From: a virus
Virus record (IMG/VR): IMGVR_UViG_3300045946_000018
Location: 27,272 to 91,271 of that record
Reading direction: 5' to 3' (one strand)
DNA: 64,000 bases
Part shown: positions 1 through 64,000 of the stretch, one piece after another
Layout of the letters: every line of letters starts with the position of its first letter
How positions within the stretch are numbered: the first letter of the stretch is position 1
Made by a program: the position numbers and the translations under genes
The notes under the pieces: model-generated
What the model was told of the DNA's origin: nothing
The model's database searches: none
The model's input: the letters and a program-made list of their open reading frames with translations, nothing else

Positions 1-41
1 CCGAAAGTGTCGAAAGGAAATGTTAACAAGGAATAAGAGTA

Positions 42-578
42 ATGCCACGGAAGAGAAGTGCTAAACCCACAGACGATGATTTTCGTTGGGATTCAAGTAA
101 GCCTCCATTGCTTATGGAGAAAACTGCCGAAGAAACCAGAGTAATTAAACCGAACCACTTTTCTGAAGGAAAAGTCATGCCTATTATTGATTTCTCAGAC
201 ATGGGACTAGACGATCTGCCAGAACTGAAGATACTGCCCGCCGGCACTGAGGCGAAACTGAGGATACTTGACGTTAGCATCAAGCCAGATCGTAATGGTG
301 ATGAGATGCTACAGATACGGTTGGATGTAGCTGATGAACCTAACGTGAAGGAAGTGTACTGGCAATGCCACTTCCCTAAGGCGAGTATGAATGACAAGAG
401 AGTGTTCATGCTGAAACAGTTTCTTAGTGGATTCTGCGAAGCATTTGAGATCGACAAGACAGCAGCAAATGATACTAATGATTGGGTCGGTAAGGAAGGC
501 TGGGCGATATTAGGAGTAAGAAGTGATCCTAAATATGGTGACTCGAATGAGGTTACTCGGTGGGTAAGAGGTCAGTAA
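42..578 (+). CDS. Putative phage ssDNA-binding protein (DUF669-like)
   Basis: Homologous to 47231-47731 (TEAKL, W.G.EG..ILGVR.D.KYG..N); the B copy follows an exonuclease and Sak4-like ATPase. Confidence 0.55.
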   Translation: MPRKRSAKPTDDDFRWDSSKPPLLMEKTAEETRVIKPNHFSEGKVMPIIDFSDMGLDDLPELKILPAGTEAKLRILDVSIKPDRNGDEMLQIRLDVADEPNVKEVYWQCHFPKASMNDKRVFMLKQFLSGFCEAFEIDKTAANDTNDWVGKEGWAILGVRSDPKYGDSNEVTRWVRGQ

Positions 579-587
579 GTTAGCTTT

Positions 588-613
588 GAGGAGGAGGCTG
601 CGGCTTCCTCCTT
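588..613 (+). terminator. Stem-loop after SSB gene (TGCG loop)
   Basis: gaggaggaggc-tgcg-gcttcctcctt; equivalent hairpin at 47743-47788. Confidence 0.5.
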
Positions 614-630
614 TAAGGAGCGCGGCTACT

Positions 631-852
631 ATGCGACGCATAACCTTTGAGGTAACTGATGAACAGTATTGTAAGCTGAAGGATCATCTAGAGTACGGGC
701 TAATGAAACGCTTCTTTGGTGCACTCGTAGACGACACAGTCGTCATGCTAGATGAGTTTGGTGACTTGTTTATAATAGCGGTGCTATCAAAGCGGGTGAG
801 TTACCGGCAGATAATGGAGGATAAAAATGCTTTGGTTAAAAGTCAACCGTAA
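631..852 (+). CDS. Small protein, possible ribbon-helix-helix DNA binder
   Basis: AAGGAG SD at 615-620 before ATG 631; RITFEVTDEQY matches RITVEVSEHQY in 47802-48041. Confidence 0.6.
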   Translation: MRRITFEVTDEQYCKLKDHLEYGLMKRFFGALVDDTVVMLDEFGDLFIIAVLSKRVSYRQIMEDKNALVKSQP

Positions 853-887
853 CGCACAACCGAAGCACAACGTGCGCTGCCTGCCAC

Positions 888-1055
888 CAGCTGCTCTCTG
901 TACTACCAGCGCGGTCGTTTTTCTTCCGAAGGGTGGCGCCTTTTCCCTGCGCGAAGGGAGTGTTTGTCAAGGCACTGCCTCCAGCGAAGCGGCCTTGACA
1001 AGCAAACGACCGAAGTGCTATAATCACTAGCCACCTTGAGGAAAGGAACGAGCTG
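888..1055 (+). promoter_or_regulatory. Structured hairpin element with embedded sigma70 promoter (TTGACA 995-1000, 18 nt, TG-c-TATAAT 1019-1024)
   Basis: Stems 912-920/1004-1012 and 961-973/992-1004; GCGAAGC apex. Confidence 0.7.
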
Positions 1056-1060
1056 TAATT

Positions 1061-1270
1061 ATGGCGAACATAGATGACCTATCCATTCCAAGCCTCGAAT
1101 CTCAAGGCTTGCAATTAATTCTCACCATACGTGAGCGTAGACGATTCACGCCTGAGAAAGTACGCGAGAAGAAACTCCCGTCAGAAGCTATGCTCAATAA
1201 ACTGAGCGATAAACAGCTCGCTGATCTCTATTATACTCTAGCAGCCAAGATGCAAAAGGAGTTACTGTGA
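1061..1270 (+). CDS. Hypothetical protein
   Basis: Homologue at 48053-48277 (NI.DL.IP...L.LIL..R.RRR). Confidence 0.7.
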   Translation: MANIDDLSIPSLESQGLQLILTIRERRRFTPEKVREKKLPSEAMLNKLSDKQLADLYYTLAAKMQKELL

Positions 1271-2607
1271 AACTAGGAATCCTGCGCGTTGTTCCGATGT
1301 CTCAAATTGAAGTTGATCTAGATGCACGTGGGCGTCAGGCTTATGGTATTATACCTGAACTTGCAGCGTCCATACAGAAGCATGGACTAATTCACCCCAT
1401 TGCAGTGTACTCAGCAAATGGTGAGCCACCATATAAACTTGTTGCTGGTGGGCGTCGATTTATGGCTTGCACTGCACTGAAATGGGAAGAGATTAGTTGC
1501 CGCATATATGACACGCCAATGACTGAGCTGGAATTGAAGGCAGTTGAATTATTCGAGAATCTTGACCGTATGAATTTGAACTATGATGAAGAAGTGAAGA
1601 TGAAAGAGAAGCTTCATCTAACACTGGTTGAAATTCACGGTAGGAAAATAGCAAAGACTGCAGATGCACCTGGACACTCAATACGTGATACGGCACGAAC
1701 ACTTGGTGTTAGTCATGCTACAGTCATACAGGATATGAAACTCGCTGAAGCAATGCGCATTCTGCCTGAACTTGAATTGGATAAGGAGAAAAATAAGTCA
1801 GCTGCGATGAAAAAGCTGACACGATTTGCGAATGTTATCAGTAATAAGATGGCTGTGTCTGAAGCTAAGAAAGACGCCGTCCTTTCAGGCAGAATGACAA
1901 GCCCGGATGATCCACTCGCAGCCTACATAGTAGGAGATTTCTTCGAGAATAAACTCGCACCTAATCAGTTCAATTTTATAGAATGCGATCCGCCGTATGG
2001 AATTGATCTACCAGAGCAGCGAGCTGATGGTGAAACTGATTTCAGTTTGCAGCATGATTATAAGGAAATTTCTGGCCCGGATTATTTAATGTTCTTGAAT
2101 AAGCTGCTCGAAGAATGCTACAAACTAGCGGCAGAGAATGCCTACATTATCCTCTGGTGCGGCCCGCAGCATTTGAATAGGGCACTGGACGCAATGAAGC
2201 GTGCAAAGTTCTCTACTGTTCATATACCTGGAATCTGGAAGAAAGGTGAAAGTGCTGGTCAGGCAATGGGCATGAGAACGAACCTTGGAAATGCGTATGA
2301 GATGTTTGTCTATGGACGTAAAGGTAATGCAGAGTTACGCAAGCAGGGCCGCTCAAATATATTTGACTTTAATGGAGTGCCATCATCACAGCGTATTCAT
2401 CCTACAGAAAGACCACGGGCGCTAATGAAGGAACTCATTGATACCTTCGCTTGGCCCGGGTCAAATATACTAGTTCCATTCGCAGGAAGTGGAGTTACAA
2501 TAGTCACGGCATTTGAACAGGGACATAAAGCCGTTGGCTACGATCTCAGTCAGAATTTCTACAATGCGTACGTGAAGCGTTTAGTTGAGGAGGTAACGGC
2601 TAAATGA
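1267..2607 (+). CDS. ParB-CTPase/HTH domain fused to N6A/N4C DNA methyltransferase
   Basis: GLIHPI, AGGRR, ENLDR ParB motifs; HTH SIRDTARTLGVSHATV; MTase DPPY, HPTERP, PFAGSG. Confidence 0.85.
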   Translation: MKLGILRVVPMSQIEVDLDARGRQAYGIIPELAASIQKHGLIHPIAVYSANGEPPYKLVAGGRRFMACTALKWEEISCRIYDTPMTELELKAVELFENLDRMNLNYDEEVKMKEKLHLTLVEIHGRKIAKTADAPGHSIRDTARTLGVSHATVIQDMKLAEAMRILPELELDKEKNKSAAMKKLTRFANVISNKMAVSEAKKDAVLSGRMTSPDDPLAAYIVGDFFENKLAPNQFNFIECDPPYGIDLPEQRADGETDFSLQHDYKEISGPDYLMFLNKLLEECYKLAAENAYIILWCGPQHLNRALDAMKRAKFSTVHIPGIWKKGESAGQAMGMRTNLGNAYEMFVYGRKGNAELRKQGRSNIFDFNGVPSSQRIHPTERPRALMKELIDTFAWPGSNILVPFAGSGVTIVTAFEQGHKAVGYDLSQNFYNAYVKRLVEEVTAK

Positions 2608-2816
2608 TAGATGCTGATAGAACACTTATATTACTTAGACAAATAGAATCTCTAAGTAGAGAAGGCAAATTAGTAATTGCTGGATCACTGATAGATGCAC
2701 TATATCCGAAGCCTATTCCCGAAATGGATTTAGATATAGTATTTGCGTGCAAGCAAAAAGTGCTTAGTTGGATAGCACAACAACTAGGAGATAATGATGC
2801 CTTACGTTCCAGCTGA
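2604..2816 (+). CDS. Hypothetical protein
   Basis: GAGG SD, overlaps neighbours in operon style. Confidence 0.5.
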   Translation: MIDADRTLILLRQIESLSREGKLVIAGSLIDALYPKPIPEMDLDIVFACKQKVLSWIAQQLGDNDALRSS

Positions 2817-5280
2817 TGGATCACTCAACTCCAAAATAGCTATTGTTGGCGAGCAGCCGGCAAAGTACGAAGCTAGATACAGCAAGCCATTTACTGGCCC
2901 CGCCGGTCGTAATCTAAATGAGTGTTTGCAGAATGCTCGCATACCACGAGGTGGTTGTTATCTGACGAACGTAGTGAAACAAACTGAGTTTGAATTAGAA
3001 CGCTATTTTAATTTGAAGGGTAAGAATCCTGCCGCGACGCAGCTAGGAAAGGCGTGTATAGAGGAGCTACGTGATGAGCTTATGGATTGTCGCGCTAACA
3101 TCATTGTGCCTCTTGGCAATACTGCATTGTTCGCTCTATGTGATAGAACTGGCATTAATAGTTGGCGTGGAAGTGTGCTTGAGTCTACGCTTTTACCAGG
3201 GCGCAAAGTCATTCCTACATTGCATCCAGCTGTGTATACAGATGAGAAGGTACTACAGAACCCAGCTGCATACCTGGCTAAATATCTAATTACTATAGAC
3301 CTTAAGAAAGTCCGTAGTGAGTCTGAATTTCCGGAGATTCGCTTAGCGGACAGAAGATTGAGGATCCAGCCAAACTTCTATGAAGCGCTTACATGGCTGG
3401 AGCGTTGTAAGGTACGTGCTGAGGATGGTGGAATTGTATACTATGATATAGAGTTAACACCAAAGACCCAAGAACTGAGTTGTATTAGCTTCTGCACATC
3501 GCCCGATGATGTAATGTGCATACCATTTGTAGATGCAAACGGAGACTATTTTACTGCTGAGCAAGAATACAAGCTAATGTTGAGCATTGAAGAATTGCTC
3601 AGCAATTCCAGCTGGATGAAAGGGGGACAGAATATTATCTTCGATTCGCACTTTCTATTACGCAAGTATGGTATACGCACTCGTAATATTGTTGCTGACA
3701 CTATGGTAGCTCAGCATATACTCTACCCAGATTTCGGAGGTAAAACGTACCGTGGAAAATCACTTGAATTTATTACGTCAATGTGGACGGATATACCTTA
3801 CTACAAACGTGACGGAAAGTTGTGGCTCACTGGCATAGGCGACTACGCCAAGGGCTGGAATTATAACTGCCTAGATAGCGCAGTATGCGCTGATGCGTTT
3901 CCTAAACAGCTCACCGAGCTCGAAGAGCGTGGTAATTACGACTCGTATGAGCGACAAATAAAACTCATTGGACCTCTGAGTTATATGATGGAGCGTGGAA
4001 TTAAAGTGGATAAAGAAGGAATGGAGCGAGCGTCCAGAGATGCTTTGTTAGAAGCTGATGAATTAACGCAACAAACGTTCGAGGTTATGGGCAGCTCGGC
4101 CTTTAACCTAAATAGCCCGCAGCAAGTAGCGGAATACTTTTATGGTAAGTGTGGAGTTACACCTTATTTAAATAAGAATGGCAAGCCTACTACAGATGAG
4201 GAGGCATTAACACGCATAGCGAATAAGGGATTTAAAGAAGCTAGTATGATCCTCGAGATTCGACGTTTACGTAAGAAGGCATCAACATTTCTAAATGTCG
4301 AGAACGTTGACGATGATGGTAGGATGCGATGTAGCTACAATCCAGTAGGTACACGATTCTCGCGGATTAGTTCGAGTGCAAATATATTCGGTACTGGTGG
4401 AAACTTACAAAATGTACCACATGATGTACTGAGTTATTACGTCGCAGATTCTGGATACGTAATTTATTCACTTGATATGTCGCAGATTGAGGCGCGCATT
4501 GTCGCGTACGTTGGAAACATCACTCAAATGAAGGAAGTATATGAACAAGGTCTGGATATACACAGACAAACGGGAGCACTCATTTTTAATAAGCCTTACG
4601 ATGAAGTCAGTAACGCACCTGGATCGAGTACCATTGGTAATGGAACTTACAGTGAGCGCGATTGGGCAAAGCGTGCCAACCATGCTTTCAATTACGGTTT
4701 TGGTTACAAGTCTTTCAGCTTGCTATATGAAATCCCTGAAAAAGAAGCTAAGTTCATTTATGATAGATACCATTCTGCTTATCCAGGACTTAGAGGTGGA
4801 TACTGGAAGTATGTAGAAGGGTTGCTTAAGGCAACCCGTACGCTCACTAATCTATTTGGTAGAAGAATTACGTTCCTAGGAAAGCTTGATGATAAATTGC
4901 TCAATGAAGCTTACTCGTGTATACCGCAAGGAACATGTGGAGACCTAGTAAATGAGTGGGGATTGAACTTCGTTTATTATAACTCAGATGCGTTGTTCCA
5001 ACGCGTGGAGCTGTTAACTCAAGTACATGATTCAATTAGTATACAAGTGCCGCTGGATTTGCCACTGATAGATCACGCACGTATCTTGACTGCGATTAAG
5101 CGTTCTCTAGAACAGCCGCTGGAGTTCGGCAGAACCCAGTTTGTCGTGCCTGTTGATCTGGTAGTAAATAGTTGTCTCAACAAGAACAAAGGTATAGAGC
5201 TGAAAGGCACGAAGTTTAGTAATGATCCTCGTGTACTGGAAGTGTATTTACAGGACGCTATTCTAACACTGGGAGTTTAA
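2794..5280 (+). CDS. polA: Family A DNA polymerase with N-terminal uracil-DNA-glycosylase-like domain and 3'-5' exonuclease
   Basis: IVGEQP/PFTGPAG/LHPA UDG motifs; YDIE, NIIFD, YNCLD exo motifs; DMSQIEAR, KRANHAFNYG, QVHDS polymerase motifs A/B/C. Confidence 0.92.
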   Translation: MMPYVPADGSLNSKIAIVGEQPAKYEARYSKPFTGPAGRNLNECLQNARIPRGGCYLTNVVKQTEFELERYFNLKGKNPAATQLGKACIEELRDELMDCRANIIVPLGNTALFALCDRTGINSWRGSVLESTLLPGRKVIPTLHPAVYTDEKVLQNPAAYLAKYLITIDLKKVRSESEFPEIRLADRRLRIQPNFYEALTWLERCKVRAEDGGIVYYDIELTPKTQELSCISFCTSPDDVMCIPFVDANGDYFTAEQEYKLMLSIEELLSNSSWMKGGQNIIFDSHFLLRKYGIRTRNIVADTMVAQHILYPDFGGKTYRGKSLEFITSMWTDIPYYKRDGKLWLTGIGDYAKGWNYNCLDSAVCADAFPKQLTELEERGNYDSYERQIKLIGPLSYMMERGIKVDKEGMERASRDALLEADELTQQTFEVMGSSAFNLNSPQQVAEYFYGKCGVTPYLNKNGKPTTDEEALTRIANKGFKEASMILEIRRLRKKASTFLNVENVDDDGRMRCSYNPVGTRFSRISSSANIFGTGGNLQNVPHDVLSYYVADSGYVIYSLDMSQIEARIVAYVGNITQMKEVYEQGLDIHRQTGALIFNKPYDEVSNAPGSSTIGNGTYSERDWAKRANHAFNYGFGYKSFSLLYEIPEKEAKFIYDRYHSAYPGLRGGYWKYVEGLLKATRTLTNLFGRRITFLGKLDDKLLNEAYSCIPQGTCGDLVNEWGLNFVYYNSDALFQRVELLTQVHDSISIQVPLDLPLIDHARILTAIKRSLEQPLEFGRTQFVVPVDLVVNSCLNKNKGIELKGTKFSNDPRVLEVYLQDAILTLGV

Positions 5281-5283
5281 GAA

Positions 5284-5769
5284 ATGACAAACAAGGAATT
5301 TGCTAGATTCTGTAAATACTTCGTTGTAATGACAGACGACGCAGAACAAAGTCATAGAGTATGCTGGTTATGGATAGGTGCTTTAACGGAGGGATATGGA
5401 TTTCTTAAAGTCAAAGGTAAGAATATAAGAGCACACCGACTTATGTATGAGCACGTATATGGTGAGATAAAGGAAGATTACGTAATACATCATAAGTGTC
5501 ACAACAAGCGTTGTGTAAGCCCGTTTCATCTAGAAATGGTAACACGCGAACATAACGTTAGTGAAGCCCAAACTAAGACACATTGTAAGCGTGGACATGA
5601 GCTATCCGATGATAACGTACATATGTATAGAGACAAATACGGAAAGTTTAGAAGATACTGCAAGAAATGCGCTTCAAATTCAGCACGTAATAGATATGCG
5701 GCTCGTACTTTAGTTGATAAATTAACGGATGAAGATATAGCTAAATTGATGAGTCTAAAAGGAGAATAA
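5284..5769 (+). CDS. HNH endonuclease (free-standing, probably homing)
   Basis: CWLWIG..GYG, RAHR, HHKCHNKRCVSPFHL, THCKRGH; absent at the syntenic position in B. Confidence 0.85.
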   Translation: MTNKEFARFCKYFVVMTDDAEQSHRVCWLWIGALTEGYGFLKVKGKNIRAHRLMYEHVYGEIKEDYVIHHKCHNKRCVSPFHLEMVTREHNVSEAQTKTHCKRGHELSDDNVHMYRDKYGKFRRYCKKCASNSARNRYAARTLVDKLTDEDIAKLMSLKGE

Positions 5770-5771
5770 GA

Positions 5772-6971
5772 ATGGCGAGACACTTGAGTAATTTCCTGGA
5801 TGCTTATCTCTACTTTACCGAAGAAACTGAGCCATGCGAGCTTTACCGCAAGTGGGTAGGAGTCAGCATTATTGCTGCAGCATTGCAGCGGAAATGTTAC
5901 TTGCATTGGGGCTCGCAGATTTGGTATCCTAATCTGTACATAGTATTAACCGGTCCTCCAGGTGAGCCGCGTAAGGGTACAGCTATGGCTTCTGGCTACA
6001 GCATTCTGAGACCGCTCAATCTAAAGCTATCTGCAGACCGACTGTCACCTGAGTATTTTATAAAAGAACTCAGTGCCTCACTCACTACAACGCAGCTGGG
6101 CAATGGTAAGTTTATAAATCACTGCAGTATGACAATCTTCAGCAGTGAGTTGACAGTATTTCTGGGATATAAGAACTCGCAGTTCTTAGCTGATTTAACT
6201 GACTTGTATGATTGTAAGGATCCATGGGCGTACAGGACTAAAAATAGTGGGCACTTTGAAGTAACAGGTGCATGGCTAAATATGTTGGCTGCAACCACAC
6301 CTGAGCAAATACAAGCAGCATTGCCAATTGAAGCAATAGGAGGTGGCTTTGCAAGTCGAGTGTTATTTATATTCGCTGATAGGAGAGGTAAAACTGTCCC
6401 TATGCCAATAGAGAACGAAGAACTTAAGGCGAAATTAAGAAGCGATTTAGAAGAGATTTCGTTGTTAGCTGGTCCATTTGTTGCTACAGAAGATTACATA
6501 CTCACTCGCACTGAGTGGTATTTGAACGAGTCTCAGGAGAACCAAATAATTCAGGATCCAAGATTCGCTGCGTATTATAGCAGGAAAGCGAGCACTGCAA
6601 CAAAGCTCAGTATGATACTCTGCGCGTCACGTAGCGACGATATGAAGCTGAGAGGTGAGGATTTCGTTAACGCAATCGATATGCTTAATGAAGCTGAGAT
6701 ACAAATGCCACGTGCATTAAGTGGCGTTGGTAGGAGTGATTATGCTGAGCTGCTTCCAATGGTAATGGAAGAAATACTGAGACATAAAGAGGTGACTATA
6801 AGGTATTTGATGAACCGATTTTCGCACGATACGACGTACTTCCATTTGATTAAGATGGTAGAAACACTTGAGATTATGGGCGTTTTGAGTTACGCTCCAT
6901 TAACTAAGAAGATATATGCGAATCCTAACTTCGGGAATAGTTCGAGTGGAGAAAGTGCGGTTGTCAATTGA
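5772..6971 (+). CDS. DUF3987-like P-loop ATPase (putative replicative helicase)
   Basis: YPNLYIVLTGPPGEPRKGT Walker-A-like, LTDLYDC, GGFASR; homologue 53123-54283. Confidence 0.65.
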   Translation: MARHLSNFLDAYLYFTEETEPCELYRKWVGVSIIAAALQRKCYLHWGSQIWYPNLYIVLTGPPGEPRKGTAMASGYSILRPLNLKLSADRLSPEYFIKELSASLTTTQLGNGKFINHCSMTIFSSELTVFLGYKNSQFLADLTDLYDCKDPWAYRTKNSGHFEVTGAWLNMLAATTPEQIQAALPIEAIGGGFASRVLFIFADRRGKTVPMPIENEELKAKLRSDLEEISLLAGPFVATEDYILTRTEWYLNESQENQIIQDPRFAAYYSRKASTATKLSMILCASRSDDMKLRGEDFVNAIDMLNEAEIQMPRALSGVGRSDYAELLPMVMEEILRHKEVTIRYLMNRFSHDTTYFHLIKMVETLEIMGVLSYAPLTKKIYANPNFGNSSSGESAVVN

Positions 6972-7115
6972 GGCCGGAAGACTCCGCTGGACCGCTGCTG
7001 ATTATAGCACTTACGTTGCCTAATGCTGTCAAGGACCCGCTACGCTGGGGATCCTTGACAGCGGCAACTCCAGTGCAGAGAGTAGACGCGGTCCGGCGGA
7101 AAAATCTGCCGGCCT
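6971..7115 (-). promoter_or_regulatory. Rod-like hairpin element with minus-strand TTGACA (7027-7032), 20 nt, TATAAT (7001-7006)
   Basis: Nested stems 6971-77/7109-15, 6983-95/7088-7100, 7025-35/7052-62; GCGTAGC apex on minus strand. Confidence 0.7.
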
Positions 7116-7184
7116 GGAAGTATGGAGAGTTGCTGGCAGCCGCACTCCCGTTGGTCGTGAGTATGGTTAAAATCTAACCATAAA

Positions 7185-10100
7185 CTATCTTCTCTCACGT
7201 CTCTCTGAGCGTTCACGTCTCGCTCCTCTTGTTGGCTCCTGCGAATACCAGCCCATCAAACTGTCGTAAACATTCTCACCGCGCTTTTGTGCTCTAGTAA
7301 ACTTACTTATTTGACGGGTGCCAGGTACACCTAAAAGTGTAGCTGTTGGTTCCCACCACGGCGGGCTGAGTGGATCATTTCTGTAGGCGCGTGCAGCATC
7401 TCGTGCTGTTTCTATTGCAGGCCCGGCTATTCCTTTACCGTACCTCATGCCACCTATAATAGGCAGTCTCTCTATTTGTCCTACCGCCAAATCAAGCGCA
7501 AGTTGTGGTAGTGAATGTCTAGCCTGCATTCCTTTCCGCACATCTTCAACAGGATCAGGTAACGCTGGTTGAATGTGCAGCAGTTTGTACAACTCGTTAA
7601 TGATCTGGGTGATGATGAGGAATCCAATTACGTTGCGCATAAATCTCATATTACTGCGTGGTGCTCCAGGCTCTTCCCAACTGCCAGGACCACTGGCTAC
7701 TCCACCTGGAGGTATCTGCCCACCACCTCCACCACCAATCTTACCTTTAGTGAGCACTTCGTCTCGCAGGAAATTGAAGTCACTAATCAAGAACGTCTGG
7801 AATTGCGTGACAAGTTTACCTAATGGGTTACGCTGTATGCCTGCAAGATCGCCTGGCATCGTACTTCCTTGCGTACGCACCACAAGATCGTCTGCGTAGC
7901 GTACAGCATCCTTATGATTGTATCCGACCTTCGGACTCGTGGCGAACTTGTAGCCGGCGTTCCACGTAACAAGTGCAGCTTCCATATCCAGCAATTCAAT
8001 CAGCTTGAATCCTGGCCGGCCAACCATTTGCTGCAGTTCAGCTAAGTTACCTCTGCCTAAGGCACGAAATAATTCTCCTGGTCGTCTACCTACGAATGCA
8101 CTAGTAACTTCATTGTAGGCATCAATGAACTTACGTGAGCTGAGTATCTCACTGTTACGTAATGCGAAATCCTTCTTCTTGCCTAGTGGTAAATCGGCTA
8201 ACATCTCGAATGCTGATCCTAGTGTCTTTGGTATACCAAGTGTTTGGCTAGTATTTACCAATGTAGACAGCTGGATTGTACCTGATCTTATAAGCCCAGA
8301 TAGTGTAGCGTACGCAACGTTCTTGTTGACAGTATTTAGTATCATCCGCTGCGTTGCAGTGAATTGCTTGTTTGTACCGGTTGCAATATAGTCAGTCCAG
8401 TTACGTAGCTCTTCATACAGGCCTGGTTTATTGTCCTTAAGTTGCCACGTCTCTTTACCAGTAACAGGATCAGGTAAGTTAGTTTCAATAAGCTCATGCA
8501 TCTTCGCAATGAATGGACTCATGTGAATGTCCTTCAGCGCCGATTGAGCATAAGTATCAAGTATTTTTAGTGCGTTCATTTCGGCCGTGTAGAATGCATG
8601 CTTGCGTACAATGTACGGGAAGTTTGTTGCTCGATGTTTGATGTACTTTGCGTGCACAGAATCGGAAGTATCGCGGGCAAGATCTACTTTAATACCAAGC
8701 GCATTCAGCACGTTTATTGTGCGCGCGAAGGTTTGGTAGTCATCCACTCGTGCAAGTGGCTCACGTCCAGTTGCAGCACGTACTTCATTTACTCGATTAT
8801 ATAAGTAAGCATAAACACCATCAAGATTTGCCTGCAATCGCCGCTCAGCAGAAGTAAGCGGCTGAGGTGTGACCTTATTATATGTAAGTATTCGTTGCCC
8901 GTCTCCACCTTGACGCGCATAACCATTAGCGCCAATATTCTCTAGTGATTTTGAACTGAAGCCACGACCTAATTCTTCCATATCTGCGTGTAAAGTATTC
9001 AGCTCGGCATTCAGGTTCTTTTGTGCAGTGCGATACGCATAGTAGAGAAATTCTGTACCTGCTGCTTTGTGCTGGCGCAATGGTAGCTTTAAGTTCCACT
9101 CACCACCACCCGGCTTAATGTCACGTGCATTCTGAATGCCTCGCACCTCACTCTGCCACAAAGGTACGTACGTATTGCCACTTGCAACGCGCTGCTTAAC
9201 AACTCTATCTCCTGGAATTACGTTCTCAGGATCGAAGCGCATATTACGCGGATTCGTTGAGTTTGGAGGTTCAGGATTATTGATACCTTCTAGGTACCGC
9301 TCAAACATTGCTACATCTTCAGGACGTGCACCAAACAGAAATTCTCGTACGTTCTTTCCTGCCTTACGCATATCAGCTTGCAATCGCTGAGCGGCCATAC
9401 GTGCTTCACGAGACCAGTTACCTCCTATTGCACCTTCCTCACCAAGCATAGTATTCACATCATTCAGTATATCTATGAACGCCCTACGCTCAGACGTGTC
9501 AATGCCAGCTCTTGCTGATTCGCGCATAGCTTTGTAGTGAGGTATCAAATCAGCCGGCAATTTATCTGTAATATCCACGCCTTGCTCTATAGCACGTAAC
9601 ATTTCTTCTATTTGTTCCGGACCAATAGGTGATGTTTTACTCTCAACGTATGCACCTGCAGCGTCCTTAGAAATCGGGACAGCTCGTAGATCGTCACCAC
9701 TGTTAAGACGAGCATCAGTCCTGACAACGTCCTTAGGAACGAGTTCATAGTTCCTGCCCTTCATTACGTATAAATCAAGGTCATTCTCTGCAGCAACACG
9801 AGTTGCTTCACGTATCAGTTCTTGGCCAGTAAACTCATGTGCACGCTCGATTGGTAGACCAGTAAAATCAGCTTGTGCTTGTAAGGAACGTTTTAATACC
9901 TGCCCTAATTCAGGGCTCGTTCTTCCTCGCTGTATCTCAAGCTCAATATTTGCAAGTGATGTACGGGCGTTCATTCCTCTAGTATCAACGAAAATAGCAT
10001 CAGGCCTGCCTTCTATAGTACGTACTTGTATTGGTGCTGATGATATAAGCTCTGTGTACTTAAAGGGTAATATAGATGCCTTAGCACTGGGTTCTAAATT

Positions 10101-12722
10101 AGTAACGGATTTTATTTCAGTGAAACCAACATTCGTGACTACAGGACGGGTATATGCATAGTAAGCTGTATCCGCCGTACGTCTTGCTACATCTTCAGGC
10201 AGTCCCATACTGATAAGAGTTTGTCTCAGTTGTGATGGTCGCACTCCTTTACTAAAAGCATCCATGACGTCGGCCAGATTCATGCCTATTTGCTGCAGTG
10301 TTTCTTGAATTTCTTCTTTAAATGACTCTACATTCTTACGCACGGCGCGTTCTTCAAAAACGCTTTGTTCTGCTGCGGCACGTGATTCTGGAGTACTTGT
10401 CTCATATATAGGTCTACGAGTGGGCCTATTTATAAGAGGCTCTGTATCTGGCGCTTTCACTACCTTACGTTTACGTTTAGGCTTCTCAATGACAGGAGAT
10501 GTATCTATTACTGGTTCTGCAGGTGCAGGTATTTCTACTTCAGTTCCTGCCGGTGCGTTTTCTAGTACAGCTTCAGTTGCTGCTTGCTGAACAGCTGGCT
10601 TATTGACGGTATAATAACGAGTGTAATTACCTTGCTTTACTTGAGTTATACTACCTTCATTCAGAAGATTTTGAATTGCTTCATTAACTTCACTACGTGC
10701 AAACCCCACTCTATTTACTATAGCTTGTATTGTAGCCCCACCTTCCCGAGATAGAAAATCCCTCACTGCTCCACTAACATCTGAAACTGGCATTTCAGAT
10801 AGCTCAGATAAACTGCTCTCCACAATTCCTCTTTCAGACTTCGCAGCGCGTACTTTTTTAAGTTGTGGTATTAACTCCTGAATTGTTTCCTCATCTACAC
10901 CAAGCTGCCGTAATCCACGCTCTACGCTTTTCGCGTCAGTATTAAGAGCTTCACGTTTCAAGTTTGCTAACGACGTTTTACGATCAGCTGGACTTGTTTC
11001 CTCATTTTGAATTGCTTCTATTGCCGCGAACGCAGGCCCTCTATATTCAGTGCGAGTAGGAGTTATTACTTCTGGAGCCGTAGGCGATACCGCAGCTACT
11101 GCTGGAGTCTCGGGTGAAACTGGTGCTGGTACAGTTTCAGGAGCAACAGTAGCTGCAGCCTCAACACGTGGTGTTTCGATAGGTGCAATTTCACGAGTCG
11201 GTCTTGGTGCCTCAGGCGTAACAGGAGCTAAAGCTGTCTCACCTCGCACTACAACTTCAGGCTGCACTGGCCGCTCAGCAGTCATAGTTGGTGCTGCACG
11301 CTGAGGTTCAGGTGCGCGTTGAGCTTGAGGCTCAGCTGACCTTGGTGCTTCAGGTGTAGGAGCAGCAGGTCTTGCAGCTTCAGGCGTTGGTGTTGGGCGC
11401 GTAGGCTCAGCAGGAGCTCTAGGTGTACCTTGTGGTTTAGGTACGCGGCCTAAGCGCTCTCGTAAATCCGTCATGATACTGCCTCTATTTGGATCAGCTG
11501 CCCATTCATCCGTTACACGATCTAGCTCTGATTTGTACGCACGCAATTCAGCTGGATCATATACTATATCTGCAGCAGCTCCACCACCAGCTGGCCCTTC
11601 ATCCGGCGGCTTAGGTCCTCGTGGTGGCATGCCGACTTCACGATCAGCTTCATCTCTAAACTTTCCACGAGCTTCTTCAAGCGCGTTATTTAGTCGAGGA
11701 TTTTTTGATGCTGCATTCGCAAGATCTTCTGCAGCTGCTGCGGCTTGCGCGTCAGTTGTAGCACGTGACATACGAGTTTTGTATTCAGCAATCTTTGAGC
11801 GTATTTCTGGAGCAGCTTTGCGTACGCCCTGATCTAGCTTGTAGAATAGATAAAGTTCAGTGGCAAAGCTAAGCACTCGAGCTGTATCCTCGTTAAGTAC
11901 GCCTGTTGCCACAAGTGCGCGACCAGGTAGTTCAGCTACATCCTTAATTAAACCGGTTACAGTGCCTACAGCTTTATTTACGTTCTTTGCAATATCTGAG
12001 CGTGGTTCAGGAGTTAGTGACGTAATGCGCTGATCCATTCGGTTGAATATATCACGGTAATGAGTTTTACTTTCGGGCCCACCGGCCATTGGTCCGCCAC
12101 GTGCAACACGTGCAAGTTGAGTATTCAAAATATCGCTAACTGCAGTTGCAGCACCAAATGCAAATGCTCCAGCACCGGCGAGTACATTACCACCAGCTTC
12201 GGCAATATCGCGCACAAAATTCGTGGATCGTTGCAGCGTACCATATAATCCAGGAGAGTATTGTCGCGTCGGCGTTGCTCCTGGTGCTCCAGGCTGAAGG
12301 TCACGTCTGCTAGTATAACGCTGTGACTCTGGAGCTTGAGTAGGAACTGTGCGAATTCCACTAAAACTTCCAGTGCCGGTATATTCGCGTGTTGTATCTG
12401 GTACTAATTTTTCAGCTACCGATCCAATAGCTGAACCAACATCACTTGCTATTTTGCCAGGATCTATACTAGGTAGATAGCCAGAAATTCCTGTGCCTGA
12501 TGGTTCTGCAGGCGGCACGTATTGAGGCGGCAATTGACCAGGGCTGAGCCTCTGCTCAGCGGGTAAGCCGCTATTATAGTTATTTAATAATGCTTCATTC
12601 AAGTCCGGCTTCTTAGGAGCAAGCGGCGTTTTGCCTATTCCTAAGCGTCCAAGTAATTCTTCATTTTCTGGCTCACCTTGAAGAAGGTAGCGTTCTACGT
12701 CAATAGGTGCGACTGTTGACAT
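7185..12722 (-). CDS. Large putative internal virion / DNA-ejection protein (1845 aa)
   Basis: Last gene of structural operon; Pro/Ala-rich linkers; C-terminal ADD.V..TQGS...R...G....QFQTF shared with 54335-59521. Confidence 0.65.
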   Translation of the reverse strand: MSTVAPIDVERYLLQGEPENEELLGRLGIGKTPLAPKKPDLNEALLNNYNSGLPAEQRLSPGQLPPQYVPPAEPSGTGISGYLPSIDPGKIASDVGSAIGSVAEKLVPDTTREYTGTGSFSGIRTVPTQAPESQRYTSRRDLQPGAPGATPTRQYSPGLYGTLQRSTNFVRDIAEAGGNVLAGAGAFAFGAATAVSDILNTQLARVARGGPMAGGPESKTHYRDIFNRMDQRITSLTPEPRSDIAKNVNKAVGTVTGLIKDVAELPGRALVATGVLNEDTARVLSFATELYLFYKLDQGVRKAAPEIRSKIAEYKTRMSRATTDAQAAAAAEDLANAASKNPRLNNALEEARGKFRDEADREVGMPPRGPKPPDEGPAGGGAAADIVYDPAELRAYKSELDRVTDEWAADPNRGSIMTDLRERLGRVPKPQGTPRAPAEPTRPTPTPEAARPAAPTPEAPRSAEPQAQRAPEPQRAAPTMTAERPVQPEVVVRGETALAPVTPEAPRPTREIAPIETPRVEAAATVAPETVPAPVSPETPAVAAVSPTAPEVITPTRTEYRGPAFAAIEAIQNEETSPADRKTSLANLKREALNTDAKSVERGLRQLGVDEETIQELIPQLKKVRAAKSERGIVESSLSELSEMPVSDVSGAVRDFLSREGGATIQAIVNRVGFARSEVNEAIQNLLNEGSITQVKQGNYTRYYTVNKPAVQQAATEAVLENAPAGTEVEIPAPAEPVIDTSPVIEKPKRKRKVVKAPDTEPLINRPTRRPIYETSTPESRAAAEQSVFEERAVRKNVESFKEEIQETLQQIGMNLADVMDAFSKGVRPSQLRQTLISMGLPEDVARRTADTAYYAYTRPVVTNVGFTEIKSVTNLEPSAKASILPFKYTELISSAPIQVRTIEGRPDAIFVDTRGMNARTSLANIELEIQRGRTSPELGQVLKRSLQAQADFTGLPIERAHEFTGQELIREATRVAAENDLDLYVMKGRNYELVPKDVVRTDARLNSGDDLRAVPISKDAAGAYVESKTSPIGPEQIEEMLRAIEQGVDITDKLPADLIPHYKAMRESARAGIDTSERRAFIDILNDVNTMLGEEGAIGGNWSREARMAAQRLQADMRKAGKNVREFLFGARPEDVAMFERYLEGINNPEPPNSTNPRNMRFDPENVIPGDRVVKQRVASGNTYVPLWQSEVRGIQNARDIKPGGGEWNLKLPLRQHKAAGTEFLYYAYRTAQKNLNAELNTLHADMEELGRGFSSKSLENIGANGYARQGGDGQRILTYNKVTPQPLTSAERRLQANLDGVYAYLYNRVNEVRAATGREPLARVDDYQTFARTINVLNALGIKVDLARDTSDSVHAKYIKHRATNFPYIVRKHAFYTAEMNALKILDTYAQSALKDIHMSPFIAKMHELIETNLPDPVTGKETWQLKDNKPGLYEELRNWTDYIATGTNKQFTATQRMILNTVNKNVAYATLSGLIRSGTIQLSTLVNTSQTLGIPKTLGSAFEMLADLPLGKKKDFALRNSEILSSRKFIDAYNEVTSAFVGRRPGELFRALGRGNLAELQQMVGRPGFKLIELLDMEAALVTWNAGYKFATSPKVGYNHKDAVRYADDLVVRTQGSTMPGDLAGIQRNPLGKLVTQFQTFLISDFNFLRDEVLTKGKIGGGGGGQIPPGGVASGPGSWEEPGAPRSNMRFMRNVIGFLIITQIINELYKLLHIQPALPDPVEDVRKGMQARHSLPQLALDLAVGQIERLPIIGGMRYGKGIAGPAIETARDAARAYRNDPLSPPWWEPTATLLGVPGTRQISKFTRAQKRGENVYDSLMGWYSQEPTRGARRERSERRERR

Positions 12723-12731
12723 TTACGTTTC

Positions 12732-12898
12732 CTCTGCTAGCGGCATTTCTCCCTGCAGGTGCAAGAGAGTGTAGTTCCTTTGTGGAGAACCTGCTAGAGA
12801 AAAATGCGGGGCCATTTTTCTCTTGCAGAACCTCCAGTCGTCACAACACGGGAATTGCCCCTGCTGGGAAAATGCCATCGCGCCGGTAGCACAAGAGA
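12732..12898. repeat. Rod-like imperfect inverted repeat
   Basis: ggcattt/aaatgcc, gcagg/cctgc, gtagttcc/ggaattgc, agagaaaaatg/catttttctct nested stems. Confidence 0.7.
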
Positions 12899-12971
12899 GA
12901 TCAGCGGCACTAGGGCTCCCGTTGGTCGCAGCTTCATCTCCAGCTATGGTTAAAATCTAACCGTAACAATC

Positions 12972-14000
12972 TTACTCTTTGGGCCTGAGTTTCCAGGGTA
13001 TCGGCTGCTTTAAGCTTGGATAAAATACTTGCTCAAGGTATTGTTGCACGTTCATTGCGCCACTAGGGTAATTCTGAGCTGCGTCATAAACCTCTTGGGC
13101 CGTATAGCGATGACCATCTACAGTAGGCAAATCTATCTTCTTCATTCGAGTACCTGAATAGATGCGGCCAGGATTATCCTCAAAGATATACACGTACGGC
13201 TGTTTGCTTGTCGCATGAAACAGCTCAGCTTCAGGTGCTAATTCACTCTCATCGTACGAGTTCTGTAGTGCATAGCCACCAGGTCTCTTCGAGCGTAGAT
13301 TCTGTTCTGCATCTGTTGCTACTTTCATCTCAGTGCGAGCATCCGTGCGCGCTTTAGCTATTTTCTCTGCACGCTCTTTCTCGAGCTGCATCATCTTCTG
13401 TATATTCTCGTTACGCTCTTGAGCAAGTGTCATTCCTTTGGCTGAGAACTCCTGACCACCGATCTTCAGCTTTACGTATTCATCATTCTGTTTATCTAGC
13501 AGTGCAGCCTCTCTCGGATACAGTTGACGGATGCGCTCAGCATTGGCATTGCTGGCATTAACAGCTGCCATACTTTGCTCAATATTAGCTCGTATGTTCT
13601 GCTTCTCTAAACCGAGCAGCTCAGTAACGCGGTTTGATTGTGCTTGATACAGGCCTGTCTGTGCACGCTCCTGTGCAACGCGTTCTGGCAACAGTGTTTC
13701 GGTACTGATTCGCTGAGCACGACTCGCACCAGCTGCTTCACGTGACTGGTCAATATCCGCAAGCATCTTAGCGGCAATGTGAGGCTCTTCTGCACGTAAC
13801 CGTGCTGCCTGCGCTTTATTCAAATCACCTGAAGTTTCACGGTACGCAATCTCACTTTGTACATTACGTGCCTGTATAATGTCCTGCACGCTGCGTAGTC
13901 GCAGTGCTTCTCGTTCTGTGTCGAGTCGGCCCATAGCTGCAACCTGTTCTGGATTAAGCCCCGCAAGACTTCCACTTTCAAATCCTCCGGGGCTTAGTAG
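12972..14000 (-). CDS. Putative ejection protein, C-terminal part, probably reached by -1 frameshift from 13994-14554
   Basis: Frame open from the slippery site to ATG 13934; AGLNPEQ upstream of the ATG is conserved as AGLTPEQ in B. Confidence 0.7.
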   Translation of the reverse strand, partial: LLSPGGFESGSLAGLNPEQVAAMGRLDTEREALRLRSVQDIIQARNVQSEIAYRETSGDLNKAQAARLRAEEPHIAAKMLADIDQSREAAGASRAQRISTETLLPERVAQERAQTGLYQAQSNRVTELLGLEKQNIRANIEQSMAAVNASNANAERIRQLYPREAALLDKQNDEYVKLKIGGQEFSAKGMTLAQERNENIQKMMQLEKERAEKIAKARTDARTEMKVATDAEQNLRSKRPGGYALQNSYDESELAPEAELFHATSKQPYVYIFEDNPGRIYSGTRMKKIDLPTVDGHRYTAQEVYDAAQNYPSGAMNVQQYLEQVFYPSLKQPIPWKLRPKE

Positions 14001-14006
14001 AAAGGG
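13955..14006 (-). promoter_or_regulatory. -1 programmed ribosomal frameshift signal
   Basis: C CCT TTC (14006-14000) in frame 0 then 9-bp stem taagccccg/cggggctta with inner extension. Confidence 0.8.
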
Positions 14007-14554
14007 GCAATATCTAGTATGCTGGGATCACGTCTAGCTGCAGCAGTTCTTATTGGTGCTGGTGCATTAGTTACGGGAACTGGAGCCGTAGTAGCTGGAG
14101 TAATCACGGGTGCTGTCTGTGTACGTGCAGGTGGCTGAGCTGGTGCTACGTTAGTCGGTCTGGTTGCTGCAATGTCACGAAGCGTATTTGAGAATGCACC
14201 GTACTCCGGCGTGCTCGTAATATTTCGTGGCTCAGGCAAGTTGAGGTCGAATGTGTACGAGCCAGATGGCGTTGCCTTAACGCTGTTCAGACCAGGACGG
14301 TCTGGCTTCGTGATGCCACCGTGCAAGTCAATAAGCTGTTTAATTTGTGCTGATCGCGCCGCGTCGCGTTTCTCGATGGCAGATTGAGCGGCTTTACTGC
14401 TAATCATATTTGCAGCGGCGGTACCAATTACTCCACCTGCACCCTCAGGGTCCATTTGCCTACCCATGTTCGCGAGCAGTAACTGGAAGTTGGGATCACT
14501 TAACATACCGCTAAAACTCCACGGTTGCTGTGTGGCTGCTGAACCTTCTGCCAT
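13994..14554 (-). CDS. Putative internal virion protein (short frameshift product)
   Basis: MDPEGAGGVIG matches MDPRGAGGILG in 60760-61869; both end D..PF. Confidence 0.7.
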   Translation of the reverse strand: MAEGSAATQQPWSFSGMLSDPNFQLLLANMGRQMDPEGAGGVIGTAAANMISSKAAQSAIEKRDAARSAQIKQLIDLHGGITKPDRPGLNSVKATPSGSYTFDLNLPEPRNITSTPEYGAFSNTLRDIAATRPTNVAPAQPPARTQTAPVITPATTAPVPVTNAPAPIRTAAARRDPSILDIAPFY

Positions 14555-14617
14555 GATAAATTCCTTTGGTTAAAGTTTAACCACAACGCACCGACGCGCA
14601 GTATAGCGCGCCACTGA

Positions 14618-14769
14618 CTCTCTTGGTACTTCCCACCGCCGCAGCCTTTCCGATCGGGCCACCCATCCCTTCCACAGCGTAGGGTAGCGCTTGTCAAGCA
14701 TCCCAGCGGAGCGGATGCTTTACAAGCAAGCGTACCGAAGCGACAATCCCACGGGTGGCACGAGAGGAG
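14618..14769 (+). promoter_or_regulatory. Structured hairpin element, same family as 888-1055 (TTTACA 14719-24, 17 nt, GACAAT 14742-47)
   Basis: gcttgtcaagcatcc/ggatgctttacaagc stem, CCAGCGGAGCGG apex, gccaccc/gggtggc helix. Confidence 0.65.
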
Positions 14770-14777
14770 CTAAGGCG

Positions 14778-15083
14778 CTAAAACAATACATCGCCTACAA
14801 CTAGCGTACCCTTTGAGCTATGATCAGACCACGGATTAATTGCTACATATAATTGCCACCTGTATGTGCCAGCAATGTTCAATACTCCTGCCTCTACTAC
14901 GTACTCAACACGTCCGTCAGTTCCATCCGTAATATTAGTGAGCGGCTTTACTACCTGCGTGCCATCAGGCTTCACTAACTTTACTTGTTTAGAGCCAGCT
15001 GTAGATACGTCTAGTGTTTCACCATTATCTAGTACTGTCCAACGTAGCTTCACACCTACAGCATTTTTATGAATGTCGTACAT
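14778..15083 (-). CDS. Small structural protein (BppU-like beta fold)
   Basis: LVKPDG..TDGTDGRVEY....G.L..AG.Y; homologue 62063-62365. Confidence 0.6.
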   Translation of the reverse strand: MYDIHKNAVGVKLRWTVLDNGETLDVSTAGSKQVKLVKPDGTQVVKPLTNITDGTDGRVEYVVEAGVLNIAGTYRWQLYVAINPWSDHSSKGTLVVGDVLF

Positions 15084-15084
15084 A

Positions 15085-15363
15085 TTATAGCTCCACTAGA
15101 ACCAGCGGTTCTTTGAGAACCTCTGCAATAAGTTCTTTTTGTAACGAAACTGTTGCAGTTTCTTCTATCTGCACAGTGACAGCTGTGATGTAGTCTTTGT
15201 TTCTGCTTACATTTGCCGTCTCGTTTAACGCTTGAATAAAGTGCGCTGGCCCAAGCTCAATAATCTCACCGTATCCAACACCGGGCGTAATTAACGGAAT
15301 GAATCCACGCGTTACAATATGTGGTATTGATTGTAACTGAGTTACAATGTACTGAATAGCCAT
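15085..15363 (-). CDS. Hypothetical virion-associated protein
   Basis: N-terminus IVT.L..P..IVT.GF shared with 62349-62819. Confidence 0.6.
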   Translation of the reverse strand: MAIQYIVTQLQSIPHIVTRGFIPLITPGVGYGEIIELGPAHFIQALNETANVSRNKDYITAVTVQIEETATVSLQKELIAEVLKEPLVLVEL

Positions 15364-15905
15364 TAGCTAGTCCGTATACGCTGTGTTGGATTAAGCCCAT
15401 TATCCATCGTGAATATCATTGCGTCCGTTGTACCGTCAAGTCGTTTTGCTTTAATTAAGTTAGACTCAATAACAAACTGCGATAATGTAGACCACATCAT
15501 AAACAGCAATTGATCCCGAGTAGGAGCGGCTCCGTCGGCGGCATAAGATTCGGTTAATGCAGTAGTATTAAGTGCTCCAATATTTGTTAAGTCATTATTA
15601 GTAAGCATCACTGACGGTGCGTCAAAGAATACCGAACCATCACCCCACTCAAATTGTGGGTCGCTCCACAAAACAAGAATTTTGTCTGCAGTCATTTCAG
15701 TTGCAGACAATGACACGGTAATGCACCCGCTTCCTGCTGGCGTCTCGGTTGGTAGTGTTGTTAAATCAACTGGTGCTCCAGCGTCCTTACTTATCTTAAA
15801 ATCACCGGCAGCAATTGTAGGTGTTTTCTTTATACGGCCAGGAACAAGCGTATCTAAGAGCGTTATTCTAAATGAGTAAGCAACGCCGCGCTGTGGATTT
15901 GGCAC
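15363..15905 (-). CDS. Conserved phage structural protein
   Basis: High identity to 62862-63395. Confidence 0.75.
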   Translation of the reverse strand: MPNPQRGVAYSFRITLLDTLVPGRIKKTPTIAAGDFKISKDAGAPVDLTTLPTETPAGSGCITVSLSATEMTADKILVLWSDPQFEWGDGSVFFDAPSVMLTNNDLTNIGALNTTALTESYAADGAAPTRDQLLFMMWSTLSQFVIESNLIKAKRLDGTTDAMIFTMDNGLNPTQRIRTS

Positions 15906-15908
15906 TGA

Positions 15909-16136
15909 TTATTCCTTTCGGCGACAATCACGCACTAGTTCAACTTGCTTATCTAGGCACGTAATTAATTTCTCGTAAAAAGTACGGGATATTTCCTGCG
16001 AGCGATTAAGTGCTCCAATAAGCCACCAAACAACTATAGTACCCATTAGTAATAGTGTTAGCGATACTATAGGCCCGCCCTCACGTAGGACAGGAAGTAT
16101 AATACTTAACCATCCACGTGCTCGTTCTGGCTGCAT
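15909..16136 (-). CDS. Small membrane protein, holin-like
   Basis: Hydrophobic helix GPIVSLTLLLMGTIVVWWLIGAL; near-identical to 63398-63625. Confidence 0.55.
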   Translation of the reverse strand: MQPERARGWLSIILPVLREGGPIVSLTLLLMGTIVVWWLIGALNRSQEISRTFYEKLITCLDKQVELVRDCRRKE

Positions 16137-16390
16137 GACTTTAGTCTCTGTTGATAAGAACGCATAACTGCACGACAATTATCGCAGCGCGCATACGAGC
16201 CAGATACTTTAGCAATGGTGCATTGCACGCATAACTTAGCTCGTTTTAATTGCTTGTAACGTTTACGCTGATAAATTCGGTTATCCATTACGCAACGTTC
16301 GCACTTTCGATTTGAGAACAGCGATTTTCTACCACAATTAGCGCAGCGTTTCTGCCGTATATAAATAGCACGTTCGGCTGCTCTAGCCAT
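16106..16390 (-). CDS. Cys-rich basic protein (four CxxC, two putative Zn fingers)
   Basis: CANC, CERC, CVQC, CDNC; A-specific. Confidence 0.6.
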   Translation of the reverse strand: MARAAERAIYIRQKRCANCGRKSLFSNRKCERCVMDNRIYQRKRYKQLKRAKLCVQCTIAKVSGSYARCDNCRAVMRSYQQRLKSCSQNEHVDG

Positions 16391-16392
16391 AG

Positions 16393-17784
16393 TTAGTTTA
16401 CCTTACTGCAGATCATAGTAATTACACCTTTAGCGCCTAATTCGCCTGCACAATTAAGAATTAAATCTCCAGATGGTGGCGGTTCTGGTAAAGGTGTAGT
16501 ACCAAAAACATATGCGCCTAAATCAGGTGGCTGCGTGTAGGGCTGTCCTTGTACGTCACTTTCTACAGCAACAGTTATTCCAGCTCGTATCGCTGGCGAA
16601 TTTGATTTAAGTGTCAAATCTCCACTTGCAGAGTCGGTGTATATATTCTCTACAGGTGCAATTAGCGTAATACCAGTGTTACCACTTTTATCTGACATGT
16701 TGTGGTGATTTTTATCCGGGTTTGGTGATACGCCTGCAGAATTGCCCAGCGATAAATAAGCATTTTTTTGTTCAGTAATCAGATTATTTACTACTGTAAA
16801 TCCACTGCCATCTCCTGAAGTTGTCCAGATACCAGTAGGATCATCGTTCCATCCAGCTTCTTTCCATCCGTGAATTGTATTGTTAGCAATTAATCCGGAA
16901 CCTGATAGTGTAATTCCTGAACCGTTGTGTTCAAGTAGGTTTGATGCTACTGTACAATCTGATCCTGCACAGCGGATACCAACACTGCTATTGTGACGTA
17001 CTATATTACGCTCTATCTTTATTCGCGAAATTCCTCCGCCCTCACACGATACGTGAATGCCATAGTAAGAGCAATATTCTACGCGATTATCACTAATAAT
17101 TTGATCCGTACCGCACACGTACATTCCGTGCGGACAGCCACTTGGCGTAGGCTTATTGTCGCTATGGGGGCATTCTTTAAGTCCAGTGTGGTGAATATAG
17201 TTATGCGTAATAGTTAAGTATTTACTAGTACTGCCGCCCTTAATTTGACCATCGGCTAATTCATTTCGCGTTATAGTAACGTGCTGTGCATTGCCGATGT
17301 ATACACCACCAACAGAACCAGCATTACTATGACGTACTATTCTCAAACCCTCGACGTGAATAAACCTCGCGTAATCTAGTAACGTAATTGCCGAACCACC
17401 ACCAGGAAATTGTTTACCTGCTGGTGAAAGAACAGCATTTCCAGCCGCAATTAACTTAGTAGGCTGATCCGGATCTATACCATTAACTATTGGATAACAG
17501 GGTTGTTGCACAGCAGAATCACCACTAGAGCAGGCACGGCTATTAGATTGCTGCGAGATTAGCAATTCGTTGTACGTACCCGGGCCGATAATTAGCGTAT
17601 CTCCAGAAGATAAGCATTGTAAGCCAGCATTAATTGAAGCACGTGATGTAGCTGGATTTTTCGCTTGCTCGCATGTATGACTATCATTACCTCGTGGTTT
17701 ACGTGTTGCCTGTTGACTTACGTAATACGTTTCGTAGGCATATACTTCTGCTGATAAAAACAGTAGTAGTATAATGCTTATCAT
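16393..17784 (-). CDS. Right-handed parallel beta-helix protein with N-terminal signal peptide
   Basis: MISIILLLFLSAEVYA leader; repeated I..N.....GI strands; DLTLKSNSPAI.AG and PDLGAY tail typical of beta-helix proteins. Confidence 0.75.
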   Translation of the reverse strand: MISIILLLFLSAEVYAYETYYVSQQATRKPRGNDSHTCEQAKNPATSRASINAGLQCLSSGDTLIIGPGTYNELLISQQSNSRACSSGDSAVQQPCYPIVNGIDPDQPTKLIAAGNAVLSPAGKQFPGGGSAITLLDYARFIHVEGLRIVRHSNAGSVGGVYIGNAQHVTITRNELADGQIKGGSTSKYLTITHNYIHHTGLKECPHSDNKPTPSGCPHGMYVCGTDQIISDNRVEYCSYYGIHVSCEGGGISRIKIERNIVRHNSSVGIRCAGSDCTVASNLLEHNGSGITLSGSGLIANNTIHGWKEAGWNDDPTGIWTTSGDGSGFTVVNNLITEQKNAYLSLGNSAGVSPNPDKNHHNMSDKSGNTGITLIAPVENIYTDSASGDLTLKSNSPAIRAGITVAVESDVQGQPYTQPPDLGAYVFGTTPLPEPPPSGDLILNCAGELGAKGVITMICSKVN

Positions 17785-18644
17785 ACGCGCGCTCCCTCAA
17801 GCACTTTAATACGTGCCGACAATTCTTGTAGTGCACCTACAAGCCACGGTACGAGTTTACTAAAATCAACTTGCTGTGGCTTGATACTGCCATCCTCATT
17901 GAGCGCATCAGGTTCGCCTGTAACAGCTTCTGGAACAACTTGCTGTAATTCATGCGCGGCAAATCCATGCCCTTCTTCACCGGTAGATTTCCATAAAAAG
18001 CGAATTGGATTGAGCGATATTATACGCTCCAGGGCGCCGGTGAGTGGGGCGATGTCGGATTTGAGGCGGGCATCACTGGAGGTGGCGTAGGTGGTGCTCG
18101 TGGCATTGGCGATAATGTAACCTACTACTGCCGCAGCGGTATTGCGAAAGACAATGGACGAGTTGCCAGACGTGTCGTCGCCGTAATTCTGAATTATCAA
18201 GCCATGACTGGTAGGCTTGTCAAACAGCATAAATACCTTCGCATTATTGCTGACATCTGTGGTGCCAAGCACAATGTTTCCCTGGATATAGTTTGCGGCG
18301 CTGCCCTGCATAAAGAGTTGCCAGCGACCGCTGCCCACCGAGAGATTCGAGTTAAACGCCGTCAGCGGACTACCTGCCGTATCGCTGACAGTATGCTGCC
18401 GCGCGTTCACGTTTTGCTGGCCGGTGATGTCCCCGCTGGCGATGAGCGTATTCAACGTCGCACTCCCCCCCGTAATCGCCACCGCATTCGCATGCTGCTC
18501 GGCCATAGTGCCCAAGCCTAAATTATTACGTGCTGTCGCAGCTGTCGTTGCGCCAGTACCACCACCACTAATACTCAGCGGCATACTTTGCCCGTTCCAC
18601 AACGTCGCATTGAGCACACTTGTTGGATATACGTCAACAGCCAT
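17781..18644 (-). CDS. Short tail fibre with C-terminal peptidase S74 intramolecular chaperone
   Basis: AGGAG SD before MAVDVYP; GGTGATTAATARNNLGLG; TSSDARLK, GFAAHELQQVVPEAV. Confidence 0.8.
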   Translation of the reverse strand: MAVDVYPTSVLNATLWNGQSMPLSISGGGTGATTAATARNNLGLGTMAEQHANAVAITGGSATLNTLIASGDITGQQNVNARQHTVSDTAGSPLTAFNSNLSVGSGRWQLFMQGSAANYIQGNIVLGTTDVSNNAKVFMLFDKPTSHGLIIQNYGDDTSGNSSIVFRNTAAAVVGYIIANATSTTYATSSDARLKSDIAPLTGALERIISLNPIRFLWKSTGEEGHGFAAHELQQVVPEAVTGEPDALNEDGSIKPQQVDFSKLVPWLVGALQELSARIKVLEGARV

Positions 18645-18810
18645 CTTTGCACTCCTGCTGCACTTTCTTGAGTGCGGTAATTCCACCATCAATTCTGTGC
18701 AGCGTGATTTCGAGATACGCAACACGCTCACGTAAACGCAGCAATTCATTTTCACCAGCAGTAAATTCGTCCTGGAGACGGCTAATTTCTTGTGTAATTA
18801 ATTCAAGCAT
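18634..18810 (-). CDS. 58-aa coiled-coil protein (not in ORF track)
   Basis: Manual translation MLELITQEISRLQDEF...QQECKDGC; overlaps both neighbours. Confidence 0.55.
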   Translation of the reverse strand: MLELITQEISRLQDEFTAGENELLRLRERVAYLEITLHRIDGGITALKKVQQECKDGC

Positions 18811-21382
18811 GCTGGAGTTCCTCTATCATCGTGAGCATTTCTTGCATGCTAGCAATAACGTAAGGCAGCAGTTTTGAGCTATCCATTTGTTGCGGCATGA
18901 TATTACCGCTTTCGTCTACAGCATCAGGTTCACCAGTGATGGCTTCGGGAACCAGGTGCTGAATCTCGTTAGCAACAAATCCCACGCCGCGTGAGTTATC
19001 ACTACGCCAGCGCCAAGTACGCGCTGGAATCTGGCGCAGCACGTCCAGGGCGCCGGTGATGGGGGTAATGGCGGTTTTGAGGCGAATATCGCTGGAGGTG
19101 CTGTACGCGGTCGCTGTGGCAGTCGTACTGATGGAGCCCACTTCCGCTCCAGAGGCATTGGTGAAAAACAGAGCTTTGGCGTTGGTATCTGTCGATGGCT
19201 GCACCTGGATACCGTACTGCACCCCGCTGGCGGTATACGCCACCGTGATAGCCCGAGCGCTGAGTGGACTGGCCTGCATGCCAACAGTTCCGGCAAAATA
19301 ATTCGGCGCGGTGCCCTCCATATAACAGTTATAACGATTTGCTCCAGCGGCAATCAACCCACGGAAAGCGTAGCATTGATTGGATATAGGAATAGTCGGA
19401 TTCAGAACTTGAAAACCACGGTATCCGCCACAAGTACTGCCACCTGTTAGGGTCGGATCTTCTATAGTAATTCCAGCTATCGTTACATTCGATCCACTTC
19501 CTGAGTGCGGATATACGCGCTGTGCTGTCCAAGCCAAAGGATTATCTGAGTTGCCCTGGTTACTACTAAGCACCAACTGTGCCAAGCCACTAGTTGCACC
19601 GCCAAGCGCGACGCTTCCGCCCGTAATCGCCACCGCATTGGCGTGTTGCGTGGCCATGGTGCCGAGCGCATCGCCAAACTCCGTCGCATTCGCCGCCGCA
19701 TTGACACGCAGGACTTTGCTGGCGTTACCAGTGTAAGTATCAGGGGTATCGCTTAAAGAGAGCAGCGTGGGATAACCAAACGAGGCGCCAACGTAGGCGG
19801 TGTAGGTCACGGCCATGCCATCGTTATAGACGTGTCCAGTTTTTGTATCGCTAGCATTTCCGCCATCTCGAATGAGATTAAATTTTACCGTATCTCCAAC
19901 TTGAACATTTCCAGACGCTAATACAACAGTGTCTTCGTAAATAAGGTTATCCGAGGCAGTAAAATTGTATTGAATCGGTCCTAACACCCCTAAAGGGGAA
20001 GCGTTATTCCGGTGCCGGAATCCTTCGCAGTACATTGTCGCGGTTCCTGTCACACTACTACGACGCTTAAAATGAAACGTTACATCACCTCCAGCATAAT
20101 TTGATGGGACTTGCCAATAACATCCATGCTGAATGGGGAGCGCATCAACCCACCAATACGCATCTGCTGCTGCCCCGCTGCCTGAGTTTAATGCTATCCA
20201 AGACAGCGATGTTGTTATCGTCGTCGTCGTGCTATTACTCGGCGCGATAAATTCCAACGCCGTCGCGCCAGGATTGACGCGGACCATACTGTTGGCATTA
20301 CTGGCGTAGCTATTGGGCGTATCACTTAAGCCAAGAAAGTCCGTCACGCCGCCTGGTGGAATCGTCCACGCGCCAGTGCCATCTAAATACTGCGTAGCCG
20401 CGCCAGAGAGTTTTGGTAAAAAGCCATGCTGCAAGGTGCTGGCATTGTCCGCAGTTAAATCACTGAGTTGAATATGCGTTTCCGTGACTGAACCACTTAG
20501 TAAATTAGCTTTCATCTGTCCAGCAGTAGCTTTGTCCCATGCAATTGTGGCGGTATCAGTAAGCACTCTTTCAGCGGTAAGTATTGCGTTAGTTGAACCC
20601 GTTATATATTCAGCATTGTTAGGCGCGTCCCCACTAGGAGTTACCCATGTTCCAGCACCAGTCAGAACCTGCGTCATATTGCCACTTAGTTTAGGCAAAA
20701 ATCCATGCTTAGTTGTATCCGCATTATCAGCAGTACTATCACTTAACTGAATATGCGTTTCAGTTACTGAGCCAGTTAGCAAGTTTGCGGTAATTGAAGG
20801 TCCGGCGTCATTATAAGTAAAATCAATAGTAGAACTATCCACTAATATTAATCCCACCGCATCTTGTGCCTGCTCGTCGGTATATCCAGTACCGCCGCCA
20901 CCGCCACCAGAACCAAACTGTATTATAGCGGCGAAAGCATTGGATATCATCCCAGTACCGCCAGTAACATAAGTTACCGCAAATAAGTACCAACTAGTGT
21001 TGTTTACAATGCTATCAATTGTATAACGTGCCCAAATTGCAGAGTCAACCTTTTCCTGTATGTACAGACTATCTCCAACTTGAATTGCACCTAAAACGTT
21101 ACCAGCATTCACGCCACCATCTGTCGTTATAGATATAGCGAAGGACGTTGTAAGTGCAAAACTTGCTGCATTTATACGAAAATTACCTGCACCAGGATCA
21201 ACCATTATATCTATGTTGCGGTAAACCCATTCACCTGTTAACGAACCTGGACTAGCAATAGTTAATGTATTTGCGGTATCATCGTAATCAATACTAATGT
21301 TAACTCCAGCTTGGAGCAATTCAGCCACTTGGTCATCTATACGTTCACCAGAAACCGGCGTAGGTTGGACTACTATTTGCAT
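18803..21382 (-). CDS. Mosaic tail fibre with C-terminal peptidase S74 chaperone (may span the A/B junction)
   Basis: Repeated HGFLPKLSG and LSDTP modules; TSSDIRLK, GFVANEIQHLVPEAI. Confidence 0.8.
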   Translation of the reverse strand: MQIVVQPTPVSGERIDDQVAELLQAGVNISIDYDDTANTLTIASPGSLTGEWVYRNIDIMVDPGAGNFRINAASFALTTSFAISITTDGGVNAGNVLGAIQVGDSLYIQEKVDSAIWARYTIDSIVNNTSWYLFAVTYVTGGTGMISNAFAAIIQFGSGGGGGGTGYTDEQAQDAVGLILVDSSTIDFTYNDAGPSITANLLTGSVTETHIQLSDSTADNADTTKHGFLPKLSGNMTQVLTGAGTWVTPSGDAPNNAEYITGSTNAILTAERVLTDTATIAWDKATAGQMKANLLSGSVTETHIQLSDLTADNASTLQHGFLPKLSGAATQYLDGTGAWTIPPGGVTDFLGLSDTPNSYASNANSMVRVNPGATALEFIAPSNSTTTTITTSLSWIALNSGSGAAADAYWWVDALPIQHGCYWQVPSNYAGGDVTFHFKRRSSVTGTATMYCEGFRHRNNASPLGVLGPIQYNFTASDNLIYEDTVVLASGNVQVGDTVKFNLIRDGGNASDTKTGHVYNDGMAVTYTAYVGASFGYPTLLSLSDTPDTYTGNASKVLRVNAAANATEFGDALGTMATQHANAVAITGGSVALGGATSGLAQLVLSSNQGNSDNPLAWTAQRVYPHSGSGSNVTIAGITIEDPTLTGGSTCGGYRGFQVLNPTIPISNQCYAFRGLIAAGANRYNCYMEGTAPNYFAGTVGMQASPLSARAITVAYTASGVQYGIQVQPSTDTNAKALFFTNASGAEVGSISTTATATAYSTSSDIRLKTAITPITGALDVLRQIPARTWRWRSDNSRGVGFVANEIQHLVPEAITGEPDAVDESGNIMPQQMDSSKLLPYVIASMQEMLTMIEELQHA
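19044..19170 (+). repeat. 127-bp exact direct repeat, copy 1 (copy 2 at 63874-64000)
   Basis: Base-by-base comparison; offset 44,830. Confidence 0.95.
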
Positions 21383-21409
21383 AACTTTATTCCAGTGTTA
21401 AAATTTTAA

Positions 21410-22288
21410 TTACATAAAACTTCCCGCTAAGCCTAGCACAGCACCAGCCGCAGCTCCATATGGACCGCCTATACTAGCACCTGCCGCTGCGCCACTTAAC
21501 ACACCACCCAAACTTTTCTGTAACTGTGAAGGCTCATTACGTCCTACTGTCGCTGCAGCACCATTTAATGCCCCGGTAAATGCCCGTGCATATTCGAACA
21601 ATCCTAAATCCCAAAGTCTATGTTTAGATTCATATTCCAATTGTCGTGCGTCGTTATCAAATTTGGTTGAATAATACGATTTAAATAGTTCATTATATAC
21701 CCCAACTACACTTGCTGACCAATCTAGATGTTTAAACCAAATTTTGTACGACAAATCTAATGAAGCAATACGCAAATTTCCAGCAAATTCATTCACCGAT
21801 TTTACATGCGCGTCATAAATGATGCTTTTCCCTATTACAAATGTAGTTGCCTGTACAGCATTAATATCTCGCATACCAATAAGAAATTGTGGCAGCACCC
21901 GCGAGTCAATTTCATCTCGTAGCAGTGCTGAGTGCGCGGCTATACTGTTAGCTACTTCTGGTCCGTGTACTACATCTTCATATACATCTCCCCATAACAT
22001 ATGTAAATCTAATCCACCCATAAATTTACCAAACATATCCCATAACGAAGGAAAGTCCTCTATTCTATAAAATTGTGAAGGCTCGCCTGCAATATTACCA
22101 AAAAATCCACGCTCGGGCGTAATTCTCTCAAATACGTTACCAGTTGCATAAGGCGAATTAAAAAAAGCTTGGTTAAGCGCCTGATTCATAGTAAACACTG
22201 GTGGTACAACATCTACACCAGTAAGCATCCGATGAGTCTTTTCTAAATATGGCGCATATCGTACAGTCATTTCACCACCACCGCCCAT
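21410..22288 (-). CDS. Putative internal virion / pilot-type protein
   Basis: Gly/Ala-rich hydrophobic C-terminus (GAAAGASIGGPYGAAAGAVLG); position after tail genes. Confidence 0.55.
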   Translation of the reverse strand: MGGGGEMTVRYAPYLEKTHRMLTGVDVVPPVFTMNQALNQAFFNSPYATGNVFERITPERGFFGNIAGEPSQFYRIEDFPSLWDMFGKFMGGLDLHMLWGDVYEDVVHGPEVANSIAAHSALLRDEIDSRVLPQFLIGMRDINAVQATTFVIGKSIIYDAHVKSVNEFAGNLRIASLDLSYKIWFKHLDWSASVVGVYNELFKSYYSTKFDNDARQLEYESKHRLWDLGLFEYARAFTGALNGAAATVGRNEPSQLQKSLGGVLSGAAAGASIGGPYGAAAGAVLGLAGSFM

Positions 22289-22752
22289 TACTTTATCCTC
22301 GCAATGAAAGTCCTGCTCGTTTCTACAAAACCAACACGTTCTAATAATTCCGCGGCGCGGGCTACGTTCGTATTTGCTTTAATATATTCACATCCCTGCG
22401 CTAAAGCAAATTCTTTAAGACATTCCCATGTCTCAAAGACAATTTCATCATTGCTCTTTCTAAAACCATACACCATTTCTATTATTAGATATTCTTCTTT
22501 CGTAAGCGTATCTTGACTAACACAGGTTATTATAAATCCATAAGTTTCTCTCTGTTCATTCAACGCCGCCCATAACTGAAATTTTCCGCTAAGCAAAGAG
22601 ACCAACACATTAGGCATATATCCGCTATTAACAGATATAATACGCCCAACTTGTTCAACGCCTACCTGGATTGCGGGCCATACGTCGACCAATTGTTCCG
22701 GCTGAAGCTGTATTATCACTTCGTAAATCTCCTGCGAAAGCACCCTGTGCAA
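22288..22752 (-). CDS. GNAT-fold-like morphogenesis protein (start uncertain)
   Basis: LKEFALAQGCEYIKA.T....A.LLERVGF pattern; typical position in podovirus tail module. Confidence 0.5.
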   Translation of the reverse strand: MHRVLSQEIYEVIIQLQPEQLVDVWPAIQVGVEQVGRIISVNSGYMPNVLVSLLSGKFQLWAALNEQRETYGFIITCVSQDTLTKEEYLIIEMVYGFRKSNDEIVFETWECLKEFALAQGCEYIKANTNVARAAELLERVGFVETSRTFIARIK

Positions 22753-23821
22753 TTGGTACTAGCGCACTTCGGCTAAATCTTTGGTCCGTAGTTTTATAAT
22801 TAATGTTAATATAATCAATTTGAAATTCAGTAAGATAAAAACTACGGACTTTAATCCGAAATTCTTCGCCAGCACATTTAAGGAATCCCACACCACTAGG
22901 ATTAACAATAACCCAAGGGGTAGAAACAAAATTGGAACTTTTAGAAAATCTGTAGTCGTAAGACAAAAACAATCTTTGATCTGTATCAGTCCCAACATGT
23001 ACGCTCTCCAAAGTTTTTTGTCCACGTCGGCCAAAATCAATAATATCCGTAACAAACTCTAATGGAGTTTGCAAAATTGTACCTGGTGATTGTGTAACTA
23101 ATATTCCCTCTAAATAACAATACGCACTTAAATTACCGTATCCGCCACCCATACCATTTGCAGTATAAATAAACCCACCCCGCGCATCGGAAATAATTAC
23201 CCGCGTTAAATACTCGTCATAATACAAAATTGGGTTTTGGAGTGTAGTTAAGTATTCCTGATATCCAAGAAAATTTAAATCTTGATCTGTTAATGACCAA
23301 AATTGATCATTTCGATCAATGAAATAGTGTATGGCAAGCGAACCACATACACTATCTTTACTCTTTATTCCTATTGGTAATATATTCCTAAATGCAAATG
23401 CTATTCCACTAGGCGACATTCGTGTAACACCACTAGTACCATACACAACAGCCGAATTTTGTAATTGCTTTAACGCTAATACATATCCCCGCCAATCCAT
23501 CGGCCTAAAACCAGCGTCATTAGTTCGATCAAGTACAAAACTAGCGCTGCCAATTTTACTCCATCCTACCCAGTTTCTACGAGCCGATTCAATTACAAAT
23601 TCTCCTTTTAGCTGAAAAGCTAGAAAGATTTGAGTGTCAGTTCTAATCGGAATTCCAATCGACGTTGTACCTTGAAGTCTTAATAAAAGTCGAATTGATG
23701 CCGGGAATAAAACTACATTTAATGGTCCGCCGCGAACTTCGAATTCTAAAACGATCCAACGATTCGGCTCATCTATATTACAATTAAATGTTACGTCACG
23801 CTCTGGATTATTCTCGGCCAT
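22655..23821 (-). CDS. Putative tail nozzle / head-stabilisation protein (C-terminal portion)
   Basis: Beta-rich; NWVGWSKIG, TDIIDFGRRGQKTL resembling P22 gp10 / T7 gp12-like C-termini. Confidence 0.5.
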   Translation of the reverse strand: MAENNPERDVTFNCNIDEPNRWIVLEFEVRGGPLNVVLFPASIRLLLRLQGTTSIGIPIRTDTQIFLAFQLKGEFVIESARRNWVGWSKIGSASFVLDRTNDAGFRPMDWRGYVLALKQLQNSAVVYGTSGVTRMSPSGIAFAFRNILPIGIKSKDSVCGSLAIHYFIDRNDQFWSLTDQDLNFLGYQEYLTTLQNPILYYDEYLTRVIISDARGGFIYTANGMGGGYGNLSAYCYLEGILVTQSPGTILQTPLEFVTDIIDFGRRGQKTLESVHVGTDTDQRLFLSYDYRFSKSSNFVSTPWVIVNPSGVGFLKCAGEEFRIKVRSFYLTEFQIDYININYKTTDQRFSRSALVPIAQGAFAGDLRSDNTASAGTIGRRMARNPGRR

Positions 23822-23852
23822 TGACTACGTCCTTAATAATACGTTATCTTAT

Positions 23853-24281
23853 TTACCAAACCACCGCAATGTTTGCGATGGTAAAATTGCCGGTATCAAA
23901 CGTAGTTGTGGGCGCGCCAAAGTCTATGTAACCTATAATTGGATCAGCAACTGGAGTAGTTACCGTATCATCAAAAATAATTGCCCCCTGGGAAACTATA
24001 TCTCCTCCCGTGGCGAGCCACGATGCGTTATTCCAAGTTACGCGTTCCTCATTGTTAATATTATCGCGGGTTAATGTTACTCCAGTTAGCGTTTGCCCAC
24101 CCGCAGTATAGCCCGCGCCAGTTGTTAGCTCACTTGCAGTAACATCGGCGTAGCTATTATGATTTGCTCGGTCAAACGTAAATCCACTAGCCATGAGTAT
24201 AATTTTAAACACATCAGCAGGAAACGAAATAATCTTACGACCTATATCGTCTTTAAACTGGTTGCTAGGTAGCGTAGGCAT
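23853..24281 (-). CDS. Conserved phage minor structural protein
   Basis: FKIILM, GYTAGGQTL, IIGYIDFG motifs; GGAG SD. Confidence 0.6.
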   Translation of the reverse strand: MPTLPSNQFKDDIGRKIISFPADVFKIILMASGFTFDRANHNSYADVTASELTTGAGYTAGGQTLTGVTLTRDNINNEERVTWNNASWLATGGDIVSQGAIIFDDTVTTPVADPIIGYIDFGAPTTTFDTGNFTIANIAVVW

Positions 24282-24319
24282 ATTGGATTAGCTCCTCCAG
24301 TGTTAAAATTTTAATTCGC

Positions 24320-26875
24320 TCATCTGTATTGCGGATCAAGCGGAATTTTATCTCGCGTTGGAGAAAAACGCCAACGTGGATCATCCTCACCATGCAAAGA
24401 ATCTATTGGTTCTTTAAAATAAATCAGCGGTGTCTGCACCAATTCCCATTGCGTGCCTAGTGCCTGTGTAACCGGTAATACAATTCGTGTTGTAGCACCA
24501 AAAGGTAGAAATAAATTATCCCGCATATACACACCGTAATCGCCTGAGTTACGTGTAGTAGTAAAATCAGTTAGTTCATAATGCTCGAACACAGCTACAG
24601 GTAAATCAAACCAAACTATGGTACTTAACGTATAATCCACTGTACCTTGCAATTTAACTGCATAGAACATAGTCGCATCAAACGTGCTTCCATTAGCAAA
24701 ACCATGATTCGTAATTCCCGTCATTGTTTTACTAGTAAATGTCATTGCGCCATCCGTGCTATAAAACAATCTATCATAACACAGCAAATAAATCGTGTTA
24801 CTATCCGTCCACATATTGAACCTGGCACTGCCGATAGGTGTACTTATAATTGCCTTCGAGGTCCACGTTAGACCATCAGTCGAAGAATAAGTAGTTATAC
24901 TACCGTTGGATGTACCATCCGATCTAAATATGCTCACGTAATAGTTGCTTCCACTGCGTACTATTCTGGCATATTTATATGCTGTACCAAACGCCCATGT
25001 TTCGCCTAAAGTGTATGTATTACCATAATCCGTAGATAACCACAATTCAATATTCGTACCTACTTCGATTAATACCATAACTTTGCCGGTGGTGTCTTCT
25101 ACAACGATCTTACCTTCGCAATTTTGTGGCCGCGCACTCGGAAATAACCGCTCATAAATTGCACCGGTATTATGATACGCTGTCTTAATTACTATGCGAT
25201 GTCCTGTTACACTAGGCGAACCTAATATGCCCGCATCATCTCCACCATACATCATAAGTCCATCGAAAGCACCACTAATACTTGCTCCCGCAAGCCATTC
25301 GCGTGTATAAAACTTCTCTATTTGCCAATAAGGCCCATACCATTGGCGCGTACTAATATTGTAACGAAGGGGTATAACTGGACACGGATAATTTATACCA
25401 AGACCATATAACATTACATCAGTGCCACGCACATCTACAGCAAAATTCCAGCAACATTTCGGTATATCTATACGAAACCCTGGCGCACCCACTGCCTTCT
25501 TATGCCAATGTCCGCATGGATTATGCTCGCTAAGTTGCTCAGGCGAATCAAGAGTAAATTGTAGTGCCGCTGGTCCAACACCGGGAGCATCTATTGCTCG
25601 CGTACCATCATCAAGTTCCGCAAAATAAGTTGCTTCGACAGCAAGATAACTATAAAGTAAATCCGTTTGTTTCTCATCTACACCAAGCGCCCCATCCTCA
25701 TTTCGTCCCCAAGTCCACAATCTACCTTCGGTATCTATAGCCTGATGAAACCAGTAGCCTACACTTACATGAGTATATTGCGGTCCAGGTTGGGTTAGTG
25801 TAGGTAAAACTTCAACAGTATCCTCTACCCAACCAGGTTGATAAATTAAAAACGAAGCACTTCCCCAACCATAAATATTTCCATTTATATCCACTCCCGC
25901 TGCGCCAGTTTCCCCCACATCAATTTGTACAAAATGTCGTCCAGTAGGATCTTTGGTAAGTACAGTAGTATAAGTTGAGCTAAATCCAAACCAATATCCT
26001 GCGGCGTAAACATCGCCATTAGATAATAAAACTACCACGCCAGAATAGCTACAACTAATCTGCGTTATCTGCACGCCCGTGGGCACAGTTAAAGGTAATT
26101 GCATTGGCGCCGCGACAGAACCATTCACTCCCCATTCCGCAATCCACCACTCACCCCAAATCCAAATTTGATTACTCTCTGTAACTATGGCAGTAACACT
26201 CCAATAAGCCGCAACAAGTTTTACAGGACCAGGCACCCACGTCATTTCAATCGGAACTAAAGATACATAATCTTCAGCATAAGTATTATTACCAAAAGTT
26301 GTGCCATCTAAATTCTTACCCCAAATCCAAAGTGAACCATCAGGTTTTATTGCAATCATATGATATTGACCATTTATAAAATCTTTCCACACAACATCAA
26401 ACAATCGTTGCGGCGTTATGGCGTGCCTACCACCAGGAGTAAATGGAGTAGGCGGATAACCATTGCCAGTATATTGTGCAGTATCATTCCATCCACCTAA
26501 ACCAAAACTCCACGGCATACCCCATCCCCATAAATATCCTTCAGAATCTAGCGCGGTATAAAAATCTTCTCCCATTCTACATTTAACGAAATCTGATTTA
26601 GTTCCAACTTGAATAGGCTTTAAAGTTGCCGGATGATAATTACCTGGTGTTGCAGTTTCATAATACGTATCCGGATGCCGCCAAAAATTAGACGTTCCTG
26701 TGATGGATATAGGCGTTTGTCCACTGTAACCATAAGATGTGGCACCCCACGCATAAACTCGTCCAGCATTATCTATGGCCATCTGCATGCCCCCATCACC
26801 CGCATCACCAGTAACAAAACCAAACACTTTTGGTGGCGGAGGTGGGCATACGCCATTATTTAACATTTTCCACAT
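24320..26875 (-). CDS. RCC1-repeat plus BNR/Asp-box protein, probable tail/receptor-binding component
   Basis: Repeated AID..G.(V/L)(Y/W).WG; Asp boxes STDYGNTY, STDGLTW, STDGAMTF. Confidence 0.8.
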   Translation of the reverse strand: MWKMLNNGVCPPPPPKVFGFVTGDAGDGGMQMAIDNAGRVYAWGATSYGYSGQTPISITGTSNFWRHPDTYYETATPGNYHPATLKPIQVGTKSDFVKCRMGEDFYTALDSEGYLWGWGMPWSFGLGGWNDTAQYTGNGYPPTPFTPGGRHAITPQRLFDVVWKDFINGQYHMIAIKPDGSLWIWGKNLDGTTFGNNTYAEDYVSLVPIEMTWVPGPVKLVAAYWSVTAIVTESNQIWIWGEWWIAEWGVNGSVAAPMQLPLTVPTGVQITQISCSYSGVVVLLSNGDVYAAGYWFGFSSTYTTVLTKDPTGRHFVQIDVGETGAAGVDINGNIYGWGSASFLIYQPGWVEDTVEVLPTLTQPGPQYTHVSVGYWFHQAIDTEGRLWTWGRNEDGALGVDEKQTDLLYSYLAVEATYFAELDDGTRAIDAPGVGPAALQFTLDSPEQLSEHNPCGHWHKKAVGAPGFRIDIPKCCWNFAVDVRGTDVMLYGLGINYPCPVIPLRYNISTRQWYGPYWQIEKFYTREWLAGASISGAFDGLMMYGGDDAGILGSPSVTGHRIVIKTAYHNTGAIYERLFPSARPQNCEGKIVVEDTTGKVMVLIEVGTNIELWLSTDYGNTYTLGETWAFGTAYKYARIVRSGSNYYVSIFRSDGTSNGSITTYSSTDGLTWTSKAIISTPIGSARFNMWTDSNTIYLLCYDRLFYSTDGAMTFTSKTMTGITNHGFANGSTFDATMFYAVKLQGTVDYTLSTIVWFDLPVAVFEHYELTDFTTTRNSGDYGVYMRDNLFLPFGATTRIVLPVTQALGTQWELVQTPLIYFKEPIDSLHGEDDPRWRFSPTRDKIPLDPQYR

Positions 26876-26923
26876 TTGAAATTTCTCCGAAATTTCAACG
26901 AAAATAAAATTTGAACAGTGGAA

Positions 26924-27421
26924 CTATTCTCCGGTAAATCCAGTACCAACTACTTCGCCAGGTGAACCTACAATTAACTGCCCATTTAAATTCATAATAC
27001 ATGTACCCGGCGGTATTTCACAATCAATATATTCTGTAAACATTCCAGTTACAGGATCACGATATACAAGTATACGACCGTTGCAGCACAAAATATAATC
27101 CCCAAAATCGGCGACAGTCCAAGTGCTACCAGCAGGAGCATCTTGAAATACTTGCTCGGTCCCGAACGATCGTAGCTCATAAATACGCGTTTGTGTAAAG
27201 ACCAATACAATTTGACGTAACACAAAAACTTGCGGAAAAGGGAATTGGCATTGCTCGGGCAATCCAAATGTGTTATGCAAAACCGGCAAGGATTGTAGAA
27301 CACCATCTTCCGGTATACATCCTTTAGCAACATACAAAAACTCCTCGTTCCGCGGATTGTGCTCACTTGCGCGCAGGCCCCGCGCTAAACCTTCCTTAAA
27401 TACTACGGCAAATTCTCTCAT
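26924..27421 (-). CDS. Putative tail protein (possible N-terminal part of nozzle)
   Basis: Beta-rich ORF in structural operon shortly after adaptor. Confidence 0.45.
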   Translation of the reverse strand: MREFAVVFKEGLARGLRASEHNPRNEEFLYVAKGCIPEDGVLQSLPVLHNTFGLPEQCQFPFPQVFVLRQIVLVFTQTRIYELRSFGTEQVFQDAPAGSTWTVADFGDYILCCNGRILVYRDPVTGMFTEYIDCEIPPGTCIMNLNGQLIVGSPGEVVGTGFTGE

Positions 27422-27756
27422 AAATTCCCCAAAACTTTATCGAGTTGTTCAACGCCCATTTTTGGCGCAGAGGCTAATTTACTTTGTTGGGATAATAATT
27501 TACGCACTTCAGGCGCAGCAAGATCCAATAAATCTTGTACAGATTTACCAGGGTACTTAATTTCAAGCTGCTCTATTACCGTCCCAACAGTTTCTTTATG
27601 CTTAACTAAATCTTTGTGTTGCTCGTAAAATTGATTTGATAACTCCTTCATGGTAGACATGTTGTTAATTAAATGCGCTATTACTCCTGGAAGTAATAAT
27701 AAAACATGCTCGGTTATTTCACGCGTAAGTTCAGCGCGTTCCTCTGGAGTAATCAT
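27418..27756 (-). CDS. Hypothetical protein
   Basis: GGAG SD; ATGA overlap with next gene. Confidence 0.6.
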   Translation of the reverse strand: MITPEERAELTREITEHVLLLLPGVIAHLINNMSTMKELSNQFYEQHKDLVKHKETVGTVIEQLEIKYPGKSVQDLLDLAAPEVRKLLSQQSKLASAPKMGVEQLDKVLGNL

Positions 27757-27780
27757 TTTGCAAATCTCCGATTTGCAATT

Positions 27781-27957
27781 TTAATCCATACCATTCTTTT
27801 TCTTTCTACGCTGAATAAAATCAGGGTCTTCTTCGATAGCATAAAGCAACCGTTGTTGGGCTTTAGCTTTAGCTTTAGTTGTGTGTTTAGCTTTTACGCC
27901 ATGAGGTGAGCGAACTTCATAATCACCCTTTTTAGTTTTGGATACTTTGTAAGGCAT
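27781..27957 (-). CDS. Small basic protein (58 aa)
   Basis: GAGGAG SD before MPYKVSKTKK. Confidence 0.6.
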   Translation of the reverse strand: MPYKVSKTKKGDYEVRSPHGVKAKHTTKAKAKAQQRLLYAIEEDPDFIQRRKKKNGMD

Positions 27958-27980
27958 TTTCCATTCTCCTCTTATTTTAA

Positions 27981-28158
27981 GCACCAAACATTTTTTCCGG
28001 CTCCTGGAATTTAGCATAATTCCTTTGACAGATTGCGTGCACAGCAAGCAAGGCGACGTCCAGCTCCGCTGCCCGTCCAGATGGAAGCTGTGCACGGGAA
28101 CTGGGAGCAATCTGTCAAAGTGATGCTAAATTCCAAACCAGAAAAAATGGAATGGTGC
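27981..28158. repeat. Rod-like hairpin element, family 2 (with 41882-42049)
   Basis: tggaatttagcat/atgctaaattcca, ctttgacagattgc/gcaatctgtcaaag, gtgcacagc/gctgtgcac. Confidence 0.85.
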
Positions 28159-28210
28159 GTAAACTTAAACACGCTAACACTCTCCGAATTAAAATTTAAT
28201 CAGTGGAACC

Positions 28211-28387
28211 TTACCCCGGATTACTTGCGCCATTCTTCTTGGCGCGACTCTCCATAAATGTACCTCCATCGCGCTTATCAGTATTACCACGCTTTGTCAT
28301 ACTCGGTTCGCTCGAAGTCTTCGACTTCGACTCTTTAACCGGCGGTTTACCGCTCGGAATTGGGTTGTATGTTCTAGTCTCGCTCAT
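28211..28387 (-). CDS. 58-aa disordered basic protein (not in ORF track)
   Basis: Manual translation MSETRTYNPIPSGKPP...; starts 2 nt after adaptor stop. Confidence 0.5.
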   Translation of the reverse strand: MSETRTYNPIPSGKPPVKESKSKTSSEPSMTKRGNTDKRDGGTFMESRAKKNGASNPG

Positions 28388-28389
28388 GT

Positions 28390-29121
28390 TTACCCCTTTA
28401 TTTGGGTAATATCGTTACTAATTTGATCTACTAAATCAAATCCGAGCGTCAGCAATTCGGCGTTAATCGCGTTCTCCCAATCACTAGCTCCAGAAGTATT
28501 ACGATACGAAATTTCGAGTTGACGACACGCAGCTAAAACAAGTATGAACGGGTACTCTTCACTCCACACATTCTGATCGCCATCAGCGACCAGTTCAGGT
28601 TGAAAGAATAAACCTTGCACCTCAATTAACAAATTTTCACTTGGTTTTGGGGCAACGATTATTGCATTAAAACCCCACGGATTTCCAGCTGCAGTATAAC
28701 TCGTTGTAGGTCCAAATCGTGCAATTGTAGTTGTCCCAATTGTCTCAGGATGCGTATGAATATTCGCAAGCGCGTAATACTTAGGGCATCCGGATTCAAC
28801 AAAAGTTGGGTCACGCAATCGCAATTCGCTGATTTCTGGATAATCTTTTCGGTATAGGGGCCACCTCTCTCCCTCAGCGTTAGACAAGAACACATATCTC
28901 ACGCTCCGGCAATTGTTTAACATAGCAAACCAACTATTAGCAGGTAAATCCAAATAACTCTTGCCTTCACCAAACGCTACTTCAGCTTGGCGATCTAACC
29001 ACTTCTGGCCGGTTTGGATGAGAAAGTTCGCTCCTTTATCGCGAAAGCTCTCATCATCAGTAATTAAATCCCACCGGCCAGTAAATTCGACAAACCTCTT
29101 ACGTATATCCAACAAGGGCAT
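28390..29121 (-). CDS. Head-tail adaptor (T7 gp11 / P22 gp4-like)
   Basis: Directly after capsid; GCPKYYA and C-terminal P.LVADGDQN.WSEEYPFILV pattern. Confidence 0.65.
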   Translation of the reverse strand: MPLLDIRKRFVEFTGRWDLITDDESFRDKGANFLIQTGQKWLDRQAEVAFGEGKSYLDLPANSWFAMLNNCRSVRYVFLSNAEGERWPLYRKDYPEISELRLRDPTFVESGCPKYYALANIHTHPETIGTTTIARFGPTTSYTAAGNPWGFNAIIVAPKPSENLLIEVQGLFFQPELVADGDQNVWSEEYPFILVLAACRQLEISYRNTSGASDWENAINAELLTLGFDLVDQISNDITQIKG

Positions 29122-29202
29122 AAAGTAAATTAACCTCCATCGTTTAAATTTTAATTCCGCCGCGCCAACGGAAATTATATTCCGTGTGGGGGGCAGGGGG
29201 GC

Positions 29203-30477
29203 CTAAGGTAAAGTATTATCTAACCCTACCCCATTTAAATATCCAAATTTAATCGGATGGTGAAATTCTAGTCCACATTCCGTAAGCCATTCCTCCTTAG
29301 TTCCATCAAGTCTCTCATGCGATGGACTAACTTTATTTGTATCCATTCCCATAAACATAGTATCATCGATATACCGATACTTCAACATACTCGCTTCGAA
29401 GATAAGCATAGCATTCCGCGTTGTAGCATCATAACTGAACAGCGGATGTGTCCATAGACTAATAGTTCCAAACGGCGTTACCCAATTTACCACTTTAATT
29501 CCATACGAAGTAGTTTGCGGTGTAAAATTAAATTGGCCCACGTTTTTAGCCAACTTATTTATACCCAAAAGTGCCCCCGAACCAACAAATGCAATTTTAT
29601 CCATCGAACCAAATCGAAAAATAAGCTCAAATTTCTCATCTAACCACGCTTCGCCACCAGTAAGCCAATCCATAGTTGCATAGTTTGGATCTACTCTATA
29701 ATCCGATACATTTTGTGGTGCAAACTGTTTTACCGCATAAGTCAATCCACCCGTAGTACGTTCTGGTTTACCATTCGAGCCAACATTCTCTGTTGGTATG
29801 CCGAACAAAAACGCCTTTTCCATTTCAATTGAATGAAGTTCAAGCGATTCACGCTTCGCCTCTTTATACGCGTCTTCGGTGCGAAGTGTCGTTTTCCTTG
29901 CAGTGCGAGTAATATCGAGTGGAGTACGAAAAATTTGTGTGTAATTCAAATACTTTATCGGATCGTAAGCAATTGCGTTTGGAATAGCCGCACCTTCAGC
30001 GTTAATATTACCCACGATCAAGATTACATCCGCAGTCGAAAGGTTAGTCGCACCACCATTATCGTCTGCTTCGAGCAATTTCACCGCAATTTGTGAATCT
30101 GCACCATTAAGTGTAACTCCAGTTACTTTCGCATTTACATCAACATTAAGATTTGTCGAAACCCGAAGTAAAACTTGATGTCCAATTCGAAATTCAGTTG
30201 CGAGTAATTGCGCAACTTTTGCGTACAAAAGTGTACCCGCGGCAGAACCGCCAGCAGCCAGCGCGGTAGTCATTGCAGCATCCGTATAAAGTTCGGTAAT
30301 TGCTCCGCCCTGTTGCGCCAAATTCTTCGTCCACCAATGAAATTGGGGATCAGTAGTAGTTTCTTCTCCCATCTTCGAAAGTAAGCCAGTTAACGGCGCC
30401 CTTCCGTTTGGATAAAGGTACAAAATTCCTTGGCGCCAGTTCAAAGGTCTTTCGTCAGGTGCCCAGTTGCCGGTTCC
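29203..30477 (-). CDS. Major capsid protein, exon 2 (mature protein 431 aa with exon 1)
   Basis: NYTQIFR, EMEKAFLFG, RTTGGL, WLTECGLEF capsid motifs; follows portal and scaffold. Confidence 0.9.
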   Translation of the reverse strand, partial: GTGNWAPDERPLNWRQGILYLYPNGRAPLTGLLSKMGEETTTDPQFHWWTKNLAQQGGAITELYTDAAMTTALAAGGSAAGTLLYAKVAQLLATEFRIGHQVLLRVSTNLNVDVNAKVTGVTLNGADSQIAVKLLEADDNGGATNLSTADVILIVGNINAEGAAIPNAIAYDPIKYLNYTQIFRTPLDITRTARKTTLRTEDAYKEAKRESLELHSIEMEKAFLFGIPTENVGSNGKPERTTGGLTYAVKQFAPQNVSDYRVDPNYATMDWLTGGEAWLDEKFELIFRFGSMDKIAFVGSGALLGINKLAKNVGQFNFTPQTTSYGIKVVNWVTPFGTISLWTHPLFSYDATTRNAMLIFEASMLKYRYIDDTMFMGMDTNKVSPSHERLDGTKEEWLTECGLEFHHPIKFGYLNGVGLDNTLP

Positions 30478-31273
30478 CGGAATTGTTACTCCTACGAGTT
30501 TCCCAACCTTTACTCGCAGGGGACGAGTCATTTCTGCTCGCCTCTTCTTGTTGCCAAGAAGCCCAGACTATATTACCGATAGACGTATCGCTATCGCCGC
30601 CTCTTCCGAGTTTATAGAGCATTGAGGGAACTACATATGGTTCGATTAAAGCGAAAAAAGTTTCAATATCTTTATTTCGCAATCTTAATCGAAATCCTTG
30701 GCCCTTACCGGGAGTGGCGTTAATTCTAAATATAATTCCAAATTTATCCACCACATGTTTGGTAAAAGCTTCCAACTCAAATATACTATGGTTCAGCGTA
30801 TAAATTAGCACATTTCTATCGGCTTGGTTTCTACTATTAGTAGTAGAAAGTGTGCCATCATCTTGATAGAGTATAGCTAATCCAATTGGACCTAGTATAG
30901 AAATAGCGTGTTTACTCATCGTTTTCTGTCCGCTAAGATACAAATTATTTCGTATCTTAGTAAACCACGGATGAGCACTGGAGCGAAGACGTAACATCTG
31001 TTTTCGTCCATAGTGATTCAAGGATGATTCGCTCGTATTTTGCTCTTTTATACTAAATCCAGTGAAGCGGTCAATAATTGCAGCTTTCCACATAAGATAA
31101 TCCGTGTGATCTACCGTATGAGAAACGGATAATTTACAATTACCTCGTTCCGGTTTCTCCACATGGCCATCACCTAAGATCATCCAGTAAATTGCTTCGG
31201 TGACTTCTTTTATATTGAACGCTTCCGCTGCTATCGTCATAGTAATTAACGCCTCAAAGCTCGTATCACTCAT
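30455..31273 (-). CDS. Intron-encoded LAGLIDADG homing endonuclease
   Basis: Two motifs IYWMILGDGHV and LAILYQDDGTL; YLMWK, IEPYVVPSMLYKL. Confidence 0.88.
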   Translation of the reverse strand: MSDTSFEALITMTIAAEAFNIKEVTEAIYWMILGDGHVEKPERGNCKLSVSHTVDHTDYLMWKAAIIDRFTGFSIKEQNTSESSLNHYGRKQMLRLRSSAHPWFTKIRNNLYLSGQKTMSKHAISILGPIGLAILYQDDGTLSTTNSRNQADRNVLIYTLNHSIFELEAFTKHVVDKFGIIFRINATPGKGQGFRLRLRNKDIETFFALIEPYVVPSMLYKLGRGGDSDTSIGNIVWASWQQEEASRNDSSPASKGWETRRSNNSGNRQLGT

Positions 31274-31362
31274 AGTCGTTGCACCTTCCGTATCGGATTG
31301 GCTCAGGATTATCCCAATAGGACTTCCCCTGATTTTAAGCGGTTTTACATGCGCTAGAATTA
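30478..31362 (-). ncRNA. Group I self-splicing intron (885 nt) in capsid gene
   Basis: P1 CAUGCGU/GCGCAUG with U.G at the splice site; P AAAUCAGGGGAA, Q AAUCCUGAGC, R GCAACGACUA, S AAUAUAGUC; terminal G; in-frame exon join. Confidence 0.92.
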
Positions 31363-31383
31363 ACGCATGCCTTGGAATGCCAT
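31363..31383 (-). CDS. Major capsid protein, exon 1 (MAFQGMR)
   Basis: AGGAG SD then ATG; joins in frame to GTGNW at 30477. Confidence 0.88.
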
Positions 31384-31393
31384 AATTAATCTC

Positions 31394-31708
31394 CTAATTA
31401 GTTAGTGGAATACCTAAAGGTGCTCCTATATGCCAGCCAAAACCTTTTGCATTAACATCTTTTTCACCTAATGTATACGTGTTCAATAATTTCTTTCCTT
31501 CTTCGGATAATCCTTGCCATTTTTCAAATGCATCAGTAGCCGTAAGTATAGGCACTGCACTATTACTATCGTTAATTAATTCCATAACAATTTCCATTTC
31601 ACCTGGTGGAAGCATTTCGGTTAAATAGCCGCGCCCTAATTCTTCCGGTGTATTTGCATTACGTTCATACTCATTTATTCGATTAATCATCTCTTCTTGC
31701 CAATTCAT
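31394..31708 (-). CDS. Hypothetical protein
   Basis: GAGGA SD, in head operon. Confidence 0.6.
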   Translation of the reverse strand: MNWQEEMINRINEYERNANTPEELGRGYLTEMLPPGEMEIVMELINDSNSAVPILTATDAFEKWQGLSEEGKKLLNTYTLGEKDVNAKGFGWHIGAPLGIPLTN

Positions 31709-31724
31709 AATTAATCCTCTTCAA

Positions 31725-32042
31725 TCAAACATTACTATACACGAGCAACCACTGCACACCATTACTAAAATATAGACTCGCTCCTCCACTAGTTAAATCG
31801 TCTGGCGAAACAAAGCCGGTCGAATCACCATGATCTACTACATGCACCGTATTTCCGCTTGTACCTACATTGTTAATAGAATAAAACTTACCCACTGCTT
31901 CACCAACATATGGCAACATTACCTCCACGAAAGCTGTATCTGGATTAACGTTGAGTACTGTATCTATAGGCAACATTGCATAGTCACCTGTAACAAACAT
32001 TCCGAGCCCCTTCGCAATTAAAATTTTAACGCTGCAGTCCAA
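31725..32042 (-). CDS. Hypothetical beta-rich protein, possible decoration protein (start may be 32000)
   Basis: In head operon; LYFSNGVQW C-terminal pattern. Confidence 0.5.
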   Translation of the reverse strand: MDCSVKILIAKGLGMFVTGDYAMLPIDTVLNVNPDTAFVEVMLPYVGEAVGKFYSINNVGTSGNTVHVVDHGDSTGFVSPDDLTSGGASLYFSNGVQWLLVYSNV

Positions 32043-32054
32043 TCGTCGCCCCGC

Positions 32055-32816
32055 CTATGTAATTAAATCATCAATCTCCTTTGCAACGCCAGTAAGCGTC
32101 GCAGTTCCGTTTCGTCTATTTCCAGGTTGACGCCGCTGAGGTAAATTAGGACGCTCGTGCTGTTCACCTTCTGCAGAAGGTGAAACGCTTGGCAGTCCCA
32201 ATACCTCGCGTGTACGCTTCGCAGCTTCAGCGAAAACTTGTTCAATAGTTAATTCGCTATTCTCCTGTGAAACTTCATTAGCAATTGCGCCAACTGTTTT
32301 CCTAGCATTAACCAAATCAGGGTTTGATGCATAAAAATTATCTACGAGTTCGCGCATAGTCATATGCTGATCTATATGCGTTCTAATCATACCAGGCGCC
32401 GCGCCTGTCCAACCCTCCCGCGCGATACGCATGGACTCCTGCAACCCTTTATTATAAACGGCGAGCAACAATTTATTTAAATTTTCACCGCTCGAAAGTA
32501 CCTCATCTATATCCAATCCTTCTAGAAAATTATGCGTCTGTGCTTCAAATTGTGCAGACTGTTGCGGAGAACTTTGGCTTTGATACGCTTGATTCGTAAG
32601 CTGTTCGATTCGATCAAGTAACGCACGTTCGCGTGGCGTATATTCTTCGTTAGAGATAGCGGAAGGACGTTGCGGCTCGGAGCGAGCTTCGCCGCTTGAA
32701 GGAGCCTCTTCGACCATGCCTTGATTGGTTGTTTCAGCTAATTCTTGTTGCGATTCTCCCGCAACATCCCCACCACTATCTCCCAATTCACTAAAATCAA
32801 AGTTCTCTTCGCCCAT
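32055..32816 (-). CDS. Capsid scaffolding protein
   Basis: Acidic disordered N-terminus, helical core, between portal and capsid; GGAG SD before MGEENF. Confidence 0.7.
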   Translation of the reverse strand: MGEENFDFSELGDSGGDVAGESQQELAETTNQGMVEEAPSSGEARSEPQRPSAISNEEYTPRERALLDRIEQLTNQAYQSQSSPQQSAQFEAQTHNFLEGLDIDEVLSSGENLNKLLLAVYNKGLQESMRIAREGWTGAAPGMIRTHIDQHMTMRELVDNFYASNPDLVNARKTVGAIANEVSQENSELTIEQVFAEAAKRTREVLGLPSVSPSAEGEQHERPNLPQRRQPGNRRNGTATLTGVAKEIDDLIT

Positions 32817-33039
32817 AATCCATCTCCATTGCTTCAACCATAACTTCCGGTAAACGAATAAATCTATTAACCGCTTCAGCATTGCCTTGAAGTCGTCTAA
32901 TTATTTCCACATTACTTTCTATTTCTAATTGATTGCGTATGTCCTCCAACCATTGGTGCAATTCATCGCGTAAATCTCGCCAAATTGCGGATATAATGAA
33001 GTCGCGCATCTCCCTCGGAGTCGCGTTGTACTCACTCAC
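32797..33039 (-). CDS. Small conserved protein downstream of portal
   Basis: IIRRLQGNAEAV pattern; typical post-portal position. Confidence 0.65.
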   Translation of the reverse strand: MSEYNATPREMRDFIISAIWRDLRDELHQWLEDIRNQLEIESNVEIIRRLQGNAEAVNRFIRLPEVMVEAMEMDYGRREL

Positions 33040-34970
33040 TAGGCTAATCCCCCTGGAATAGCACCATTCATCGTAACCTCCGAGCTGAGTGGCTGTAAAC
33101 TGCCGTTTTGTACTGCTTGTTCAACTTCCGCATCTGGCCGCGCTTCCATACTTAACTCAAAATCGTCCACATTCTTTGCACCTAAATTTGTGGCTATATA
33201 TTTGAAAAGTCTTACTACATCAAATCGCTGTAATAAAAACGGGTTTTGGCTAATTATTTGAAAAAGTTGTATCCACGCATCACTAAAAGCGCCACCAGGA
33301 ATACTACCGTCGCGGATAATTAAATCGTAATCAACCAACACATCATACGGGCTAACCTTAACTCGACCCTCCTTAACAGCAAAGTTCTGTAGAACTTTGC
33401 TAGGCCATTCACCAGCAGTTTTAACATAAACATCCTCGCTCATAAACTGCTGGAGGTGCATCGCAAACATATAACCAATATCTTGCATAGCCTGAACACC
33501 AACAACTTTAGCGATACGCTCTAGTCTATTTATTGCTCCGGCGGCAGTTCCTTGAAATTCTTTGGCGGTAAGTCGCTCTGGTCCTCCGCCTCGTAAATTG
33601 CCCATAAACGGATTGTCTGTGCCAGCAATCTGCCGCATAAAATCAATAACAAAGCCCACGTCCGCAACATTATTACGAGTAATATCAACAACATTAAGCT
33701 GCATAGCTGCGTTTTCCACCCCGCGTCCCCACGCTGGGCGTCGTAAGCGTATAATGCCGCCCGCCTCACTGTTTTCAAGATCAGGTAAATTAAGCAAGTA
33801 TGGATCAACGATAATAAGATCATTGATTGCTTTACGCACATTTGTAACATGACTATTAAACATCCAATCCACAACAGTTTGCATGCCAGAGAGTATTTCT
33901 AACCGAGAAAATGCTACTGGAGAATATCCATCGAACTCAGGTGCTGCTACTGCAACTGGAAACATATCGTGATTTAATTCAAGGGGTTTTGCTTTGCAAA
34001 TTACTTTATCCGCCGCCACCATAAAAAGCCATTTCTCAGGATACGTAGAATCACCCAAATCCCATTCTTTAGGTATAAGTTTAACAATAATGTTAAGTAA
34101 ATCAATGGGCTCAAGCAATGCTGTATTGGTAAACTGCCGCGTCCAGTTATCTCGACGACGTGTTTGCGAGCGTGATGTTTCACCAAAAATCGAAGTGCTT
34201 TTCGACGATACATCTTTTAAGTATTTTACATTAAATAAATCGCCATCAACTTCCTCATCACACAGTAAATTAACATACGCGTCGCTATCCATCCAAGCTA
34301 CGAATTCTCCCCGCTGCGGTTCGTGAATCGGTACATTCGGATCTGGTAAATAGCAATAAGGATCGATATTATCTAACGCATTACCTTCGAAAAGTACTGT
34401 GGATTCCGTACGCTTATATTTACGCGTCTCTCTAAATTGTCCACTTCCATCGTAAATTCCATCTCTAACACTTCGTACCTTCTTTCCACGTTTAATTATC
34501 CACTGTGGTGCAACTATACCCAATCCGTATGCGCTGCAATCTCTAAAGAACGTGTGAAGATTGAGTACAACTTTAGATTTATTACATTGAAGATTAATTA
34601 CCTTCTCCATAAGCGTTGCACCAGCAACGTCTTCTGGCGATACACCTTCATAACGAAATATCGGCTCAGGAGTAAAAGCAGCAACCAGGTAAGAAACCAA
34701 TGTTTCAAGAATTGCGTAGGTATAAGGAAAAACAATTGATACCGGCTTTCGCGGGTCATCTTCGAGTACCTTCTTTTCTTTCTTATCAATTTGAATATAC
34801 GCTTGAAGTTTTTTATCCATTTCACGCCAGCTAGAGTAGCGCTCTTGTATGTTAGACGCTGCGTCTTGAGCATAGCGAATTAATCTAGACATAATGTCCT
34901 GGTGTAACTTACCGCCAGGTGTCCAATCTAACCCACCGGGATATTCGTAGTTAAAATTTCGGTCACTCAT
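33039..34970 (-). CDS. Portal protein
   Basis: 643 aa after terminase; LTAKEF, helical composition typical of podoviral portals. Confidence 0.85.
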   Translation of the reverse strand: MSDRNFNYEYPGGLDWTPGGKLHQDIMSRLIRYAQDAASNIQERYSSWREMDKKLQAYIQIDKKEKKVLEDDPRKPVSIVFPYTYAILETLVSYLVAAFTPEPIFRYEGVSPEDVAGATLMEKVINLQCNKSKVVLNLHTFFRDCSAYGLGIVAPQWIIKRGKKVRSVRDGIYDGSGQFRETRKYKRTESTVLFEGNALDNIDPYCYLPDPNVPIHEPQRGEFVAWMDSDAYVNLLCDEEVDGDLFNVKYLKDVSSKSTSIFGETSRSQTRRRDNWTRQFTNTALLEPIDLLNIIVKLIPKEWDLGDSTYPEKWLFMVAADKVICKAKPLELNHDMFPVAVAAPEFDGYSPVAFSRLEILSGMQTVVDWMFNSHVTNVRKAINDLIIVDPYLLNLPDLENSEAGGIIRLRRPAWGRGVENAAMQLNVVDITRNNVADVGFVIDFMRQIAGTDNPFMGNLRGGGPERLTAKEFQGTAAGAINRLERIAKVVGVQAMQDIGYMFAMHLQQFMSEDVYVKTAGEWPSKVLQNFAVKEGRVKVSPYDVLVDYDLIIRDGSIPGGAFSDAWIQLFQIISQNPFLLQRFDVVRLFKYIATNLGAKNVDDFELSMEARPDAEVEQAVQNGSLQPLSSEVTMNGAIPGGLA

Positions 34971-35182
34971 AATAACGCATCCATTTCGTTCATTCTACGA
35001 TATAACTGTTCCAAGGGAGTCGGATAATTCTTAGGTGAGGTAATTACACAATTTAAGTACATTTTAGTTTCGGCTTCATGCCACTTATAAAACGTAATGT
35101 GATATGTTAACCAATACGCAGGTCTGTCTTCTATAACAGATTCACACGGTATATAAGAAACATATCCTGGAGTATCACACAT
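34967..35182 (-). CDS. Hypothetical protein
   Basis: Repeat site and GGAG SD upstream; ATGA overlap with portal. Confidence 0.55.
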   Translation of the reverse strand: MCDTPGYVSYIPCESVIEDRPAYWLTYHITFYKWHEAETKMYLNCVITSPKNYPTPLEQLYRRMNEMDALL

Positions 35183-35262
35183 GGAATTTCATCTCCAGCG
35201 ATAAAATTTTAATTCGCTGAACAGATATGCTGTTCAAGTCGCGGGGGCGTCAGCCCATAAAA

Positions 35263-36795
35263 TTAAATCCTCTGATACCGCGAAAGTGTACCTGTTCCTT
35301 CATAATCTAATTGGGCAAATTCATCTTCCCCCGTAGGATCAATCACTTCATCAGGCGAAGTGAAATATCGACCTCCGAGTTCCAAAAGTTCGATGATGTA
35401 CGCTGTAGCGTCTGCGACGTCCACCAATTTGCCTTTAGGAAAACTGAGCAATTGGCCTTCAAGTTTGGACGTACATGTTGCATTATGATAAATGTGGCCT
35501 TTTCGGTAGTAAGGGGCCAAGGTTCCAATTCGTTTGAGTTTTCCTTTATCACCCCCCGGATCTCCGCCACGAGCTTTGAGCCAAATAAGTTCGCAGCTAA
35601 ATCGTGGATCGAGTCCCAACATGTAATTGGTAAAAGGTTGTTTAATAAATTCCTCCAGCCCCGTAACCTCAATTCCGATTTGGTGTGCATTGAGTCTTAC
35701 CTTCATATCAAACGTTTCTGCATACAATTCATCAGGGAACATTTTACGCGACACTACATCACGAATGTAAATCGCGCCGCTTTGGAAATTTACGCCAATT
35801 CCTACAATGGCTGAATCCGCCGAACTCATATTCACAGATTTCGCGGGATCAACTATGATATAATTTTCTAGATTTTTAGTTTCAAGCTGATTTTCTGAAT
35901 AATGTTGGAAATATTCCTGCCTAAAGCCTTGATTTTCAGTAGCGATTGGTAGATTACGAAACTCGCTGTAAAATATATCTAGGGTTCCATTTTCTTTATG
36001 TATTTCATATTCACGGCGCAGTTCCTGAGTGGATATTAGTTCGGGGACATTAGATACTAAACCCTCTGCAGTATCTGTACATATATCCAACCGCTCTGAT
36101 ACCCACTCAGGCGAATTGAGTAACTCTTCCATAAGAGCATCGCTATGTTTTAGCGTATCTAAATAGATAAACTTGTAGTTATTGTCATACCGATTAATAC
36201 ATTTCATTAAGTCGCTATGAAACCACTCCTTTAACTTGCGTCGATTTTCCGGATTTTCTAACTCATCACGTTTCTCCAAATCATCAATAATAATTAACTG
36301 TGGCCTGGCGTGTTTATAAAGCAATCCGCGCACTTGCTGTCCAGAACCACGCGGGAGTACCAATGTATTACCGAAAGCAACCCAAGCGCGCTTAGAAAAT
36401 GTCTCAGAAAAATCCGCGTCTGAGTCTGCTGCAATAGCGATATCACCAAAGATTTTCCTAATTTCGGGATTACTCCGCAACTCACGCTTGATGTTCTCTG
36501 TTTGCAGTTCGGCCACGGTTTCACTATTCGAGACATAAAGTATAAACTCATATTGACGGAATAAAATTGCGCGCATTACCATAGCACGAGCGAAGGAAGT
36601 TTTACCTAAACCTCGAGGTGCGGCAATAGCGATTTGCTTAGCGGGTGAGTCGAGGTGTTTAATTACAGAATAATGAAGGGGAGAATAGCTAGCGGAGAAA
36701 GCTTGGGGCATGAACGTTTTACTCATTACACCCAAATCAGTGTAACACAATCCAAGTGTATCTTCGAGGCTTAAATTAGTAGTTAAAGTTGCCAT
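35263..36795 (-). CDS. terL: Terminase large subunit
   Basis: APRGLGKT Walker A, IIIDDLE Walker B, IVDPA and DVADA nuclease acidic residues. Confidence 0.92.
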   Translation of the reverse strand: MATLTTNLSLEDTLGLCYTDLGVMSKTFMPQAFSASYSPLHYSVIKHLDSPAKQIAIAAPRGLGKTSFARAMVMRAILFRQYEFILYVSNSETVAELQTENIKRELRSNPEIRKIFGDIAIAADSDADFSETFSKRAWVAFGNTLVLPRGSGQQVRGLLYKHARPQLIIIDDLEKRDELENPENRRKLKEWFHSDLMKCINRYDNNYKFIYLDTLKHSDALMEELLNSPEWVSERLDICTDTAEGLVSNVPELISTQELRREYEIHKENGTLDIFYSEFRNLPIATENQGFRQEYFQHYSENQLETKNLENYIIVDPAKSVNMSSADSAIVGIGVNFQSGAIYIRDVVSRKMFPDELYAETFDMKVRLNAHQIGIEVTGLEEFIKQPFTNYMLGLDPRFSCELIWLKARGGDPGGDKGKLKRIGTLAPYYRKGHIYHNATCTSKLEGQLLSFPKGKLVDVADATAYIIELLELGGRYFTSPDEVIDPTGEDEFAQLDYEGTGTLSRYQRI

Positions 36796-37069
36796 ATAAC
36801 CTCAAATTATGCTTCCGCATTGGGAAGTAAGTAGAGGTTCCAACAGTATCATCGTAGCCCCGCGAGTGGTCTCGGAGCATAGATGCGCTGTACCATAACC
36901 AGGTGCTAACCCGCGGTAGGTGCCTACGGTCATCGCCTCCTCCCGTTGGTCGTCGGCTTGCTGTACCAGTAGCGAAGGTCTCTTGGGAGTAATTTCCAAT
37001 TTAAAATTTATCCACTGCAGGATCATTTCGCTTATCCTTTTCCAGTGGCGGGGTCGCCTACTGGCGAAA

Positions 37070-37342
37070 CTAATGCCGCAAATCTAATACTGCACTTATT
37101 GCCGCAATCCACGCGGATTTTATATCTGCGCGTACATCCGCCCATCGCGGAATAGGTTGACCCGCATAATTTTTCCAATTTTGGTGCTCGGCATAAACTT
37201 CGTACGCAATCTGTGCTAGATCAACTGTAGCTTGGTCTTCCATAGTCTTATCCTTAAAATATTTTGGTCTAATTTTAGCATATATTGTACTCAACACAAC
37301 TTCAACTTCTCTTGCTAATATATCTACCAAAATTTCCCCCAC
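37070..37342 (-). CDS. Hypothetical protein (start uncertain)
   Basis: AQIAYEVY...P.WADV...I.SAWIAA pattern seen in small phage proteins. Confidence 0.55.
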   Translation of the reverse strand: MGEILVDILAREVEVVLSTIYAKIRPKYFKDKTMEDQATVDLAQIAYEVYAEHQNWKNYAGQPIPRWADVRADIKSAWIAAISAVLDLRH

Positions 37343-37352
37343 TGATTAAATT

Positions 37353-37547
37353 TTAATTCCGAGGACGTGATTCGATGAGGGCACGCTGAGCCCATTTCGC
37401 GCTATTCTTTAGAACATTTAATGCTATAGTTTTCTCGTAGTTATTTGGTATTGCCTCACTAACAAGTTTCCTGAGTGCCATGTACGAATTATCAACGCGC
37501 TCCGCAATAGCTTCAACTTCTGGGGGTAGTTTAACTTTTGTTTTCAA
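37353..37547 (-). CDS. Hypothetical protein
   Basis: GGAGGAGG SD before TTG. Confidence 0.55.
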   Translation of the reverse strand: MKTKVKLPPEVEAIAERVDNSYMALRKLVSEAIPNNYEKTIALNVLKNSAKWAQRALIESRPRN

Positions 37548-37587
37548 CTTTTTCCTCCTCCAAGCGAGGGGTCGGCTACTGCCGAAA

Positions 37588-37794
37588 CTAATTTACCCGT
37601 GGCATATATATCTCATACCCTTTTGCGCTAAAATCTTCTACTAGACTTCGCACTTTATCTATATCTATCGCTTCGAGCGGCCTTTGCCAACTAGCAAATA
37701 TTTCTTTTTCTTCACCTATACGCAAAGTTAGCCGCGTGTATGGCGTGCCATCGAGCCTGTAGCTCCGTTCATCCGACCAATATACGCATTTCAT
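37588..37794 (-). CDS. Hypothetical protein
   Basis: ATGA overlap with upstream gene. Confidence 0.55.
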   Translation of the reverse strand: MKCVYWSDERSYRLDGTPYTRLTLRIGEEKEIFASWQRPLEAIDIDKVRSLVEDFSAKGYEIYMPRVN

Positions 37795-38246
37795 GGGGTA
37801 ATGTTCCTCGCTTCAAGTGCGCGAGATTTAATTGCTTCTATGTCCTCGCGTGTAACGGTTGCGTTAAGCGAATGTACTTTCGTAATTTCACCATACCCCG
37901 CGCGTCCGAGATGTTGTGCGGCGTATTTAGCTCGAAGTGCTACCGATGCGCCTGGCTCGCGTCCTTCAATTATTCGTTCGAGGTATTCTAGCGCTTTTGG
38001 TGCGAACTCACGTATGCGCCGACCTATATCAACTGTTTCCGCGTCCATTTCGGCTGTAAGTAATTCTACTTTTTGTTTACCAATTGGACTGTTGCGTACA
38101 TTCGATACTGTCTGCGGAGTAATCTGCAACTCGTCTGCAATTTCGATATTCGTTTTACCTAAACTAACTTGCTGTGCTATATTTGCGTGGAGTTCCCATA
38201 GCTTTTTAATATTGTATTTGCGAGCGTCTTTGAATCGCTTATCCAT
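37791..38246 (-). CDS. Putative terminase small subunit (HTH)
   Basis: KTNIEIADELQITPQTVSNV HTH; first gene of late operon; HLGRAGYG. Confidence 0.7.
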   Translation of the reverse strand: MDKRFKDARKYNIKKLWELHANIAQQVSLGKTNIEIADELQITPQTVSNVRNSPIGKQKVELLTAEMDAETVDIGRRIREFAPKALEYLERIIEGREPGASVALRAKYAAQHLGRAGYGEITKVHSLNATVTREDIEAIKSRALEARNITP

Positions 38247-38409
38247 GTCTAAATCCCCGTATATGTAACTCTAAATATTGAATGTAGCCAGGCTTACTAC
38301 TGGCTAAGTATTTACGTTCCTTGCGCGTTTCGATAATTCTATATTCATCGGTTAATTACTCCGAATCTATCTGCTCAATATAGAGCAAACTTTTCGCCAT
38401 CCGCCTATA

Positions 38410-38438
38410 ATTGTAGACCACTATTGATTTTTTGTCAA
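38410..38438 (-). promoter_or_regulatory. Leftward sigma70 promoter for morphogenesis operon
   Basis: TTGACA-17-TACAAT on minus strand. Confidence 0.75.
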
Positions 38439-38584
38439 GCTTCCGTTATACTAGAGAAAAGAATCTGTAGATAACACGCTATTTTAAATTCACAATTGAT
38501 TTTAGTGATGCGACAACGAAAGCTGTTCTCCCGATTTAGCGCAGCTAAATCGTCCCCATCGAACAAAATTTGCCAGCGAGTCGA

Positions 38585-38613
38585 TTTGCAATTTCCTGAG
38601 AGCGTGCTATAAT
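38585..38613 (+). promoter_or_regulatory. Rightward early promoter
   Basis: TTGCAA-16-TATAAT with extended TG. Confidence 0.65.
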
Positions 38614-38800
38614 ATAGTCACAATCAAATAGTAAATAGCATGACTCAGGCGGACTGAGGGCCCGCGCTGAGCTCGGTCTTTGACAACTAAATACAGCTCG
38701 GCCACACTAGCCGCAATTGTGTCCAGTGTGCCACAAGTGTACCTAACCGGTTTAACCTAGCCGGCATGATACGCCGGCATACTCAGCAAAGGAAATTGCA

Positions 38801-39199
38801 ATGGCGCGCAAGACTGAAGAATTAGTAGTGGCGGATGTTGATGTGGAATTGACGGCAGCTAACCTATTTGCCGCCAATGTTCCAGTGATGTACTACCCTG
38901 CTAAGGGCGAAACTGGAATCCAGTACCATATAAACATTCAATTCGCAGATTTTGCGGATATGAAACGCCGCGCTATTGAGAAAGTAAAACACGCTGTTGG
39001 GCATGCCATTAGGGATAAGAAAATTAACTCTGATGGACATGAAGCGGGTATTACTACTGTTGATAGCACGGGTTATCCGCCAAAATCGGCCATCGACAAA
39101 GTAGCGGACTTTACAGCCGCAGTTAAGGCCACTAAAGATGCCACTGAGAAAAAGGAGTTAGCGAAGTTACTGCAGGCGCTATTGAAAGACCTAAAGTAA
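38801..39199 (+). CDS. Early hypothetical protein
   Basis: AAGGA SD; first ORF after rightward promoter. Confidence 0.75.
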   Translation: MARKTEELVVADVDVELTAANLFAANVPVMYYPAKGETGIQYHINIQFADFADMKRRAIEKVKHAVGHAIRDKKINSDGHEAGITTVDSTGYPPKSAIDKVADFTAAVKATKDATEKKELAKLLQALLKDLK

Positions 39200-39206
39200 A
39201 TTAGAT

Positions 39207-39230
39207 GGGAGGGAGCAAATGTTCCCTCCC
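39207..39230 (+). terminator. Intergenic stem-loop
   Basis: gggagggagca/tgttccctccc. Confidence 0.5.
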
Positions 39231-39257
39231 AATTACTCACGTCCTAAGGAGAACATT

Positions 39258-39434
39258 ATGAAATGCAATATATGCGAACTAGCATTGTTTTCTAATGCTT
39301 TCGCCCTAGTTACACTCAGCACTCAGCCGGGAGTAACAATTAGACTGTGCCCGGTGTGCAATCACAAATTGACGCATTTTTTATTGGATCCGAAAGTTAA
39401 AACCATTTCTAAACCGGAGAATAAAAATGGCTAA
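39258..39434 (+). CDS. CxxC...CxxC microprotein
   Basis: AAGGAG SD; CNIC, CPVC. Confidence 0.65.
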   Translation: MKCNICELALFSNAFALVTLSTQPGVTIRLCPVCNHKLTHFLLDPKVKTISKPENKNG

Positions 39435-39636
39435 AGATTCCAGGTTATACACGCTGTTAATGCCCGGGAATAATATCTATTCAAAGCCGCTGCCAGAAAT
39501 ATTGACAAGTCTGGTGTTAGATTGCGGTATTGAATGGCCGCCATCTAAAACCCGCGCTATAAAAGGTATGAACGTCGGTCAGCAAATAGTATTTTATGCC
39601 GAGCTATGGACCTACACAATCAGGCGGGATAAGTAA
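39427..39636 (+). CDS. Hypothetical protein
   Basis: GGAG SD. Confidence 0.6.
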   Translation: MAKDSRLYTLLMPGNNIYSKPLPEILTSLVLDCGIEWPPSKTRAIKGMNVGQQIVFYAELWTYTIRRDK

Positions 39637-39684
39637 ACATTTAGCTGGGCAGGATTAATTTCCTGCCCAACAAGGAGAACGGAA

Positions 39685-39858
39685 ATGGAAAATAAAAATG
39701 TTGTCGCCTGTGATCTGTGTAATGCAAATATTAACCTGGTAATGGAGAATACTTATGTACTGCATTTAACAGATGGATTTACATATTGCATATGCAATTC
39801 GTGTGCAGATGCGGTTCACAAAATGGTAATTAATTTCAAGAGGGAGAAAGGAAATTAA
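39685..39858 (+). CDS. CxxC...CxxC microprotein (57 aa, not in track)
   Basis: AAGGAG SD; CDLC, CNSC. Confidence 0.65.
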   Translation: MENKNVVACDLCNANINLVMENTYVLHLTDGFTYCICNSCADAVHKMVINFKREKGN

Positions 39859-39859
39859 A

Positions 39860-40024
39860 TTGGAATCGAATTATTGCGAAATTTGCGGCTCGAATAGGGT
39901 TGACGTTTTGGTGTTACGTGTGTGGAGTAAAATATTCATCTGTGCGGAATGTAAGGAGGATATGTATGCGGAAGTAACAGCCGAATTAATTTCCAACGTT
40001 CAAATTTTAATTCCAAAGGAGTAA
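39860..40024 (+). CDS. CxxC...CxxC microprotein (54 aa, TTG start, not in track)
   Basis: AAGGA SD; CEIC, ICAEC. Confidence 0.6.
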   Translation: MESNYCEICGSNRVDVLVLRVWSKIFICAECKEDMYAEVTAELISNVQILIPKE

Positions 40025-40029
40025 CGTAA

Positions 40030-40188
40030 ATGGAAAAAGTTTTATGCGTGCGGTGTGAAAAGCCATTGCTAATTGAGTTTTATGGAATTGGATTTTGTAA
40101 AACATGCTTAATTGCAATGGTCGATCTGCTTGCGAAAAAACATTTGCTTGCAGATTTTATTGAGGAGGAAGGAAAAACTAAAATTTAA
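40030..40188 (+). CDS. CxxC...CxxC microprotein (52 aa, not in track)
   Basis: AAGGAG SD; CVRC, CKTC. Confidence 0.65.
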   Translation: MEKVLCVRCEKPLLIEFYGIGFCKTCLIAMVDLLAKKHLLADFIEEEGKTKI

Positions 40189-40205
40189 ACATAAATAGCT
40201 AATTT

Positions 40206-40240
40206 AATGGGCTGGGATTCATTTCCAGCCCATTTTAATT
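40206..40240 (+). terminator. Intrinsic terminator
   Basis: aatgggctgg/ccagcccatt followed by T-rich run. Confidence 0.65.
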
Positions 40241-40389
40241 ATTTAAAAAGTTTTAGCTTCGGAAAAAGGGGTCGGGGTTTCTTTACTGGTTTTCATAATT
40301 GGTTACAATTTTCCGTTAATAAATTTATTTAAATATGGAAATTAGGAAAGCATAAATTAAATGGAACATGTTCGGAATAAACTTTTTTC

Positions 40390-40405
40390 TTGACACATAC
40401 TCATA

Positions 40406-40417
<12 letters not shown>
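40390..40417 (+). promoter_or_regulatory. sigma70 promoter
   Basis: TTGACA-16-TAAAAT with extended TG. Confidence 0.65.
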
Positions 40418-40625
<208 letters not shown>

Positions 40626-40697
40626 ACCAAGATAATTAAAGGCCCGCGCTACGGAATGAGGTAAGCGTAGTGAAAATTACAGTAGGAAGGGAATAGA

Positions 40698-41165
40698 ATG
40701 GCCAAAATTACTAGATTCGTTAAACTAGAACATTTAAATGTGCAGACATATGTAGACGCCAGGCATTTAGCCCAGGCAGCCAGACTATTTCTACAAAACC
40801 AACATTATGGTGCGCTAAAGAATATGAGTGCATTAGTGCGCAGTATAATAGAGGATTGGATAGCACTACGTAGTGGGCAATGTGAAGTTAAATCACTTGA
40901 TGAAGCAATAGAAATATTAAATACGGTACAACTTGCGCCTGAACGTACGCCAAGAAGCAAGTACAGACGTGTGGATAAGGAAAATTATATAGCTGAAGCA
41001 CGAGAGCATGGCGCATATAGTGAGGAAAATATGGTGGTTACACCTACGGAATTAACTAAGTTAAAAAACAACACTATAGCTAAGTTAACACCACAGCAAC
41101 GCCAAATGGCTCAAGCTGCGCTAGAATTGTTACACAGTGGTACGCCATTAAATAAGGAAGATTAA
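40698..41165 (+). CDS. Early hypothetical protein
   Basis: 155-aa ORF with purine-rich SD. Confidence 0.65.
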   Translation: MAKITRFVKLEHLNVQTYVDARHLAQAARLFLQNQHYGALKNMSALVRSIIEDWIALRSGQCEVKSLDEAIEILNTVQLAPERTPRSKYRRVDKENYIAEAREHGAYSEENMVVTPTELTKLKNNTIAKLTPQQRQMAQAALELLHSGTPLNKED

Positions 41166-41256
41166 GCAGTAAATTACACCTGGGCCGGCCGATTAAAACA
41201 CCAAACTTTATTCGCCGGCTCACTTCGCAATTAAAATTTAGCCACTGGAGCAAATC

Positions 41257-41397
41257 ATGCGCTGTACTTTCTGTAATCAGCCCGCAACTACTGTGATTAG
41301 AACAGGCGAAACTAAAGCGATTTACACTTGCGCACACTGTTTTGATATAGCTTGGGAAATATTAACCTATAGTCGCTCCGCATCAAATACGGAGTAA
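41257..41397 (+). CDS. ClpX-ZBD-like C4 microprotein (46 aa, not in track)
   Basis: Repeat site plus GGAG; MRCTFCNQ...IYTCAHCFDIAWEIL. Confidence 0.65.
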   Translation: MRCTFCNQPATTVIRTGETKAIYTCAHCFDIAWEILTYSRSASNTE

Positions 41398-41407
41398 AAT
41401 TTTGTAC

Positions 41408-41436
41408 TTGACACAAGGTTGTAAAACTGTTACACT
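41408..41436 (+). promoter_or_regulatory. sigma70 promoter
   Basis: TTGACA-17-TACACT with extended TG. Confidence 0.75.
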
Positions 41437-41450
41437 CTTAGGGTAAGTAG

Positions 41451-41879
41451 ATGTTTATGGAAATTGAATCTAGAAAGGAACAGCGAATGGATATACCAGA
41501 TTTGGACCAAATTGATTTGGAAAATTTAACATCGACTCAGCTCCGCAAGCTAATCACTATGGTTAGCCGGCAAACTACACTCGCCAAATATAAGCATGTA
41601 TGCACAGCACAGAGAATATGCAGTACATGTAAAGTAAAACTGTGTTATGCGTGTTACAATAGACATTTGGAGGAAAAGCATGGCCTAGAAGCCGCGGTAT
41701 TTAATGATAAACTCGCGCAAGTAAGCACGCTATTCTTACCTGAGCAAAAAATTCAATCGTCGCCCCGACCAATTAAACCGAAAAAGGAGAAGTTAAACCT
41801 AAATAAAATTAAACAACGCGTCGAATCTGGTCAACTCACCCGCGAAGAAGTAGAACATTATCTGAGAATATTAAAATAA
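41451..41879 (+). CDS. Zn-finger-containing hypothetical protein
   Basis: CSTC...CYAC...H...H. Confidence 0.6.
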   Translation: MFMEIESRKEQRMDIPDLDQIDLENLTSTQLRKLITMVSRQTTLAKYKHVCTAQRICSTCKVKLCYACYNRHLEEKHGLEAAVFNDKLAQVSTLFLPEQKIQSSPRPIKPKKEKLNLNKIKQRVESGQLTREEVEHYLRILK

Positions 41880-41881
41880 GC

Positions 41882-42049
41882 GCCCAAACATTTTTTTGGA
41901 GCCTGGAAATGTGTACTTTAACCTTGAATCGCCTTGCAGCACGGAATAGACCGTCCGGCTTCGCCGCCCGGCCAAACGCTGTGCTGCTGCGGCCTTCGGC
42001 TGCGCGATTCAAGGCGTACACATTTCCTATCCAAAAAAATGGAATGGGC
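41882..42049. repeat. Rod-like hairpin element, family 2
   Basis: ggaaatgtgtac/gtacacatttcc, ccttgaatcgc/gcgattcaagg, gcagcac/gtgctgc; termini shared with 27981-28158. Confidence 0.85.
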
Positions 42050-42089
42050 TCAGCGAATTAAAATTTAACCACTGGAGGTAAATTTCGCA

Positions 42090-42227
42090 ATGTGGGACCG
42101 CGTGGTAATAGTTGTAGCATTCCTTTGTTTAGCGCTAATAAGTGTGCAAACTATAATTATGGGTAAAATTTTAGGAGATATAACAGCACTAATAGCCGCA
42201 TGTTGTAAGAACATAATTCAACCGTAG
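42090..42227 (+). CDS. Single-pass membrane microprotein (45 aa)
   Basis: GGAGG SD; paralogous to 42576 and 43390. Confidence 0.6.
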   Translation: MWDRVVIVVAFLCLALISVQTIIMGKILGDITALIAACCKNIIQP

Positions 42228-42313
42228 CCCCACACTCCGAATTTAAATTACGCTGCGCGGGCTACGCTCGAATTTTCCAAATTAAAATTTAACCACTGGA
42301 AAGGTTAAACTAA

Positions 42314-42553
42314 ATGAGTCGCGGACCTTGTATGTGCGGTGATTATATGTGCCCTAGCTGCGGACCAGCCCAAGGTTATAACCCAACGTATGAGTTAATA
42401 TTTGAATGGTTGGCCAATAAAGCGCTGAATAAAAAGTACGATATTAGCGAGGAATATGATATAGAAGCAGCAATTGACGCTGTGATGAGATTACTGGAGG
42501 ATGAACAAGAAGTTGTTGCGGCAATGATCAAAGCAGTCAAATCAGCGAATTAA
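42314..42553 (+). CDS. Hypothetical protein with CxC..CxxC N-terminus
   Basis: PCMCGDYMCPSCG. Confidence 0.65.
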   Translation: MSRGPCMCGDYMCPSCGPAQGYNPTYELIFEWLANKALNKKYDISEEYDIEAAIDAVMRLLEDEQEVVAAMIKAVKSAN

Positions 42554-42575
42554 AATTTAAACAATGGAGAAGCTT

Positions 42576-42698
42576 ATGCAAATTGATCGCGTAACCCTAG
42601 CGATAATAATAATAGGGTTTATTGTTTTAGCAGGTGAAACGTTATTACTAGGAAAAATGTTAGTTGAGATAACGGATTTAATTCGCCGTACTCATTAA
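42576..42698 (+). CDS. Single-pass membrane microprotein (40 aa)
   Basis: GGAG SD; DRV.....IIGF....ET..LGKML.EIT.LI. Confidence 0.6.
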   Translation: MQIDRVTLAIIIIGFIVLAGETLLLGKMLVEITDLIRRTH

Positions 42699-42714
42699 TG
42701 AAAGGAATTTCCAA

Positions 42715-42867
42715 ATGCCCATCTGTGTAATTTGCGGAGAACGTTTAGACGACAACAACTATTTATCAGTGGAGTTAGCTAACCAAAGCCAAATTGTGGT
42801 TTGTGTATGGTGTGCTTTACTTGTAGTTGAGCACCTCGAACAATTTAAAGCACATAAAGCAAACTAA
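42715..42867 (+). CDS. CxxC...CxxC microprotein (50 aa)
   Basis: AAGGA SD; CVIC, VCVWC. Confidence 0.6.
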   Translation: MPICVICGERLDDNNYLSVELANQSQIVVCVWCALLVVEHLEQFKAHKAN

Positions 42868-42978
42868 CTTGCTGCGAGGCACAGCGAATTAACTTTATCG
42901 TCGCCCCGGCCAACTTTACCGAAGTTTAGCCCGGGCGACGCTCGGATTTAAAATTTAACCACTGGAGGAAATTTCCCA

Positions 42979-43320
42979 ATGTCTAAACCAAATTTTACCG
43001 TTCAGGAGATTCGTGACGCATACCCAACACCAGTTGCATTTAAGCACGCAGACGATTGCAATTACTGTGTTGGAGGCGCGTTAGTAATGTTCCTGGCTAA
43101 CATTATTCCAGCAGATCAGCACGAAGAAGTCCGCTTTCCTAGTGAAGCGTCAATTCGAGCTGCGGTTGAGAAGTATAATTACAATATTCCTTACGAAATT
43201 GTTGAGTACTGTGTGAGTAAATTGGTATATAGGAATGATTTAGGCGATTTTGATATCGCATGGGCTGAGGTAGATTGTTTGTTAAAATATCCTCGCGCAG
43301 ACGCGCCTAACACCCTTTAA
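42979..43320 (+). CDS. Hypothetical protein
   Basis: Repeat site with GGAGG SD; YCVGGAL, NDLGDF. Confidence 0.7.
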   Translation: MSKPNFTVQEIRDAYPTPVAFKHADDCNYCVGGALVMFLANIIPADQHEEVRFPSEASIRAAVEKYNYNIPYEIVEYCVSKLVYRNDLGDFDIAWAEVDCLLKYPRADAPNTL

Positions 43321-43389
43321 TTTTAAGCCGAGGCCCGCCGCTCGGATTAATATTTCCGGGTTGCGGGCTACGATCGAGAGGTGCAGATT

Positions 43390-43536
43390 ATGCGAAATGA
43401 TTACACTATAGGTATCATAATGTTTGTGGGCTTTACTATACAAACTGTAATGCTGTTTCTAGTAGGTAAGATGGTAAGCGAAGTTTCAAGCCAAGCCGCA
43501 CGCATAGCTGAATTAATTATTAAAACGCATCCATAG
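43390..43536 (+). CDS. Single-pass membrane microprotein (48 aa)
   Basis: GAGG SD; paralogue of 42090 and 42576. Confidence 0.55.
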   Translation: MRNDYTIGIIMFVGFTIQTVMLFLVGKMVSEVSSQAARIAELIIKTHP

Positions 43537-43696
43537 TTCCACTGATTAAATTTTAAATTGGAGAAGTATATGGAATTAAAAATCCGACTCGTGGAGTACA
43601 TTAAATTTATGCAGGTACGTTTACGTGGTGATAGTGTACCTATATGGGTAATTGAGGACGTAGAAGAATTGATGCTTATCATGGAGAATCTTAAGT

Positions 43697-44074
43697 ATGA
43701 AACACGGCGATAAACAATGGGTTAGGCACGCGTTATCATTACGCGATATGCTAGATGAACAAAGTTTGGAGTATGTTATAGCACGTGCTCTAGCTAATTA
43801 TAACCCGGTAGGATTTAAATATTCTCCTACCGAAGTATTAAATTGTTCTTATTGTGATTTTGCAGCAACACAAATAGACCATGTACCACCGCTGAGTTAT
43901 GTGCGTAATTTATTGCGCTCTGAAGCTTATATGAGGTATTTCGAATTAGATTTATTATTGTATCCAGCTTGTTCTTCGTGTAATTCCATATTGGGTGATT
44001 TACCAATATTTAATTTGGAAGAAAGGAGGAATTATATTAAGCATTTCATTCGTGGAACACTTAGGGGTTCATAA
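43697..44074 (+). CDS. HNH endonuclease-like protein
   Basis: CSYC...IDHVPP...ACSSCNS. Confidence 0.75.
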   Translation: MKHGDKQWVRHALSLRDMLDEQSLEYVIARALANYNPVGFKYSPTEVLNCSYCDFAATQIDHVPPLSYVRNLLRSEAYMRYFELDLLLYPACSSCNSILGDLPIFNLEERRNYIKHFIRGTLRGS

Positions 44075-44221
44075 ATTACGGGCACTTGACAACGCACAAA
44101 GAATTGCTGCCACGCTTCCGAGCGACGAGGAGCTTTAGCTCCTCACAGCTCTGTTCCGCAGCAATTCGCGTTGTCAGGTGCTGAGCGAAGCTCAAGTAAT
44201 TTATGGGGGTCCCCTTGGTGT
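44057..44221 (+). repeat. Rod-like hairpin element, family 3 (with 59549-59717 inverted)
   Basis: agggg/cccct, cataaattac/gtaatttatg, gcacttgacaacgc/gcgttgtcaggtgc, gaattgctgc/gcagcaattc; GCGAAGC side hairpin. Confidence 0.85.
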
Positions 44222-44283
44222 GAAACACTAAAATTAAAAATCATTTATTAAATACATTTAACCCCTGGTTAAATATTTTTTTC

Positions 44284-44312
44284 TTGACACAGGGTTGTGA
44301 GTGTGTTACAAT
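44284..44312 (+). promoter_or_regulatory. sigma70 promoter for recombination/replication operon
   Basis: TTGACA-17-TACAAT with extended TG. Confidence 0.8.
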
Positions 44313-44418
44313 CTTAAGTATAAATTAGATAAACAATTTAACTCTGGAGGTGATTATAGCACAGCTCGGATGTGCCTAATTTCTATTTTATTTAACCTTT
44401 AATTGCGGAGCAATTAAA

Positions 44419-44952
44419 ATGTCTAAGACTGTGGATGTAAAAATTAAAACTCGTGGTAAGGCTGGCGCAACAGGGAAAGAAACTATTGTCCAGTACACAT
44501 TTGCGGATTCTTTGGATGAAGCAAAGGAGTGGTATGGCGAGAATCTTTGCTTAAATCTTATTAATAAATCTGTCCGCGTTGGTGCGCAAGCGGCAGGTCG
44601 ACCGTTACTTGAAGCGGGTAAACTTGATGAAGTACAAGCTGCGGTGAGCGCATTTAAACCGGAAGAAGGTTCGCGTCGTGGTCGTGTAAAATATATTGCC
44701 GATATGGACTCGTTGCGTGAAGAATTTAGCAATATGGCGCCTGCACAAAAGGCAAATATGATTGCTATGTTCGAAGCATATCTTAGAGGTGAGGAAGCTC
44801 CATCTGTTGAAAATGGTGATGATGACGATGATGAAAATGGTGGTGATGATGACGACGAAGATGCGGATCAACCTGCACCTACTGAATCTCCACCAACCAA
44901 TGTTAATCGCGCCCAACAGCGTAAGCGTGGTCCTCGGCTAAACTTTGACTAA
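44419..44952 (+). CDS. Hypothetical protein with acidic tract
   Basis: GGAG SD; DDDDENGGDDDDED; stem-loop at 44965-44991 follows. Confidence 0.75.
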   Translation: MSKTVDVKIKTRGKAGATGKETIVQYTFADSLDEAKEWYGENLCLNLINKSVRVGAQAAGRPLLEAGKLDEVQAAVSAFKPEEGSRRGRVKYIADMDSLREEFSNMAPAQKANMIAMFEAYLRGEEAPSVENGDDDDDENGGDDDDEDADQPAPTESPPTNVNRAQQRKRGPRLNFD

Positions 44953-45003
44953 TTAACTTTCTAAAGGGTAGCGTGTTTATTCCGCTACCCTATTGGAGTT
45001 TAT

Positions 45004-45177
45004 ATGGATCAACCTATCTGGGCTGAACCGCTACATTGTAGCGCATGTGAAGAAGAAATAGCTTCGGGAAATATAATTTATGTAGTGTGTGTTAAGTGTG
45101 CGTTGGTTCATTTTGTATTAGATGATCCGCATCAATTAACTCTATTCGAACTCCCTGCGTCGTCGGAGATACATTAA
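45004..45177 (+). CDS. CxxC...CxxC microprotein (57 aa)
   Basis: GGAG SD; CSAC, VCVKC. Confidence 0.6.
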   Translation: MDQPIWAEPLHCSACEEEIASGNIIYVVCVKCALVHFVLDDPHQLTLFELPASSEIH

Positions 45178-45178
45178 C

Positions 45179-45418
45179 ATGATAAATCTGGAATCGCGTT
45201 GTACGTTGTGTGATGCAGAAATTAGAGCGGGTGATCGTGCTGATTACGTTTGTGGATTATGTATGGAGACATTAGATCGAAGTGTGTTGGTTGTATCACG
45301 GAGAGAATTAAGCGAATTGATTAAACTATTAGAAGGGGATACGACACTACGCCGAGTACAAATAATATTTACAGCACTGTATAATGCAAACAAGCGAATG
45401 TTGGTACGTTTCCAGTGA
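45179..45418 (+). CDS. CxxC...CxxC small protein
   Basis: CTLC, YVCGLC. Confidence 0.65.
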   Translation: MINLESRCTLCDAEIRAGDRADYVCGLCMETLDRSVLVVSRRELSELIKLLEGDTTLRRVQIIFTALYNANKRMLVRFQ

Positions 45419-45443
45419 TAAAATTTTAAATCGGAGGTTTGAA

Positions 45444-46421
45444 ATGAAGTTACTTGACATTATTCAAGAGCACGAATCGTGGCGTATTATTGATTCGAGT
45501 AAATTAACTACATTTATGACATGCCCACGTAAGTTTTTCTTTCGACATATATTGGGCTGGACACCTAGCGCGCCTAGTAACGATTTAGTATTCGGTAGTT
45601 CGTGGCATCTCGCGGCGGAACATTTGCTGCGTAGTGGTTATACAGATAAATCACTACGTGAAGCGCAAATGCTATTCCTCTACTCATATCGTCAAGTATT
45701 TGAGGAACATACGGATGAGTTATTCTATCCAAAATCCCCATCTAATGCCGTAAAGGCATTAGAATCTTACTTTGCGCGTTTCTCGCAAAGTGATAGACAA
45801 AATTTTAGTGTGTTGCACACTGAAGTTGGTGGAGCAGCATTAATTGGACCAGACATGCCCATGTATTTTAAGTTAGACGCTTTGTTATTAGATGAGCAGT
45901 CTGGGATGTACGTTTGCTTAGATCATAAAACATCGAAGTACAAGTTTTTTAATTGGACCGAATCGTGGGATGCTGCTCCACAAATGCAGTTTTACGCGCA
46001 CGTACTGCGCTGTCTATATGGCAATAAACCACAGGAAATGCGTATTCGCGGTGCGTTCTTTTATAAGAGCAAGCCCGCGGAGTTCGCTGAAGCATTTCCA
46101 GCAATAGATGAGCATAAAATAGAAGGAGACTTGAATTCGCTAAGGAGTTGGTATATTTCGCTGTTGACTAATTTAGAGGATTGTATTACTGAGGATGACA
46201 CCGAAGAAGAATTGATGCTGAGTTTCCCCAAGAATACGTTGAGTTGTTATAATTACAATCGGCCGTGCCCATATTTAACTGTTTGCTCGGCTTGGAACAA
46301 TCCACTTCGTAACGCAGATGAGGAGCCACCAATGTCTATGCACGTCGAATATTGGGACCCAAGAAAGGACGACAAAATCCGTGAAGCATTTGATCTAACG
46401 AAGGGAGAAACGGGTGAGTGA
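45444..46421 (+). CDS. PD-(D/E)XK Cas4/RecB-like exonuclease
   Basis: SKLTTFMTCPRK, FGSSWH, KLDAL, DHKT, QMQFY, C-terminal C...CPY..C. Confidence 0.85.
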   Translation: MKLLDIIQEHESWRIIDSSKLTTFMTCPRKFFFRHILGWTPSAPSNDLVFGSSWHLAAEHLLRSGYTDKSLREAQMLFLYSYRQVFEEHTDELFYPKSPSNAVKALESYFARFSQSDRQNFSVLHTEVGGAALIGPDMPMYFKLDALLLDEQSGMYVCLDHKTSKYKFFNWTESWDAAPQMQFYAHVLRCLYGNKPQEMRIRGAFFYKSKPAEFAEAFPAIDEHKIEGDLNSLRSWYISLLTNLEDCITEDDTEEELMLSFPKNTLSCYNYNRPCPYLTVCSAWNNPLRNADEEPPMSMHVEYWDPRKDDKIREAFDLTKGETGE

Positions 46422-47241
46422 ATTCAGTGAGGATGAAGCAGAACGATTACGTAAAGAGTACCGTTCGAATGTACGCCAAAAGAAAATCAATATTCTTTTG
46501 ACTGGCGAATCGGGTACGGGTAAAACGCATTTAGCGCGAACTGCGCGCAGACCTGTCCATATTGATTCGTTTGATCCAGGGGGGACAAAAAATCTACTTG
46601 ACTTGGAGGAGAAAGGAGATATTATTATTGATTCGGAATACGAGAATGAAGATCCCGAGAAGCCATCTAAATTTAAAAGATGGAAAGATATGTTCGAGTT
46701 TAGAAACTCTCGACATTACTTTGATAAAATCGGGACGTACTTTCTTGATTCATCCACTATGTGGAGCGAGGCAGTAATGAATTATGTACTGCTTGCTGCG
46801 AAGAGACCTGGCACCGCACCGCTGTGGAATAGAGATTACATTCCACAAAAGGTAGAGATTCATAAAGCAATGCGCCAAATTATGAATCTACCATGCGATG
46901 TAATTGTTACCGGACATTTACGACCAGTTAATGAGAACCGAACAATAGATGGTGAAGATACACCAGTTTTAACTGGCTATCGCTATCTATCTACAGGCCA
47001 AGGGAGTATTATCATTCCGCTTATGTTCGATGAAATTTGGGTGAGTTTAGCTGAGGTAGTTGGACAAAAAGTTAGATATTCTATTCTAACTCAGAAGTGG
47101 GATTTATACCTCGCTAAAACTCGCATTGGTAGAGACAAATTTGAAATGAAGGAGGTGCCGGATATAAAGAAACTGTTGGCTAAAGTTGGCTTGGATTGGG
47201 AAGATAAACCGAAACTTGGAGGTAATTCGAATGCCGCGTAA
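46414..47241 (+). CDS. AAA_24 / Sak4-like recombination ATPase
   Basis: GESGTGKT Walker A, FLDS Walker B, VIVTGH, FDE, AKTR. Confidence 0.8.
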   Translation: MSEFSEDEAERLRKEYRSNVRQKKINILLTGESGTGKTHLARTARRPVHIDSFDPGGTKNLLDLEEKGDIIIDSEYENEDPEKPSKFKRWKDMFEFRNSRHYFDKIGTYFLDSSTMWSEAVMNYVLLAAKRPGTAPLWNRDYIPQKVEIHKAMRQIMNLPCDVIVTGHLRPVNENRTIDGEDTPVLTGYRYLSTGQGSIIIPLMFDEIWVSLAEVVGQKVRYSILTQKWDLYLAKTRIGRDKFEMKEVPDIKKLLAKVGLDWEDKPKLGGNSNAA

Positions 47242-47731
47242 GCCTCGAATGACGGATGAAGAAAATTTTCGTGGTGATAAACTAAATGGTACAACACCAA
47301 CTACTTTAGAACGGAGTTCTAAAATGCCGATGATTGATCCAACCGAACTCGAAATGGACGACATCCACGAAACCTATGTAATGCCAGATAACACTGAGGC
47401 AAAGCTAAAGGTTTTACAAGTGTCGCGCCAAGAGCGTGATGATGGTCAAATTTACTATGTCTGCACCCATGAAATTATGGGTGAAGATTACGCTGAAGAG
47501 GTGGCAGATTTTATTTATATGCCACACGCCTCGGCACAAACAGCAAAGCAGCGTAATAAAACAAAAACGCGTTTGCGCGATTATACCACCTGCTTTGATT
47601 TGGATATATCCAGGCCATTTAATCCTGTGGATGACTGGCCAGGAGCTGAGGGCACAGTTATATTGGGTGTACGTGATGATGCTAAGTATGGTAAGCGTAA
47701 CACCATTAAGGAGTTTCGCCGACCACGGTAA
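47231..47731 (+). CDS. Putative ssDNA-binding protein
   Basis: GGAGG SD before MPRKPR; homologue of 42-578. Confidence 0.6.
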   Translation: MPRKPRMTDEENFRGDKLNGTTPTTLERSSKMPMIDPTELEMDDIHETYVMPDNTEAKLKVLQVSRQERDDGQIYYVCTHEIMGEDYAEEVADFIYMPHASAQTAKQRNKTKTRLRDYTTCFDLDISRPFNPVDDWPGAEGTVILGVRDDAKYGKRNTIKEFRRPR

Positions 47732-47801
47732 TTTATAGTTAAGCTTGTCGTAGCTTCGAACTCTGCGGAGTTCGAGGTTACGATAAGTTTTGGAGAATAA
47801 A

Positions 47802-48041
47802 ATGACAAAAGCATGGAAACCTAGAATAACTGTAGAAGTTTCGGAGCATCAATACAATATACTAAAGGAGCATATTCCATATGGTATGCAGAAGCAAGTG
47901 TTCGGGGTTATAATTGAAGACCTAATCAATTTACTAGAGCGCTACGGACATGATGTTATCTTAGCAATTCTATCAAGGCAATTTTCCTTGCTTGAGCAGT
48001 ACCGTAAGAAGCGGACTATAGAACTGCTAAGCGTATCCTAA
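47802..48041 (+). CDS. Small protein, possible ribbon-helix-helix
   Basis: Homologue of 631-852. Confidence 0.6.
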   Translation: MTKAWKPRITVEVSEHQYNILKEHIPYGMQKQVFGVIIEDLINLLERYGHDVILAILSRQFSLLEQYRKKRTIELLSVS

Positions 48042-48052
48042 AAGGATAAAGC

Positions 48053-48277
48053 ATGAACATCTACGACCTACCCATTCCGAACTTTGGGGAATTGAATGAC
48101 GAATCTGCCCTGAAGTTAATTTTAGAGGTAAGGCGGAGACGACGAATCAGTTTACCACGCGAAATAAAAGTAAAGGAACCTTCTGCACGTAAAGTGCAGA
48201 AAAAGTCTGCTAATTCTGTATTGCGTGGTTTAACCCGTGAGCAGATACAAGAGTTGTTGGATAAGTTGCGTGCTTAG
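48053..48277 (+). CDS. Hypothetical protein
   Basis: Homologue of 1061-1270. Confidence 0.7.
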   Translation: MNIYDLPIPNFGELNDESALKLILEVRRRRRISLPREIKVKEPSARKVQKKSANSVLRGLTREQIQELLDKLRA

Positions 48278-48371
48278 GCGCTTCCGCGCCGCGCGCTACG
48301 ATTGAACTATGCATAACCTGTTCCAGTGTTAAAATTTTAATTGCGTCTAATCGACGCTAGGAGATTAGAAT

Positions 48372-49805
48372 ATGGACTTCGGCCACCACACCGACTTAAA
48401 ACGTAATTTATTGGCGGCACATAATGCGTTACAGCTAATGGGTCCATTACCCAAAGTTGATATGGGGAGATTAGAAATTGTACCATTCGAGGATTTAATT
48501 TGTCAATATGAATTACGTTATAGGGAGGAGTACGGTGACCACAAAGAGTTAATCGATTTAGCATTGAATATAGCTAAGTATGGATTGATCCATCCAATAA
48601 GTGTATACTCAGAGTCGGGATTACCTCCATATACAGTATTGGCTGGAGGTCGTCGAGTCGCGGTATGCCGTGAAATACTCGAACTTGAAGAAATTTCGTG
48701 TCGAATATTTTGTACCAAAAAATCCACCGAGGAACTTCGTGCAATAGAGTATTACGAAAATACAATGCGAAAAGATTTTACCTGGCAAGAAACAGATAGT
48801 ATGCGTAGGCTGTTACATTTAAGTTTAGTCGAAATGAAAGGCGAGAAAATTGCGCGTAGTGTAGACGACCCAGGCCATTCGCAAGCAGATACCGCAAAAC
48901 TATTAGGTGTTAGTAAAGCAACTGTATCCAACTCCATTCGGCGCGCTGAAATTATGGAGGCGATGCCGCAACTTGGCATACAAAATTCCAAGAACGCTTT
49001 CGAAGCGGATAAGAAGATTCGTGTTGCCGCGCAAATGGTTAAAGCACAAACTCAGGCCGAGCCTATACCACAGACTATGCCGGCTAAAGTCAAGATGATT
49101 CTTGATTCGTATATACGAGGCAATTTCTTTGATAATAAATTTCCCGATGAAAGTTTTAATTTTCTCGAAGTGGACCCGCCGTACGGAATTAACTTAGCAA
49201 AGAATCGCTTCTATGATCCAGACGAAATAATGGACATGAAAAATTATGTTGAGCCAATAAAAGAGGATTATCCAGAGTTTCTGGAGCAATTGGTGCATGA
49301 ATGTTGGCGGCTAGGGGCGAAGGATAGTTGGATAATTATATGGCACTCAGTTTCGTGGGGTGAATTAATACGCGAACTCCTGGTTAAACGTGGATATAAA
49401 GTTCCACATAATGGTGGAATATGGAAGAAAGGGGGTAATCCAGGCTACAGTAATCACGTTGATACAATTTTAGGACATGCCCACGAGCGATTTATTTATG
49501 CTCGGAAGGGTGGTGCAATGTTACATAACAAAGGACGTAGCGATGTATTCGACCATCCACCAGTTAATCCACAGCAGCGTATTCATCCAACAGAGAAACC
49601 CATGTCATTAATGAAAGATATTCTACAAACATTCTGCTTTGGTGGGCACAGAGTTTTAGTCCCGTTCGCCGGAAGTGGTAACACAATACTTGCGGCGTAT
49701 GATTACGGCATGAGTGCACGCGGATTTGATTTGTCTCAAGTGTTCTTTGCAGGATACTTTAAGCGGGTTATGCAAAACTACGCACAAATGGAGTTAGGCG
49801 AATGA
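48372..49805 (+). CDS. ParB-CTPase/HTH-DNA methyltransferase fusion
   Basis: GLIHPI, AGGRR, ENTMR; HTH SQADTAKLLGVSKATV; DPPY, HPTEKP, PFAGSG. Confidence 0.85.
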   Translation: MDFGHHTDLKRNLLAAHNALQLMGPLPKVDMGRLEIVPFEDLICQYELRYREEYGDHKELIDLALNIAKYGLIHPISVYSESGLPPYTVLAGGRRVAVCREILELEEISCRIFCTKKSTEELRAIEYYENTMRKDFTWQETDSMRRLLHLSLVEMKGEKIARSVDDPGHSQADTAKLLGVSKATVSNSIRRAEIMEAMPQLGIQNSKNAFEADKKIRVAAQMVKAQTQAEPIPQTMPAKVKMILDSYIRGNFFDNKFPDESFNFLEVDPPYGINLAKNRFYDPDEIMDMKNYVEPIKEDYPEFLEQLVHECWRLGAKDSWIIIWHSVSWGELIRELLVKRGYKVPHNGGIWKKGGNPGYSNHVDTILGHAHERFIYARKGGAMLHNKGRSDVFDHPPVNPQQRIHPTEKPMSLMKDILQTFCFGGHRVLVPFAGSGNTILAAYDYGMSARGFDLSQVFFAGYFKRVMQNYAQMELGE

Positions 49806-50137
49806 TGAACTTTGGCGATTACCAAGTGTTGGCTCGGCGTACAAGCAAATTTAAAGTGGGAGAATCCCTGCGAGAAAACGTGCTTATGGCTGCACTAGGA
49901 TTAAGCGGAGAAGTTGGCGAATTAAATGACAGAATTAAAAAAATGTTTTATCATCAACACCCAACTAGTCGCGCAGATATTGAAGATGAGTTAGGTGATA
50001 TACTTTGGTATTTATCTGAGATGTGTTCCGCGCTTAGTTTCAACCTACAGGTTATCGCCTACAGAAATATAGAGAAATTAGAAAAGCGTTATCCAGATGG
50101 TTTCGATTCAGAGCGAAGCATAAATCGCGGAGAATAG
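49802..50137 (+). CDS. mazG: MazG-like nucleotide pyrophosphohydrolase
   Basis: LGLSGEVGEL, DELGDILWY, NIEKLEKRYPDGF. Confidence 0.9.
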   Translation: MMNFGDYQVLARRTSKFKVGESLRENVLMAALGLSGEVGELNDRIKKMFYHQHPTSRADIEDELGDILWYLSEMCSALSFNLQVIAYRNIEKLEKRYPDGFDSERSINRGE

Positions 50138-50139
50138 TT

Positions 50140-50382
50140 ATGGAGCGACGGGGTTATGTTGGACTGACATTTACCACGTTAGAATTAGCGGAGTTAGTCC
50201 AGGCAATTGAATGGCATGATGCTTCGCTTATGTTATTAGAGGAGACGCTTGAAGAAGATCCAACATTTAGTGATGCGCTTGAAACAATAGCTCGGCGACG
50301 CGAAGTAGTACAGCAAGTACGAAATAAAATTCGCCAAATCGTAGTAAATGGTTCGTATCCGCGGAGATACAGAGCGAATTAA
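50140..50382 (+). CDS. Hypothetical protein
   Basis: GGAG SD; helical hairpin. Confidence 0.55.
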   Translation: MERRGYVGLTFTTLELAELVQAIEWHDASLMLLEETLEEDPTFSDALETIARRREVVQQVRNKIRQIVVNGSYPRRYRAN

Positions 50383-50635
50383 AATTTAAACGATGGAGAA
50401 TAAAATGTTAAATAATTTATGGGATTATGTTTTGGGCTTTATTTTTTGGGCAATAATGATATATATTATGTCACTATTATAAGGAGGTTAAATTGGAAAA
50501 TATAGAAGCTAGAATAATCCGTTTGGAACTGACAGTACGGCAGTTATTGATGTTACTGATACGAACTTTAGATATTAGTAGGGAAGAAGATTTATTAACT
50601 TTATATCATAGACTAATACGGAAGGACTAACTGCT

Positions 50636-53113
50636 ATGCCTAGTACATTTGTACCGCCGAGCGGACGCCTGGATGCACAATTCGTTATTATTGGTGAGCA
50701 GCCTGGTAAACAAGAAGTGCTGCGTGGTCAGCCATTTGTTGGTCCAGCAGGAGAAAATTTAAATGAGTGCTTACATGCAGCGGATATATTACGCAGTAAG
50801 TGTTACTTAACTAATGTGGTAAAAGATTTCGATCATCCACTTAAATATTATTTCCCCACTTTAATCGGAGGTAAAAAAGAGAAAGTTGAAATAAGTGCTG
50901 CGGGATACGAATATATAAATAAATTGCGCCAAGAATTGGCGCAGACCTCAGCCAATGTAATAATTCCATGTGGGAATGTGGCACTATATGCGCTAACTAA
51001 TCGCGTTGGTATAACCAACTGGCGTGGTAGCATATTAGAATCCACACTTCTACCCGGTAGAAAAGTTATTCCTACATTCCACCCTGCTACTTATACACAA
51101 GAGAAATTATACGCCGAACCAGAGAACTATTTAAATAAGTATTTAATTATACTTGATTTAAAGAAAGCTCTGCGCGAAAGTTATTATCCAGAAATACTCA
51201 ACACTCCACGTAAGCTACATACTAAGCCTGATTACCATGATGTATTACTTTACTTACAACGATGTAAGGTTGCTGGCTATGGCGGTATCACTATATGGTT
51301 TGATATTGAACTTACACCTAAAACACAAGAGTTATCCTGCATAAGTTTTACTTTAAGTGATGGCGAGTGTATGTGTATACCATTTGTCGATTCGAAAGGA
51401 GATTATTGGGACAGCGAGCAAGAAATGATAATAATGAAACACATAGCTGATTTACTAGGTAATCCTGAAATTAAGAAAGGTGGACAAAATATTATATTTG
51501 ATTCGCATTTCCTTTTGAAGAAGTACGGCATCCGTACTTCTAATTTAGATGACACGATGATAGCACAGAAAATATTGTACCCTGAATTTCGCGTCGGGTT
51601 AAACTTTATTACCGCGATGTGGACTGACATTCCATATTACAAGGCTGAGGGTAAAATTTGGTTGGAAGGTACAGGTGAATATCAGCGTGGTTGGGAATAT
51701 AACTGCTACGATTCGTTTAGTTGTGCAAGTGCATTCCCACGCCAATTTTTAGAATTACATGACAGGGGAAATATTGGCGCATATTTCTCCAAGAGAAATG
51801 TTATTGAGCCATTCACCTATATGATGGAACATGGAATTAAAGTTGATTTACAGGGTATGAGCCTCGCACGAGACACCAATAAACAACAGCTAGAAATGTT
51901 AGAAGAAAAATTTAAATCCCACGTTGGTGCGGATATTAATATTAACTCGCCAAAACAATTAATGGATTATTTCTATGTTAAGTGTGCTGTCCCTCCGTAT
52001 ATGGAGGAACAAAAACTAACGACAAATATTCGGGCACTCCATCATATAAAACGTAGTGGACATTGTGTAGAAGAATGCGATATATTACTCCAATATCGTA
52101 AACTACATAAACAGCTCGGCACATATTTAAATTTAGAAAACGTGGACGCGGATGGTAGAATACGCTGCTCGTATAATCCCGTTGGCACCAAGTATGGCCG
52201 AGCAAGTAGTTCTAAAAATATATTTGGCACAGGTTTAAATCTACAAAATGTTGCGCCTGAAATGGCGGAATACTTAATTGCTGATGATGGGTACATTATT
52301 TATTCCATGGATTTATCCCAATATGAAAATCGTATTGTTGCGTACGTTGGTCAAATTCCTGAAATGGTACGCGTATTTGAGGAGGGTTTAGATTCGCATA
52401 GAATGACCGGGAGCTTGATATTTAATAAGCCCTACGAGTTAATTAGCGATGAACCAAACTCTTGTTCCATCGGCAACGGCGATGGAAGTGAACGCGATTG
52501 GGCTAAGCGATGTAATCATGCGTTTAATTATGGAATGGGATGGCGTAGAATGAGTCAGCTGTATGAAATACCTGGTAACGAGGCAAAATGGTTGCACTCT
52601 GCCTACCATAAAGCCTACCCACGCTTAGAACACGGCTATTGGAAACACGTACAAGATTCGCTTAAATCAAATCGAACAACTCGAAATTTATTGGGTCGGC
52701 AAATAATGTTTCTTATGCCTTGGGGAGATAAAATGTTACACAACGCGTATTCTAGTATTCCACAATCGACATGTGCGGATGTAATTGATTCGCGCGGCAT
52801 TGCCTTCACGTATTACAACGAGGCCCCGCACTTCCGAACGGTAGAATTGTTGACTCAAGTACATGATTCAATTGCATTTCAAATGCCCCTATCGACGCCA
52901 ATAATCGATCATGCTAAAGTAATTCTAGATATAAAGGCTTCGCTAGAAACACCTCTTGTTTGGCATAGCCAAACAATAAATACTCCAGTTGATTTGGTTG
53001 TGGGTAAAAATTTGAATAAACGTTCAAATTATTCGAAGAAAGTTAGCTTGATTAATACGAATATAGATGCACTGGCGTATGCGCTAAAGGAGACACACAT
53101 GAAACTTACTTAA
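50636..53113 (+). CDS. polA: UDG-like / 3'-5' exo / family A DNA polymerase
   Basis: IGEQPG, FHPA; FDIE; DLSQYENR, KRCNHAFNYG, QVHDS. Confidence 0.92.
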   Translation: MPSTFVPPSGRLDAQFVIIGEQPGKQEVLRGQPFVGPAGENLNECLHAADILRSKCYLTNVVKDFDHPLKYYFPTLIGGKKEKVEISAAGYEYINKLRQELAQTSANVIIPCGNVALYALTNRVGITNWRGSILESTLLPGRKVIPTFHPATYTQEKLYAEPENYLNKYLIILDLKKALRESYYPEILNTPRKLHTKPDYHDVLLYLQRCKVAGYGGITIWFDIELTPKTQELSCISFTLSDGECMCIPFVDSKGDYWDSEQEMIIMKHIADLLGNPEIKKGGQNIIFDSHFLLKKYGIRTSNLDDTMIAQKILYPEFRVGLNFITAMWTDIPYYKAEGKIWLEGTGEYQRGWEYNCYDSFSCASAFPRQFLELHDRGNIGAYFSKRNVIEPFTYMMEHGIKVDLQGMSLARDTNKQQLEMLEEKFKSHVGADININSPKQLMDYFYVKCAVPPYMEEQKLTTNIRALHHIKRSGHCVEECDILLQYRKLHKQLGTYLNLENVDADGRIRCSYNPVGTKYGRASSSKNIFGTGLNLQNVAPEMAEYLIADDGYIIYSMDLSQYENRIVAYVGQIPEMVRVFEEGLDSHRMTGSLIFNKPYELISDEPNSCSIGNGDGSERDWAKRCNHAFNYGMGWRRMSQLYEIPGNEAKWLHSAYHKAYPRLEHGYWKHVQDSLKSNRTTRNLLGRQIMFLMPWGDKMLHNAYSSIPQSTCADVIDSRGIAFTYYNEAPHFRTVELLTQVHDSIAFQMPLSTPIIDHAKVILDIKASLETPLVWHSQTINTPVDLVVGKNLNKRSNYSKKVSLINTNIDALAYALKETHMKLT

Positions 53114-53122
53114 GGAGAAAAC

Positions 53123-54283
53123 ATGGACTGGCTAACAGATTATTTACGCCTAACCGACAACACTGAACCGCCAGAAATATTTAGACGGTGGGTTGGCATT
53201 TCATGTTTGGCCAGTGTGCTACAACGAAAGGTATACTTGCCTCGCAGCGATGATTTGGTAATTTATCCAAATCTCTATATCGTGTTAGTCGCGCCACCTG
53301 GCAAAGCGCGCAAAGGAACGAGTATGAAAGTGGGATTTAAATTGTTAACTGAACCCGCTATGCAAGTCGTTCTCTCTGCCGAGGCAACTACGCGTGAAGC
53401 GTTGATTCGATCTTTGAATAATGCTAGACTGTTTTATCGGAATGAAGATGGTCTTGAAACTCCACACTCTAGTCTAACAATTTATTCACCTGAACTCGCG
53501 GTATTCCTCGGTAATGGCTCCACACAAATGTTCTCGGATTTAACTGATTGGTATGATTGCCGCGATATTTGGAACTATGAAACGAAACAGCGTGATACGA
53601 GTGATTCAATCGTAAACGTGTGGGTAAATATGATTGGCGCAACTACACCCGCATTAATACAGAAAACCATACCTCCGGATGCAATTGGGGGTGGGTTAAG
53701 CTCTCGAATAATATTTATCTACGCGAATCGAAAAGGTAAAATTGTACCAAATCCTCGTACCACTGAATTGGAACGTGAACTTCGAGCAGAATTATTGACG
53801 CGACTTGAGGAGATTCATTTACTTACTGGACCATTCGCTACTACACCAGCATATGATGAACTTTGGGATAAATGGTATACAAGTGTGGAAGATAATCCAC
53901 CATTCCAAGATGATAAATTTGCTGGTTATTTCGAACGTCGGCCAGAGATGGTGTTAAAATTGTCTATTATTATGCACGTATCGCGCGAAGCTAGTATGAT
54001 TATTGATGATATAGATTTGGCATTGGCAATTAAAACGCTCGAACATGCCGAGGTACATATGCCTAAAGCACTACGCGGCGTTGGACAAAACTCGTATGCA
54101 ACTGTAATTGCTAGAGTAATTGAAGTAGTTTCGCGCGCTGGTTCGATAAAGTACGGCGAGTTGTTGGGATTATTTTTGGATGATGTTATGCCACATGAAT
54201 TCGATGATATATTGGTGTCACTTGAGAAAACTGGTTGCTTAAATTGGTTTCAGAATACAGGGGAGATTAGATTAGCGGATTAG
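53123..54283 (+). CDS. DUF3987-like P-loop ATPase (putative helicase)
   Basis: YPNLYIVLVAPPGKARKGT; homologue of 5772-6971. Confidence 0.65.
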   Translation: MDWLTDYLRLTDNTEPPEIFRRWVGISCLASVLQRKVYLPRSDDLVIYPNLYIVLVAPPGKARKGTSMKVGFKLLTEPAMQVVLSAEATTREALIRSLNNARLFYRNEDGLETPHSSLTIYSPELAVFLGNGSTQMFSDLTDWYDCRDIWNYETKQRDTSDSIVNVWVNMIGATTPALIQKTIPPDAIGGGLSSRIIFIYANRKGKIVPNPRTTELERELRAELLTRLEEIHLLTGPFATTPAYDELWDKWYTSVEDNPPFQDDKFAGYFERRPEMVLKLSIIMHVSREASMIIDDIDLALAIKTLEHAEVHMPKALRGVGQNSYATVIARVIEVVSRAGSIKYGELLGLFLDDVMPHEFDDILVSLEKTGCLNWFQNTGEIRLAD

Positions 54284-54307
54284 GTTCCAGTGTTAAAATT
54301 TTAAATC

Positions 54308-54332
54308 GGAGGGAAGCTAACAACTTCCCTCC
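54308..54332. terminator. Stem-loop between convergent operons
   Basis: ggagggaag/cttccctcc. Confidence 0.6.
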
Positions 54333-54334
54333 AC

Positions 54335-57300
54335 TTACCTTACCCCACCTAAACTCGGTCGATCATCCCGATTAGATTTAAACGATTGTGTGTTCTTCTT
54401 CTCTGGCGCGAAGAACATCTTATCTATTTGCAGTCCACCAGGCACTAAACTGCGCAGAACTGTTCTAGGTAAACTTGTACCTTCTTCACCAATTAATGCT
54501 CGGCCCATACTCGAAATAAATCCCGCTGTTGGTCCTCCGAGCTGCCCGCCTCGAACTTTCAGCGAACTAGCAAATGGAATAATCTTAGCCGCCTCACCCA
54601 ACGTACTACCAAGCCCAAGCTCAACGAGATAACTTAACTCGCTCTGATTCGGCTCAGGTCCACGCAATAATGTCCGTGTAAATGCTAAAGGCGGATTTGG
54701 CAGAGGTGATGTACCCTCGCCCATATCTTCCATTAGGAAGTTGAGTATAGTTCCAGCACCAAGAAACTTTAGCACATTACCCACCACCTGTTTATTGGTC
54801 ATATTTTTGTTAGCTATACCCAACACTTGACTGGTTATCATATCATAATTATTAATCGCAAATGTTTGAAACTGCGTTAGTGCACGACCCCACTGCTTAC
54901 GTTGAATTGGAGCACGCTCACCGCGAAGTGCACTGCCTTGAGTTAGCGTAACTGCATCGTCCGCTATATTAAATGCAGCTTCGCCAGTTTTACCCGCCTT
55001 CAGCGCGAAATCATATCCAACATCCCAACTAATATCTGCAGCAATTTGGTCAGTAAATCTAAGCCCCCGTGTACCTACATCACCAAGGTATGTGCTAGCT
55101 CGCTGTGCGGCCTCTCCTGCGCGTCGAGTCAATCTATTCTGCTGGAGTAAATTTTCTAATACTCCCGCGCCAGCTTCATCAAAGTATATATCCGGATTAC
55201 GCACGTCCAAACTTTTAGAATGTTCCCGCCTAAATTTCATCTTAGGATGACCCGGCGTAGCTAAATCGGCCATATATCCCAATGTAGCTTGGATTGTTCT
55301 ACCATAACCATACAGCTGCCCTGTGTTTAGCAGGCCCAATGGCTGAATAGCTATGGAAGATATATTACCTGCTATTTGCGAATTACCTAAACTTCGACCA
55401 ATTGAGAATAGTATACTGTTCCAGGGTGATGGAATAGATTGTTCAGGCTTACCTGCGATGTGATTATTCCACTCACTTATCACCTTGTACAGTTCAGGCT
55501 TCTCCACCGACATACGCCAAGTATTACCCGTAGTTGGATCAATAATAGGCGTGTCGATTAATTCGTGCACTTTAGCTACGAATGGACCCAAGTGTATTTG
55601 TCGCAGCGCATAATCTACATAATTCTCTAGTATATCAAACACGTTCATCTCAGCTGGAAATACACCACCTCGCCTAGTACGCTCCATTGGAAATGGGGTG
55701 TTCTTTAAATTTGCGAAGCGTTGGTTCTGCAAAGCTGCAGTGTCCTCAACAATGCTAGTTTTTATACCAAATGCTTCATCTAAATTAGTCGCACGCATAT
55801 GAGTAATATAGTGTGTTACATAGTCCATCGGACCTCGACCGGTATTAGATCTCACTTCCTGTGCACGTCCAAACAAATCGTCGAATATACCCCGAACAAA
55901 TGCTTCAACAGTTAATTCCTTTGCTGTAATTGGTCGAGGTTCTACATTCGATTCAATTAAAAGATCAATCGAACCTTCATTCAAGAACATATCCGCCCCA
56001 ATTGCGCGCTGTTGTTCCTCAGAGAATTGGCGTCGGATACGCTTAATTGCCTTCATATAATCTGCGCGATCCTTAATTAAATTTTGCTCCACTCCTCTAT
56101 ACGCATGTACAATATCACCCTGACCAGCGGCAAGTAGCTTACGTGCTAAAGTCTGGAAACTTTCAGGCCGAGTCACCTTCTGAAAATTAGTTAGCTGTGC
56201 TCGCGGAGTTAAATCATCTACCGAAGCTACCGCAAACCAATCGTTAAAATAAATCTCTGGTCTGTGCGTACCATCAACTTCGCCTTTCGTACGCTTTATA
56301 ACAAAGTCTCCGCGTAGCGAAGCCTCACTATCGAAGCCCATATTATTTAGGCTCATGTAAGGCTTAGGCGGAGGTGATTGCGATGATCTATTGTACTCCT
56401 CATAGATGGCTTTTTGGATTTCATTTAATCTTGGGTCGCGCCTAATTATTTGCATTATATCTTTACCAAATCGAATCGCATCATTCTTCAATTCATTAAA
56501 TGCCATACGCTGCTCTGGACCAATACCACCAGGATAAAATGCACCGAGAGTAGTTTCATCAGGCGTGGGGACTAAATTTTTAATCGACCGAAGTATTTGG
56601 TTATACGTGCGTCGATTCGGTGTTTCAATCTGGTCAGTGTGATACTTTAAAGCTCGGCGGTAAAGTTCACCAAGTTTAGGCGGCAACTCCGCGCTAATAT
56701 CTACACGATTCTCTAAATTCTGTTTGATTTGCTCATAAGTGTATGGGATAGTTTCGTGCTCGCCTGAAGCAACATATTCTGCACGTTGCTGTTGAGTTAA
56801 ATCCTTGGGTTGGCTCAAGTTACCGTCATTTAATTTTGCCGTTGCTTCAGTCAACCCGGTTGAATGATTACGCAGATAGTTCTGAGCATAGCTTGCTAGA
56901 GCTTCCGGAGTTTGCGGTATCTTACTAGACTCCGCACTCATAGCATTAAATTGTTGTTCAGTTAACTCGATTCCCTTTTGGCGTAAAAAGCGCGCTATAA
57001 CTAAATCTGGTTGAGGTACGCCATTAATAGCCGTAGCATTTCGCTGATATTCTTGGAATCGCGTAGGAGTTACAACTGCTTCAGTTGCAGGAGCACTAAT
57101 TTCCGAACGTAGAGTTTCTGGTTTAACGCTCAACCTTTCCGCAATACCTTGTATCATACTGCGCGCATCATTACGTTCACGTAGCGGCGCATTAGGATCA
57201 TTCAATATTCTATTTGCTTCATCGAGTACACCTTGCTGTTCAGGAGTAATTTTATTCGCTATAAGTTCCGGGCCAACTAAACCTGTCTTTTGTATCCGCG

Positions 57301-59521
57301 CACGAAGTGTCTTTACAGCAAGATCAGTTGAAGCGGCAGTATCATCTAAGAATCTGCGCGCCTCTGCCAGCGCTGTTTCACTATTGGGATTTCTAAATAA
57401 TGCGTCTAGTATATCACGTGCGCGTGTAGCAAAATCACCTTGACGTGTAGGTAACACAGGTTCACTCGGAGCCACGGGCCTGGAAGGAGGTTCTTCAACT
57501 ATAGTACGCGGTATAGTTGGTGCAGCTTGCCGTGGTCTACCAACAACAGTTTGACGCATAGCAGGTAAAAAATCAGCTATGTATTGTTCTTCCACGCCTA
57601 ACTTACGCAATCCCGCCTCGACATTACCAGGGACAGCTCGAAGAGCTTCGCGTTTTAAATCGCTCAATGCAGCACCACGAGTTTGTAACGTACTATCATT
57701 GCTAAGTAAAACATCAAGCGCGTCGCTAACTACTTGCTCAGGAGTACGCACTCTGGTTGGTATGCGCTCACCAGCTAAAGGTGCCGCAGCTCCAGTTGGC
57801 GCAGTTGGAGTAGGCGTAGGTGTTGGTGTAGGTTCAACTGGTAAAGGTTCCGGTGGTGGTTCAGGCGGACGTTCGCTGGGTAATATATTCCGCATGCGCG
57901 GTTCAAGTCGAGCAACAATTGCCTCATCTAATCCAAGTTTATCTAATCCACCCGCCTCTTGAGCACGCAACTGCAACTCACGCATAGCACCAAGGCGTGC
58001 TTGTGCAGAGTAACGTTGGTCATAAATCCGCTCAGCTAATTGCTGAGGATTTAATTGATTAGCTACCGGAGTAAAATCTTCAACCGTCATACCGCGCACA
58101 GGAGTACGACCAGTAACAGTTTGTATTGGTTGAATATCAGGCAAGTCTAAAGCCGCATTTAATACTGTATTAAACATTGGACCAAAATCACGTATAATAT
58201 CATCGGGTAAGCCAAGTCCACGCAGGCCCGCTTCTAAATTTCCTGGACTAGTTACATTAGCTTCACGCATTATCCGCCGCGCCGCGTTCATCTGTGCGCT
58301 TGGCGGTTGATTCGGATCCATCATAACATCAAACGCATCTAAAATATAATTAGAGAACATTCCAGGTGGACGAGCACGCGGTACCGCAGATTCAATTGGC
58401 GGTAAAACTTCAGGTTCAGTAGGTACAGTTGGTACAGCACGCCTAGGCTGGTCTGGTACGTTGCGTCGTGTTACTGATATATCACGGAGTCGCGGGGTAA
58501 GGTAATTAATAGTTGTTTCACCATAACCAAGCTCGGCTAATCTCTCCGCTGTAGTACCAGGCGATGTAGCGTTATAAATTGCACCTTTAAGTTGGCGTAA
58601 ATTTTGTGTTAATTGCATTCCACGCAACTCGCCACCCTGAAGTTCATCTAAAAGCGGATCAATTATTCCACGCGCCGCCATTAAAGCATCTGCTCGAATA
58701 TTTCCAGTGATTAAATTTTGTTCCCGAGTTCGTAATGTACCAAGTAAACGGTTCCTAGCTGCAGTTAATTCTTCTTGACTAATTTTAGAAAGAAGTTCGT
58801 TAGTATTAGCTTGTATTCTTACATTATCACCTAACTCCATAGCTTGCATTAAATCAATCGCAGCGCGCCTGTTAGCTCTATGTACACGACCGAACGCACG
58901 ATCAGTAAGAATCATCGCAGCAATTTCAACACCAGCACCAACTGCACCAGCAATTTCAGGCGAAAAGCCAAGATCAATTGCTTTCTTAGATGCAGCAGTT
59001 GCCGCGCCTTGAACTAACGCAATTGGTGCGAGTGCTATATCCGATCCAATTTGGCCTAATCTAGTACGCGGTTGGTACGTATATTGTTGCGTAATATTTT
59101 CAAACGGAGCAATATCGGGTGTATCGGGTAAAGATAGTGCGCCTTCATCATACAAGCGTTTTAAATAACTTAGTGCGCTACCCACACTACCAGCTACATA
59201 TGCAGCACCACCAGTTAATGCCTGCGCACCAACTTCAGCATACGGATTAAACCTCAGCGCACCCAGTGGTTGCGCGCGTGAAGGTAAAACAGTACTTATT
59301 GCTTGACCAGCTGCGGCTGGTATATCACGTATAGCTTGGGGAACAGTAAACGAAGTTTTAGGCGCTTGAGGAAGCTGGATATCTTTATTTAACTCTAAAT
59401 TATATAAAGCTCGCTCTACAAGTTGCGCTTCTTCATCATCAAATACGCTTGGTGGTTGGGTGGTCTTTCTATTCATTCGTTCAAATATTACACTTTCTAA
59501 ACTTGGAAATACAGTTGCCAT
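54335..59521 (-). CDS. Large putative internal virion / DNA-ejection protein (1728 aa)
   Basis: C-terminal half homologous to 7185-12722 (AEMN, IH..PF.AK.HELI, QFQTF). Confidence 0.65.
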   Translation of the reverse strand: MATVFPSLESVIFERMNRKTTQPPSVFDDEEAQLVERALYNLELNKDIQLPQAPKTSFTVPQAIRDIPAAAGQAISTVLPSRAQPLGALRFNPYAEVGAQALTGGAAYVAGSVGSALSYLKRLYDEGALSLPDTPDIAPFENITQQYTYQPRTRLGQIGSDIALAPIALVQGAATAASKKAIDLGFSPEIAGAVGAGVEIAAMILTDRAFGRVHRANRRAAIDLMQAMELGDNVRIQANTNELLSKISQEELTAARNRLLGTLRTREQNLITGNIRADALMAARGIIDPLLDELQGGELRGMQLTQNLRQLKGAIYNATSPGTTAERLAELGYGETTINYLTPRLRDISVTRRNVPDQPRRAVPTVPTEPEVLPPIESAVPRARPPGMFSNYILDAFDVMMDPNQPPSAQMNAARRIMREANVTSPGNLEAGLRGLGLPDDIIRDFGPMFNTVLNAALDLPDIQPIQTVTGRTPVRGMTVEDFTPVANQLNPQQLAERIYDQRYSAQARLGAMRELQLRAQEAGGLDKLGLDEAIVARLEPRMRNILPSERPPEPPPEPLPVEPTPTPTPTPTAPTGAAAPLAGERIPTRVRTPEQVVSDALDVLLSNDSTLQTRGAALSDLKREALRAVPGNVEAGLRKLGVEEQYIADFLPAMRQTVVGRPRQAAPTIPRTIVEEPPSRPVAPSEPVLPTRQGDFATRARDILDALFRNPNSETALAEARRFLDDTAASTDLAVKTLRARIQKTGLVGPELIANKITPEQQGVLDEANRILNDPNAPLRERNDARSMIQGIAERLSVKPETLRSEISAPATEAVVTPTRFQEYQRNATAINGVPQPDLVIARFLRQKGIELTEQQFNAMSAESSKIPQTPEALASYAQNYLRNHSTGLTEATAKLNDGNLSQPKDLTQQQRAEYVASGEHETIPYTYEQIKQNLENRVDISAELPPKLGELYRRALKYHTDQIETPNRRTYNQILRSIKNLVPTPDETTLGAFYPGGIGPEQRMAFNELKNDAIRFGKDIMQIIRRDPRLNEIQKAIYEEYNRSSQSPPPKPYMSLNNMGFDSEASLRGDFVIKRTKGEVDGTHRPEIYFNDWFAVASVDDLTPRAQLTNFQKVTRPESFQTLARKLLAAGQGDIVHAYRGVEQNLIKDRADYMKAIKRIRRQFSEEQQRAIGADMFLNEGSIDLLIESNVEPRPITAKELTVEAFVRGIFDDLFGRAQEVRSNTGRGPMDYVTHYITHMRATNLDEAFGIKTSIVEDTAALQNQRFANLKNTPFPMERTRRGGVFPAEMNVFDILENYVDYALRQIHLGPFVAKVHELIDTPIIDPTTGNTWRMSVEKPELYKVISEWNNHIAGKPEQSIPSPWNSILFSIGRSLGNSQIAGNISSIAIQPLGLLNTGQLYGYGRTIQATLGYMADLATPGHPKMKFRREHSKSLDVRNPDIYFDEAGAGVLENLLQQNRLTRRAGEAAQRASTYLGDVGTRGLRFTDQIAADISWDVGYDFALKAGKTGEAAFNIADDAVTLTQGSALRGERAPIQRKQWGRALTQFQTFAINNYDMITSQVLGIANKNMTNKQVVGNVLKFLGAGTILNFLMEDMGEGTSPLPNPPLAFTRTLLRGPEPNQSELSYLVELGLGSTLGEAAKIIPFASSLKVRGGQLGGPTAGFISSMGRALIGEEGTSLPRTVLRSLVPGGLQIDKMFFAPEKKNTQSFKSNRDDRPSLGGVR

Positions 59522-59548
59522 ATTAGCACCTTACATTTTTAATGTTTC

Positions 59549-59717
59549 GCACCAAGGGGTCCCCCGTAATTTGCTTTGCTGCTTGACAAGCGAGTCGCAC
59601 AGTTATATTGCCAGCAAGGCGCCTCCTTCGATCGTCGCCCCAGCTGGCAATCGTAACTGTGCTTGCGCTAACGCTTCCTCGCTTGTAAAGCATCGCAAAT
59701 TACGAGCCCCTAAGTGC
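59549..59717 (-). repeat. Rod-like hairpin element, family 3
   Basis: cgtaatttgc/gcaaattacg, gcttgacaagcgag/ctcgcttgtaaagc, gcacagtta/taactgtgc, attgccagc/gctggcaat. Confidence 0.85.
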
Positions 59718-59845
59718 TACACGCTGGAATAAAATCAGCGAATTAAAATTTTATCACTGGAACCTGTTCACCAAAGGTGAACACCGTGGGCGGGGTGCCG
59801 TGCAAGCACATAAAGTCCTCGCAATTAAAATTTTATCAATGCAGG

Positions 59846-60763
59846 CTAATCGCGTAATTCCTTCGGCGCTGGTTGCTTGGCCATATCTTCCCAAACATGG
59901 AGTAAAAACTCCTGAAAACTTCTCCCGCCACGCAATTGCCTATTATTAAACATAATCATTAGTTCGCGTGCGGTTAACTGCTCTATCGCGTCAGTACCGG
60001 GCTTCTTTAGTTTAGGCAACGGAATTTTTACAGCAGTACCAGGTGCGCGTCCAGCAAATGGATTATACGCATTTGGATTAAATACGCTACGCCCACCCAC
60101 TTTTGGTAAGTACGCGTAATCCGCCCTTGAGCGAGTGTTAAATATATTTGCCTGTGATGTTACATCTTCCCCCTCTTTAGGATTTTGTATTATACCCTCC
60201 GCTTTAGCCGCCTGATCTTCATCGCGCTGTATATCTTCACGCTCTTGTCGCTGTATTTGATTGCGCTGGAATTCGGTTAATCCACCACTCTCACCACGCG
60301 ACCCCAGAGAACGAATTAGCGCTTCGAGATACTGCGTCGAAGGTACTTTGAATTTACGCCCTTGATCGTCTTCTAGTTCAATAGTGGCTTTACCTTGCTC
60401 AATATCTTGGCGTAATTTATTTATCTCCTCCACTAGTTTCTCTTTAGGCAAGGTGCCCAACATTTTAGCCAGTTCAACTCTTTGCCGAGATTCAGCCGCT
60501 TGAGCATTACGCAGATCAGTTTCAGCTTGTTGTGCTTCAGCAGCACCAGGCATAAGCTGGCGTAACCTCTCGGCCTGCTGCTCGTCAAGCAATCCCGCAT
60601 CTTCGAGCCTATTAATCTGTGCCATATTAACGCCAGCATCAAACAAACTACCCACGCTCCTCTGGCGTAATTGTTCTAACGCTATATCACGCGAAGCAAC
60701 TTGGTTAATTTGTTCTGGTGTAAGCCCGGCTACAGATACGCTTCCTGCACCCGGGCCAGCTAA
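59846..60763 (-). CDS. Putative ejection protein, C-terminal part reached by -1 frameshift
   Basis: 36 open codons between slippery site and the track's GTG start; AGLTPEQ conserved. Confidence 0.7.
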   Translation of the reverse strand, partial: LAGPGAGSVSVAGLTPEQINQVASRDIALEQLRQRSVGSLFDAGVNMAQINRLEDAGLLDEQQAERLRQLMPGAAEAQQAETDLRNAQAAESRQRVELAKMLGTLPKEKLVEEINKLRQDIEQGKATIELEDDQGRKFKVPSTQYLEALIRSLGSRGESGGLTEFQRNQIQRQEREDIQRDEDQAAKAEGIIQNPKEGEDVTSQANIFNTRSRADYAYLPKVGGRSVFNPNAYNPFAGRAPGTAVKIPLPKLKKPGTDAIEQLTARELMIMFNNRQLRGGRSFQEFLLHVWEDMAKQPAPKELRD

Positions 60764-60769
60764 AAAGGG
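60723..60769 (-). promoter_or_regulatory. -1 programmed ribosomal frameshift signal
   Basis: C CCT TTT (60769-60763) then TAG; stem gcccgg/ccgggc plus tgcagg/tctgta starting about 6 nt downstream. Confidence 0.8.
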
Positions 60770-61869
60770 ATTACGTCTCGTAAATCTGGAATAGTTTGCG
60801 AGCGTCTGCGCGGTGTTGGCAACAAAGCTTGCGCGTTTGGCGGTAACACCATTCCACCTCCACCACTAATTACCGGCTGTTCTACTGGACGCTCTGCACG
60901 TTGAGGTACTTGGCGTTGTGGTGGGTTAGATAATGCAGTTATAGCTTGTTGCATTGGTATGCGTGAGGGTATTGGTGATTGGCTTGGGCCTAATGGTGCA
61001 TCACCGCCAGGGAAAAGTTCGCGCTGTGCAGTTACAACTTCGGGCTCTAACATTTGCGGAACATCTGTAGGCGCCTGTAGCGATTCAGTCTGCATAGCTA
61101 TACGTCGAATAGGCGCGCCAGTTGGACTAACTTCAGTAGTAGGTCCCTCAGTACCATAATATCTTTGATTATTAGGCCGCGGTGGTAAAGGTGCTGGCTC
61201 TATTCCAGGTACAGGTAGTGGAATTGGTACGGGTGGTGTAGGCTGAGTTGGTACGTACATTTGTGGTGTAGGTTGTACACCTCGAGTTTGTCCGCGAAAC
61301 TGCGCTACACGCTCTGGATCTGCATTAGTTATTGTTCTTCCAGCAGGCATATCAGGTTCCATTGGTGGCATAATTCTATTTCGCATCACATCAGGTTCGC
61401 CAGTGCTAACTGGCCTTCCTTGCATATCAGTTTGTTTAATTGGTTGATCTGGATCATTCGCCAAATTTCCTTTAATTGTCACGCTACGATCTGGATTTAC
61501 TTGTGCCGAAGTTGGCCCCATTTCACCTTTTGGACCCATTGGTCCCCAGCCTCGTAGTATTCTAAATAACTCTTCGTTACGCGCACTGTAATTTTTCATT
61601 TGTTCGTTATAAGCGCGCTCAGCCGCTTGAGCATTACTGTAGTTTATCGTAGCCCGGCCCAATATTCCGCCTGCGCCACGCGGATCCATTTCAGCACCAA
61701 TTCCAGCTATCATTTGAATCAAATATGGATTAATCCGTCCTTCTGGTGTTAGCAACCAATCTGGGTATGAACGTTGCTCATAAAAATATGGCGTAGTATC
61801 GGGAGTTGGTTGGGGTGGTGGCGCGGTAGGAATAAGTTGACCTTCTGGATTTACTGTAACTAATGCCAT
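60760..61869 (-). CDS. Putative internal virion protein, Pro-rich (short frameshift product)
   Basis: Homologue of 13994-14554. Confidence 0.7.
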   Translation of the reverse strand: MALVTVNPEGQLIPTAPPPQPTPDTTPYFYEQRSYPDWLLTPEGRINPYLIQMIAGIGAEMDPRGAGGILGRATINYSNAQAAERAYNEQMKNYSARNEELFRILRGWGPMGPKGEMGPTSAQVNPDRSVTIKGNLANDPDQPIKQTDMQGRPVSTGEPDVMRNRIMPPMEPDMPAGRTITNADPERVAQFRGQTRGVQPTPQMYVPTQPTPPVPIPLPVPGIEPAPLPPRPNNQRYYGTEGPTTEVSPTGAPIRRIAMQTESLQAPTDVPQMLEPEVVTAQRELFPGGDAPLGPSQSPIPSRIPMQQAITALSNPPQRQVPQRAERPVEQPVISGGGGMVLPPNAQALLPTPRRRSQTIPDLRDVIPF

Positions 61870-62062
61870 CGCGAGTTTCCTTCCAGTGTTAAAATTTTAA
61901 TTCGGGGGCACATCTCCGATATACGATACAATGAGCCGCAGGCGATAACCTCCCATTCCTACGAGCACCGATATACCGGAGGAGCACCTTGCACGAAGTG
62001 CCGGGGCGACGATTGAACTTTCTACGTTTACACCTTACCAACTGGCGCTACGCGCAACTAAA

Positions 62063-62365
62063 TTAAATAATACTTTCTACAAGTAATTCGCCTTTATCTG
62101 AGTGTCCCTTGTACGGAGGTATTTCTAAATAAAGTTGCCAAATGTAAATTCCGGTAATATTAAGCACTCCTGCTTCCACTACATAATACACTCGACCATC
62201 GCTGCCATCAGTCTGAAAACTTAGTGGCTTAGTTACAGAAGTTAAATCGGGTTTAAGTAATTTAACTTCCTTTACTGTAGCTAAACTAATATCCGCGATG
62301 TTTATATCGTCATAGATAGTCCATCGCATTACTACACCTACATCTTCCTCACGTAATTCGAGCAA
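62063..62365 (-). CDS. Small structural protein (BppU-like)
   Basis: Homologue of 14778-15083. Confidence 0.6.
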   Translation of the reverse strand: MLELREEDVGVVMRWTIYDDINIADISLATVKEVKLLKPDLTSVTKPLSFQTDGSDGRVYYVVEAGVLNITGIYIWQLYLEIPPYKGHSDKGELLVESII

Positions 62366-62819
62366 TTGCTACCTCCTCTTCTTTGTCCACTATAGTGGAC
62401 AAACTTAATTCCAAATTTGCTCTAGCAATTAGTTCTGGCTCAAAACTAAGTAAAACTTTACAAGAAATTTGCGTAGTAATATTTGCCAATAATTCCGGCT
62501 CGAAATCTAAATATACCTCGAAGTCTAAATAAAATACTTTATGTCCAAGTGCTCCACCATTTAACTCAAAGTTTAATCTAATCGGATCAACATAGATAAT
62601 ATTCCGTGTACTTACTTGTGCTACACCTGTAAGATGAAGTTCTAAGTATATTGGCGAAGCATAAATAATGCTCGGTTGTTGGACTTGACCAACACCAGTT
62701 ACAGTAAAATTAAGTCGTATTGGACTTGCGCTAACTATTACCGCAGTACCTATAAAGCCAAATCCATGTGTAACGATGTACTGTGGTGCACCAAGTTTAG
62801 TAACAATATTCGCTAACAT
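62349..62819 (-). CDS. Hypothetical virion-associated protein with short internal repeats
   Basis: Three I..SPI.L.F..TGV repeats; homologue of 15085-15363. Confidence 0.6.
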   Translation of the reverse strand: MLANIVTKLGAPQYIVTHGFGFIGTAVIVSASPIRLNFTVTGVGQVQQPSIIYASPIYLELHLTGVAQVSTRNIIYVDPIRLNFELNGGALGHKVFYLDFEVYLDFEPELLANITTQISCKVLLSFEPELIARANLELSLSTIVDKEEEVAIARIT

Positions 62820-62861
62820 AAAAGTAAAGTATCTTCCAGTGTTAAAATTTTAAATCCGAGC

Positions 62862-63395
62862 TTAGCTCGTTCTTATTCGTTGGAGTGGCGTTGTGCTACT
62901 GTCCATAGTAAATATCATTGCATCTGTAGCACCATCTAATCTCTTCGCATTTATTGTCGTACCTGAAATTATGAATTGAGCCACTGCAGAATAAATCATA
63001 AATAACATTTGGTCGCGAGTCGGCGCGGTCCCGTCAGGGGCATATGCTTCGATCATTTGCGTTGTGCCTAAATTTTGATAATCGCTTGCGAACAGCATGT
63101 TCGCAGGTGCATCAAAAAATACGTAGCCATCACCCCATTCAAACTCGGGATCACTCCACACAACTTGTATTTTATCTGCAGTCATTTCAATTGCGCTTAG
63201 TGTAACTGTTATACATCCCGAACCTGCAGGTGCTTCGCTTGGTAACGTAGCTAAATTAGCTAACGTACCAGCATCTTTACTTATCTTAAAATCGCCCGCA
63301 GTAATTGTTGGTGTTTTTTTAATTCTACCTGGATTCGCTGAATCCAATAAACTTATATTGAATGAGTAACTTACCCCGCGCTGCGGAAGTGGCAT
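62862..63395 (-). CDS. Conserved phage structural protein
   Basis: Homologue of 15363-15905. Confidence 0.75.
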   Translation of the reverse strand: MPLPQRGVSYSFNISLLDSANPGRIKKTPTITAGDFKISKDAGTLANLATLPSEAPAGSGCITVTLSAIEMTADKIQVVWSDPEFEWGDGYVFFDAPANMLFASDYQNLGTTQMIEAYAPDGTAPTRDQMLFMIYSAVAQFIISGTTINAKRLDGATDAMIFTMDSSTTPLQRIRTS

Positions 63396-63397
63396 AA

Positions 63398-63625
63398 CTA
63401 ATCCTTCTGAGTGCAATTACGTGCTAAATCAACCTGTTTATCTAAACATGTAATTAATTTCTCGTAGAAAACACGCGATATTTCTTGCGAGCGATTTAAC
63501 GCTCCGATAAGCCACCATACAGTTATCGTACCTATAAGTAATAATGTTAGCGATACTATAGGCCCGCCCTCACGTAATATTGGGAGCACAATACTTAACC
63601 AATTTCTTGTACGTTCAGGCTGCAT
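63398..63625 (-). CDS. Small membrane protein, holin-like
   Basis: Homologue of 15909-16136. Confidence 0.55.
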   Translation of the reverse strand: MQPERTRNWLSIVLPILREGGPIVSLTLLLIGTITVWWLIGALNRSQEISRVFYEKLITCLDKQVDLARNCTQKD

Positions 63626-63632
63626 ATTTAGC

Positions 63633-64000
63633 CTAGCGTGTTAATAATGCGTCATACTTAGCAGATAATTCTTGTAGTGCGCCAACAAGCCACGGTACGA
63701 GTTTGCTAAAATCAACTTGCTGCGGCTTTATACTGCCATCCTCATTGAGCGCATTAGGTTCGCCTGTAACAGCTTCTGGAACAACTTGCTGTAATTCATG
63801 CGCGGCAAATCCATGCCCTTCTTCACCGGTAGATTTCCATAAAAAGCGAATTGGATTGAGCGATGTTATACGCTCCAGGGCGCCGGTGATGGGGGTAATG
63901 GCGGTTTTGAGGCGAATATCGCTGGAGGTGCTGTACGCGGTCGCTGTGGCAGTCGTACTGATGGAGCCCACTTCCGCTCCAGAGGCATTGGTGAAAAACA
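63633..64000 (-). CDS. Tail fibre C-terminus with peptidase S74 chaperone (truncated by window end)
   Basis: TSSDIRLK; upstream identical to the 18803-21382 gene, downstream near-identical to the 17781-18644 gene. Confidence 0.85.
   Translation of the reverse strand, partial: FFTNASGAEVGSISTTATATAYSTSSDIRLKTAITPITGALERITSLNPIRFLWKSTGEEGHGFAAHELQQVVPEAVTGEPNALNEDGSIKPQQVDFSKLVPWLVGALQELSAKYDALLTR

Follow-up and report, generated by a model that had tools for sequence, protein, structure and literature searches.

A host-type promoter set within a long conserved DNA palindrome recurs in a group of uncultured soil phages, and we find this promoter-in-hairpin layout to be both real and unusual. 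Sequence comparisons lead us to posit, tentatively, that these loci are modular promoter cassettes whose promoter function depends on DNA structure, a reading that we consider possible rather than probable. A sequence-only reading had proposed three intergenic elements in phage A, at 888-1055, 6971-7115, and 14618-14769 of the window (the entire 64,000-nucleotide stretch analyzed, from IMG/VR record IMGVR_UViG_3300045946_000018). All three are present at these positions, and the search of related phages that it had suggested places them in a cassette family with 14 promoter-bearing copies and one promoter-less member (E4), carried by phage A and its relatives G001, G002, G004, and G005.

Each cassette is built in the same order: it opens with a 15-bp palindrome (GGTTA-N5-TAACC), continues with a short spacer module, and leads into a rod of 145-170 nt. 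The palindrome anchors each cassette, 125-165 nt upstream, and the three starting elements (E1-E3) reach ~130 nt further 5' than first delimited, to palindromes at 834-848 (E1), 7179-7165 (E2, minus strand), and 14568-14582 (E3).

Cassettes of phage A

E1 (831..1060, plus strand) has an AAC-loop hairpin (865-875) between its palindrome and the rod (888-1055), which includes a core stem at 964-1001 and a -35 box, TTGACA, at 995-1000. An 18-nt spacer leads to TGcTATAAT (hexamer 1019-1024), with a predicted start at ~1031, and the replication operon follows immediately downstream (ATG at 1061). E2 (6946..7182, minus strand; rod 7115-6971, core 7061-7026) has its -35 box at 7032-7027 and TATAAT at 7006-7001, separated by a spacer of 20 nt. 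It lies at the convergence of the helicase gene and a gene coding for an 1845-aa protein, and its predicted RNA would be antisense either way. E3 (14565..14791, plus strand; rod 14618-14769, core 14691-14725), which has an ortholog in G001, displays weak boxes (TTTACA at 14719-14724 and GACAAT at 14742-14747, with a 17-nt spacer) and is antisense to the flanking minus-strand genes; its palindrome also precedes, on the opposite strand, the SD-ATG of the gene running from 14554 to 13994.

E4 (12706..12964, minus strand) is an added member of the family, the segment 12964-12725 showing the same 5' module and rod as the others (nhmmer E = 2e-11), with a palindrome at 12962-12948, a CGACCAACGGGAG hairpin, and a rod at ~12897-12732. 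It has a different hairpin in place of the TTGACA core and retains a TACACT hexamer. The gene for the 1845-aa protein lies immediately downstream, a slot in which relatives have a full promoter cassette.

The apex described as common to E1-E3 is borne out: the 12-mer CCAGCGNAGCGG occurs exactly three times in the window, at 981-992 (plus strand, E1), 7048-7037 (minus strand, E2), and 14703-14714 (plus strand, E3), with N being A, T, and G, respectively. With one mismatch allowed there are four matches against 0.76 expected from shuffles, none of which reached four. E1 and E2 had also been said to share a sequence, and AAGTGCTATAATCA is found in both.

Selection on the folded form

As had been proposed, the fold rebuilds a promoter. 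The -35 hexamer lies within the 3' half of a perfect stem, YTGTCAAG...CTTGACAR, and the -10 hexamer within an internal loop, such that the mean pairing probability over 14 cassettes is at least 0.9 at the -35 box, 0.5 at -12, 0.13 at -11, 0.3-0.4 from -10 to -4, and again at least 0.9 from -1. The helix beyond this bubble begins at -3 to -1, with one exception at +2. The original picture of a paired -35 box with an unpaired TATAAT is hence correct for the perfect stem and the internal loop, and has to be tempered for E3, with its weak boxes, and for E2, with its 20-nt spacer. The core stem covaries between T..A and C..G (eight versus six sequences), and the first helix past the -10 box is represented by 13 distinct, fully Watson-Crick sequences in 13 rods.

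The apex three-base loops take the forms GCGAAGC, GCGTAGC, and GCGGAGC. In DNA, though not in RNA, C(GNA)G loops have exceptional stability, while stable RNA hairpins favor GNRA or UUCG tetraloops. The emphasis that the sequence-only reading had placed on these loops as a DNA-type feature is supported by their strong enrichment on the promoter strand: NC(GNA)GN' mini-hairpins number 24 on this strand and three on the other, where 3.9 per strand are expected, and 13 versus zero within the 14 cores, where 0.57 are expected, although the cassette copies are kin by descent and gene conversion and such counts exceed the number of independent observations. Taken together, the covarying stems, the open -11 position, the restart of the helix, and the strand bias of the C(GNA)G loops indicate that folding of the rod is under selection, with the selected form probably being DNA rather than RNA.

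Both strands fold equally well, and G.T pairs constitute 5.5% of all pairs, which together place the pairing at the Watson-Crick level. The promoter strand is singled out by the loops and the bubble only, and not by the rod stems; the idea of one design on a single folding strand therefore survives for the former and not for the latter. The single-strand DNA folds are strong for E2, E3, and E4 (z-scores of -8.6, -3.3, and -3.6), whereas that of E1 is branched and reaches only -1.7. TTGACA is kept in two copies with a 20-nt spacer, a spacing that, going by the sequence, leaves it unusable in duplex DNA, and the fold of both has a 4-nt bulge. Opposite the spacer between the boxes, the 5' arm of the folded rod measures only 14-17 nt, and thus the hairpin geometry is no better than the duplex for the copies with spacers of 17-18 nt. 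The unpaired -10 box could also be the mere cost of keeping the palindrome's other strand free of a mirror-image promoter.

The rod with its central bubble resembles the layout of 6S RNA, and the GGTTA-N5-TAACC palindrome holds symmetric -10-like hexamers that could give a bidirectional start. One might hence envisage that the rod is transcribed from the upstream palindrome as a decoy RNA, which would mimic an open promoter and trap the host RNA polymerase. We find this hardly credible: the loops are of the DNA type, TTGACA and TATAAT are preserved as promoter boxes of DNA, spaced as in promoters and located before genes, and Rfam gave no match at gathering thresholds and nothing relevant up to E = 5, permissive settings included. 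The 6S RNA does not require the letters of TTGACA and TATAAT.

Gene context and a possible structure-dependent promoter

For ten of the 15 cassettes, a gene follows directly downstream and in the same orientation; hence, they are likely to be first of all ordinary duplex promoters of the sigma70 type, an assignment that is supported by the conserved boxes. The arrangement known from Frpo, where the promoter points away from its gene in duplex DNA and reaches it, on the 5' side, through the hairpin form alone, does not hold for these ten and is seen in three copies only (E3, its G001 ortholog, and the copy at 29036- in G002), with E2 showing neither arrangement. In four of the 15 copies the orientation is other than sense to the operon around them, and these four have weakened or mis-spaced boxes. 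Relative to the downstream genes, the mini-hairpin loops are on the non-template strand. The 1845-aa virion protein resembles a polyvalent protein, and its neighbors are all polyvalent-protein-like.

We propose that in duplex DNA the TTGACA-(17-19)-TAnnnT boxes would act as a host sigma70-type promoter driving the gene just downstream, namely the replication operon in the case of E1 and the large virion-protein gene in relatives. This promoter is placed in the 3' arm of the 145-170 nt palindrome, itself capped by the DNA-stable C(GNA)G mini-hairpins. Upon folding of the strand, the -35 box would come to lie in perfect duplex, the bases from -11 onward would be unpaired, and duplex would resume at -3 to -1, such that the folded cassette would imitate an open promoter complex. 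Folding might come about by supercoil-driven extrusion, comparable to the early promoters of phage N4, or during a transient single-stranded state. We infer that folding alters the action of the promoter: the duplex promoter could be switched off, or RNA polymerase might start on the hairpin and run the opposite way, towards the palindrome.

The early promoters of N4 form hairpins from GC-rich heptamers whose loop contains a sheared G:A pair, and they extrude at physiological supercoiling (PMC4496689). Like N4, the carriers are dsDNA podophages, and the hairpin promoters of both combine a GC-rich heptamer with a loop of three bases that a sheared G:A pair closes, a type of loop that permits such extrusion. 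However, the N4 hairpins are 5-7 bp long, lie on the template strand, and serve the phage (virion) RNA polymerase, whereas in the cassettes the promoter is of the sigma70 type and its non-template strand bears the 70-bp rod, at the tip of which the mini-hairpin sits; no phage protein was assigned to an RNA polymerase family.

The main rival to this structure-dependent promoter is an RNA-level composite element comparable to the promoter and RNase III hairpin pairs of phage T7, to which we assign a modest chance. The rod would fold in read-through transcripts that arrive from upstream genes, yielding dsRNA that is cut by host RNase III or that insulates neighboring cistrons, while the duplex sigma70 promoter in the 3' arm would give transcripts of its own without the 5' arm, such that processed and primary RNAs have nearly the same 5' end. 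In T7, R6.5/phi6.5 and R3.8/phi3.8 are paired regulatory elements (PMC6938266). These pairs, along with phi13/R13, are intercistronic hairpins with the promoter inside the hairpin, as in phi6.5, or forming its 3' arm, as in phi13, and the promoter RNA lacks the 5' arm. The rods are likewise intercistronic, have hairpins of at least ~20 bp with an internal loop and an embedded promoter, like the T7 composite sites, and occur in phages of a related general type (podophages with a family A polymerase). In keeping with RNA-level action, cleavage in the internal loop at ~-11 to -4 would produce a 5' end roughly at the promoter start, the scarcity of G.U pairs resembles that in the T7 hairpins, and E1 is covered over its full length by RNA-library contigs (782-1175 and 800-1090), though these are contigs only, of low depth and with possible DNA carry-over. 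Moreover, the position upstream of the large gene is taken by a rod lacking a promoter both in phage A (E4) and in phage B (59549-59717), which suggests that the rod can have a role without a promoter. On the other hand, the strand-specific excess of C(GNA)G triloops has no rationale at the RNA level, the four copies that are not sense to their operon fit this account poorly, and the rods exceed T7 RNase III sites two- to threefold in length. T7 further differs in having promoters for its own polymerase and arms of 10-15 bp, as opposed to host-type promoters, arms of ~70 nt, and DNA-type loops. These promoter-less rods, the nested promoter of T7, and the relatives with no or one cassette count against a structure-dependent promoter.

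Variation and spread of the family

Among phages that are ~80% identical in protein, the number of cassettes per genome ranges from zero to six. E2 is present in phage A only, and L009 has a bare palindrome at the equivalent site. Cassettes always abut the GGTTA-N5-TAACC palindrome and occur on either side of it, while in other phages the cassette slots are filled by unrelated leader families. Apex modules and 14-mers are common to the copies inside one genome, which indicates gene conversion between them. These observations raise the possibility of a duplicative or recombining palindromic repeat, which would persist by spread or homogenization beside dispersed palindromes and whose sole effect on the phage would be an outward promoter. 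Its analogs would be bacterial MITEs such as Correia and ERIC and the T4 PeSL, which are dispersed intergenic repeats combining a promoter with a stem-loop, variable between close relatives, and recombining. We regard this as improbable, since orthologous cassettes keep their position and orientation across phages of ~80% protein identity with fully compensated helix changes, and a selfish repeat would not be expected to hold the bubble at a constant register to the -10 box. Unlike MITEs, no terminal repeats or target duplications were seen with the cassettes. The T4 PeSL, at ~70 bp, has its small stem-loop beside the promoter and not around it, whereas in the cassettes the promoter is within the hairpin.

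Replication genes and the question of priming

The replication genes of phage A code for a UDG-like domain, a 3'-5' exonuclease, and a family A DNA polymerase (2794..5280, plus strand), along with a 399-aa DUF3987 protein (5772..6971, plus strand). The latter had been described as a DUF3987-like ATPase beside PolA; the protein is indeed there, though its predicted fold is that of an MCM-like AAA+ helicase, in spite of the primase label given by PHROGs. The apparent lack of a primase stands, in that the replication genes examined, that of the DUF3987 protein included, yielded no primase domain.

Against this background, the sequence-only reading had linked the hairpins to primase loss. The promoter strand would be the lagging or displaced strand, on whose folds the host RNA polymerase would make a primer for synthesis of the complementary strand in place of the missing primase, as at the F plasmid Frpo, the M13 minus origin, and the mitochondrial OriL. 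Consistent with such a role are the GNA loops, the bubble register, and the location of the boxes on the 3' arm, with which RNA made from the hairpin would head to the 5' end of the folded strand. Further, cassettes are mostly co-oriented with genes and, if forks follow transcription, the promoter strand would be the lagging-strand template, although orientation is confounded with gene direction and is not independent support. However, the same PolA and helicase module is found in four complete genomes with zero (G003), one (G001), two (G004), and six (G002) cassettes, and the relatives with none or one argue against an essential priming role. Additionally, a few sites per 45 kb would imply lagging-strand fragments of 5-20 kb, the E1-type copies are perfectly placed duplex promoters, and the host primase may serve. 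We hence consider priming distinctly improbable. The proposed tie between hairpin-promoter design and replication priming is not borne out by the evidence, and a dedicated primase-replacement role is the least supported part of the structure-dependent promoter proposal.

At OriL, RNA polymerase primes at a stem-loop that forms on the displaced strand only; each genome has one such site, where initiation takes place in a poly-T loop and -35 and -10 boxes are absent. The phages resemble that system in pairing a family A polymerase with a helicase while showing no primase, and differ from it in that their cassettes vary in number and are dispensable among relatives. The Frpo/ssi promoters of the IncF and IncI1 conjugative plasmids (Masai & Arai 1997, as described in PMC7736820, PMC11541004, and PMC9849209) act in folded single strands only, where the host RNA polymerase reads them (PMC7736820). 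In these, too, one strand folds into a long imperfect hairpin that re-forms a sigma70 promoter mismatched around -10, as found in the pairing profile of the 14 cassettes; the boxes are on the 3' arm, and RNA made from the hairpin would run towards the 5' flank. E1 also precedes a gene for a ParB-methyltransferase, a type likewise found behind Frpo in plasmid leading regions. Nevertheless, blastn of E1 found no similar sequence among 72,556 plasmid records, Frpo serves genes on its 5' side whereas most cassettes are functional-looking duplex promoters for the gene on the 3' side, and the carrier is a dsDNA phage with no known single-stranded entry stage.

Conclusions

In its full form, the structure-dependent promoter proposal would have a tailed dsDNA phage use the host sigma70 RNA polymerase on folded DNA. 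The cassette would be a rightward promoter in the relaxed duplex, and the extruded or exposed strand a pre-opened hairpin promoter firing the other way, resulting either in a direction switch coupled to supercoiling or replication, or in RNA primers made on the lagging or displaced strand, in a replisome with a polymerase and an MCM-like helicase but no primase. We judge this whole scheme to be unlikely.

To our knowledge, the hairpin promoters so far described as read by sigma70 belong to conjugative plasmids and single-stranded phages. Should the DNA fold prove active, host-sigma70 hairpin promoters would be extended to lytic dsDNA phages, and the cassette would be a compact natural part with its output set by DNA topology or replication. 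If the RNA-level account is right, the T7-style nesting of promoters in processing hairpins would also occur with host-type promoters, in phages without a polymerase of their own. Under either, the 14 natural variants with their compensatory changes offer a clear and cheap experimental handle. Moreover, the replisome of this clade, with its family A polymerase, MCM-like helicase, and no detectable primase, merits attention in its own right.

A clade-restricted family of promoter cassettes

The sequence-only reading had described three intergenic elements of a single design in phage A (888-1055, plus strand; 6971-7115, minus; 14618-14769, plus), and all three read as it described; they belong to the larger cassettes E1 (831-1060), E2 (6946-7182) and E3 (14565-14791). 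There are exactly three copies of the apex 12-mer CCAGCGNAGCGG, at 981-992, 7037-7048 and 14703-14714, in which N is A, T and G respectively (4 matches against 0.76 expected if one mismatch is allowed), and E1 and E2 have AAGTGCTATAATCA in common. The promoter boxes take the form TTGACA-18-TGcTATAAT in E1 (predicted start about 1031), TTGACA-20-TGcTATAAT in E2 and the weaker TTTACA-17-GACAAT in E3. Alignment reveals conservation extending far upstream of the extents first assigned to these elements, with a 15-bp palindrome, GGTTA-N5-TAACC, at the start of every one. A fourth copy of the palindrome led to a promoter-less member, E4 (12964-12725, minus), directly 5' of a gene for a 1845-aa protein; it combines the 5' module of E1-E3 and a long rod with a different central hairpin, and is recognized by the family profile (E = 2e-11).

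The cassette comprises, in order, the palindrome, a spacer of 60-100 nt that contains a small AAC-loop hairpin between GA/AG flanks, a pyrimidine-rich ...TACTTCC motif, and a rod of 145-170 nt. The stem of the AAC-loop hairpin covaries (CC/GG, GC/GC, GGC/GCC, GCAC/GTGC). One version, CGA-CC-AAC-GG-GAG, in which tandem G.A flanks bracket the AAC loop, is common to E2 (7157-7145), E4 (12928-12916) and a phage B leader (36952-36940), always on the minus strand.

A search for related loci from one protein alone found nothing; relatives were gathered as 80 loci via an alignment of helicase homologs, together with four complete genomes of the clade (~80% protein identity). Across this set the family is restricted to that clade, with 14 promoter-bearing copies in addition to E4. 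Rfam holds nothing resembling the cassette, and blastn of E1 against plasmid records gave no match. Scanning viral contigs for the apex pattern returned 8 loci, with the same element only in L007, which is a copy of phage A; in L008 a similar core hairpin lacks a properly spaced -10 box, and the others look like chance matches.

The window itself is two phage records placed end to end, the last 19 kb of phage A (1-19043) and phage B (19044-64000), which is related and complete. The ends of the latter (19044-19170 and 63874-64000) are identical over 127 nt; hence, the 44,830-bp phage B assembly closes into a circle. Judged on the helicase protein, the closest relatives with a name are PaP2/119X-type Pseudomonas phages and a Desulfofustis phage (31-37% identity), and a 15-kb megablast query found no match among phage records. 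The public sequencing runs containing phage A are soil metagenomes. The virion modules encode giant proteins of 1845 aa (7185-12722, minus) and 1728 aa (54335-59521, minus), which match nothing in Pfam or among PDB sequences and only phrog_9880, of unknown function; as their language-model neighbors are 'large polyvalent protein' clusters, they are likely to be multi-domain proteins that are injected. Neither gave any sign of an RNA polymerase.

The fold and its register with the promoter

Folded as single-stranded DNA and compared with shuffles, E2 stands out strongly (z = -8.6) and E3 and E4 moderately (-3.3 and -3.6); the E1 fold is branched and, at z = -1.7, not significant by itself. The upper stem reads YTGTCAAG...CTTGACAR, with its outer pair covarying as C-G in eight sequences and T-A in six, and its halves are separated by 17-33 nt, which fits a hairpin and not a dimeric protein site. 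All 14 promoter-bearing cassettes have a TAnnnT-type hexamer 17-20 nt after TTGACA. When rods are aligned on this -10 hexamer, the mean pairing probability is at least 0.9 over the -35 box, 0.5 at -12, 0.13 at -11, 0.3-0.4 from -10 to -4, and again at least 0.9 from -1. In 12 of 13 rods, the first helix past this gap begins between -3 and -1; its sequence differs in each of the 13 but is always fully complementary, and the set includes a strand-swapped pair, GGGTGGC/GCCACC. These features indicate that folding is under selection, with its register fixed relative to the promoter. These inferences draw on per-sequence folds and helix tables in place of an RNAalifold consensus, which recovered the core stem alone because the underlying MAFFT alignment of 14 rods is not structure-aware. 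A selfish or recombining repeat explains part of the picture, accounting for the patchy distribution of the cassettes and their within-genome gene conversion, but leaves the fixed register of the unpaired -10 bubble unexplained.

A generic scan for intergenic rods was noisy, and only its strongest matches were used. Three rods in phage B (41880-42054 and 44057-44221, plus; 59549-59717, minus) are very stable, at about -50 kcal/mol as DNA. We rejected them as instances of the cassette design, given their TTGACA-like words on the 5' arm and the lack of a recognizable -10 box. One of them lies between a dispersed motif and the start of the large gene, which is the slot of E4.

Orientation and gene context

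Cassette orientation in the complete genomes tracks that of the genes, and 10 of the 15 copies lie directly 5' of a co-oriented gene, be it the replication operon, the large virion gene or a 262-aa gene. Three are antisense, namely E3, its ortholog in the complete genome G001, and the copy at 29036 (minus) in another, G002; with their layout, rod - palindrome - Shine-Dalgarno - ATG, transcription from the duplex promoter would head away from the gene past the palindrome. E2 is located at a convergent gene junction. Among these non-sense copies, E2 and the G002 copy have a 20-nt spacer, and E3 and the G001 copy have weak boxes; the sense copies have spacers of 17-19 nt. From sequence and gene context, we propose that a duplex promoter is the primary function of the cassettes. 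In Frpo, the F-plasmid single-stranded hairpin promoter read by host RNA polymerase, the served gene is reachable from the folded strand only (PMC7736820), an arrangement absent from most cassettes here. Occlusion of the ribosome-binding site by the rod was rejected, since several copies have a true Shine-Dalgarno outside it.

Folding as DNA or as RNA

Neither rod strand folds better than its partner and G.T pairs are scarce (5.5% on the promoter strand, 8% on the other), and the stems give no answer as to which molecule folds. NC(GNA)GN' mini-hairpins number 24 on the promoter strand versus 3 on the other (3.9 expected per strand), and 13 versus 0 inside core hairpins (0.57 expected), with perhaps 6-9 of these observations being independent, given the relatedness of the copies. 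In DNA, C(GNA)G triloops have exceptional stability; in RNA they are unremarkable. The hairpins of phage N4, with a sheared G:A loop, extrude at physiological supercoiling (PMC4496689). The loop bias, the stability of such loops in DNA and the N4 precedent together tilt the interpretation towards folding at the DNA level. An N4-like reading, with a phage polymerase acting on the GNA hairpin, was rejected, as the strand is wrong and no polymerase was found.

The main rival is a T7-like rod, processing or insulating at the RNA level, with a promoter nested in it. T7 phi6.5/R6.5-type sites are known promoter/RNase III pairs (PMC6938266), and T7 too nests promoters in hairpins, with phi6.5 inside one and phi13 forming the 3' arm of another. 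Three observations fit this possibility: phages A and B have promoter-less rods at a shared position, the rods are intercistronic, and E1 is covered in full by RNA-library contigs, which carry neither starts, ends nor strand, their ends at hairpin apices being assembly breaks; uncovered regions were not counted as evidence. Nevertheless, an RNA-level rod leaves unexplained both the GNA loop bias and the four non-sense copies.

The primase question

The hairpins had also been proposed to prime replication in place of a missing primase. Pfam and PHROG scans of the visible phage A genes and the phage B early region identified a ParB-methyltransferase, a UDG-exonuclease-PolA fusion, an HNH endonuclease, a PD-(D/E)XK exonuclease, a Sak4-like annealing protein and a DUF3987 protein (5772-6971, plus), and no Toprim, DnaG or archaeo-eukaryotic primase domain. 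The DUF3987 protein is labeled 'DNA primase' in PHROG 14296 and several GenBank phage records. Its profile found nothing among PDB sequences; its structural model (pLDDT 85.7) matches MCM helicases (Foldseek E about 1e-9), and its fold is confidently predicted to be that of an MCM-like AAA+ helicase whose C-terminal end is winged-helix-like. The 'primase' label on the family looks like an annotation error passed between records. Hence, the absence of a recognizable primase holds for the genes examined.

Its replacement by the cassettes fares worse and is the weakest part of the original claim. Genomes with the same replication module carry 0 (G003), 1 (G001), 2 (G004) or 6 (G002) copies, and in G001 and G003 unrelated leaders occupy the intergenic slots used by cassettes elsewhere, which sits poorly with an essential role in priming. 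The orientation pattern in G002 was dropped as an argument against a replication role: on a circular or concatemeric map replication accounts for it as well as gene direction does, and as the two are confounded, orientation does not discriminate.

Dispersed palindromes and neighboring leaders

Each genome of the clade has 11-14 copies of the GGTTA-N5-TAACC palindrome, most of them 2-20 nt 5' of a Shine-Dalgarno and its start codon, with others where convergent genes end; the phage A sites within the window are 834-848, 7165-7179, 12948-12962 and 14568-14582. The palindrome has symmetric -10-like hexamers (TAAAAT / TAGATT), placed such that starts would fall at both edges; it is a candidate bidirectional promoter or operator. 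A related phage B motif, GAATTAAAATTTAACCACTGGAG, is present at more than 20 gene starts (for example, 42056-42079, 54285-54318 and 59741-59762).

At the base of the E4 rod begins a seven-codon mini-ORF (12746-12723, minus; ATG CCG CTA GCA GAG GAA ACG TAA), whose stop abuts the start codon (ATG) of the 1845-aa gene. At this site relatives carry a comparable ORF of 9-11 codons (MTPRAAYGDNK, MTACAMHGD), and the mini-ORF may be a coupling leader. G001 (L098-L100) has a different repeated leader module, ...GGAGTCG..CT.ATAGTCATAGC...TTATAC..TAGGT, in two slots (29300-29870 and 40340-40605) where other phages have the hairpin cassette.

Conclusions

The hairpin-promoter structure is real, conserved and unusual. 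What stands of the sequence-only reading is a conserved host-type promoter set in a selected fold; most copies lack an Frpo-like arrangement, and the replacement of a primase is the least supported part. We propose that the cassette is first of all a host-type promoter, and that selection acts on the folding of its palindrome, probably at the DNA level.

Follow-up and report, generated by a model that had tools for sequence, protein, structure and literature searches.

A hairpin-embedded sigma-70 promoter with a spacer-correcting bulge between convergent genes of a tailed phage: a candidate fold-back promoter

Promoters that the host RNA polymerase reads from folded DNA, both for transcription and for priming, are established (PMC11541004, PMC9849209, PMC4595007, PMC12672017), and those known belong to DNA that enters the cell or replicates in single-stranded form, as in conjugative plasmids, rolling-circle plasmids and filamentous phages. 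As far as the descriptions that follow Masai and Arai 1997 go in PMC9849209, PMC11541004 and PMC12672017, the Frpo/ssi sites are single-stranded promoters of the leading regions of F, ColIb-P9 and pESBL, in which one strand folds into a long imperfect hairpin whose descending arm restores the −35 and −10 boxes to a form that host sigma-70 polymerase can read. According to the same descriptions, the box strand is the template for what lies beyond the hairpin base, and a primer role has been proposed. The ssoA, ssoU and similar sites of rolling-circle plasmids and ICEBs1, together with the minus-strand origin of filamentous phages, are strand-specific folded promoter-like sites that give a short non-coding primer RNA (PMC4595007). 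Among tailed dsDNA phages, hairpin promoters were found in the literature for N4 only; the early promoters of this podovirus are hairpins of 5–7 bp with GNA triloops, extruded from the duplex and read by the virion RNA polymerase of N4 itself (PMC4496689, PMC13037366). The stability of GNA mini-hairpins is much greater in DNA than in RNA, and they occur as markers of single-stranded DNA priming sites and of the N4 promoters (PMC13037366). A further relevant design is the promoter-early stem-loop (PeSL) cassette of T4-type phages, in which a strong sigma-70 promoter is fused with a stem-loop overlapping its boxes; these cassettes recur in intergenic gaps, occupy hypervariable slots and are linked to gene gain and loss (Arbiol et al. 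2010, PMC2839356).

The element analyzed here comes from a phage that is a tailed dsDNA phage by its genes (terminase, major head and tail-fibre), with PaP2/119X-like podoviruses as relatives. In the window, the whole 64,000-nt stretch of DNA that was analyzed, it lies directly after the polymerase-helicase module, where a helicase gene and a large virion gene converge. The features of the locus are listed below, with the folding strand of the palindrome taken as minus.

5772–6971, plus strand: DUF3987 protein, an SF6/MCM-like replicative helicase (PHROGs label 'primase'); its stop codon abuts the hairpin
6971–7115, minus strand: 145-nt imperfect palindrome
6971–6995, minus strand: basal 3′ arm, downstream of the −10, pairing with 7088–7115
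7001–7009, minus strand: extended −10, TGcTATAAT, with TATAAT unpaired in an 11 × 11 loop
7007–7026, minus strand: 20-nt spacer, made up of GC, the bulge, a 6-bp helix, a 3 × 3 loop and a 5-bp helix, opposite 16 nt on the facing arm
7021–7024, minus strand: 4-nt spacer bulge ATTA (the homologue and elements L128 and L185 have ACTA instead)
7025–7062: apical inverted repeat GCTGTCAAGGA / TCCTTGACAGC, with TTGACA on both strands (plus-strand copy at 7055–7060)
7027–7032, minus strand: −35 hexamer TTGACA, in the apical stem and fully paired
7039–7045, minus strand: apex mini-hairpin GCGTAGC with a GNA triloop (GCTACGC on the plus strand)
7077–7087, minus strand: GTCTACTCTCT, the non-complementary face of the −10 bubble and the would-be template strand when folded
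7088–7115, minus strand: basal 5′ arm of the fold
7164–7178, plus strand: motif GGTTAAAATCTAACC, between the hairpin and the large gene, also present beside homologous hairpins in relatives
7185–12722, minus strand: 1845-aa protein of virion or ejection type, whose gene converges on that of the helicase

Read directly, the minus strand carries the −35 box TTGACA at 7032–7027 and the −10 box TATAAT at 7006–7001, with a spacer of exactly 20 nt between them (7026–7007, GC-ATTA-GGCAAC-GTA-AGTGC), as an earlier sequence-only reading of this DNA had reported. The form TTGACA-N14–21-TATAAT was present twice in the window, where 0.21 occurrences were expected, and no shuffle matched this number. The palindrome enclosing the boxes was the deepest fold of the entire window in a 160-nt sliding fold, with energies of −46.5 kcal/mol (minus strand) and −47.1 kcal/mol (plus strand), z-scores of −7.7 to −9.1, and no equally stable fold among 200 shuffles. 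The minimum free energy structure of the minus strand had TTGACA wholly paired with TGTCAA, ATTA (7024–7021) as a 4-nt bulge, 16 positions between the boxes on the facing arm against the 20-nt spacer, and TATAATCAGCA opposite GTCTACTCTCT in an 11 × 11 internal loop. This bears out the fold that had been drawn before, with an atta bulge, an effective spacing of about 16–17 and TATAAT facing mismatched bases.

What the sequence-only reading had overlooked is that the −10 is of the extended type (TGcTATAAT, 7009–7001 of the minus strand). Promoters with an extended −10 (TGnTATAAT) do not require a −35 in E. coli and other bacteria, so the earlier claim that the element is off in dsDNA is unsafe and doubtful. 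By the same token, such promoters leave a conserved perfect TTGACA at 20 nt and the bulge unexplained. The element also shares the 14-mer AAGTGCTATAATCA with the promoter at 995–1024 (P995), a perfect TTGACA-18-TATAAT.

The promoter at 7001–7032 is oriented against the neighbouring gene. As had been claimed, it points at no gene between the converging helicase and virion genes: no plausible gene lay downstream of it in either direction, and neither a Shine-Dalgarno sequence nor an ATG was present for a cargo gene. In duplex mode, its transcription start is predicted near 6994–6996. No U-tract follows the hairpin on either strand, which rules out a canonical intrinsic bidirectional terminator, and the hairpin was not among the terminator-like sites of the window. 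A search of Rfam gave no match for the element, whether at gathering thresholds or at E ≤ 10, and a tRNA was likewise not found. Nor was an AT-rich unwinding element seen downstream of the promoter or a rolling-circle initiator evident beside it.

The same design was present at a different locus in the relative G002 (G002-28865), whose helicase is 80% identical. This homologue has a 20-nt spacer, an ACTA bulge at the same place and TGaTATAAT. When the two sequences were compared, both partners had changed in five of the 22 pairs and a single partner in none, and paired cells amounted to 97.7% over the 22 pairs, against 23–44% in slid controls. Such compensating changes, in this comparison of two sequences, suggest that the hairpin structure is kept by selection.

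The position itself is not kept. At the helicase/virion gene junction, about 76 relatives had no comparable hairpin (best −31.8 kcal/mol, against −47 here) and none with promoter boxes there, so that a hairpin conserved at the junction was rejected. Copies of the element were searched for in four complete relatives and none was found in three of them. With no copy at the junction of the ~76 relatives or in these three genomes, the element appears dispensable. The gap is entirely different even among relatives with 80% helicase identity: L082 has nothing there, L002 and L005 have other structured DNA, L006 a small ORF, and G002 an OmpA-like gene. The idea that a homologue of this G002 gene was lost from the gap was unsupported; the G002 gene has its own non-hairpin promoter. 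In phage B, the equivalent gap (54284–54334) has a 9-bp hairpin only, then a T-rich run on the minus strand, in line with the short terminator noted there before. A megablast of positions 5000–9000 against phages and plasmids and a blastn of the hairpin against phage and plasmid collections (72,556 plasmids) gave no match.

The bulged design also occurred in other carriers. A TTGACAGC-ACTA-bulge element with a 20-nt spacer lies in the intergenic DNA right after zot in a 10.9-kb inovirus (filamentous phage) contig; it is on the coding (packaged) strand, as a minus-strand origin would have to be. In a Desulfobacteraceae contig, another TTGACAGC-ACTA-bulge element of the 20-nt design is located upstream of a DnaG-like gene. 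Elements with spacers of 19–22 nt had facing arms of 16–18 nt, and the same spacing correction was seen in L111, L128 and L185. The proposal that folding corrects the spacing thus gains comparative support from the G002 homologue and from the inovirus and Desulfobacteraceae elements. Further pattern scans of IMG/VR added nothing to the elements already known except L255, an AT-rich promoter unrelated to them.

At least 11 hairpin-embedded sigma-70 promoters were counted in the phage clade (the window, G001, G002 and G004), at a density of three to five per 45 kb. Six of the 11 read in the ordinary sense direction into a gene whose ribosome-binding site and ATG come immediately after the hairpin, and in G002 and G004 the promoter of the large virion gene is one of them; the pairing of their spacers is interrupted by irregular, asymmetric loops. 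Four paralogues resemble Frpo in having the boxes and the adjacent genes on opposite strands. The GCGTAGC apex of the window element is a GNA mini-hairpin on the same strand as the boxes, and a GNA or CCGTAGG mini-hairpin was found on the box-bearing strand in 9–10 of the 11 members; the GNA loops keep to this strand even where flanking genes lie on the other. Each family element has only 0–3 G-T pairs per ~50 pairs on either strand, which fits selection on DNA pairing better than on RNA pairing. The nearest-neighbour energy favoured neither strand, the box-bearing strand being the more stable in six of the 11 members.

Like the Frpo/ssi sites, the element combines a stable imperfect hairpin, box spacing that is duplex-like when folded, and compensating changes (in two sequences). 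It differs from them in sequence, with no blastn similarity among the 72,556 plasmids and with F Frpo2 distinct in both sequence and apex, and in its carrier, a tailed dsDNA phage where theirs is DNA transferred as a single strand. Its apex contains the −35 and a GNA mini-hairpin in place of their A+T-rich UP element, its −10 has the TGn extension, and it has no downstream gene. This comparison rests on published descriptions because the −35 and −10 of F Frpo are not unambiguous from the sequence. The likeness to the sso sites and the filamentous-phage minus-strand origin is reinforced by the bulged 20-nt element after zot, but those replicons pass through a full-length single strand, and the family members described here are candidate sites. 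With the PeSL cassettes the element shares a strong sigma-70 promoter combined with a stem-loop in one intergenic unit, repeated in 11 copies here, and a place at a hypervariable slot. The stems of PeSL are short G/C terminator runs, whereas here the entire promoter lies within a hairpin of 120–150 nt with a −10 bubble, and the window copy, unlike its six sense paralogues, runs against the neighbouring gene and has no translation signals. N4 is likewise a dsDNA podovirus with GNA-looped promoter hairpins, but the boxes here are of host sigma-70 consensus; an RNA polymerase domain was not found in the 1845-aa virion protein.

We tentatively interpret the element, at somewhat less than an even chance, as an Frpo/sso-like fold-back sigma-70 promoter whose RNA is non-coding and probably a primer; the priming step taken alone is rather unlikely. 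The minus strand would fold once single-stranded, whether exposed at a fork, displaced from the duplex or extruded as a cruciform. The GCGTAGC mini-hairpin would nucleate this folding, the apical stem would restore a duplex −35, the ATTA bulge would reduce the 20-nt spacer to ~16 helical positions, and TATAAT would be pre-melted within the bubble. Host RNA polymerase could then use the 5′ arm as template and, judging from the promoter geometry, produce a plus-sense RNA rightwards from ~7088–7092. As this RNA would encode nothing, it would most likely prime complementary-strand synthesis. Models of Toprim_2, Toprim_4, DnaG_N, Prim-Pol and AEP primase had no match in four 100%-complete relatives, and DUF3987 is a helicase family that usually travels with a primase (PMC4889955).

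The fold-back interpretation is supported by the anatomy of the fold, the G002 homologue with its compensating changes, the bulged elements of the other carriers, the four counter-oriented paralogues, the GNA loops on the box strand, the few G-T pairs, the lack of a detected primase in the clade and the precedent of known fold-back promoters. Against it, the TGn extended −10 should permit initiation in duplex DNA, the genome of a tailed dsDNA phage need not pass through a single-stranded stage, and six of the 11 paralogues are ordinary sense promoters. The dissimilarity in sequence to known Frpo/ssi sites, the indifference of the folding energy to strand and the dispensability of the element also weigh against it. 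As for priming, a host primase could serve the phage, and ordinary Okazaki priming would need more than three to five sites per 45 kb.

The main rival, which we consider doubtful yet serious because most family members sit in sense orientation before genes, is a PeSL-like cassette of duplex promoter and stem-loop left without its gene. Such hairpin cassettes would insulate transcription units and act as recombination sites, the cargo having been lost or never gained at a hypervariable slot; the TGn −10 would fire leftwards in the duplex and give an antisense RNA over the helicase 3′ end, regulatory or merely tolerated, and the hairpin would block read-through between the convergent operons. 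The six sense paralogues with ribosome-binding site and ATG, including those at the large virion gene, agree with this, as do the extended −10 within the 14-mer common to P995, which clearly drives genes, the wholly variable gap among relatives with 80% helicase identity, and the documented association of PeSL promoters and their stem-loops with gene shuffling (PMC2839356). But a blocking hairpin fits poorly with the missing U-tract and with its place outside the terminator-like sites, and a decaying orphan would neither retain perfect boxes nor have its 20-nt spacer and 4-nt bulge in common with a copy elsewhere in a relative, amid compensating changes in the pairs, or with the element of an inovirus. 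Moreover, the GNA loops track the promoter strand and not the direction of flanking transcription, and a duplex promoter that keeps a perfect −35 would be badly served by a 20-nt spacer.

A transcription-primed replication origin in duplex DNA, where an R-loop RNA primes the leading strand as in T7/T4 origins or ColE1 and the palindrome aids unwinding, would account for a promoter without a gene target directly after the polymerase-helicase module, and for the lack of a primase match in the four complete relatives; phage R-loop origins are established (PMC3016281). We nevertheless consider it improbable: an origin should be conserved in place, whereas the junction in ~76 relatives lacks the element and the G002 copy is elsewhere, no AT-rich unwinding element lies downstream, and the bulge and bubble are left unexplained. 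Improbable, too, is an element that acts as RNA, a read-through hairpin serving as RNase III site, 3′ stabiliser or 6S-like open-promoter decoy. It has a long near-perfect helix with a central bubble, and read-through from the large gene would yield a minus-sense hairpin RNA; yet Rfam gave no match even at E ≤ 10, G-U pairs are almost absent, the loops are GNA triloops and not GNRA or UNCG tetraloops, G002-28865 and the paralogue at 14719 have no upstream gene transcribed in the folding-strand sense, and perfect DNA promoter boxes would be unexplained. That a functionless palindrome acquired promoter-like hexamers by coincidence is the least credible reading. The boxes total only 12 nt, and among more than 120 matches of the inverted-repeat pattern in bacterial genomes, −10-like boxes were present in 46 of 119, against about one in three by hand estimate; at this near-chance rate most of the matches are judged non-promoters. 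Two perfect box pairs against 0.21 expected, a compensated homologue and a family of 11 members argue against coincidence here.

If the fold-back interpretation is correct, a tailed phage would replicate without a primase of its own, and one trick, the spacer-correcting bulge, would link the promoter design of podovirus, inovirus and plasmid. A broader proposal, which we rate as unlikely, is that tailed dsDNA phages of a clade with no primase found rely on host RNA polymerase, recruited at dispersed fold-back promoters, to prime DNA strands and to carry out part of their gene expression, with the class of 20-nt spacer and 4-nt bulge, shared with filamentous phages, as a dedicated single-strand-only priming site. 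The element is also a compact, testable switch.

The bacterial inverted repeats also bear on the apex motif. The strand with GCGNAGC was the one with the better −10 in nine cases and the opposite one in five, with nine ties and no consistent match, and GCGNAGC itself was strongly enriched in their loops, being present in 24 of 88 against 1.8 expected.

Reading both strands confirmed the sequence-only description of a minus-strand TTGACA (7032-7027) and TATAAT (7006-7001) separated by exactly 20 nt, and the stretch at 6971-7115 that contains them is an imperfect palindrome. The single-stranded fold energies of 6971-7115 were -46.5 kcal/mol for the minus strand and -47.1 kcal/mol for the plus strand; z-scores ran from -7.7 to -9.1, and none of the shuffled sequences was as stable. 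No other part of the window was as stable in a sliding 160-nt fold. When the minus strand folds, all of the -35 is paired, and the spacer begins with GC and the 4-nt bulge ATTA, followed by a 6-bp helix, a 3x3 loop, and a 5-bp helix. The facing arm thus has 16 positions, in line with the proposed shortening by the bulge. As also proposed, TATAAT stands opposite mismatched bases, in an 11x11 loop (TATAATCAGCA opposite GTCTACTCTCT), below which ~23 more base pairs reach the hairpin base. The -10 is TGn-extended (TGcTATAAT), which had been overlooked. Extended -10 promoters do not require a -35, so the earlier claim that the promoter is off in dsDNA is unsupported.

The features around the element and the related hairpin promoters of the window were as follows.

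2794-5280, plus strand: family-A DNA polymerase with an N-terminal UDG-superfamily domain
5284-5769, plus strand: free-standing HNH endonuclease gene of phage A, between the polymerase and helicase genes
880-1060, plus strand: hairpin with the perfect promoter P995 (995-1024, TTGACA-18-TGcTATAAT), before ATG 1062, heading the plus-strand operon
14620-14790, plus strand: hairpin promoter TTTACA-17-GACAAT with a GCGGAGC apex, among minus-strand genes only

The plus-strand genes before the element encode a ParB-methylase, the polymerase with its UDG-like N-terminus, the HNH endonuclease, and a DUF3987 protein of 399 aa; the stop codon of this last gene lies right against the hairpin. Beyond the hairpin lies a minus-strand gene for an 1845-aa virion-type protein, and further on are terminase, major head, and tail-fibre genes. 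RNA in either direction would therefore be antisense, as had been stated. The closest named phages are PaP2/119X-like podoviruses and a Desulfofustis phage. The DUF3987 protein of phage B, the related phage in the right part of the window, is 40% identical to that of phage A, and the equivalent gap holds only a 9-bp hairpin with a T-run, matching the short terminator reported there earlier. The HNH gene is not found in phage B, where no gene separates the polymerase gene (50636-53113) from the helicase gene (53123-54283).

The window and the relatives G001, G002, and G004 together contain 11 copies of an inverted repeat, TGTCAAG-loop-CTTGACA, with a -10 after it. All 11 lie in hairpins of 120-150 nt with the -10 within an internal loop, and they have a common basal arm, CCAGGCCGG...TTTTTCC. 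In six, the promoter is an ordinary one in sense orientation, and a ribosome-binding site and ATG come just past the hairpin; P995 and the promoters of the big virion genes of G002 and G004 are among them. In four (window 14719, G001 42320, G002 19032, and G002 28865), the boxes and the neighbouring genes are on opposite strands, and the element is the sole copy with no gene on either side. A nearly continuous -35 to -10 duplex occurs only in the 20-nt class, while members with 17-18-nt spacers have large asymmetric loops in the spacer. P995 is homologous to G002 +29491 and shares the 14-mer AAGTGCTATAATCA with the element; its -35 is part of an inverted repeat of 10 bp whose apex is GCGAAGC, and 910-917 pair with the promoter spacer. 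The promoter at 14620-14790 is homologous to G001 +42320, and its RNA, if folded, would be sense for gene 13994-14554.

Searching the four complete relatives with the hairpin as query revealed a homologue in G002 at a different locus, immediately after the stop codon of a conserved gene of 184 aa, to which window ORF 42-578 is 68% identical. The homologue, on the other strand from its surrounding genes, reads TTGACA-GC-ACTA-GTGACC-TGTA-GTGA-TATAAT and has in common with the element the 20-nt spacer, the 4-nt bulge at the same position, and the TGn -10 opposite mismatches. When the central helices were aligned, 97.7% of cells were paired, against 23-44% in slid controls; two-sided changes occurred in 5 of 22 pairs and one-sided changes in none.

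At the helicase/virion junction itself, ~100 loci around the helicase gene were collected from metagenome and IMG/VR scans, and in the ~76 usable ones the helicase stop is never followed by promoter boxes or by a comparable hairpin. This gap is hypervariable among relatives with 80% identity: L082 has about 30 nt there, L002 and L005 have other structured DNA over about 190 nt, and L006 has a small ORF. In G002, an extra gene (L004 3722-4390, minus strand) lies between the helicase and big virion genes, in the slot occupied by the hairpin in the window; its C-terminal end, NRRVEI, looks OmpA-like. Since the DNA just past the hairpin resembles that just past the L082 stop codon, the hairpin appears to have been inserted as a discrete unit.

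Matches to the apical repeat GCTGTCAAGG...CCTTGACAGC came from 6 viral contigs and more than 120 bacterial ones. Most matches are probably unrelated hairpins, since -10-like boxes occurred at about the chance rate. GCGNAGC lay inside 24 of 88 distinct repeat loops (1.8 expected). Hairpins with the GCTGTCAAGG...CCTTGACAGC apex are widespread in bacterial contigs (L134-L253); a Rhodospirillales MAG, Candidatus Latescibacter, and Lachnospiraceae/Oscillospiraceae each have several in one genome. A subset, L128 and L185, repeats the bulged design exactly. The L128 hairpin (6262-6410, plus strand, -57 kcal/mol), with a TTGACAGC-ACTA bulge and a 20-nt spacer, directly follows zot in a 10.9-kb inovirus contig. 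It lies on the coding (packaged) strand, an orientation that fits what a minus-strand origin needs, making it a candidate for such an origin. In L185, which lies upstream of a DnaG-like gene, the bulge is likewise ACTA and a spacer of 20 nt leads to TGcTAAAAT. The facing arm is 16-18 nt in elements with 19-22-nt spacers, and nothing is bulged in a 17-nt element. Among the other inverted-repeat matches, AYTAG follows the searched pattern in three, L132, L128, and L185, where a hand estimate expects about 0.5 such matches by chance.

The best explanation, considered tentative, is a sigma-70 promoter that works by folding back, like those of the Frpo/sso kind. Once folded, the minus strand would present a duplex -35, a spacer whose length the bulge has corrected, and a -10 that is already melted. 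Transcription would start at about 7088-7092 and proceed rightwards; the RNA has no coding content, a primer being its simplest role. Fold-back promoters are known from plasmids, rolling-circle replicons, and filamentous phages (PMC11541004, PMC9849209, PMC4595007, PMC12672017), and hairpin promoters of tailed phages from N4, where they are read by N4's own polymerase (PMC4496689). No description of a sigma-70 fold-back promoter family in tailed phages was found in the open-access papers searched. The layout of the opposite-strand members also has a parallel in known Frpo elements, whose boxes stand on the template (transferred) strand and point away from genes in the duplex map. The main rival, rather unlikely, is a cassette of promoter and stem-loop like the documented PeSL (PMC2839356), orphaned at the hypervariable slot and giving antisense RNA from duplex DNA. 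It accounts for the sense-oriented members and the slot variability; it leaves unexplained the conserved 20-nt spacer with its bulge, the inovirus parallel, and the strand-specific GNA loops. Among the smaller rivals, a transcription-primed origin is very improbable and chance extremely improbable; perfect TTGACA-N14-21-TATAAT was observed twice in the window versus 0.21 expected.

An element acting at the RNA level is very improbable. The box-strand apex is GCGTAGC in the element, GCGAAGC at 995 and at G002 28865, GCGGAGC at 14719, and CCGTAGG or ACGTAGT in others. Such a loop occurs in 9-10 of the 11 members, and its strand is that of the boxes in every case, regardless of how the flanking genes run. 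G-T pairs are nearly absent (0-3 of about 50 pairs per element); in typical selected RNA helices, G-U-type pairs are not so scarce. GCGNAGC mini-hairpins are extraordinarily stable as DNA (Tm 76.5 C) and far less so as RNA, and are found at ssDNA priming sites (G4, ssiA) and N4 hairpin promoters (PMC13037366). Two opposite-strand members have no upstream gene from which the folding strand would be transcribed, and the element matched no Rfam family. On these grounds we favour a structure formed by DNA; nearest-neighbour energies favour neither strand.

DUF3987 proteins are MCM-like replicative helicases, usually accompanied by a primase (PMC4889955). In the phage A protein DUF3987 is the sole domain, and no relative of it has a solved structure. 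Toprim_2, Toprim_4, DnaG_N, Prim-Pol, and AEP primase models had no match in the four 100%-complete relatives, with control genomes positive; a divergent primase may be present, or host DnaG may be used.

Several other motifs and hairpins were recorded.

7164-7178, 12947-12961, and 834-848: motif GGTTAAAATCTAACC (variant GGTTAAAAGTCAACC), 50-110 nt from hairpin promoters
54293, 59745, and 59828: phage B counterpart, TTAAAATTTTA
7145-7157, 12916-12928, and 36940-36952: exact 13-mer CTCCCGTTGGTCG, each adjoining structured intergenic DNA
28005-28135, 41890-42040, 44063-44217, and 59565-59705: four more long hairpins, -41 to -46 kcal/mol
44350-44362, minus strand, phage B: GTGCTATAATCAC in an AT-rich gap, aimed at the 44063-44217 hairpin and at no gene

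Motif GGTTAAAATCTAACC is conserved in L002, L005, L006, L082, L110, and L111, and in G002 it lies within the spacer of a TTGGAT-18-TATAAT promoter. In the four long hairpins, three of which belong to phage B, the layout is reversed: the ascending arm carries TTGACA or TTGAAT. The flanks of the 44063-44217 and 59565-59705 hairpins are shared in inverted orientation.

Follow-up and report, generated by a model that had tools for sequence, protein, structure and literature searches.

Probable -1 programmed ribosomal frameshifting between two late genes of uncultured short-tailed phages

The 64-kb window, that is, the whole stretch of DNA that was analysed, comprises two diverged phage genomes, A and B, whose ORF1 and ORF2 proteins are 24-31% identical to each other. 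In the late operon of phage A, fibre and beta-helix genes are followed by a pair of ORFs, ORF1-A and ORF2-A, and then by the gene for an 1845-aa protein, which closes the operon and is a probable large internal virion protein (Table 1). The last codons of ORF1-A are GCC CCT TTC TAC TAA. They place a C CCT TTC heptamer in register at positions 14006-14000 of the minus strand, as the original prediction had it, and this is the sole in-register X XXY YYZ motif of ORF1-A. In the -1 frame, the sequence from 14006 reads PFLLSPGGFESGSLAGLNPEQVAAM and runs on into ORF2-A as called (12972-13934), with no stop codon between the heptamer and ORF2, so that the frame described as open is indeed open. A -1 shift at this site would fuse 185 residues to a further 342, giving a protein of 527 aa with the predicted junction ...DIAPF-LLSPGG..., across which the tryptic peptide ...DIAPFLLSPGGFESGSLAGLNPEQVAAMGR is predicted. 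Our recomputed sizes agree with the two products of 186 and about 527 aa that had been proposed.

Downstream of the heptamer, the 9-bp perfect stem of the original prediction is formed by TAAGCCCCG (13996-13988) pairing with CGGGGCTTA (13963-13955), and it contains the conserved core GCCCCG/CGGGGC. Within the 24 nt that separate these two arms lies an upper stem of 7 bp (13986-13980 with 13971-13965), closed by an 8-nt apical loop. The hairpin begins 3 nt past the heptamer, or 6 nt past it if the distance is counted to the conserved G-C core. The ATG at 13934, from which ORF2-A was called, had been described as lacking a clear Shine-Dalgarno sequence, and we likewise found no GGAG-like Shine-Dalgarno sequence upstream of it. 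The segment that links the heptamer to this ATG is, as its reading frames stand, translatable only after a -1 shift. ORF2-A is probably the C-terminal part of a 527-aa fusion and not a separate protein.

Table 1. Features of the two phage gene pairs, with positions in the window
Feature	Position	Strand	Description
ORF1-A (zero-frame product, short form)	13994..14554	minus	186 aa, C-terminus ...DIAPFY
Slippery heptamer C CCT TTC of phage A, X XXY YYZ register	14000..14006	minus	C CCT TTY in 9/9 loci
Two-part hairpin of phage A	13955..13996	minus	Supported by folding and covariation
Trans-frame linking segment of phage A, LLSPGGFESGSLAGLNPEQVAA	13935..14000	minus	22 codons in the ORF2 frame, no start codon
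ORF2-A as called	12972..13934	minus	320 aa; modelled folds taken from a homologue
Gene for the downstream 1845-aa protein	7185..12722	minus	Final gene of the late operon; weak phrog_9880 match
ORF1-B	60760..61869	minus	369 aa; ends ATC CCT TTT TAG
Heptamer C CCT TTT of phage B	60763..60769	minus	Zero-frame stop TAG directly after
Hairpin of phage B	60723..60757	minus	Lower stem GGCCCGG/CCGGGCU and upper 6-bp stem; starts 5 nt past the heptamer
ORF2-B frame from the slip site	59846..60762	minus	Called GTG start at 60655, 38 codons past the heptamer

Phage B carries a copy of the same gene pair. The start-less stretch of its -1 frame, which leads into ORF2-B, reads LAGPGAGSVSVAGLTPEQ..., and the best-conserved block of the alignment between A and B is the stretch upstream of both called ORF2 starts.

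Seven further loci (L001, L002, L003, L004, L008, L010, and L014) were found by scanning IMG/VR and JGI metagenomes. Their contigs span 1.7-48 kb, and those that look complete are 42-48 kb long. Together with phages A and B, they make up nine distinct loci, whose ORF2 proteins are 28-84% identical. A survey of homologues for the heptamer and the -1 register had been set beforehand as a refuting test of the prediction, and both are kept in 9/9 loci: C CCT TTY stands in the zero-frame register at the end of ORF1 in every one. In each of these ORF1s, it is the sole, or almost the sole, slippery heptamer in register. In L001, only 17 nt separate the last stop of the -1 frame from the zero-frame stop; the frame change must fall within this interval, which includes the heptamer.

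Conservation of the heptamer extends to synonymous positions. The codon that precedes the proline codon has C as its third base in all nine loci, despite encoding Ala, Ile, Phe, Leu, or Ser, and the proline codon itself is always CCT. By the genes' own usage, C-ending codons account for 7-37% for those amino acids, and CCT for 37% of Pro codons. Because C-ending codons are rare and CCT makes up only this share, the joint probability of two invariant synonymous positions across nine loci is ~1e-12. Elsewhere in ORF2, where two loci encode the same residue, the third bases of four-fold codons agree in 0.3-0.5 of cases for most pairs of loci, which is near saturation. Thus, the loci are effectively independent at silent sites. 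The last base of the heptamer is C or T in each locus, fitting the H_HH.U_UU.Y rule. In E. coli, this class ranks with the most efficient -1 motifs, since the A-site tRNA re-pairs cognately (UUY to UUU) (Sharma et al., PMC4066793). The ranking may not hold in the phage's own host.

The downstream structure is also shared. Folding places a bipartite hairpin 5-7 nt past the heptamer in every lineage (9/9 loci), within the 5-9 nt expected of a canonical cassette, and a 7-bp core helix is kept across an alignment of the nine elements. One core pair joins the wobble position of a Pro codon to that of an Ala codon; four loci have C-G at this pair, four have A-U, and one has G-C. A second core pair changes from G-C to A-U in two loci, where a Ser-to-Asn change is compensated by a synonymous change of a Leu codon. 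None of 500 column shuffles reached the observed covariation score, and sliding the partner by one to three columns lowers pairing from 82% to 19-60%. The minimum free energy z-scores of the hairpins are modest (-0.3 to -2.8).

On the sequences compared, ORF2 has no conserved start codon of its own. Counted in codons from the heptamer, the nearest downstream start (ATG, GTG, or TTG) in this frame is at 24, 38, 39, 24, 3, 24, 67, 21, and 79 in the nine loci. To judge from its pattern of substitution, purifying selection acts on the start-less stretch, and does so only in the ORF2 frame. All 22 residues of the linking segment are identical between phage A and L002, with 7 synonymous differences between them. 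In a comparison of 65 codons between L008 and L014, 55 residues are identical (23 of them via synonymous differences) and 10 are replaced; the start-less DNA of these two loci contains 5-7 stops in the other two frames.

These observations bear on an account without recoding, in which ORF2 would be translated alone from the ATG at 13934 or its equivalents, and the heptamer and stem would be coincidental or serve some other use. It is consistent with the ATG of phage A and with the separate annotation of ORF2 by gene callers in most contigs. The starts called for the homologues, however, are scattered widely over very different places in the alignment, and in L008 and L014 conserved coding sequence extends for 67 and 79 codons before the first available start. 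Selection confined to the ORF2 frame of the start-less segment, the lack of a Shine-Dalgarno sequence before 13934, and the invariance of the heptamer at synonymous sites also speak against independent initiation, which we consider very improbable.

Translational coupling, that is, termination and reinitiation at or near the ORF1 stop, possibly at a non-canonical start codon, would accord with the position of that stop, which falls 0-2 codons past the heptamer in eight of nine loci. In the L003 lineage, coupled reinitiation is possible, as an ATG three codons past the heptamer overlaps the zero-frame TGA (ATGA). However, L003 is the only one of the nine loci with a canonical start near the stop. 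Furthermore, the exceptional locus, L010, has its zero-frame stop 15 codons past the heptamer, yet its conservation in the ORF2 frame begins at the heptamer. The short zero-frame tails (...ALLG) are the zero-frame reading of a conserved ORF2-frame motif, SLAGL(S/T/N)PEQ, as in L010. Coupling also leaves unexplained both the selection on C CCU UUY and the existence of homologues fused at exactly the predicted junction (see below). We regard it as a very unlikely explanation.

The genes upstream of the pair indicate the type of phage in which the frameshift would operate. They encode a large terminase, an SU10-type portal, an SU10-type major capsid protein, S74-chaperone tail fibres, and the beta-helix protein, and include a BppU_N gene. 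The portal matches (E 1e-70) the solved portal gp5 of the Vibrio cholerae podophage VP1 (PDB 8zkk; PMC13730344), and the nearest capsids are those of Desulfofustis phage LS06-2018-MD01 (48.6%) and of LUZ24-like and other podophages. Judged by its portal and capsid genes, phage A is a podophage. Among the ten largest late-gene products scanned, we recognised no tail tube, sheath, major tail protein, or tape-measure family.

ORF1 and ORF2 have no family in Pfam or PHROGs, and a profile search against PDB sequences returned nothing meaningful. A tblastn search of 50,697 phage records with ORF1, ORF2, and a distant fused member gave no match, and nothing was found with the family profile, A6, in six related annotated phage genomes. 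A scan of GTDB genomes found no relative, and thus provides no host or prophage lead. An Atlas lead pointed to the P22 gp7-like family PF16928 (0.82), and no Pfam match to PF16928 was found among 150 family members.

Gene order and domain fusions are more informative about a possible role. The 1845-aa protein shares a region of weak homology (tblastn) with a 2057-aa 'coil containing protein' of Vibrio podophage 1.021.A. In that phage, genes for proteins of 188 and 543 aa follow the adaptor and head-closure genes and precede the 2057-aa gene, and these sizes resemble those predicted in phage A (186 and 527 aa). Desulfofustis phage LS06-2018-MD01 has, at the syntenic position, one ORF of 487 aa, whose protein shows a weak N-terminal likeness to profile A6 (hhalign, probability 13%). 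In two relatives, P0145 and P0086, an ORF1-like N-terminal domain is fused to an SLT lytic transglycosylase, a domain characteristic of virion proteins that penetrate the cell envelope.

A fused homologue was modelled with AlphaFold (pLDDT 78.5). The model has a helical N-domain with a beta-hairpin, and then a disordered linker, rich in Pro and Thr, up to the PF junction. Beyond the junction, it has a helix of ~155 residues, a small hairpin, further helices, and a confident C-terminal alpha/beta domain; modelled separately, the C-terminal 170 residues reached a pLDDT of 89.2. Comparison of both models with the PDB and BFVD (Foldseek; VIA-align) gave generic coiled-coil matches (Z ~8) or nothing at Z>=5. 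From this model and the family census described below, ORF1-A would consist of a helical Gly-rich N-terminus and a disordered Pro/Thr/Ala-rich linker leading to ...DIAPFY. Both forms would have the N-terminal domain in common, and the long form would also have a long helix, which spans 155 residues in the modelled homologue, and a globular domain at its C-terminus.

The podophage context, the synteny, and the transglycosylase-fused relatives suggest that the products of ORF1 and ORF2 are internal or ejection proteins, an assignment towards which we lean with modest confidence. We infer that both forms act with the 1845-aa protein that is encoded next. The small, medium, and giant genes are found together in a podophage late operon, as are those of T7 gp14/gp15/gp16 and P22 gp7/gp20/gp16, and T7 gp16 resembles relatives of the phage A family in having a lytic transglycosylase domain. 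In contrast, the T7 and P22 ejection proteins are separate genes, for which no frameshift is described in the literature searched, and our profile and fold searches found no sequence or fold similarity between solved ejection proteins and the phage A family.

A different role would follow if the pair belonged to the class of lambda G/GT, the tail assembly chaperones whose frameshift was reportedly described by Xu, Hendrix and Duda in 2004. ORF1 and the ORF1-ORF2 fusion would then be tail assembly chaperones, and the 1845-aa protein would be the tape measure of a long-tailed phage. The layout is alike: a small late gene lies immediately ahead of the gene for a very long helical protein, and a -1 slip at an X XXY YYZ heptamer close to the 3' end of the small gene would yield a short product and a C-terminally extended one with a common N-terminal domain, and the arrangement is conserved despite little sequence similarity. 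The lambda system is also covered in a review (PMC5009743). In addition, a marginal Phage_TAC_16 match (E 0.026) was obtained for a single member out of 150. However, the VP1-type portal, the SU10-type capsid, and the podophage groups to which the nearest capsids belong all point away from a long-tailed phage, as does the failure to recognise tail tube, sheath, major tail, or tape-measure proteins among the products scanned. The pair lies after the tail fibre and beta-helix genes, whereas G/GT-type genes, which are located between those of the major tail protein and the tape measure, precede the fibre genes, and the giant gene terminates the operon. The products of 186 and 527 aa are far larger than G and GT and show no relation to Pfam Phage_TAC, relatives carry the ORF1 domain joined to a lytic transglycosylase, and the phage A family has the heptamer C CCU UUY where lambda has G GGA AAG. 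Given the podophage markers, we dropped the tail chaperone reading, which is highly unlikely.

The assignment to internal or ejection proteins concerns the role of the two forms; evidence on the frameshift itself also comes from homologues in which the two ORFs are already one. The in-frame fused proteins P0004, P0005, and P0008, known from protein sequence alone, are 512-514 aa long and 60-65% identical to phage A. Their junction, DI(A/S)PFLLSPGGFE, is exactly the predicted trans-frame junction. The P0008 cluster is present on 3 contigs. The in-frame state of these three proteins may have arisen from homopolymer error in their contigs.

A profile of the whole fusion matched 443 of 1.84 billion cluster representatives at E<=1e-3 and 198 at E<=1e-10. 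Among the best 150 of the 443, the ORF1 N-terminal motif is found in 87. ORF1-like proteins of <=260 aa within the same best 150 have PF in their last 22 residues in 61/70 cases, and end with PF plus 0-2 residues in 27/70. Five longer, phage-B-like ORF1s likewise end with PF plus 0-2 residues. Several in-frame fused relatives have PF as well, so its conservation may lie partly at the protein level, and not only at the nucleotide level.

Distant in-frame fusions comprise ~15 members. In one of these, P0022 (L023), CCT CTT replaces the CCC TTT of the shifted lineages, which leaves it without a slippery site and makes it a control for the shifted loci, and the hairpin still folds. Another fused protein, P0026 (L022), keeps an in-register C CCT TTA together with the hairpin. 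Its -1 frame stops after four codons, so a -1 shift in this lineage, a single example, may make the short form, as in dnaX.

A frame change at the RNA or DNA level, in which the true gene is a single in-frame ORF altered by transcriptional slippage or by a sequencing or assembly indel in the C4T3 run, would fit the close in-frame relatives (P0004, P0005, and P0008) and the short homopolymer pair at the site, but it is the least probable of the alternatives: the same -1 arrangement occurs in nine independently assembled loci from different samples, which led us to reject sequencing error, and transcriptional slippage was rejected on the grounds that the runs of 3-6 T and 3-4 C are far below slippage-prone lengths (known slippage-prone runs need ~9 or more A or T) and that neither process predicts the conserved, covarying hairpin.

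Thus, the heptamer and its register in 9/9 loci, a covarying hairpin, an ORF2 with no conserved start, selection on the start-less segment, and fused homologues with the predicted junction all argue for the -1 frameshift of the original prediction. We conclude that a canonical -1 programmed ribosomal frameshift cassette very probably joins ORF1 and ORF2. At C CCU UUC, a ribosome translating ORF1 would have tRNA-Pro in its P site and tRNA-Phe in its A site, while the GC-rich two-part hairpin a few nucleotides downstream would resist unwinding. A fraction of ribosomes would slip back by one base, from CCU to CCC and from UUC to UUU, and go on in the ORF2 frame to produce the 527-aa fusion. Those that did not shift would meet a stop two codons on and release the 186-aa short form. 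ORF2 would have no independent expression. We infer that the trans-frame protein is actually made, in some proportion to the short form, and the shift may, as the original prediction proposed, set the ratio of the two.

The mechanism is canonical, whereas the gene family and its context are new, and widespread in uncultured phages. The original prediction had called this context one not seen described, and we found no such frameshift in the literature that we searched. More specifically, a full-text search of incomplete coverage, which included the PRFect paper and a 2016 recoding review, found no paper that describes frameshifting in the ejection or core genes of podophages.

Several known systems share parts of this arrangement. 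T7 10A/10B also results from -1 frameshifting in a structural gene of a podophage, and its two forms likewise share their N-terminal part. However, the T7 gene encodes the major capsid protein and gains a short extension, whereas in phage A the 342-aa extension is longer than the zero-frame product, and the protein is a putative internal virion protein. The dnaX gene of E. coli (tau/gamma) likewise has a heptamer with a downstream stem-loop and gives two forms of one protein. Its shift truncates the protein, whereas that of phage A would extend it, and its heptamer is A AAA AAG. In the clade of L003, L008, and L014, an AGGAG lies 6 nt upstream of the heptamer, which recalls the upstream element of dnaX. 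The West Nile/Japanese encephalitis virus NS1' site has the identical heptamer C CCU UUU (the phage B form) and a downstream structure; in that case, however, the virus is a eukaryotic RNA virus, the stimulator is a pseudoknot, and the proteins are unrelated to the phage family.

A wider reading is that the frameshift is a family-wide device that fixes the short:long stoichiometry of one component of the podophage ejection apparatus, and that lineages may toggle which form is the default. We offer this reading tentatively and consider it rather unlikely. Under such a scheme, the shared N-terminal domain would anchor both forms, and only the helix and C-terminal domain of the long form could reach the 1845-aa protein. 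The long form would come from the shift in most lineages and from the zero frame in fused ones such as L022, where the retained in-register C CCU UUA and hairpin could provide the short form by the logic of dnaX. If true, this would amount to a new and widespread class of phage recoding in short-tailed phages, with a reach comparable to that of G/GT.

Programmed frameshifts in phage structural genes are known from tail chaperones, some capsids, and some tail tube proteins, where they set fixed ratios of two forms in assembly. A cassette conserved in a large family of podophage virion proteins that is so far uncharacterised (443 cluster representatives) would represent a further, new class of phage recoding. 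It would also correct the annotation of hundreds of metagenomic phage genomes, in which ORF2 is called from arbitrary internal starts. The split, fused, and possibly reversed forms of the family would provide a natural data set on how a slippery site and its stimulator co-evolve with overlapping coding constraints. Finally, the cassette would give a handle on how short-tailed phages control the composition of their internal or ejection protein complex.

Two podophage genomes or segments lie in the window, at 1-38300 (phage A) and 38800-64000 (phage B); they are related, but their sequences have diverged strongly. Common to both is a layout in which a plus-strand early block converges with a minus-strand late block, and the frameshift cassette, with its predicted -1 shift from ORF1 into ORF2, is present once in each. 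Their ORF2 proteins are only 24-31% identical.

Two in-frame fused homologues, P0026 and P0022, differ at the site equivalent to the heptamer. P0026 retains a slippery sequence, with its hairpin at the usual spacing. Here, any shift would produce a short form because the -1 frame reaches a stop after 4 codons; the logic is the reverse of that of the window cassette. In P0022, a strong hairpin still forms (-33 kcal/mol), with its 3' arm displaced by two codons. In two distant relatives, P0145 (719 aa) and P0086 (583 aa), an ORF1-like N-terminal domain is joined in one protein with a lytic transglycosylase domain of the SLT type (Pfam E values 1e-10 to 5e-12).

One clade of contigs with split ORFs (L003, L008, and L014) has a Shine-Dalgarno-like AGGAG 6 nt 5' of the heptamer, in a stretch that encodes conserved DIRS residues. 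This AGGAG may be an upstream stimulator, by analogy with that of dnaX. There is no AGGAG upstream of the heptamer in phages A and B.

Ten occurrences of TTAAANTTTAA were detected in the window, against 0.36 expected from shuffling. Gene starts often lie directly downstream of this motif, and one copy is 16 nt upstream of the ATG of the phage A ORF1. The motif may represent a phage promoter or regulatory site.

Coordinates of features in the window and in related contigs
Feature	Sequence	Position	Strand	Remark
TTAAANTTTAA sites	window	14570-14580, 28189, 29144, 37346, 42058-43556, 50379		
851-aa late protein	window	24320-26875	minus	RCC1-like beta-propeller (PF25390, PF13540)
Portal protein	window	33039-34970	minus	matches solved gp5 portal of Vibrio cholerae podophage VP1
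487-aa single ORF	L015	20663-22126		syntenic with window gene pair; annotated hypothetical
1577-aa ORF	L015	15927-20660		comes after 487-aa ORF; annotated hypothetical
P0026, fused in frame	L022	3089-3190		in-register C CCT TTA and hairpin retained
P0022, fused in frame	L023	3104-3200		non-slippery CCT CTT at equivalent site
AGGAG region	L003	2215-2232		
AGGAG region	L008	245-262		
AGGAG region	L014	2983-3000		

By capsid, the nearest annotated phage is Desulfofustis phage LS06-2018-MD01 (L015, OP947158.1). Among the other late genes of the window, the 851-aa protein is probably the tail nozzle, judging by its position and size. The portal protein matches its VP1 counterpart (PDB 8zkk) with an E value of 1e-70, and this structure provides a template for the uncultured phage group to which the window belongs.

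Follow-up and report, generated by a model that had tools for sequence, protein, structure and literature searches.

A conserved cassette with the anatomy of a programmed -1 ribosomal frameshift signal splits a late-operon gene in a group of uncultured phages

Phages that draw two proteins from one gene by recoding are known from several corners of the viral world, and it is against these that the locus described here must be read. The best-known case is the tail assembly chaperone of long-tailed phages, where the G/GT frameshift, with G and gpGT of lambda as its example, is said to have been laid out by Xu et al. in 2004. The capsid gene 10A/10B of T7 and T3 carries a -1 frameshift, and structural genes of the Listeria phages A118 and PSA are frameshifted as well. 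A proposal from a podovirus, Alteromonas virus vB_AspP-H4/4, places a -1 frameshift at a slippery sequence in genes 39/40, leading into the internal virion protein (PMC5658483); this genome announcement was all that our literature search found on frameshifting in ejection proteins. At the level of the slippery sequence itself, all heptamers have been measured in Escherichia coli, where those of the form H_HH.U_UU.Y were among the most efficient and C_CC.U_UU.C was singled out for its high level of frameshifting (Sharma et al. 2014; PMC4066793). Here we analyse a heptamer-and-hairpin cassette that divides a phage gene into an upstream frame (ORF-a) and a downstream frame (ORF-b). The mechanism that it would use is well known; the gene family, the conserved cassette and the existence of both split and unsplit forms of the gene appear to be undescribed in the literature searched.

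The cassette occurs twice in a window of 64,000 nucleotides, taken from the IMG/VR virus record IMGVR_UViG_3300045946_000018. Two phage genomes, related but diverged, make up this window: phage A extends to about 37.5 kb, and phage B starts at about 38 kb. Replication and late modules converge in both. The record as a whole, a contig of 91,271 bp of which the window appears to be the final 64 kb, carries the two in tandem at about 45 kb each; since natural genomes of the group measure 42-48 kb, the tandem may have arisen either through chimeric assembly or through co-integration of two phages. The features of both copies are collected in the table, together with those of an unsplit relative, locus L016. 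The frameshift gene is always penultimate in the late operon, directly upstream of a giant ORF of 1577-1845 aa, a synteny common to A, B, L001-L003, L016 and L021. Between ORF-b and the giant gene lie non-coding gaps of 250-320 nt (59522-59845 in B, 12723-12971 in A), and in L016 the homologue of the frameshift gene abuts the giant gene at 7734, without a gap.

Features of the split gene and its surroundings in phages A and B (window coordinates) and of an unsplit homologue (coordinates of its own contig)
Feature	Position	Strand	Remarks
Phage A ORF-a	14554-13994	minus	186 aa; C-terminus ...DIAPFY-TAA
Phage A slippery heptamer C CCU UUC	14006-14000	minus	3' end reads GCC CCT TTC TAC TAA
Phage A hairpin	13955..13996	minus	9-bp lower and 7-bp upper stem, -25.9 kcal/mol
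Phage A -1 frame (ORF-b part)	12972..14006	minus	344 codons; predicted fusion about 527 aa
Phage A giant ORF	7185..12722	minus	1845 aa, downstream of ORF-b
Phage B ORF-a, 0 frame	61869-60760	minus	369 aa, Pro-rich; stop TAG 60762-60760; homologous to phage A ORF-a
Phage B slippery heptamer C CCU UUU	60769-60763	minus	0 frame ..C CCU UUU UAG
Phage B spacer UAGCU, 5 nt	60758..60762	minus	0-frame stop codon inside
Phage B candidate stimulatory hairpin	60757-60723	minus	7-bp lower stem, 1x1 internal loop, 6-bp upper stem
Phage B -1 frame (ORF-b part)	59846..60769	minus	307 codons, heptamer to stop 59846-59848
Phage B giant ORF	54335..59521	minus	1728 aa, directly downstream, final late-operon gene
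L016 unsplit gene	6001-7734		followed by a 1735-aa ORF

In phage B the 3' end of ORF-a reads ...GTA ATC CCT TTT TAG, with the heptamer in the X XXY YYZ register. Shifted back by a single base, the same stretch becomes CCC TTT TTA GCT GGC..., which encodes PF-LAGPGAGSVSVAGLTPEQ and stays open to 59846. ORF-a would by itself be the short product, with a predicted length of 369 aa, and its -1 extension of 305 aa would bring the predicted fusion to 674 aa. The first canonical start in the -1 frame is GTG 60655, which stands 114 nt past the heptamer and 36 codons past the slip, has AGGAG just 1 nt upstream and comes only after the codons for the conserved peptide AGLTPEQ. Downstream of the heptamer, the lower stem of the hairpin is formed by GGCCCGG and CCGGGCU, and the whole structure is predicted by folding to be worth -22.2 kcal/mol. 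As a bare motif the site is not rare, the 10-mer CCCTTTTTAG having 3 matches in the window at no more than one mismatch against 4.6 expected, so the case has to be made on frame, position, structure and conservation and not on the motif alone. The site had been picked out in an earlier reading of the letters, and much of that original prediction stands: the C CCT TTT before TAG is found where it was placed, the 36 open codons that separate the heptamer from the first canonical start agree in both coordinates and peptide, and recomputation of the product sizes returns the same 369 and 674 aa. Its stem-loop is present as well, at a distance of 5 nt rather than the 'about 6' first given. The accompanying statement that the flanking proteins of A and B barely align was too strong, for they are diverged yet 35% identical in ORF-a, where both carry the motif MDPxGAGG, and 29% identical in ORF-b. 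The best-conserved stretch of ORF-b runs from the heptamer to the first start codon (FL..PG...S.S.AGL.PEQ), and the starts themselves do not align, the Met of phage A facing a Val codon (GTT) in phage B.

How widely the arrangement is shared was assessed with relatives retrieved by a peptide-pattern search, a route independent of the frameshift signal, which returned three IMG/VR contigs (45-48 kb), four further distinct metagenome loci and one MAG contig. The distinct split loci number ten (A, B, L001, L002, L003, L007, L010, L011, L014 and L021) and represent about six lineages at 25-60% protein identity, so counts among them are not independent. In all ten the split falls at one and the same residue, and the offset is -1 throughout. 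Nine have the heptamer C CCU UUY, which falls in the most efficient class of -1 heptamers measured in E. coli (PMC4066793), and L021 has A AAC CCU, each of them in the 0 frame; in the nine, the base before the Pro codon is always C, though the codon to which it belongs specifies Ala, Ile or Phe, and Pro is always CCU. Ahead of the heptamer the -1 frame is already open for 2 to 55 codons; the 0 frame ends 0-1 codons past it in eight of the nine loci compared and 11 codons past it in L007. In L001 the -1 frame opens only two codons before the heptamer and the 0 frame stops one codon after it, which confines the change of frame to a stretch of about 5 codons. At the protein level, 17 of 22 clusters that contain ORF-a only (50-65% identical to A) end in ...PFY-stop. 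In P0058, an ORF-a homologue, the stop after ...PFY has been lost and the 0 frame runs 16 codons further (SAPEVSRAEVLRG), so that the arrangement does not depend on a stop codon next to the heptamer. A separate set of ORF-a-only homologues, P0064-P0068, ends in ...LDPYL(P/A)RRS(V/L) and not in ...PFY, which suggests that in their lineage either the junction lies elsewhere or ORF-a truly stands alone.

The one locus with another heptamer deserves a closer look. L021 comes from a contig binned with a cyanobacterial MAG labelled Dactylococcopsis, and at L021:2974-3040 its A AAC CCU is directly followed by TAA. Heptamer and stem are both displaced by 3 nt (the stem upstream), which keeps the spacer at 5 nt, and the hairpin, with 11+9 bp, is predicted at -30.7 kcal/mol. 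Such a replacement of the heptamer at unchanged geometry can hardly be explained other than by selection for frameshifting.

A hairpin begins 5 nt past the heptamer in all ten loci, with predicted stabilities of -18 to -31 kcal/mol. When 11 pairs were scored in a nine-sequence alignment, standard pairs filled 95.9% of cells, against 22-60% in controls in which the 3' partners had been slid, and three stem pairs of the same alignment had changed on both sides. The pair formed by the wobble positions of a Pro and an Ala codon, for example, is C-G in five loci, A-U in two, G-C in one (phage B) and U-G in one, and the upper stems, wholly different in sequence in B, the A group, L002, L007 and L010, are paired nonetheless. 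Because the 3' arm encodes the conserved A-G-L peptide, each native hairpin was also compared with 500 recodings per locus, in which the -1-frame peptide was held fixed and codons were redrawn from the usage of the window. The native hairpin was more stable in seven of nine loci (z -2.2 to -4.8): no recoding out of 500 folded as well in phage A (z = -4.8) and nine did so in phage B (z = -2.2), and the result was weak in L010 (z = -1.4) and L014 (z = -0.9). Dinucleotide shuffling gave weak scores for B (z = -1.4) and L003 (z = -0.9). Part of the conservation of the stem is explained by the coding of A-G-L in its 3' arm. A search of Rfam at the frameshift site returned no family. For comparison, one unsplit gene, that of L016, was read as DNA (a single control, n=1); its equivalent region has z = +0.17, a centroid without the hairpin and no significant structure, and the hairpin therefore goes with the split state.

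Unsplit relatives show what a joined product looks like. A profile search with ORF-b against 1.84 billion representatives gave 40 relatives, including single-ORF proteins of 372-577 aa that contain both halves, and a query with ORF-a for longer proteins gave three clusters of 512-514 aa; the homologues in a single ORF are P0004, P0044, P0069, P0070, P0023, P0027, P0028, P0033 and P0040. Across the junction, the unsplit proteins close to A read ...DI(A/S)PF-LLSPGGFE(A/G)GSLAGLNPEQ, which is exactly what a slip on C CCU UUC is predicted to yield. More distant unsplit homologues have neither the PF nor the heptamer (P0023: ILPLLIGPG). On the evidence of these sequences, some members of the family have the two halves working as one polypeptide, and to obtain it the split clade would need a -1 shift. 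The in-frame variants among close relatives indicate that the short product may be dispensable, and a shift that is tolerated rather than 'purposeful' is possible. Several searches added nothing to this picture: tblastn of ORF-b against 50,697 phage records and single-protein scans of IMG/VR with P0002, P0004 and P0040 gave no match, and an alignment of 26 sequences was too divergent for a pattern search. Two observations at the edges of the family may be recorded here. The unsplit gene of L016 still holds an in-frame C CCT TTA (Tyr-Pro-Leu; L016:6595-6615) with no hairpin after it; ribosomes slipping by -1 at this point would reach a stop three codons on, giving a truncation of the dnaX kind, and the motif may be only a relic. 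In P0034 and P0041 the junction and roughly the first 45 ORF-b residues (LLPFLLSPGG...AGLTPEQ) are fused to an unrelated N-terminus of Sel1-like repeats and end early, possibly through domain shuffling or in a misassembled contig.

Could the two frames simply be two genes? ORF-b would then be translated by termination-reinitiation (coupling) or from a non-canonical start, and the hairpin would serve otherwise, for instance in mRNA stability or as a pause for coupling. L002 has the classical layout for coupling, its ATG overlapping the TGA stop of ORF-a (ATGA), the 0-frame stop follows the heptamer within 0-1 codons in most loci, and public gene callers list ORF-b as a protein of its own. Elsewhere, however, the codon aligned to the ATG of L002 is CUA, UUA or GCU, and in nine of the ten loci not one ATG, GTG or TTG is found from the opening of the -1 frame to the peptide L-x-G-L-x-P-E-Q. 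The start of ORF-b is unconserved, the first ATG, GTG or TTG falling at +9, +72, +102, +114, +117 or +147 nt from the heptamer, mostly downstream of this best-conserved peptide, and no convincing Shine-Dalgarno sequence precedes these first starts. In public gene calls the start of ORF-b falls at about a dozen different places within the conserved N-terminal region, a scatter that is what gene callers produce after an unrecognised frameshift. Stops that have moved away from the heptamer in L007 and P0058, and unsplit homologues in which both parts work as one polypeptide, also count against two genes, which would moreover leave the invariant wobble C and the heptamer unexplained. Separate translation of ORF-b is on this balance improbable, and so is the other employment of the hairpin that it would entail. 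Stop-codon readthrough was considered as a way of extending ORF-a and rejected, because in phage B a second 0-frame stop follows within 10 codons.

The change of frame might also arise before or apart from translation. If RNA polymerase added or dropped a base in the C/T run, some mRNAs would carry a fused frame; a short homopolymer pair is indeed present at the site (C3-4 T3-5), in-frame variants in related phages differ by one base in the length of the run, and some of these could in principle stem from RNA-derived assemblies. Known productive transcriptional slippage needs roughly 7 or more A or T; the runs here are merely 3-5 nt (3 T in A, L001 and L002), L021 has A3C3 and no long run, and a covarying structure at a fixed distance of 5 nt is the signature of ribosomal slippage; we regard slippage of the polymerase as very improbable. 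A homopolymer run is likewise a typical place for an indel error, so that the split could have been introduced by assembly or sequencing, or could mark a gene broken by a frameshift and heading to loss. The original prediction had argued against such an error from the heptamer, the frame offset, the stem and the AGL(N/T)PEQ peptide that A and B have in common, and eight further loci share the layout. The same offset at the same residue occurs in ten loci and 17 protein clusters drawn from JGI, ENA and Logan assemblies, both halves are open and conserved at 29-60% identity, and the RNA structure is under selection. Random assembly indels cannot produce one frame, one residue and one structure across assemblies, and with the compensatory changes in the hairpin and the natural in-frame junctions of relatives added, the argument holds: an artefact or a decaying gene is effectively refuted by conservation across assemblies, and we give it next to no credence.

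The cassette is in all probability a programmed -1 ribosomal frameshift signal that yields a short and a long protein with a shared N-terminus. The anatomy of the signal, its conservation and its covariation are there to be read directly, as are the want of an alternative start codon and the unsplit homologues with the predicted junction, and from them we infer the slippage itself and the trans-frame protein. A ribosome translating ORF-a would arrive at C CCU UUY with its P site occupied by tRNA-Pro, which reads CCU, and its A site by tRNA-Phe, which reads UUY, at which point the base of the hairpin, 5 nt downstream, would resist unwinding and make it pause; the 0-frame stop, directly or one codon past the heptamer, may add to the pause. 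Both tRNAs could then slip back by one base onto CCC UUU. Some ribosomes would go on in the -1 frame and complete the a-b fusion, 674 aa in B and about 527 aa in A, while others would terminate and release the short ORF-a protein. The two products would have the N-terminal helical domain and the Pro-rich linker in common, and their ratio would be fixed by the signal.

What such a pair of proteins might do has to be approached mainly through its neighbours. Neither ORF-a nor ORF-b has a match in Pfam or PHROGs, and Pfam run on 35 family members gave no recurrent family, with a single match to PF16778 at E = 0.06 that we take as noise. Modelled with AlphaFold, the natural fusion P0004 (mean pLDDT 69) begins with N-terminal helices and a beta-hairpin (residues 10-101), continues through a disordered Pro-rich linker (106-185) with the junction inside it at about residue 168, and then forms a single helix of ~156 residues (186-341). 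After a second helix, the chain closes with a small alpha/beta domain that is modelled confidently, its pLDDT exceeding 90. Foldseek found no match for this model in the PDB or BFVD at E <= 0.001, and a protein atlas offered weak leads only for the frameshift protein, among them Inj_translocase at a score of 0.80, a level often reached by chance. The giant ORFs match phrog_9880 alone, a family of unknown function; they have no Pfam domain above threshold (that of A shows a weak winged-helix match at residues 650-710), and the giant protein has no match in the PDB by sequence. In the atlas they come nearest to clusters of the 'large polyvalent protein' associated domain, a placement that offers no more than a lead, and they may be multi-domain proteins that are injected.

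The rest of the late region helps to place the phages. The portal shares 42% identity with its counterpart in Desulfofustis phage LS06-2018-MD01 and, over 95% of its length, 30% with the portal of Caulobacter phage Kuura, which is a podovirus by electron microscopy (PMC9959647). Genes for a tail tube, sheath or tape measure were not detected in the window, and the group to which A and B belong is probably one of podoviruses. In Kuura, too, the late operon closes in this way, with a transglycosylase of 647 aa and an ORF of 1358 aa that converge on the polymerase module. The syntenic genes of the Desulfofustis phage (487 aa) and of Kuura (647 aa, 356 aa) have no significant profile similarity to the frameshift protein, and no homology or fold similarity to known ejection proteins was found in Pfam, PHROGs or Foldseek (pdb and viral). 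The gene does sit where an ejection protein might, in the distal late operon beside a very large ORF, in A, B, L001-L003, L016 and L021. From this position at the end of the late operon beside a giant polyvalent-like ORF, and not from homology, the frameshift products stand an even chance of being internal virion or ejection-type proteins. A podovirus counterpart of G/GT, in which short and long forms act as a chaperone or scaffold that loads the giant protein into the capsid or helps to eject it, and in which one-base switches between split and in-frame states tune the ratio, is a more speculative idea and on present evidence an unlikely one.

Whatever the role of its products, the gene is at present handled badly by annotation: gene callers split it into two 'hypothetical proteins' with wrong N-termini. 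Recognition of the frameshift corrects the annotation of an uncultured clade of ~45-kb phages from soil, groundwater and sediment and provides a further, well-supported site of recoding in a gene that is neither tail chaperone nor capsid. With its natural controls, namely unsplit homologues and an alternative heptamer at the same spacing, the family also makes a good test case for frameshift-prediction tools. The mechanism is a textbook one, and the conceptual gain will be modest unless the two products have a stoichiometric role with the giant neighbouring protein.

Set beside the systems with which we began, the cassette is closest in architecture to lambda G/GT. In both, a -1 slip occurs at X XXY YYZ near the end of the upstream ORF with the 0-frame stop a few codons on, the short and long products share an N-terminus and are made in a fixed ratio next to a very long gene, and the arrangement is conserved while the sequences diverge. 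The differences are equally plain. The present family has no homology to the tail-chaperone families in Pfam or PHROGs, its products are larger (186-369 aa and 527-674 aa), its giant gene ends the operon with no baseplate genes after it, and it combines a strong conserved hairpin with a podovirus-like phage. A reading of the gene as a tail assembly chaperone was accordingly rejected, both for the missing family homology and for the missing context of major tail and tape-measure genes. With T7/T3 10A/10B and with A118 and PSA the likeness is that recoding of a late structural gene gives rise to a minor form with an extended C-terminus. Here, though, the protein is not the capsid, whose gene lies at 29203-30531, and the extension of 305-344 aa is most of the folded protein rather than a short tail. 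The proposal for H4/4 resembles ours in host virus and in destination, a podovirus and a -1 frameshift into an internal virion protein (PMC5658483). It differs in being a genome-announcement annotation that joins an endolysin ORF to the internal virion protein of a T7-supergroup phage (PMC5658483), in coming without an analysis of conservation or structure, and in having no apparent homology to the present family. Bacterial sites of the E. coli dnaX and IS3/IS911 type, finally, share the heptamer, the spacer of about 5-6 nt and the hairpin or pseudoknot; they differ in that the phage sites have no conserved Shine-Dalgarno-like stimulator upstream, AGGAG being found there only in L002, and in the outcome of the shift, which in dnaX is a truncation and here would be a long C-terminal extension.
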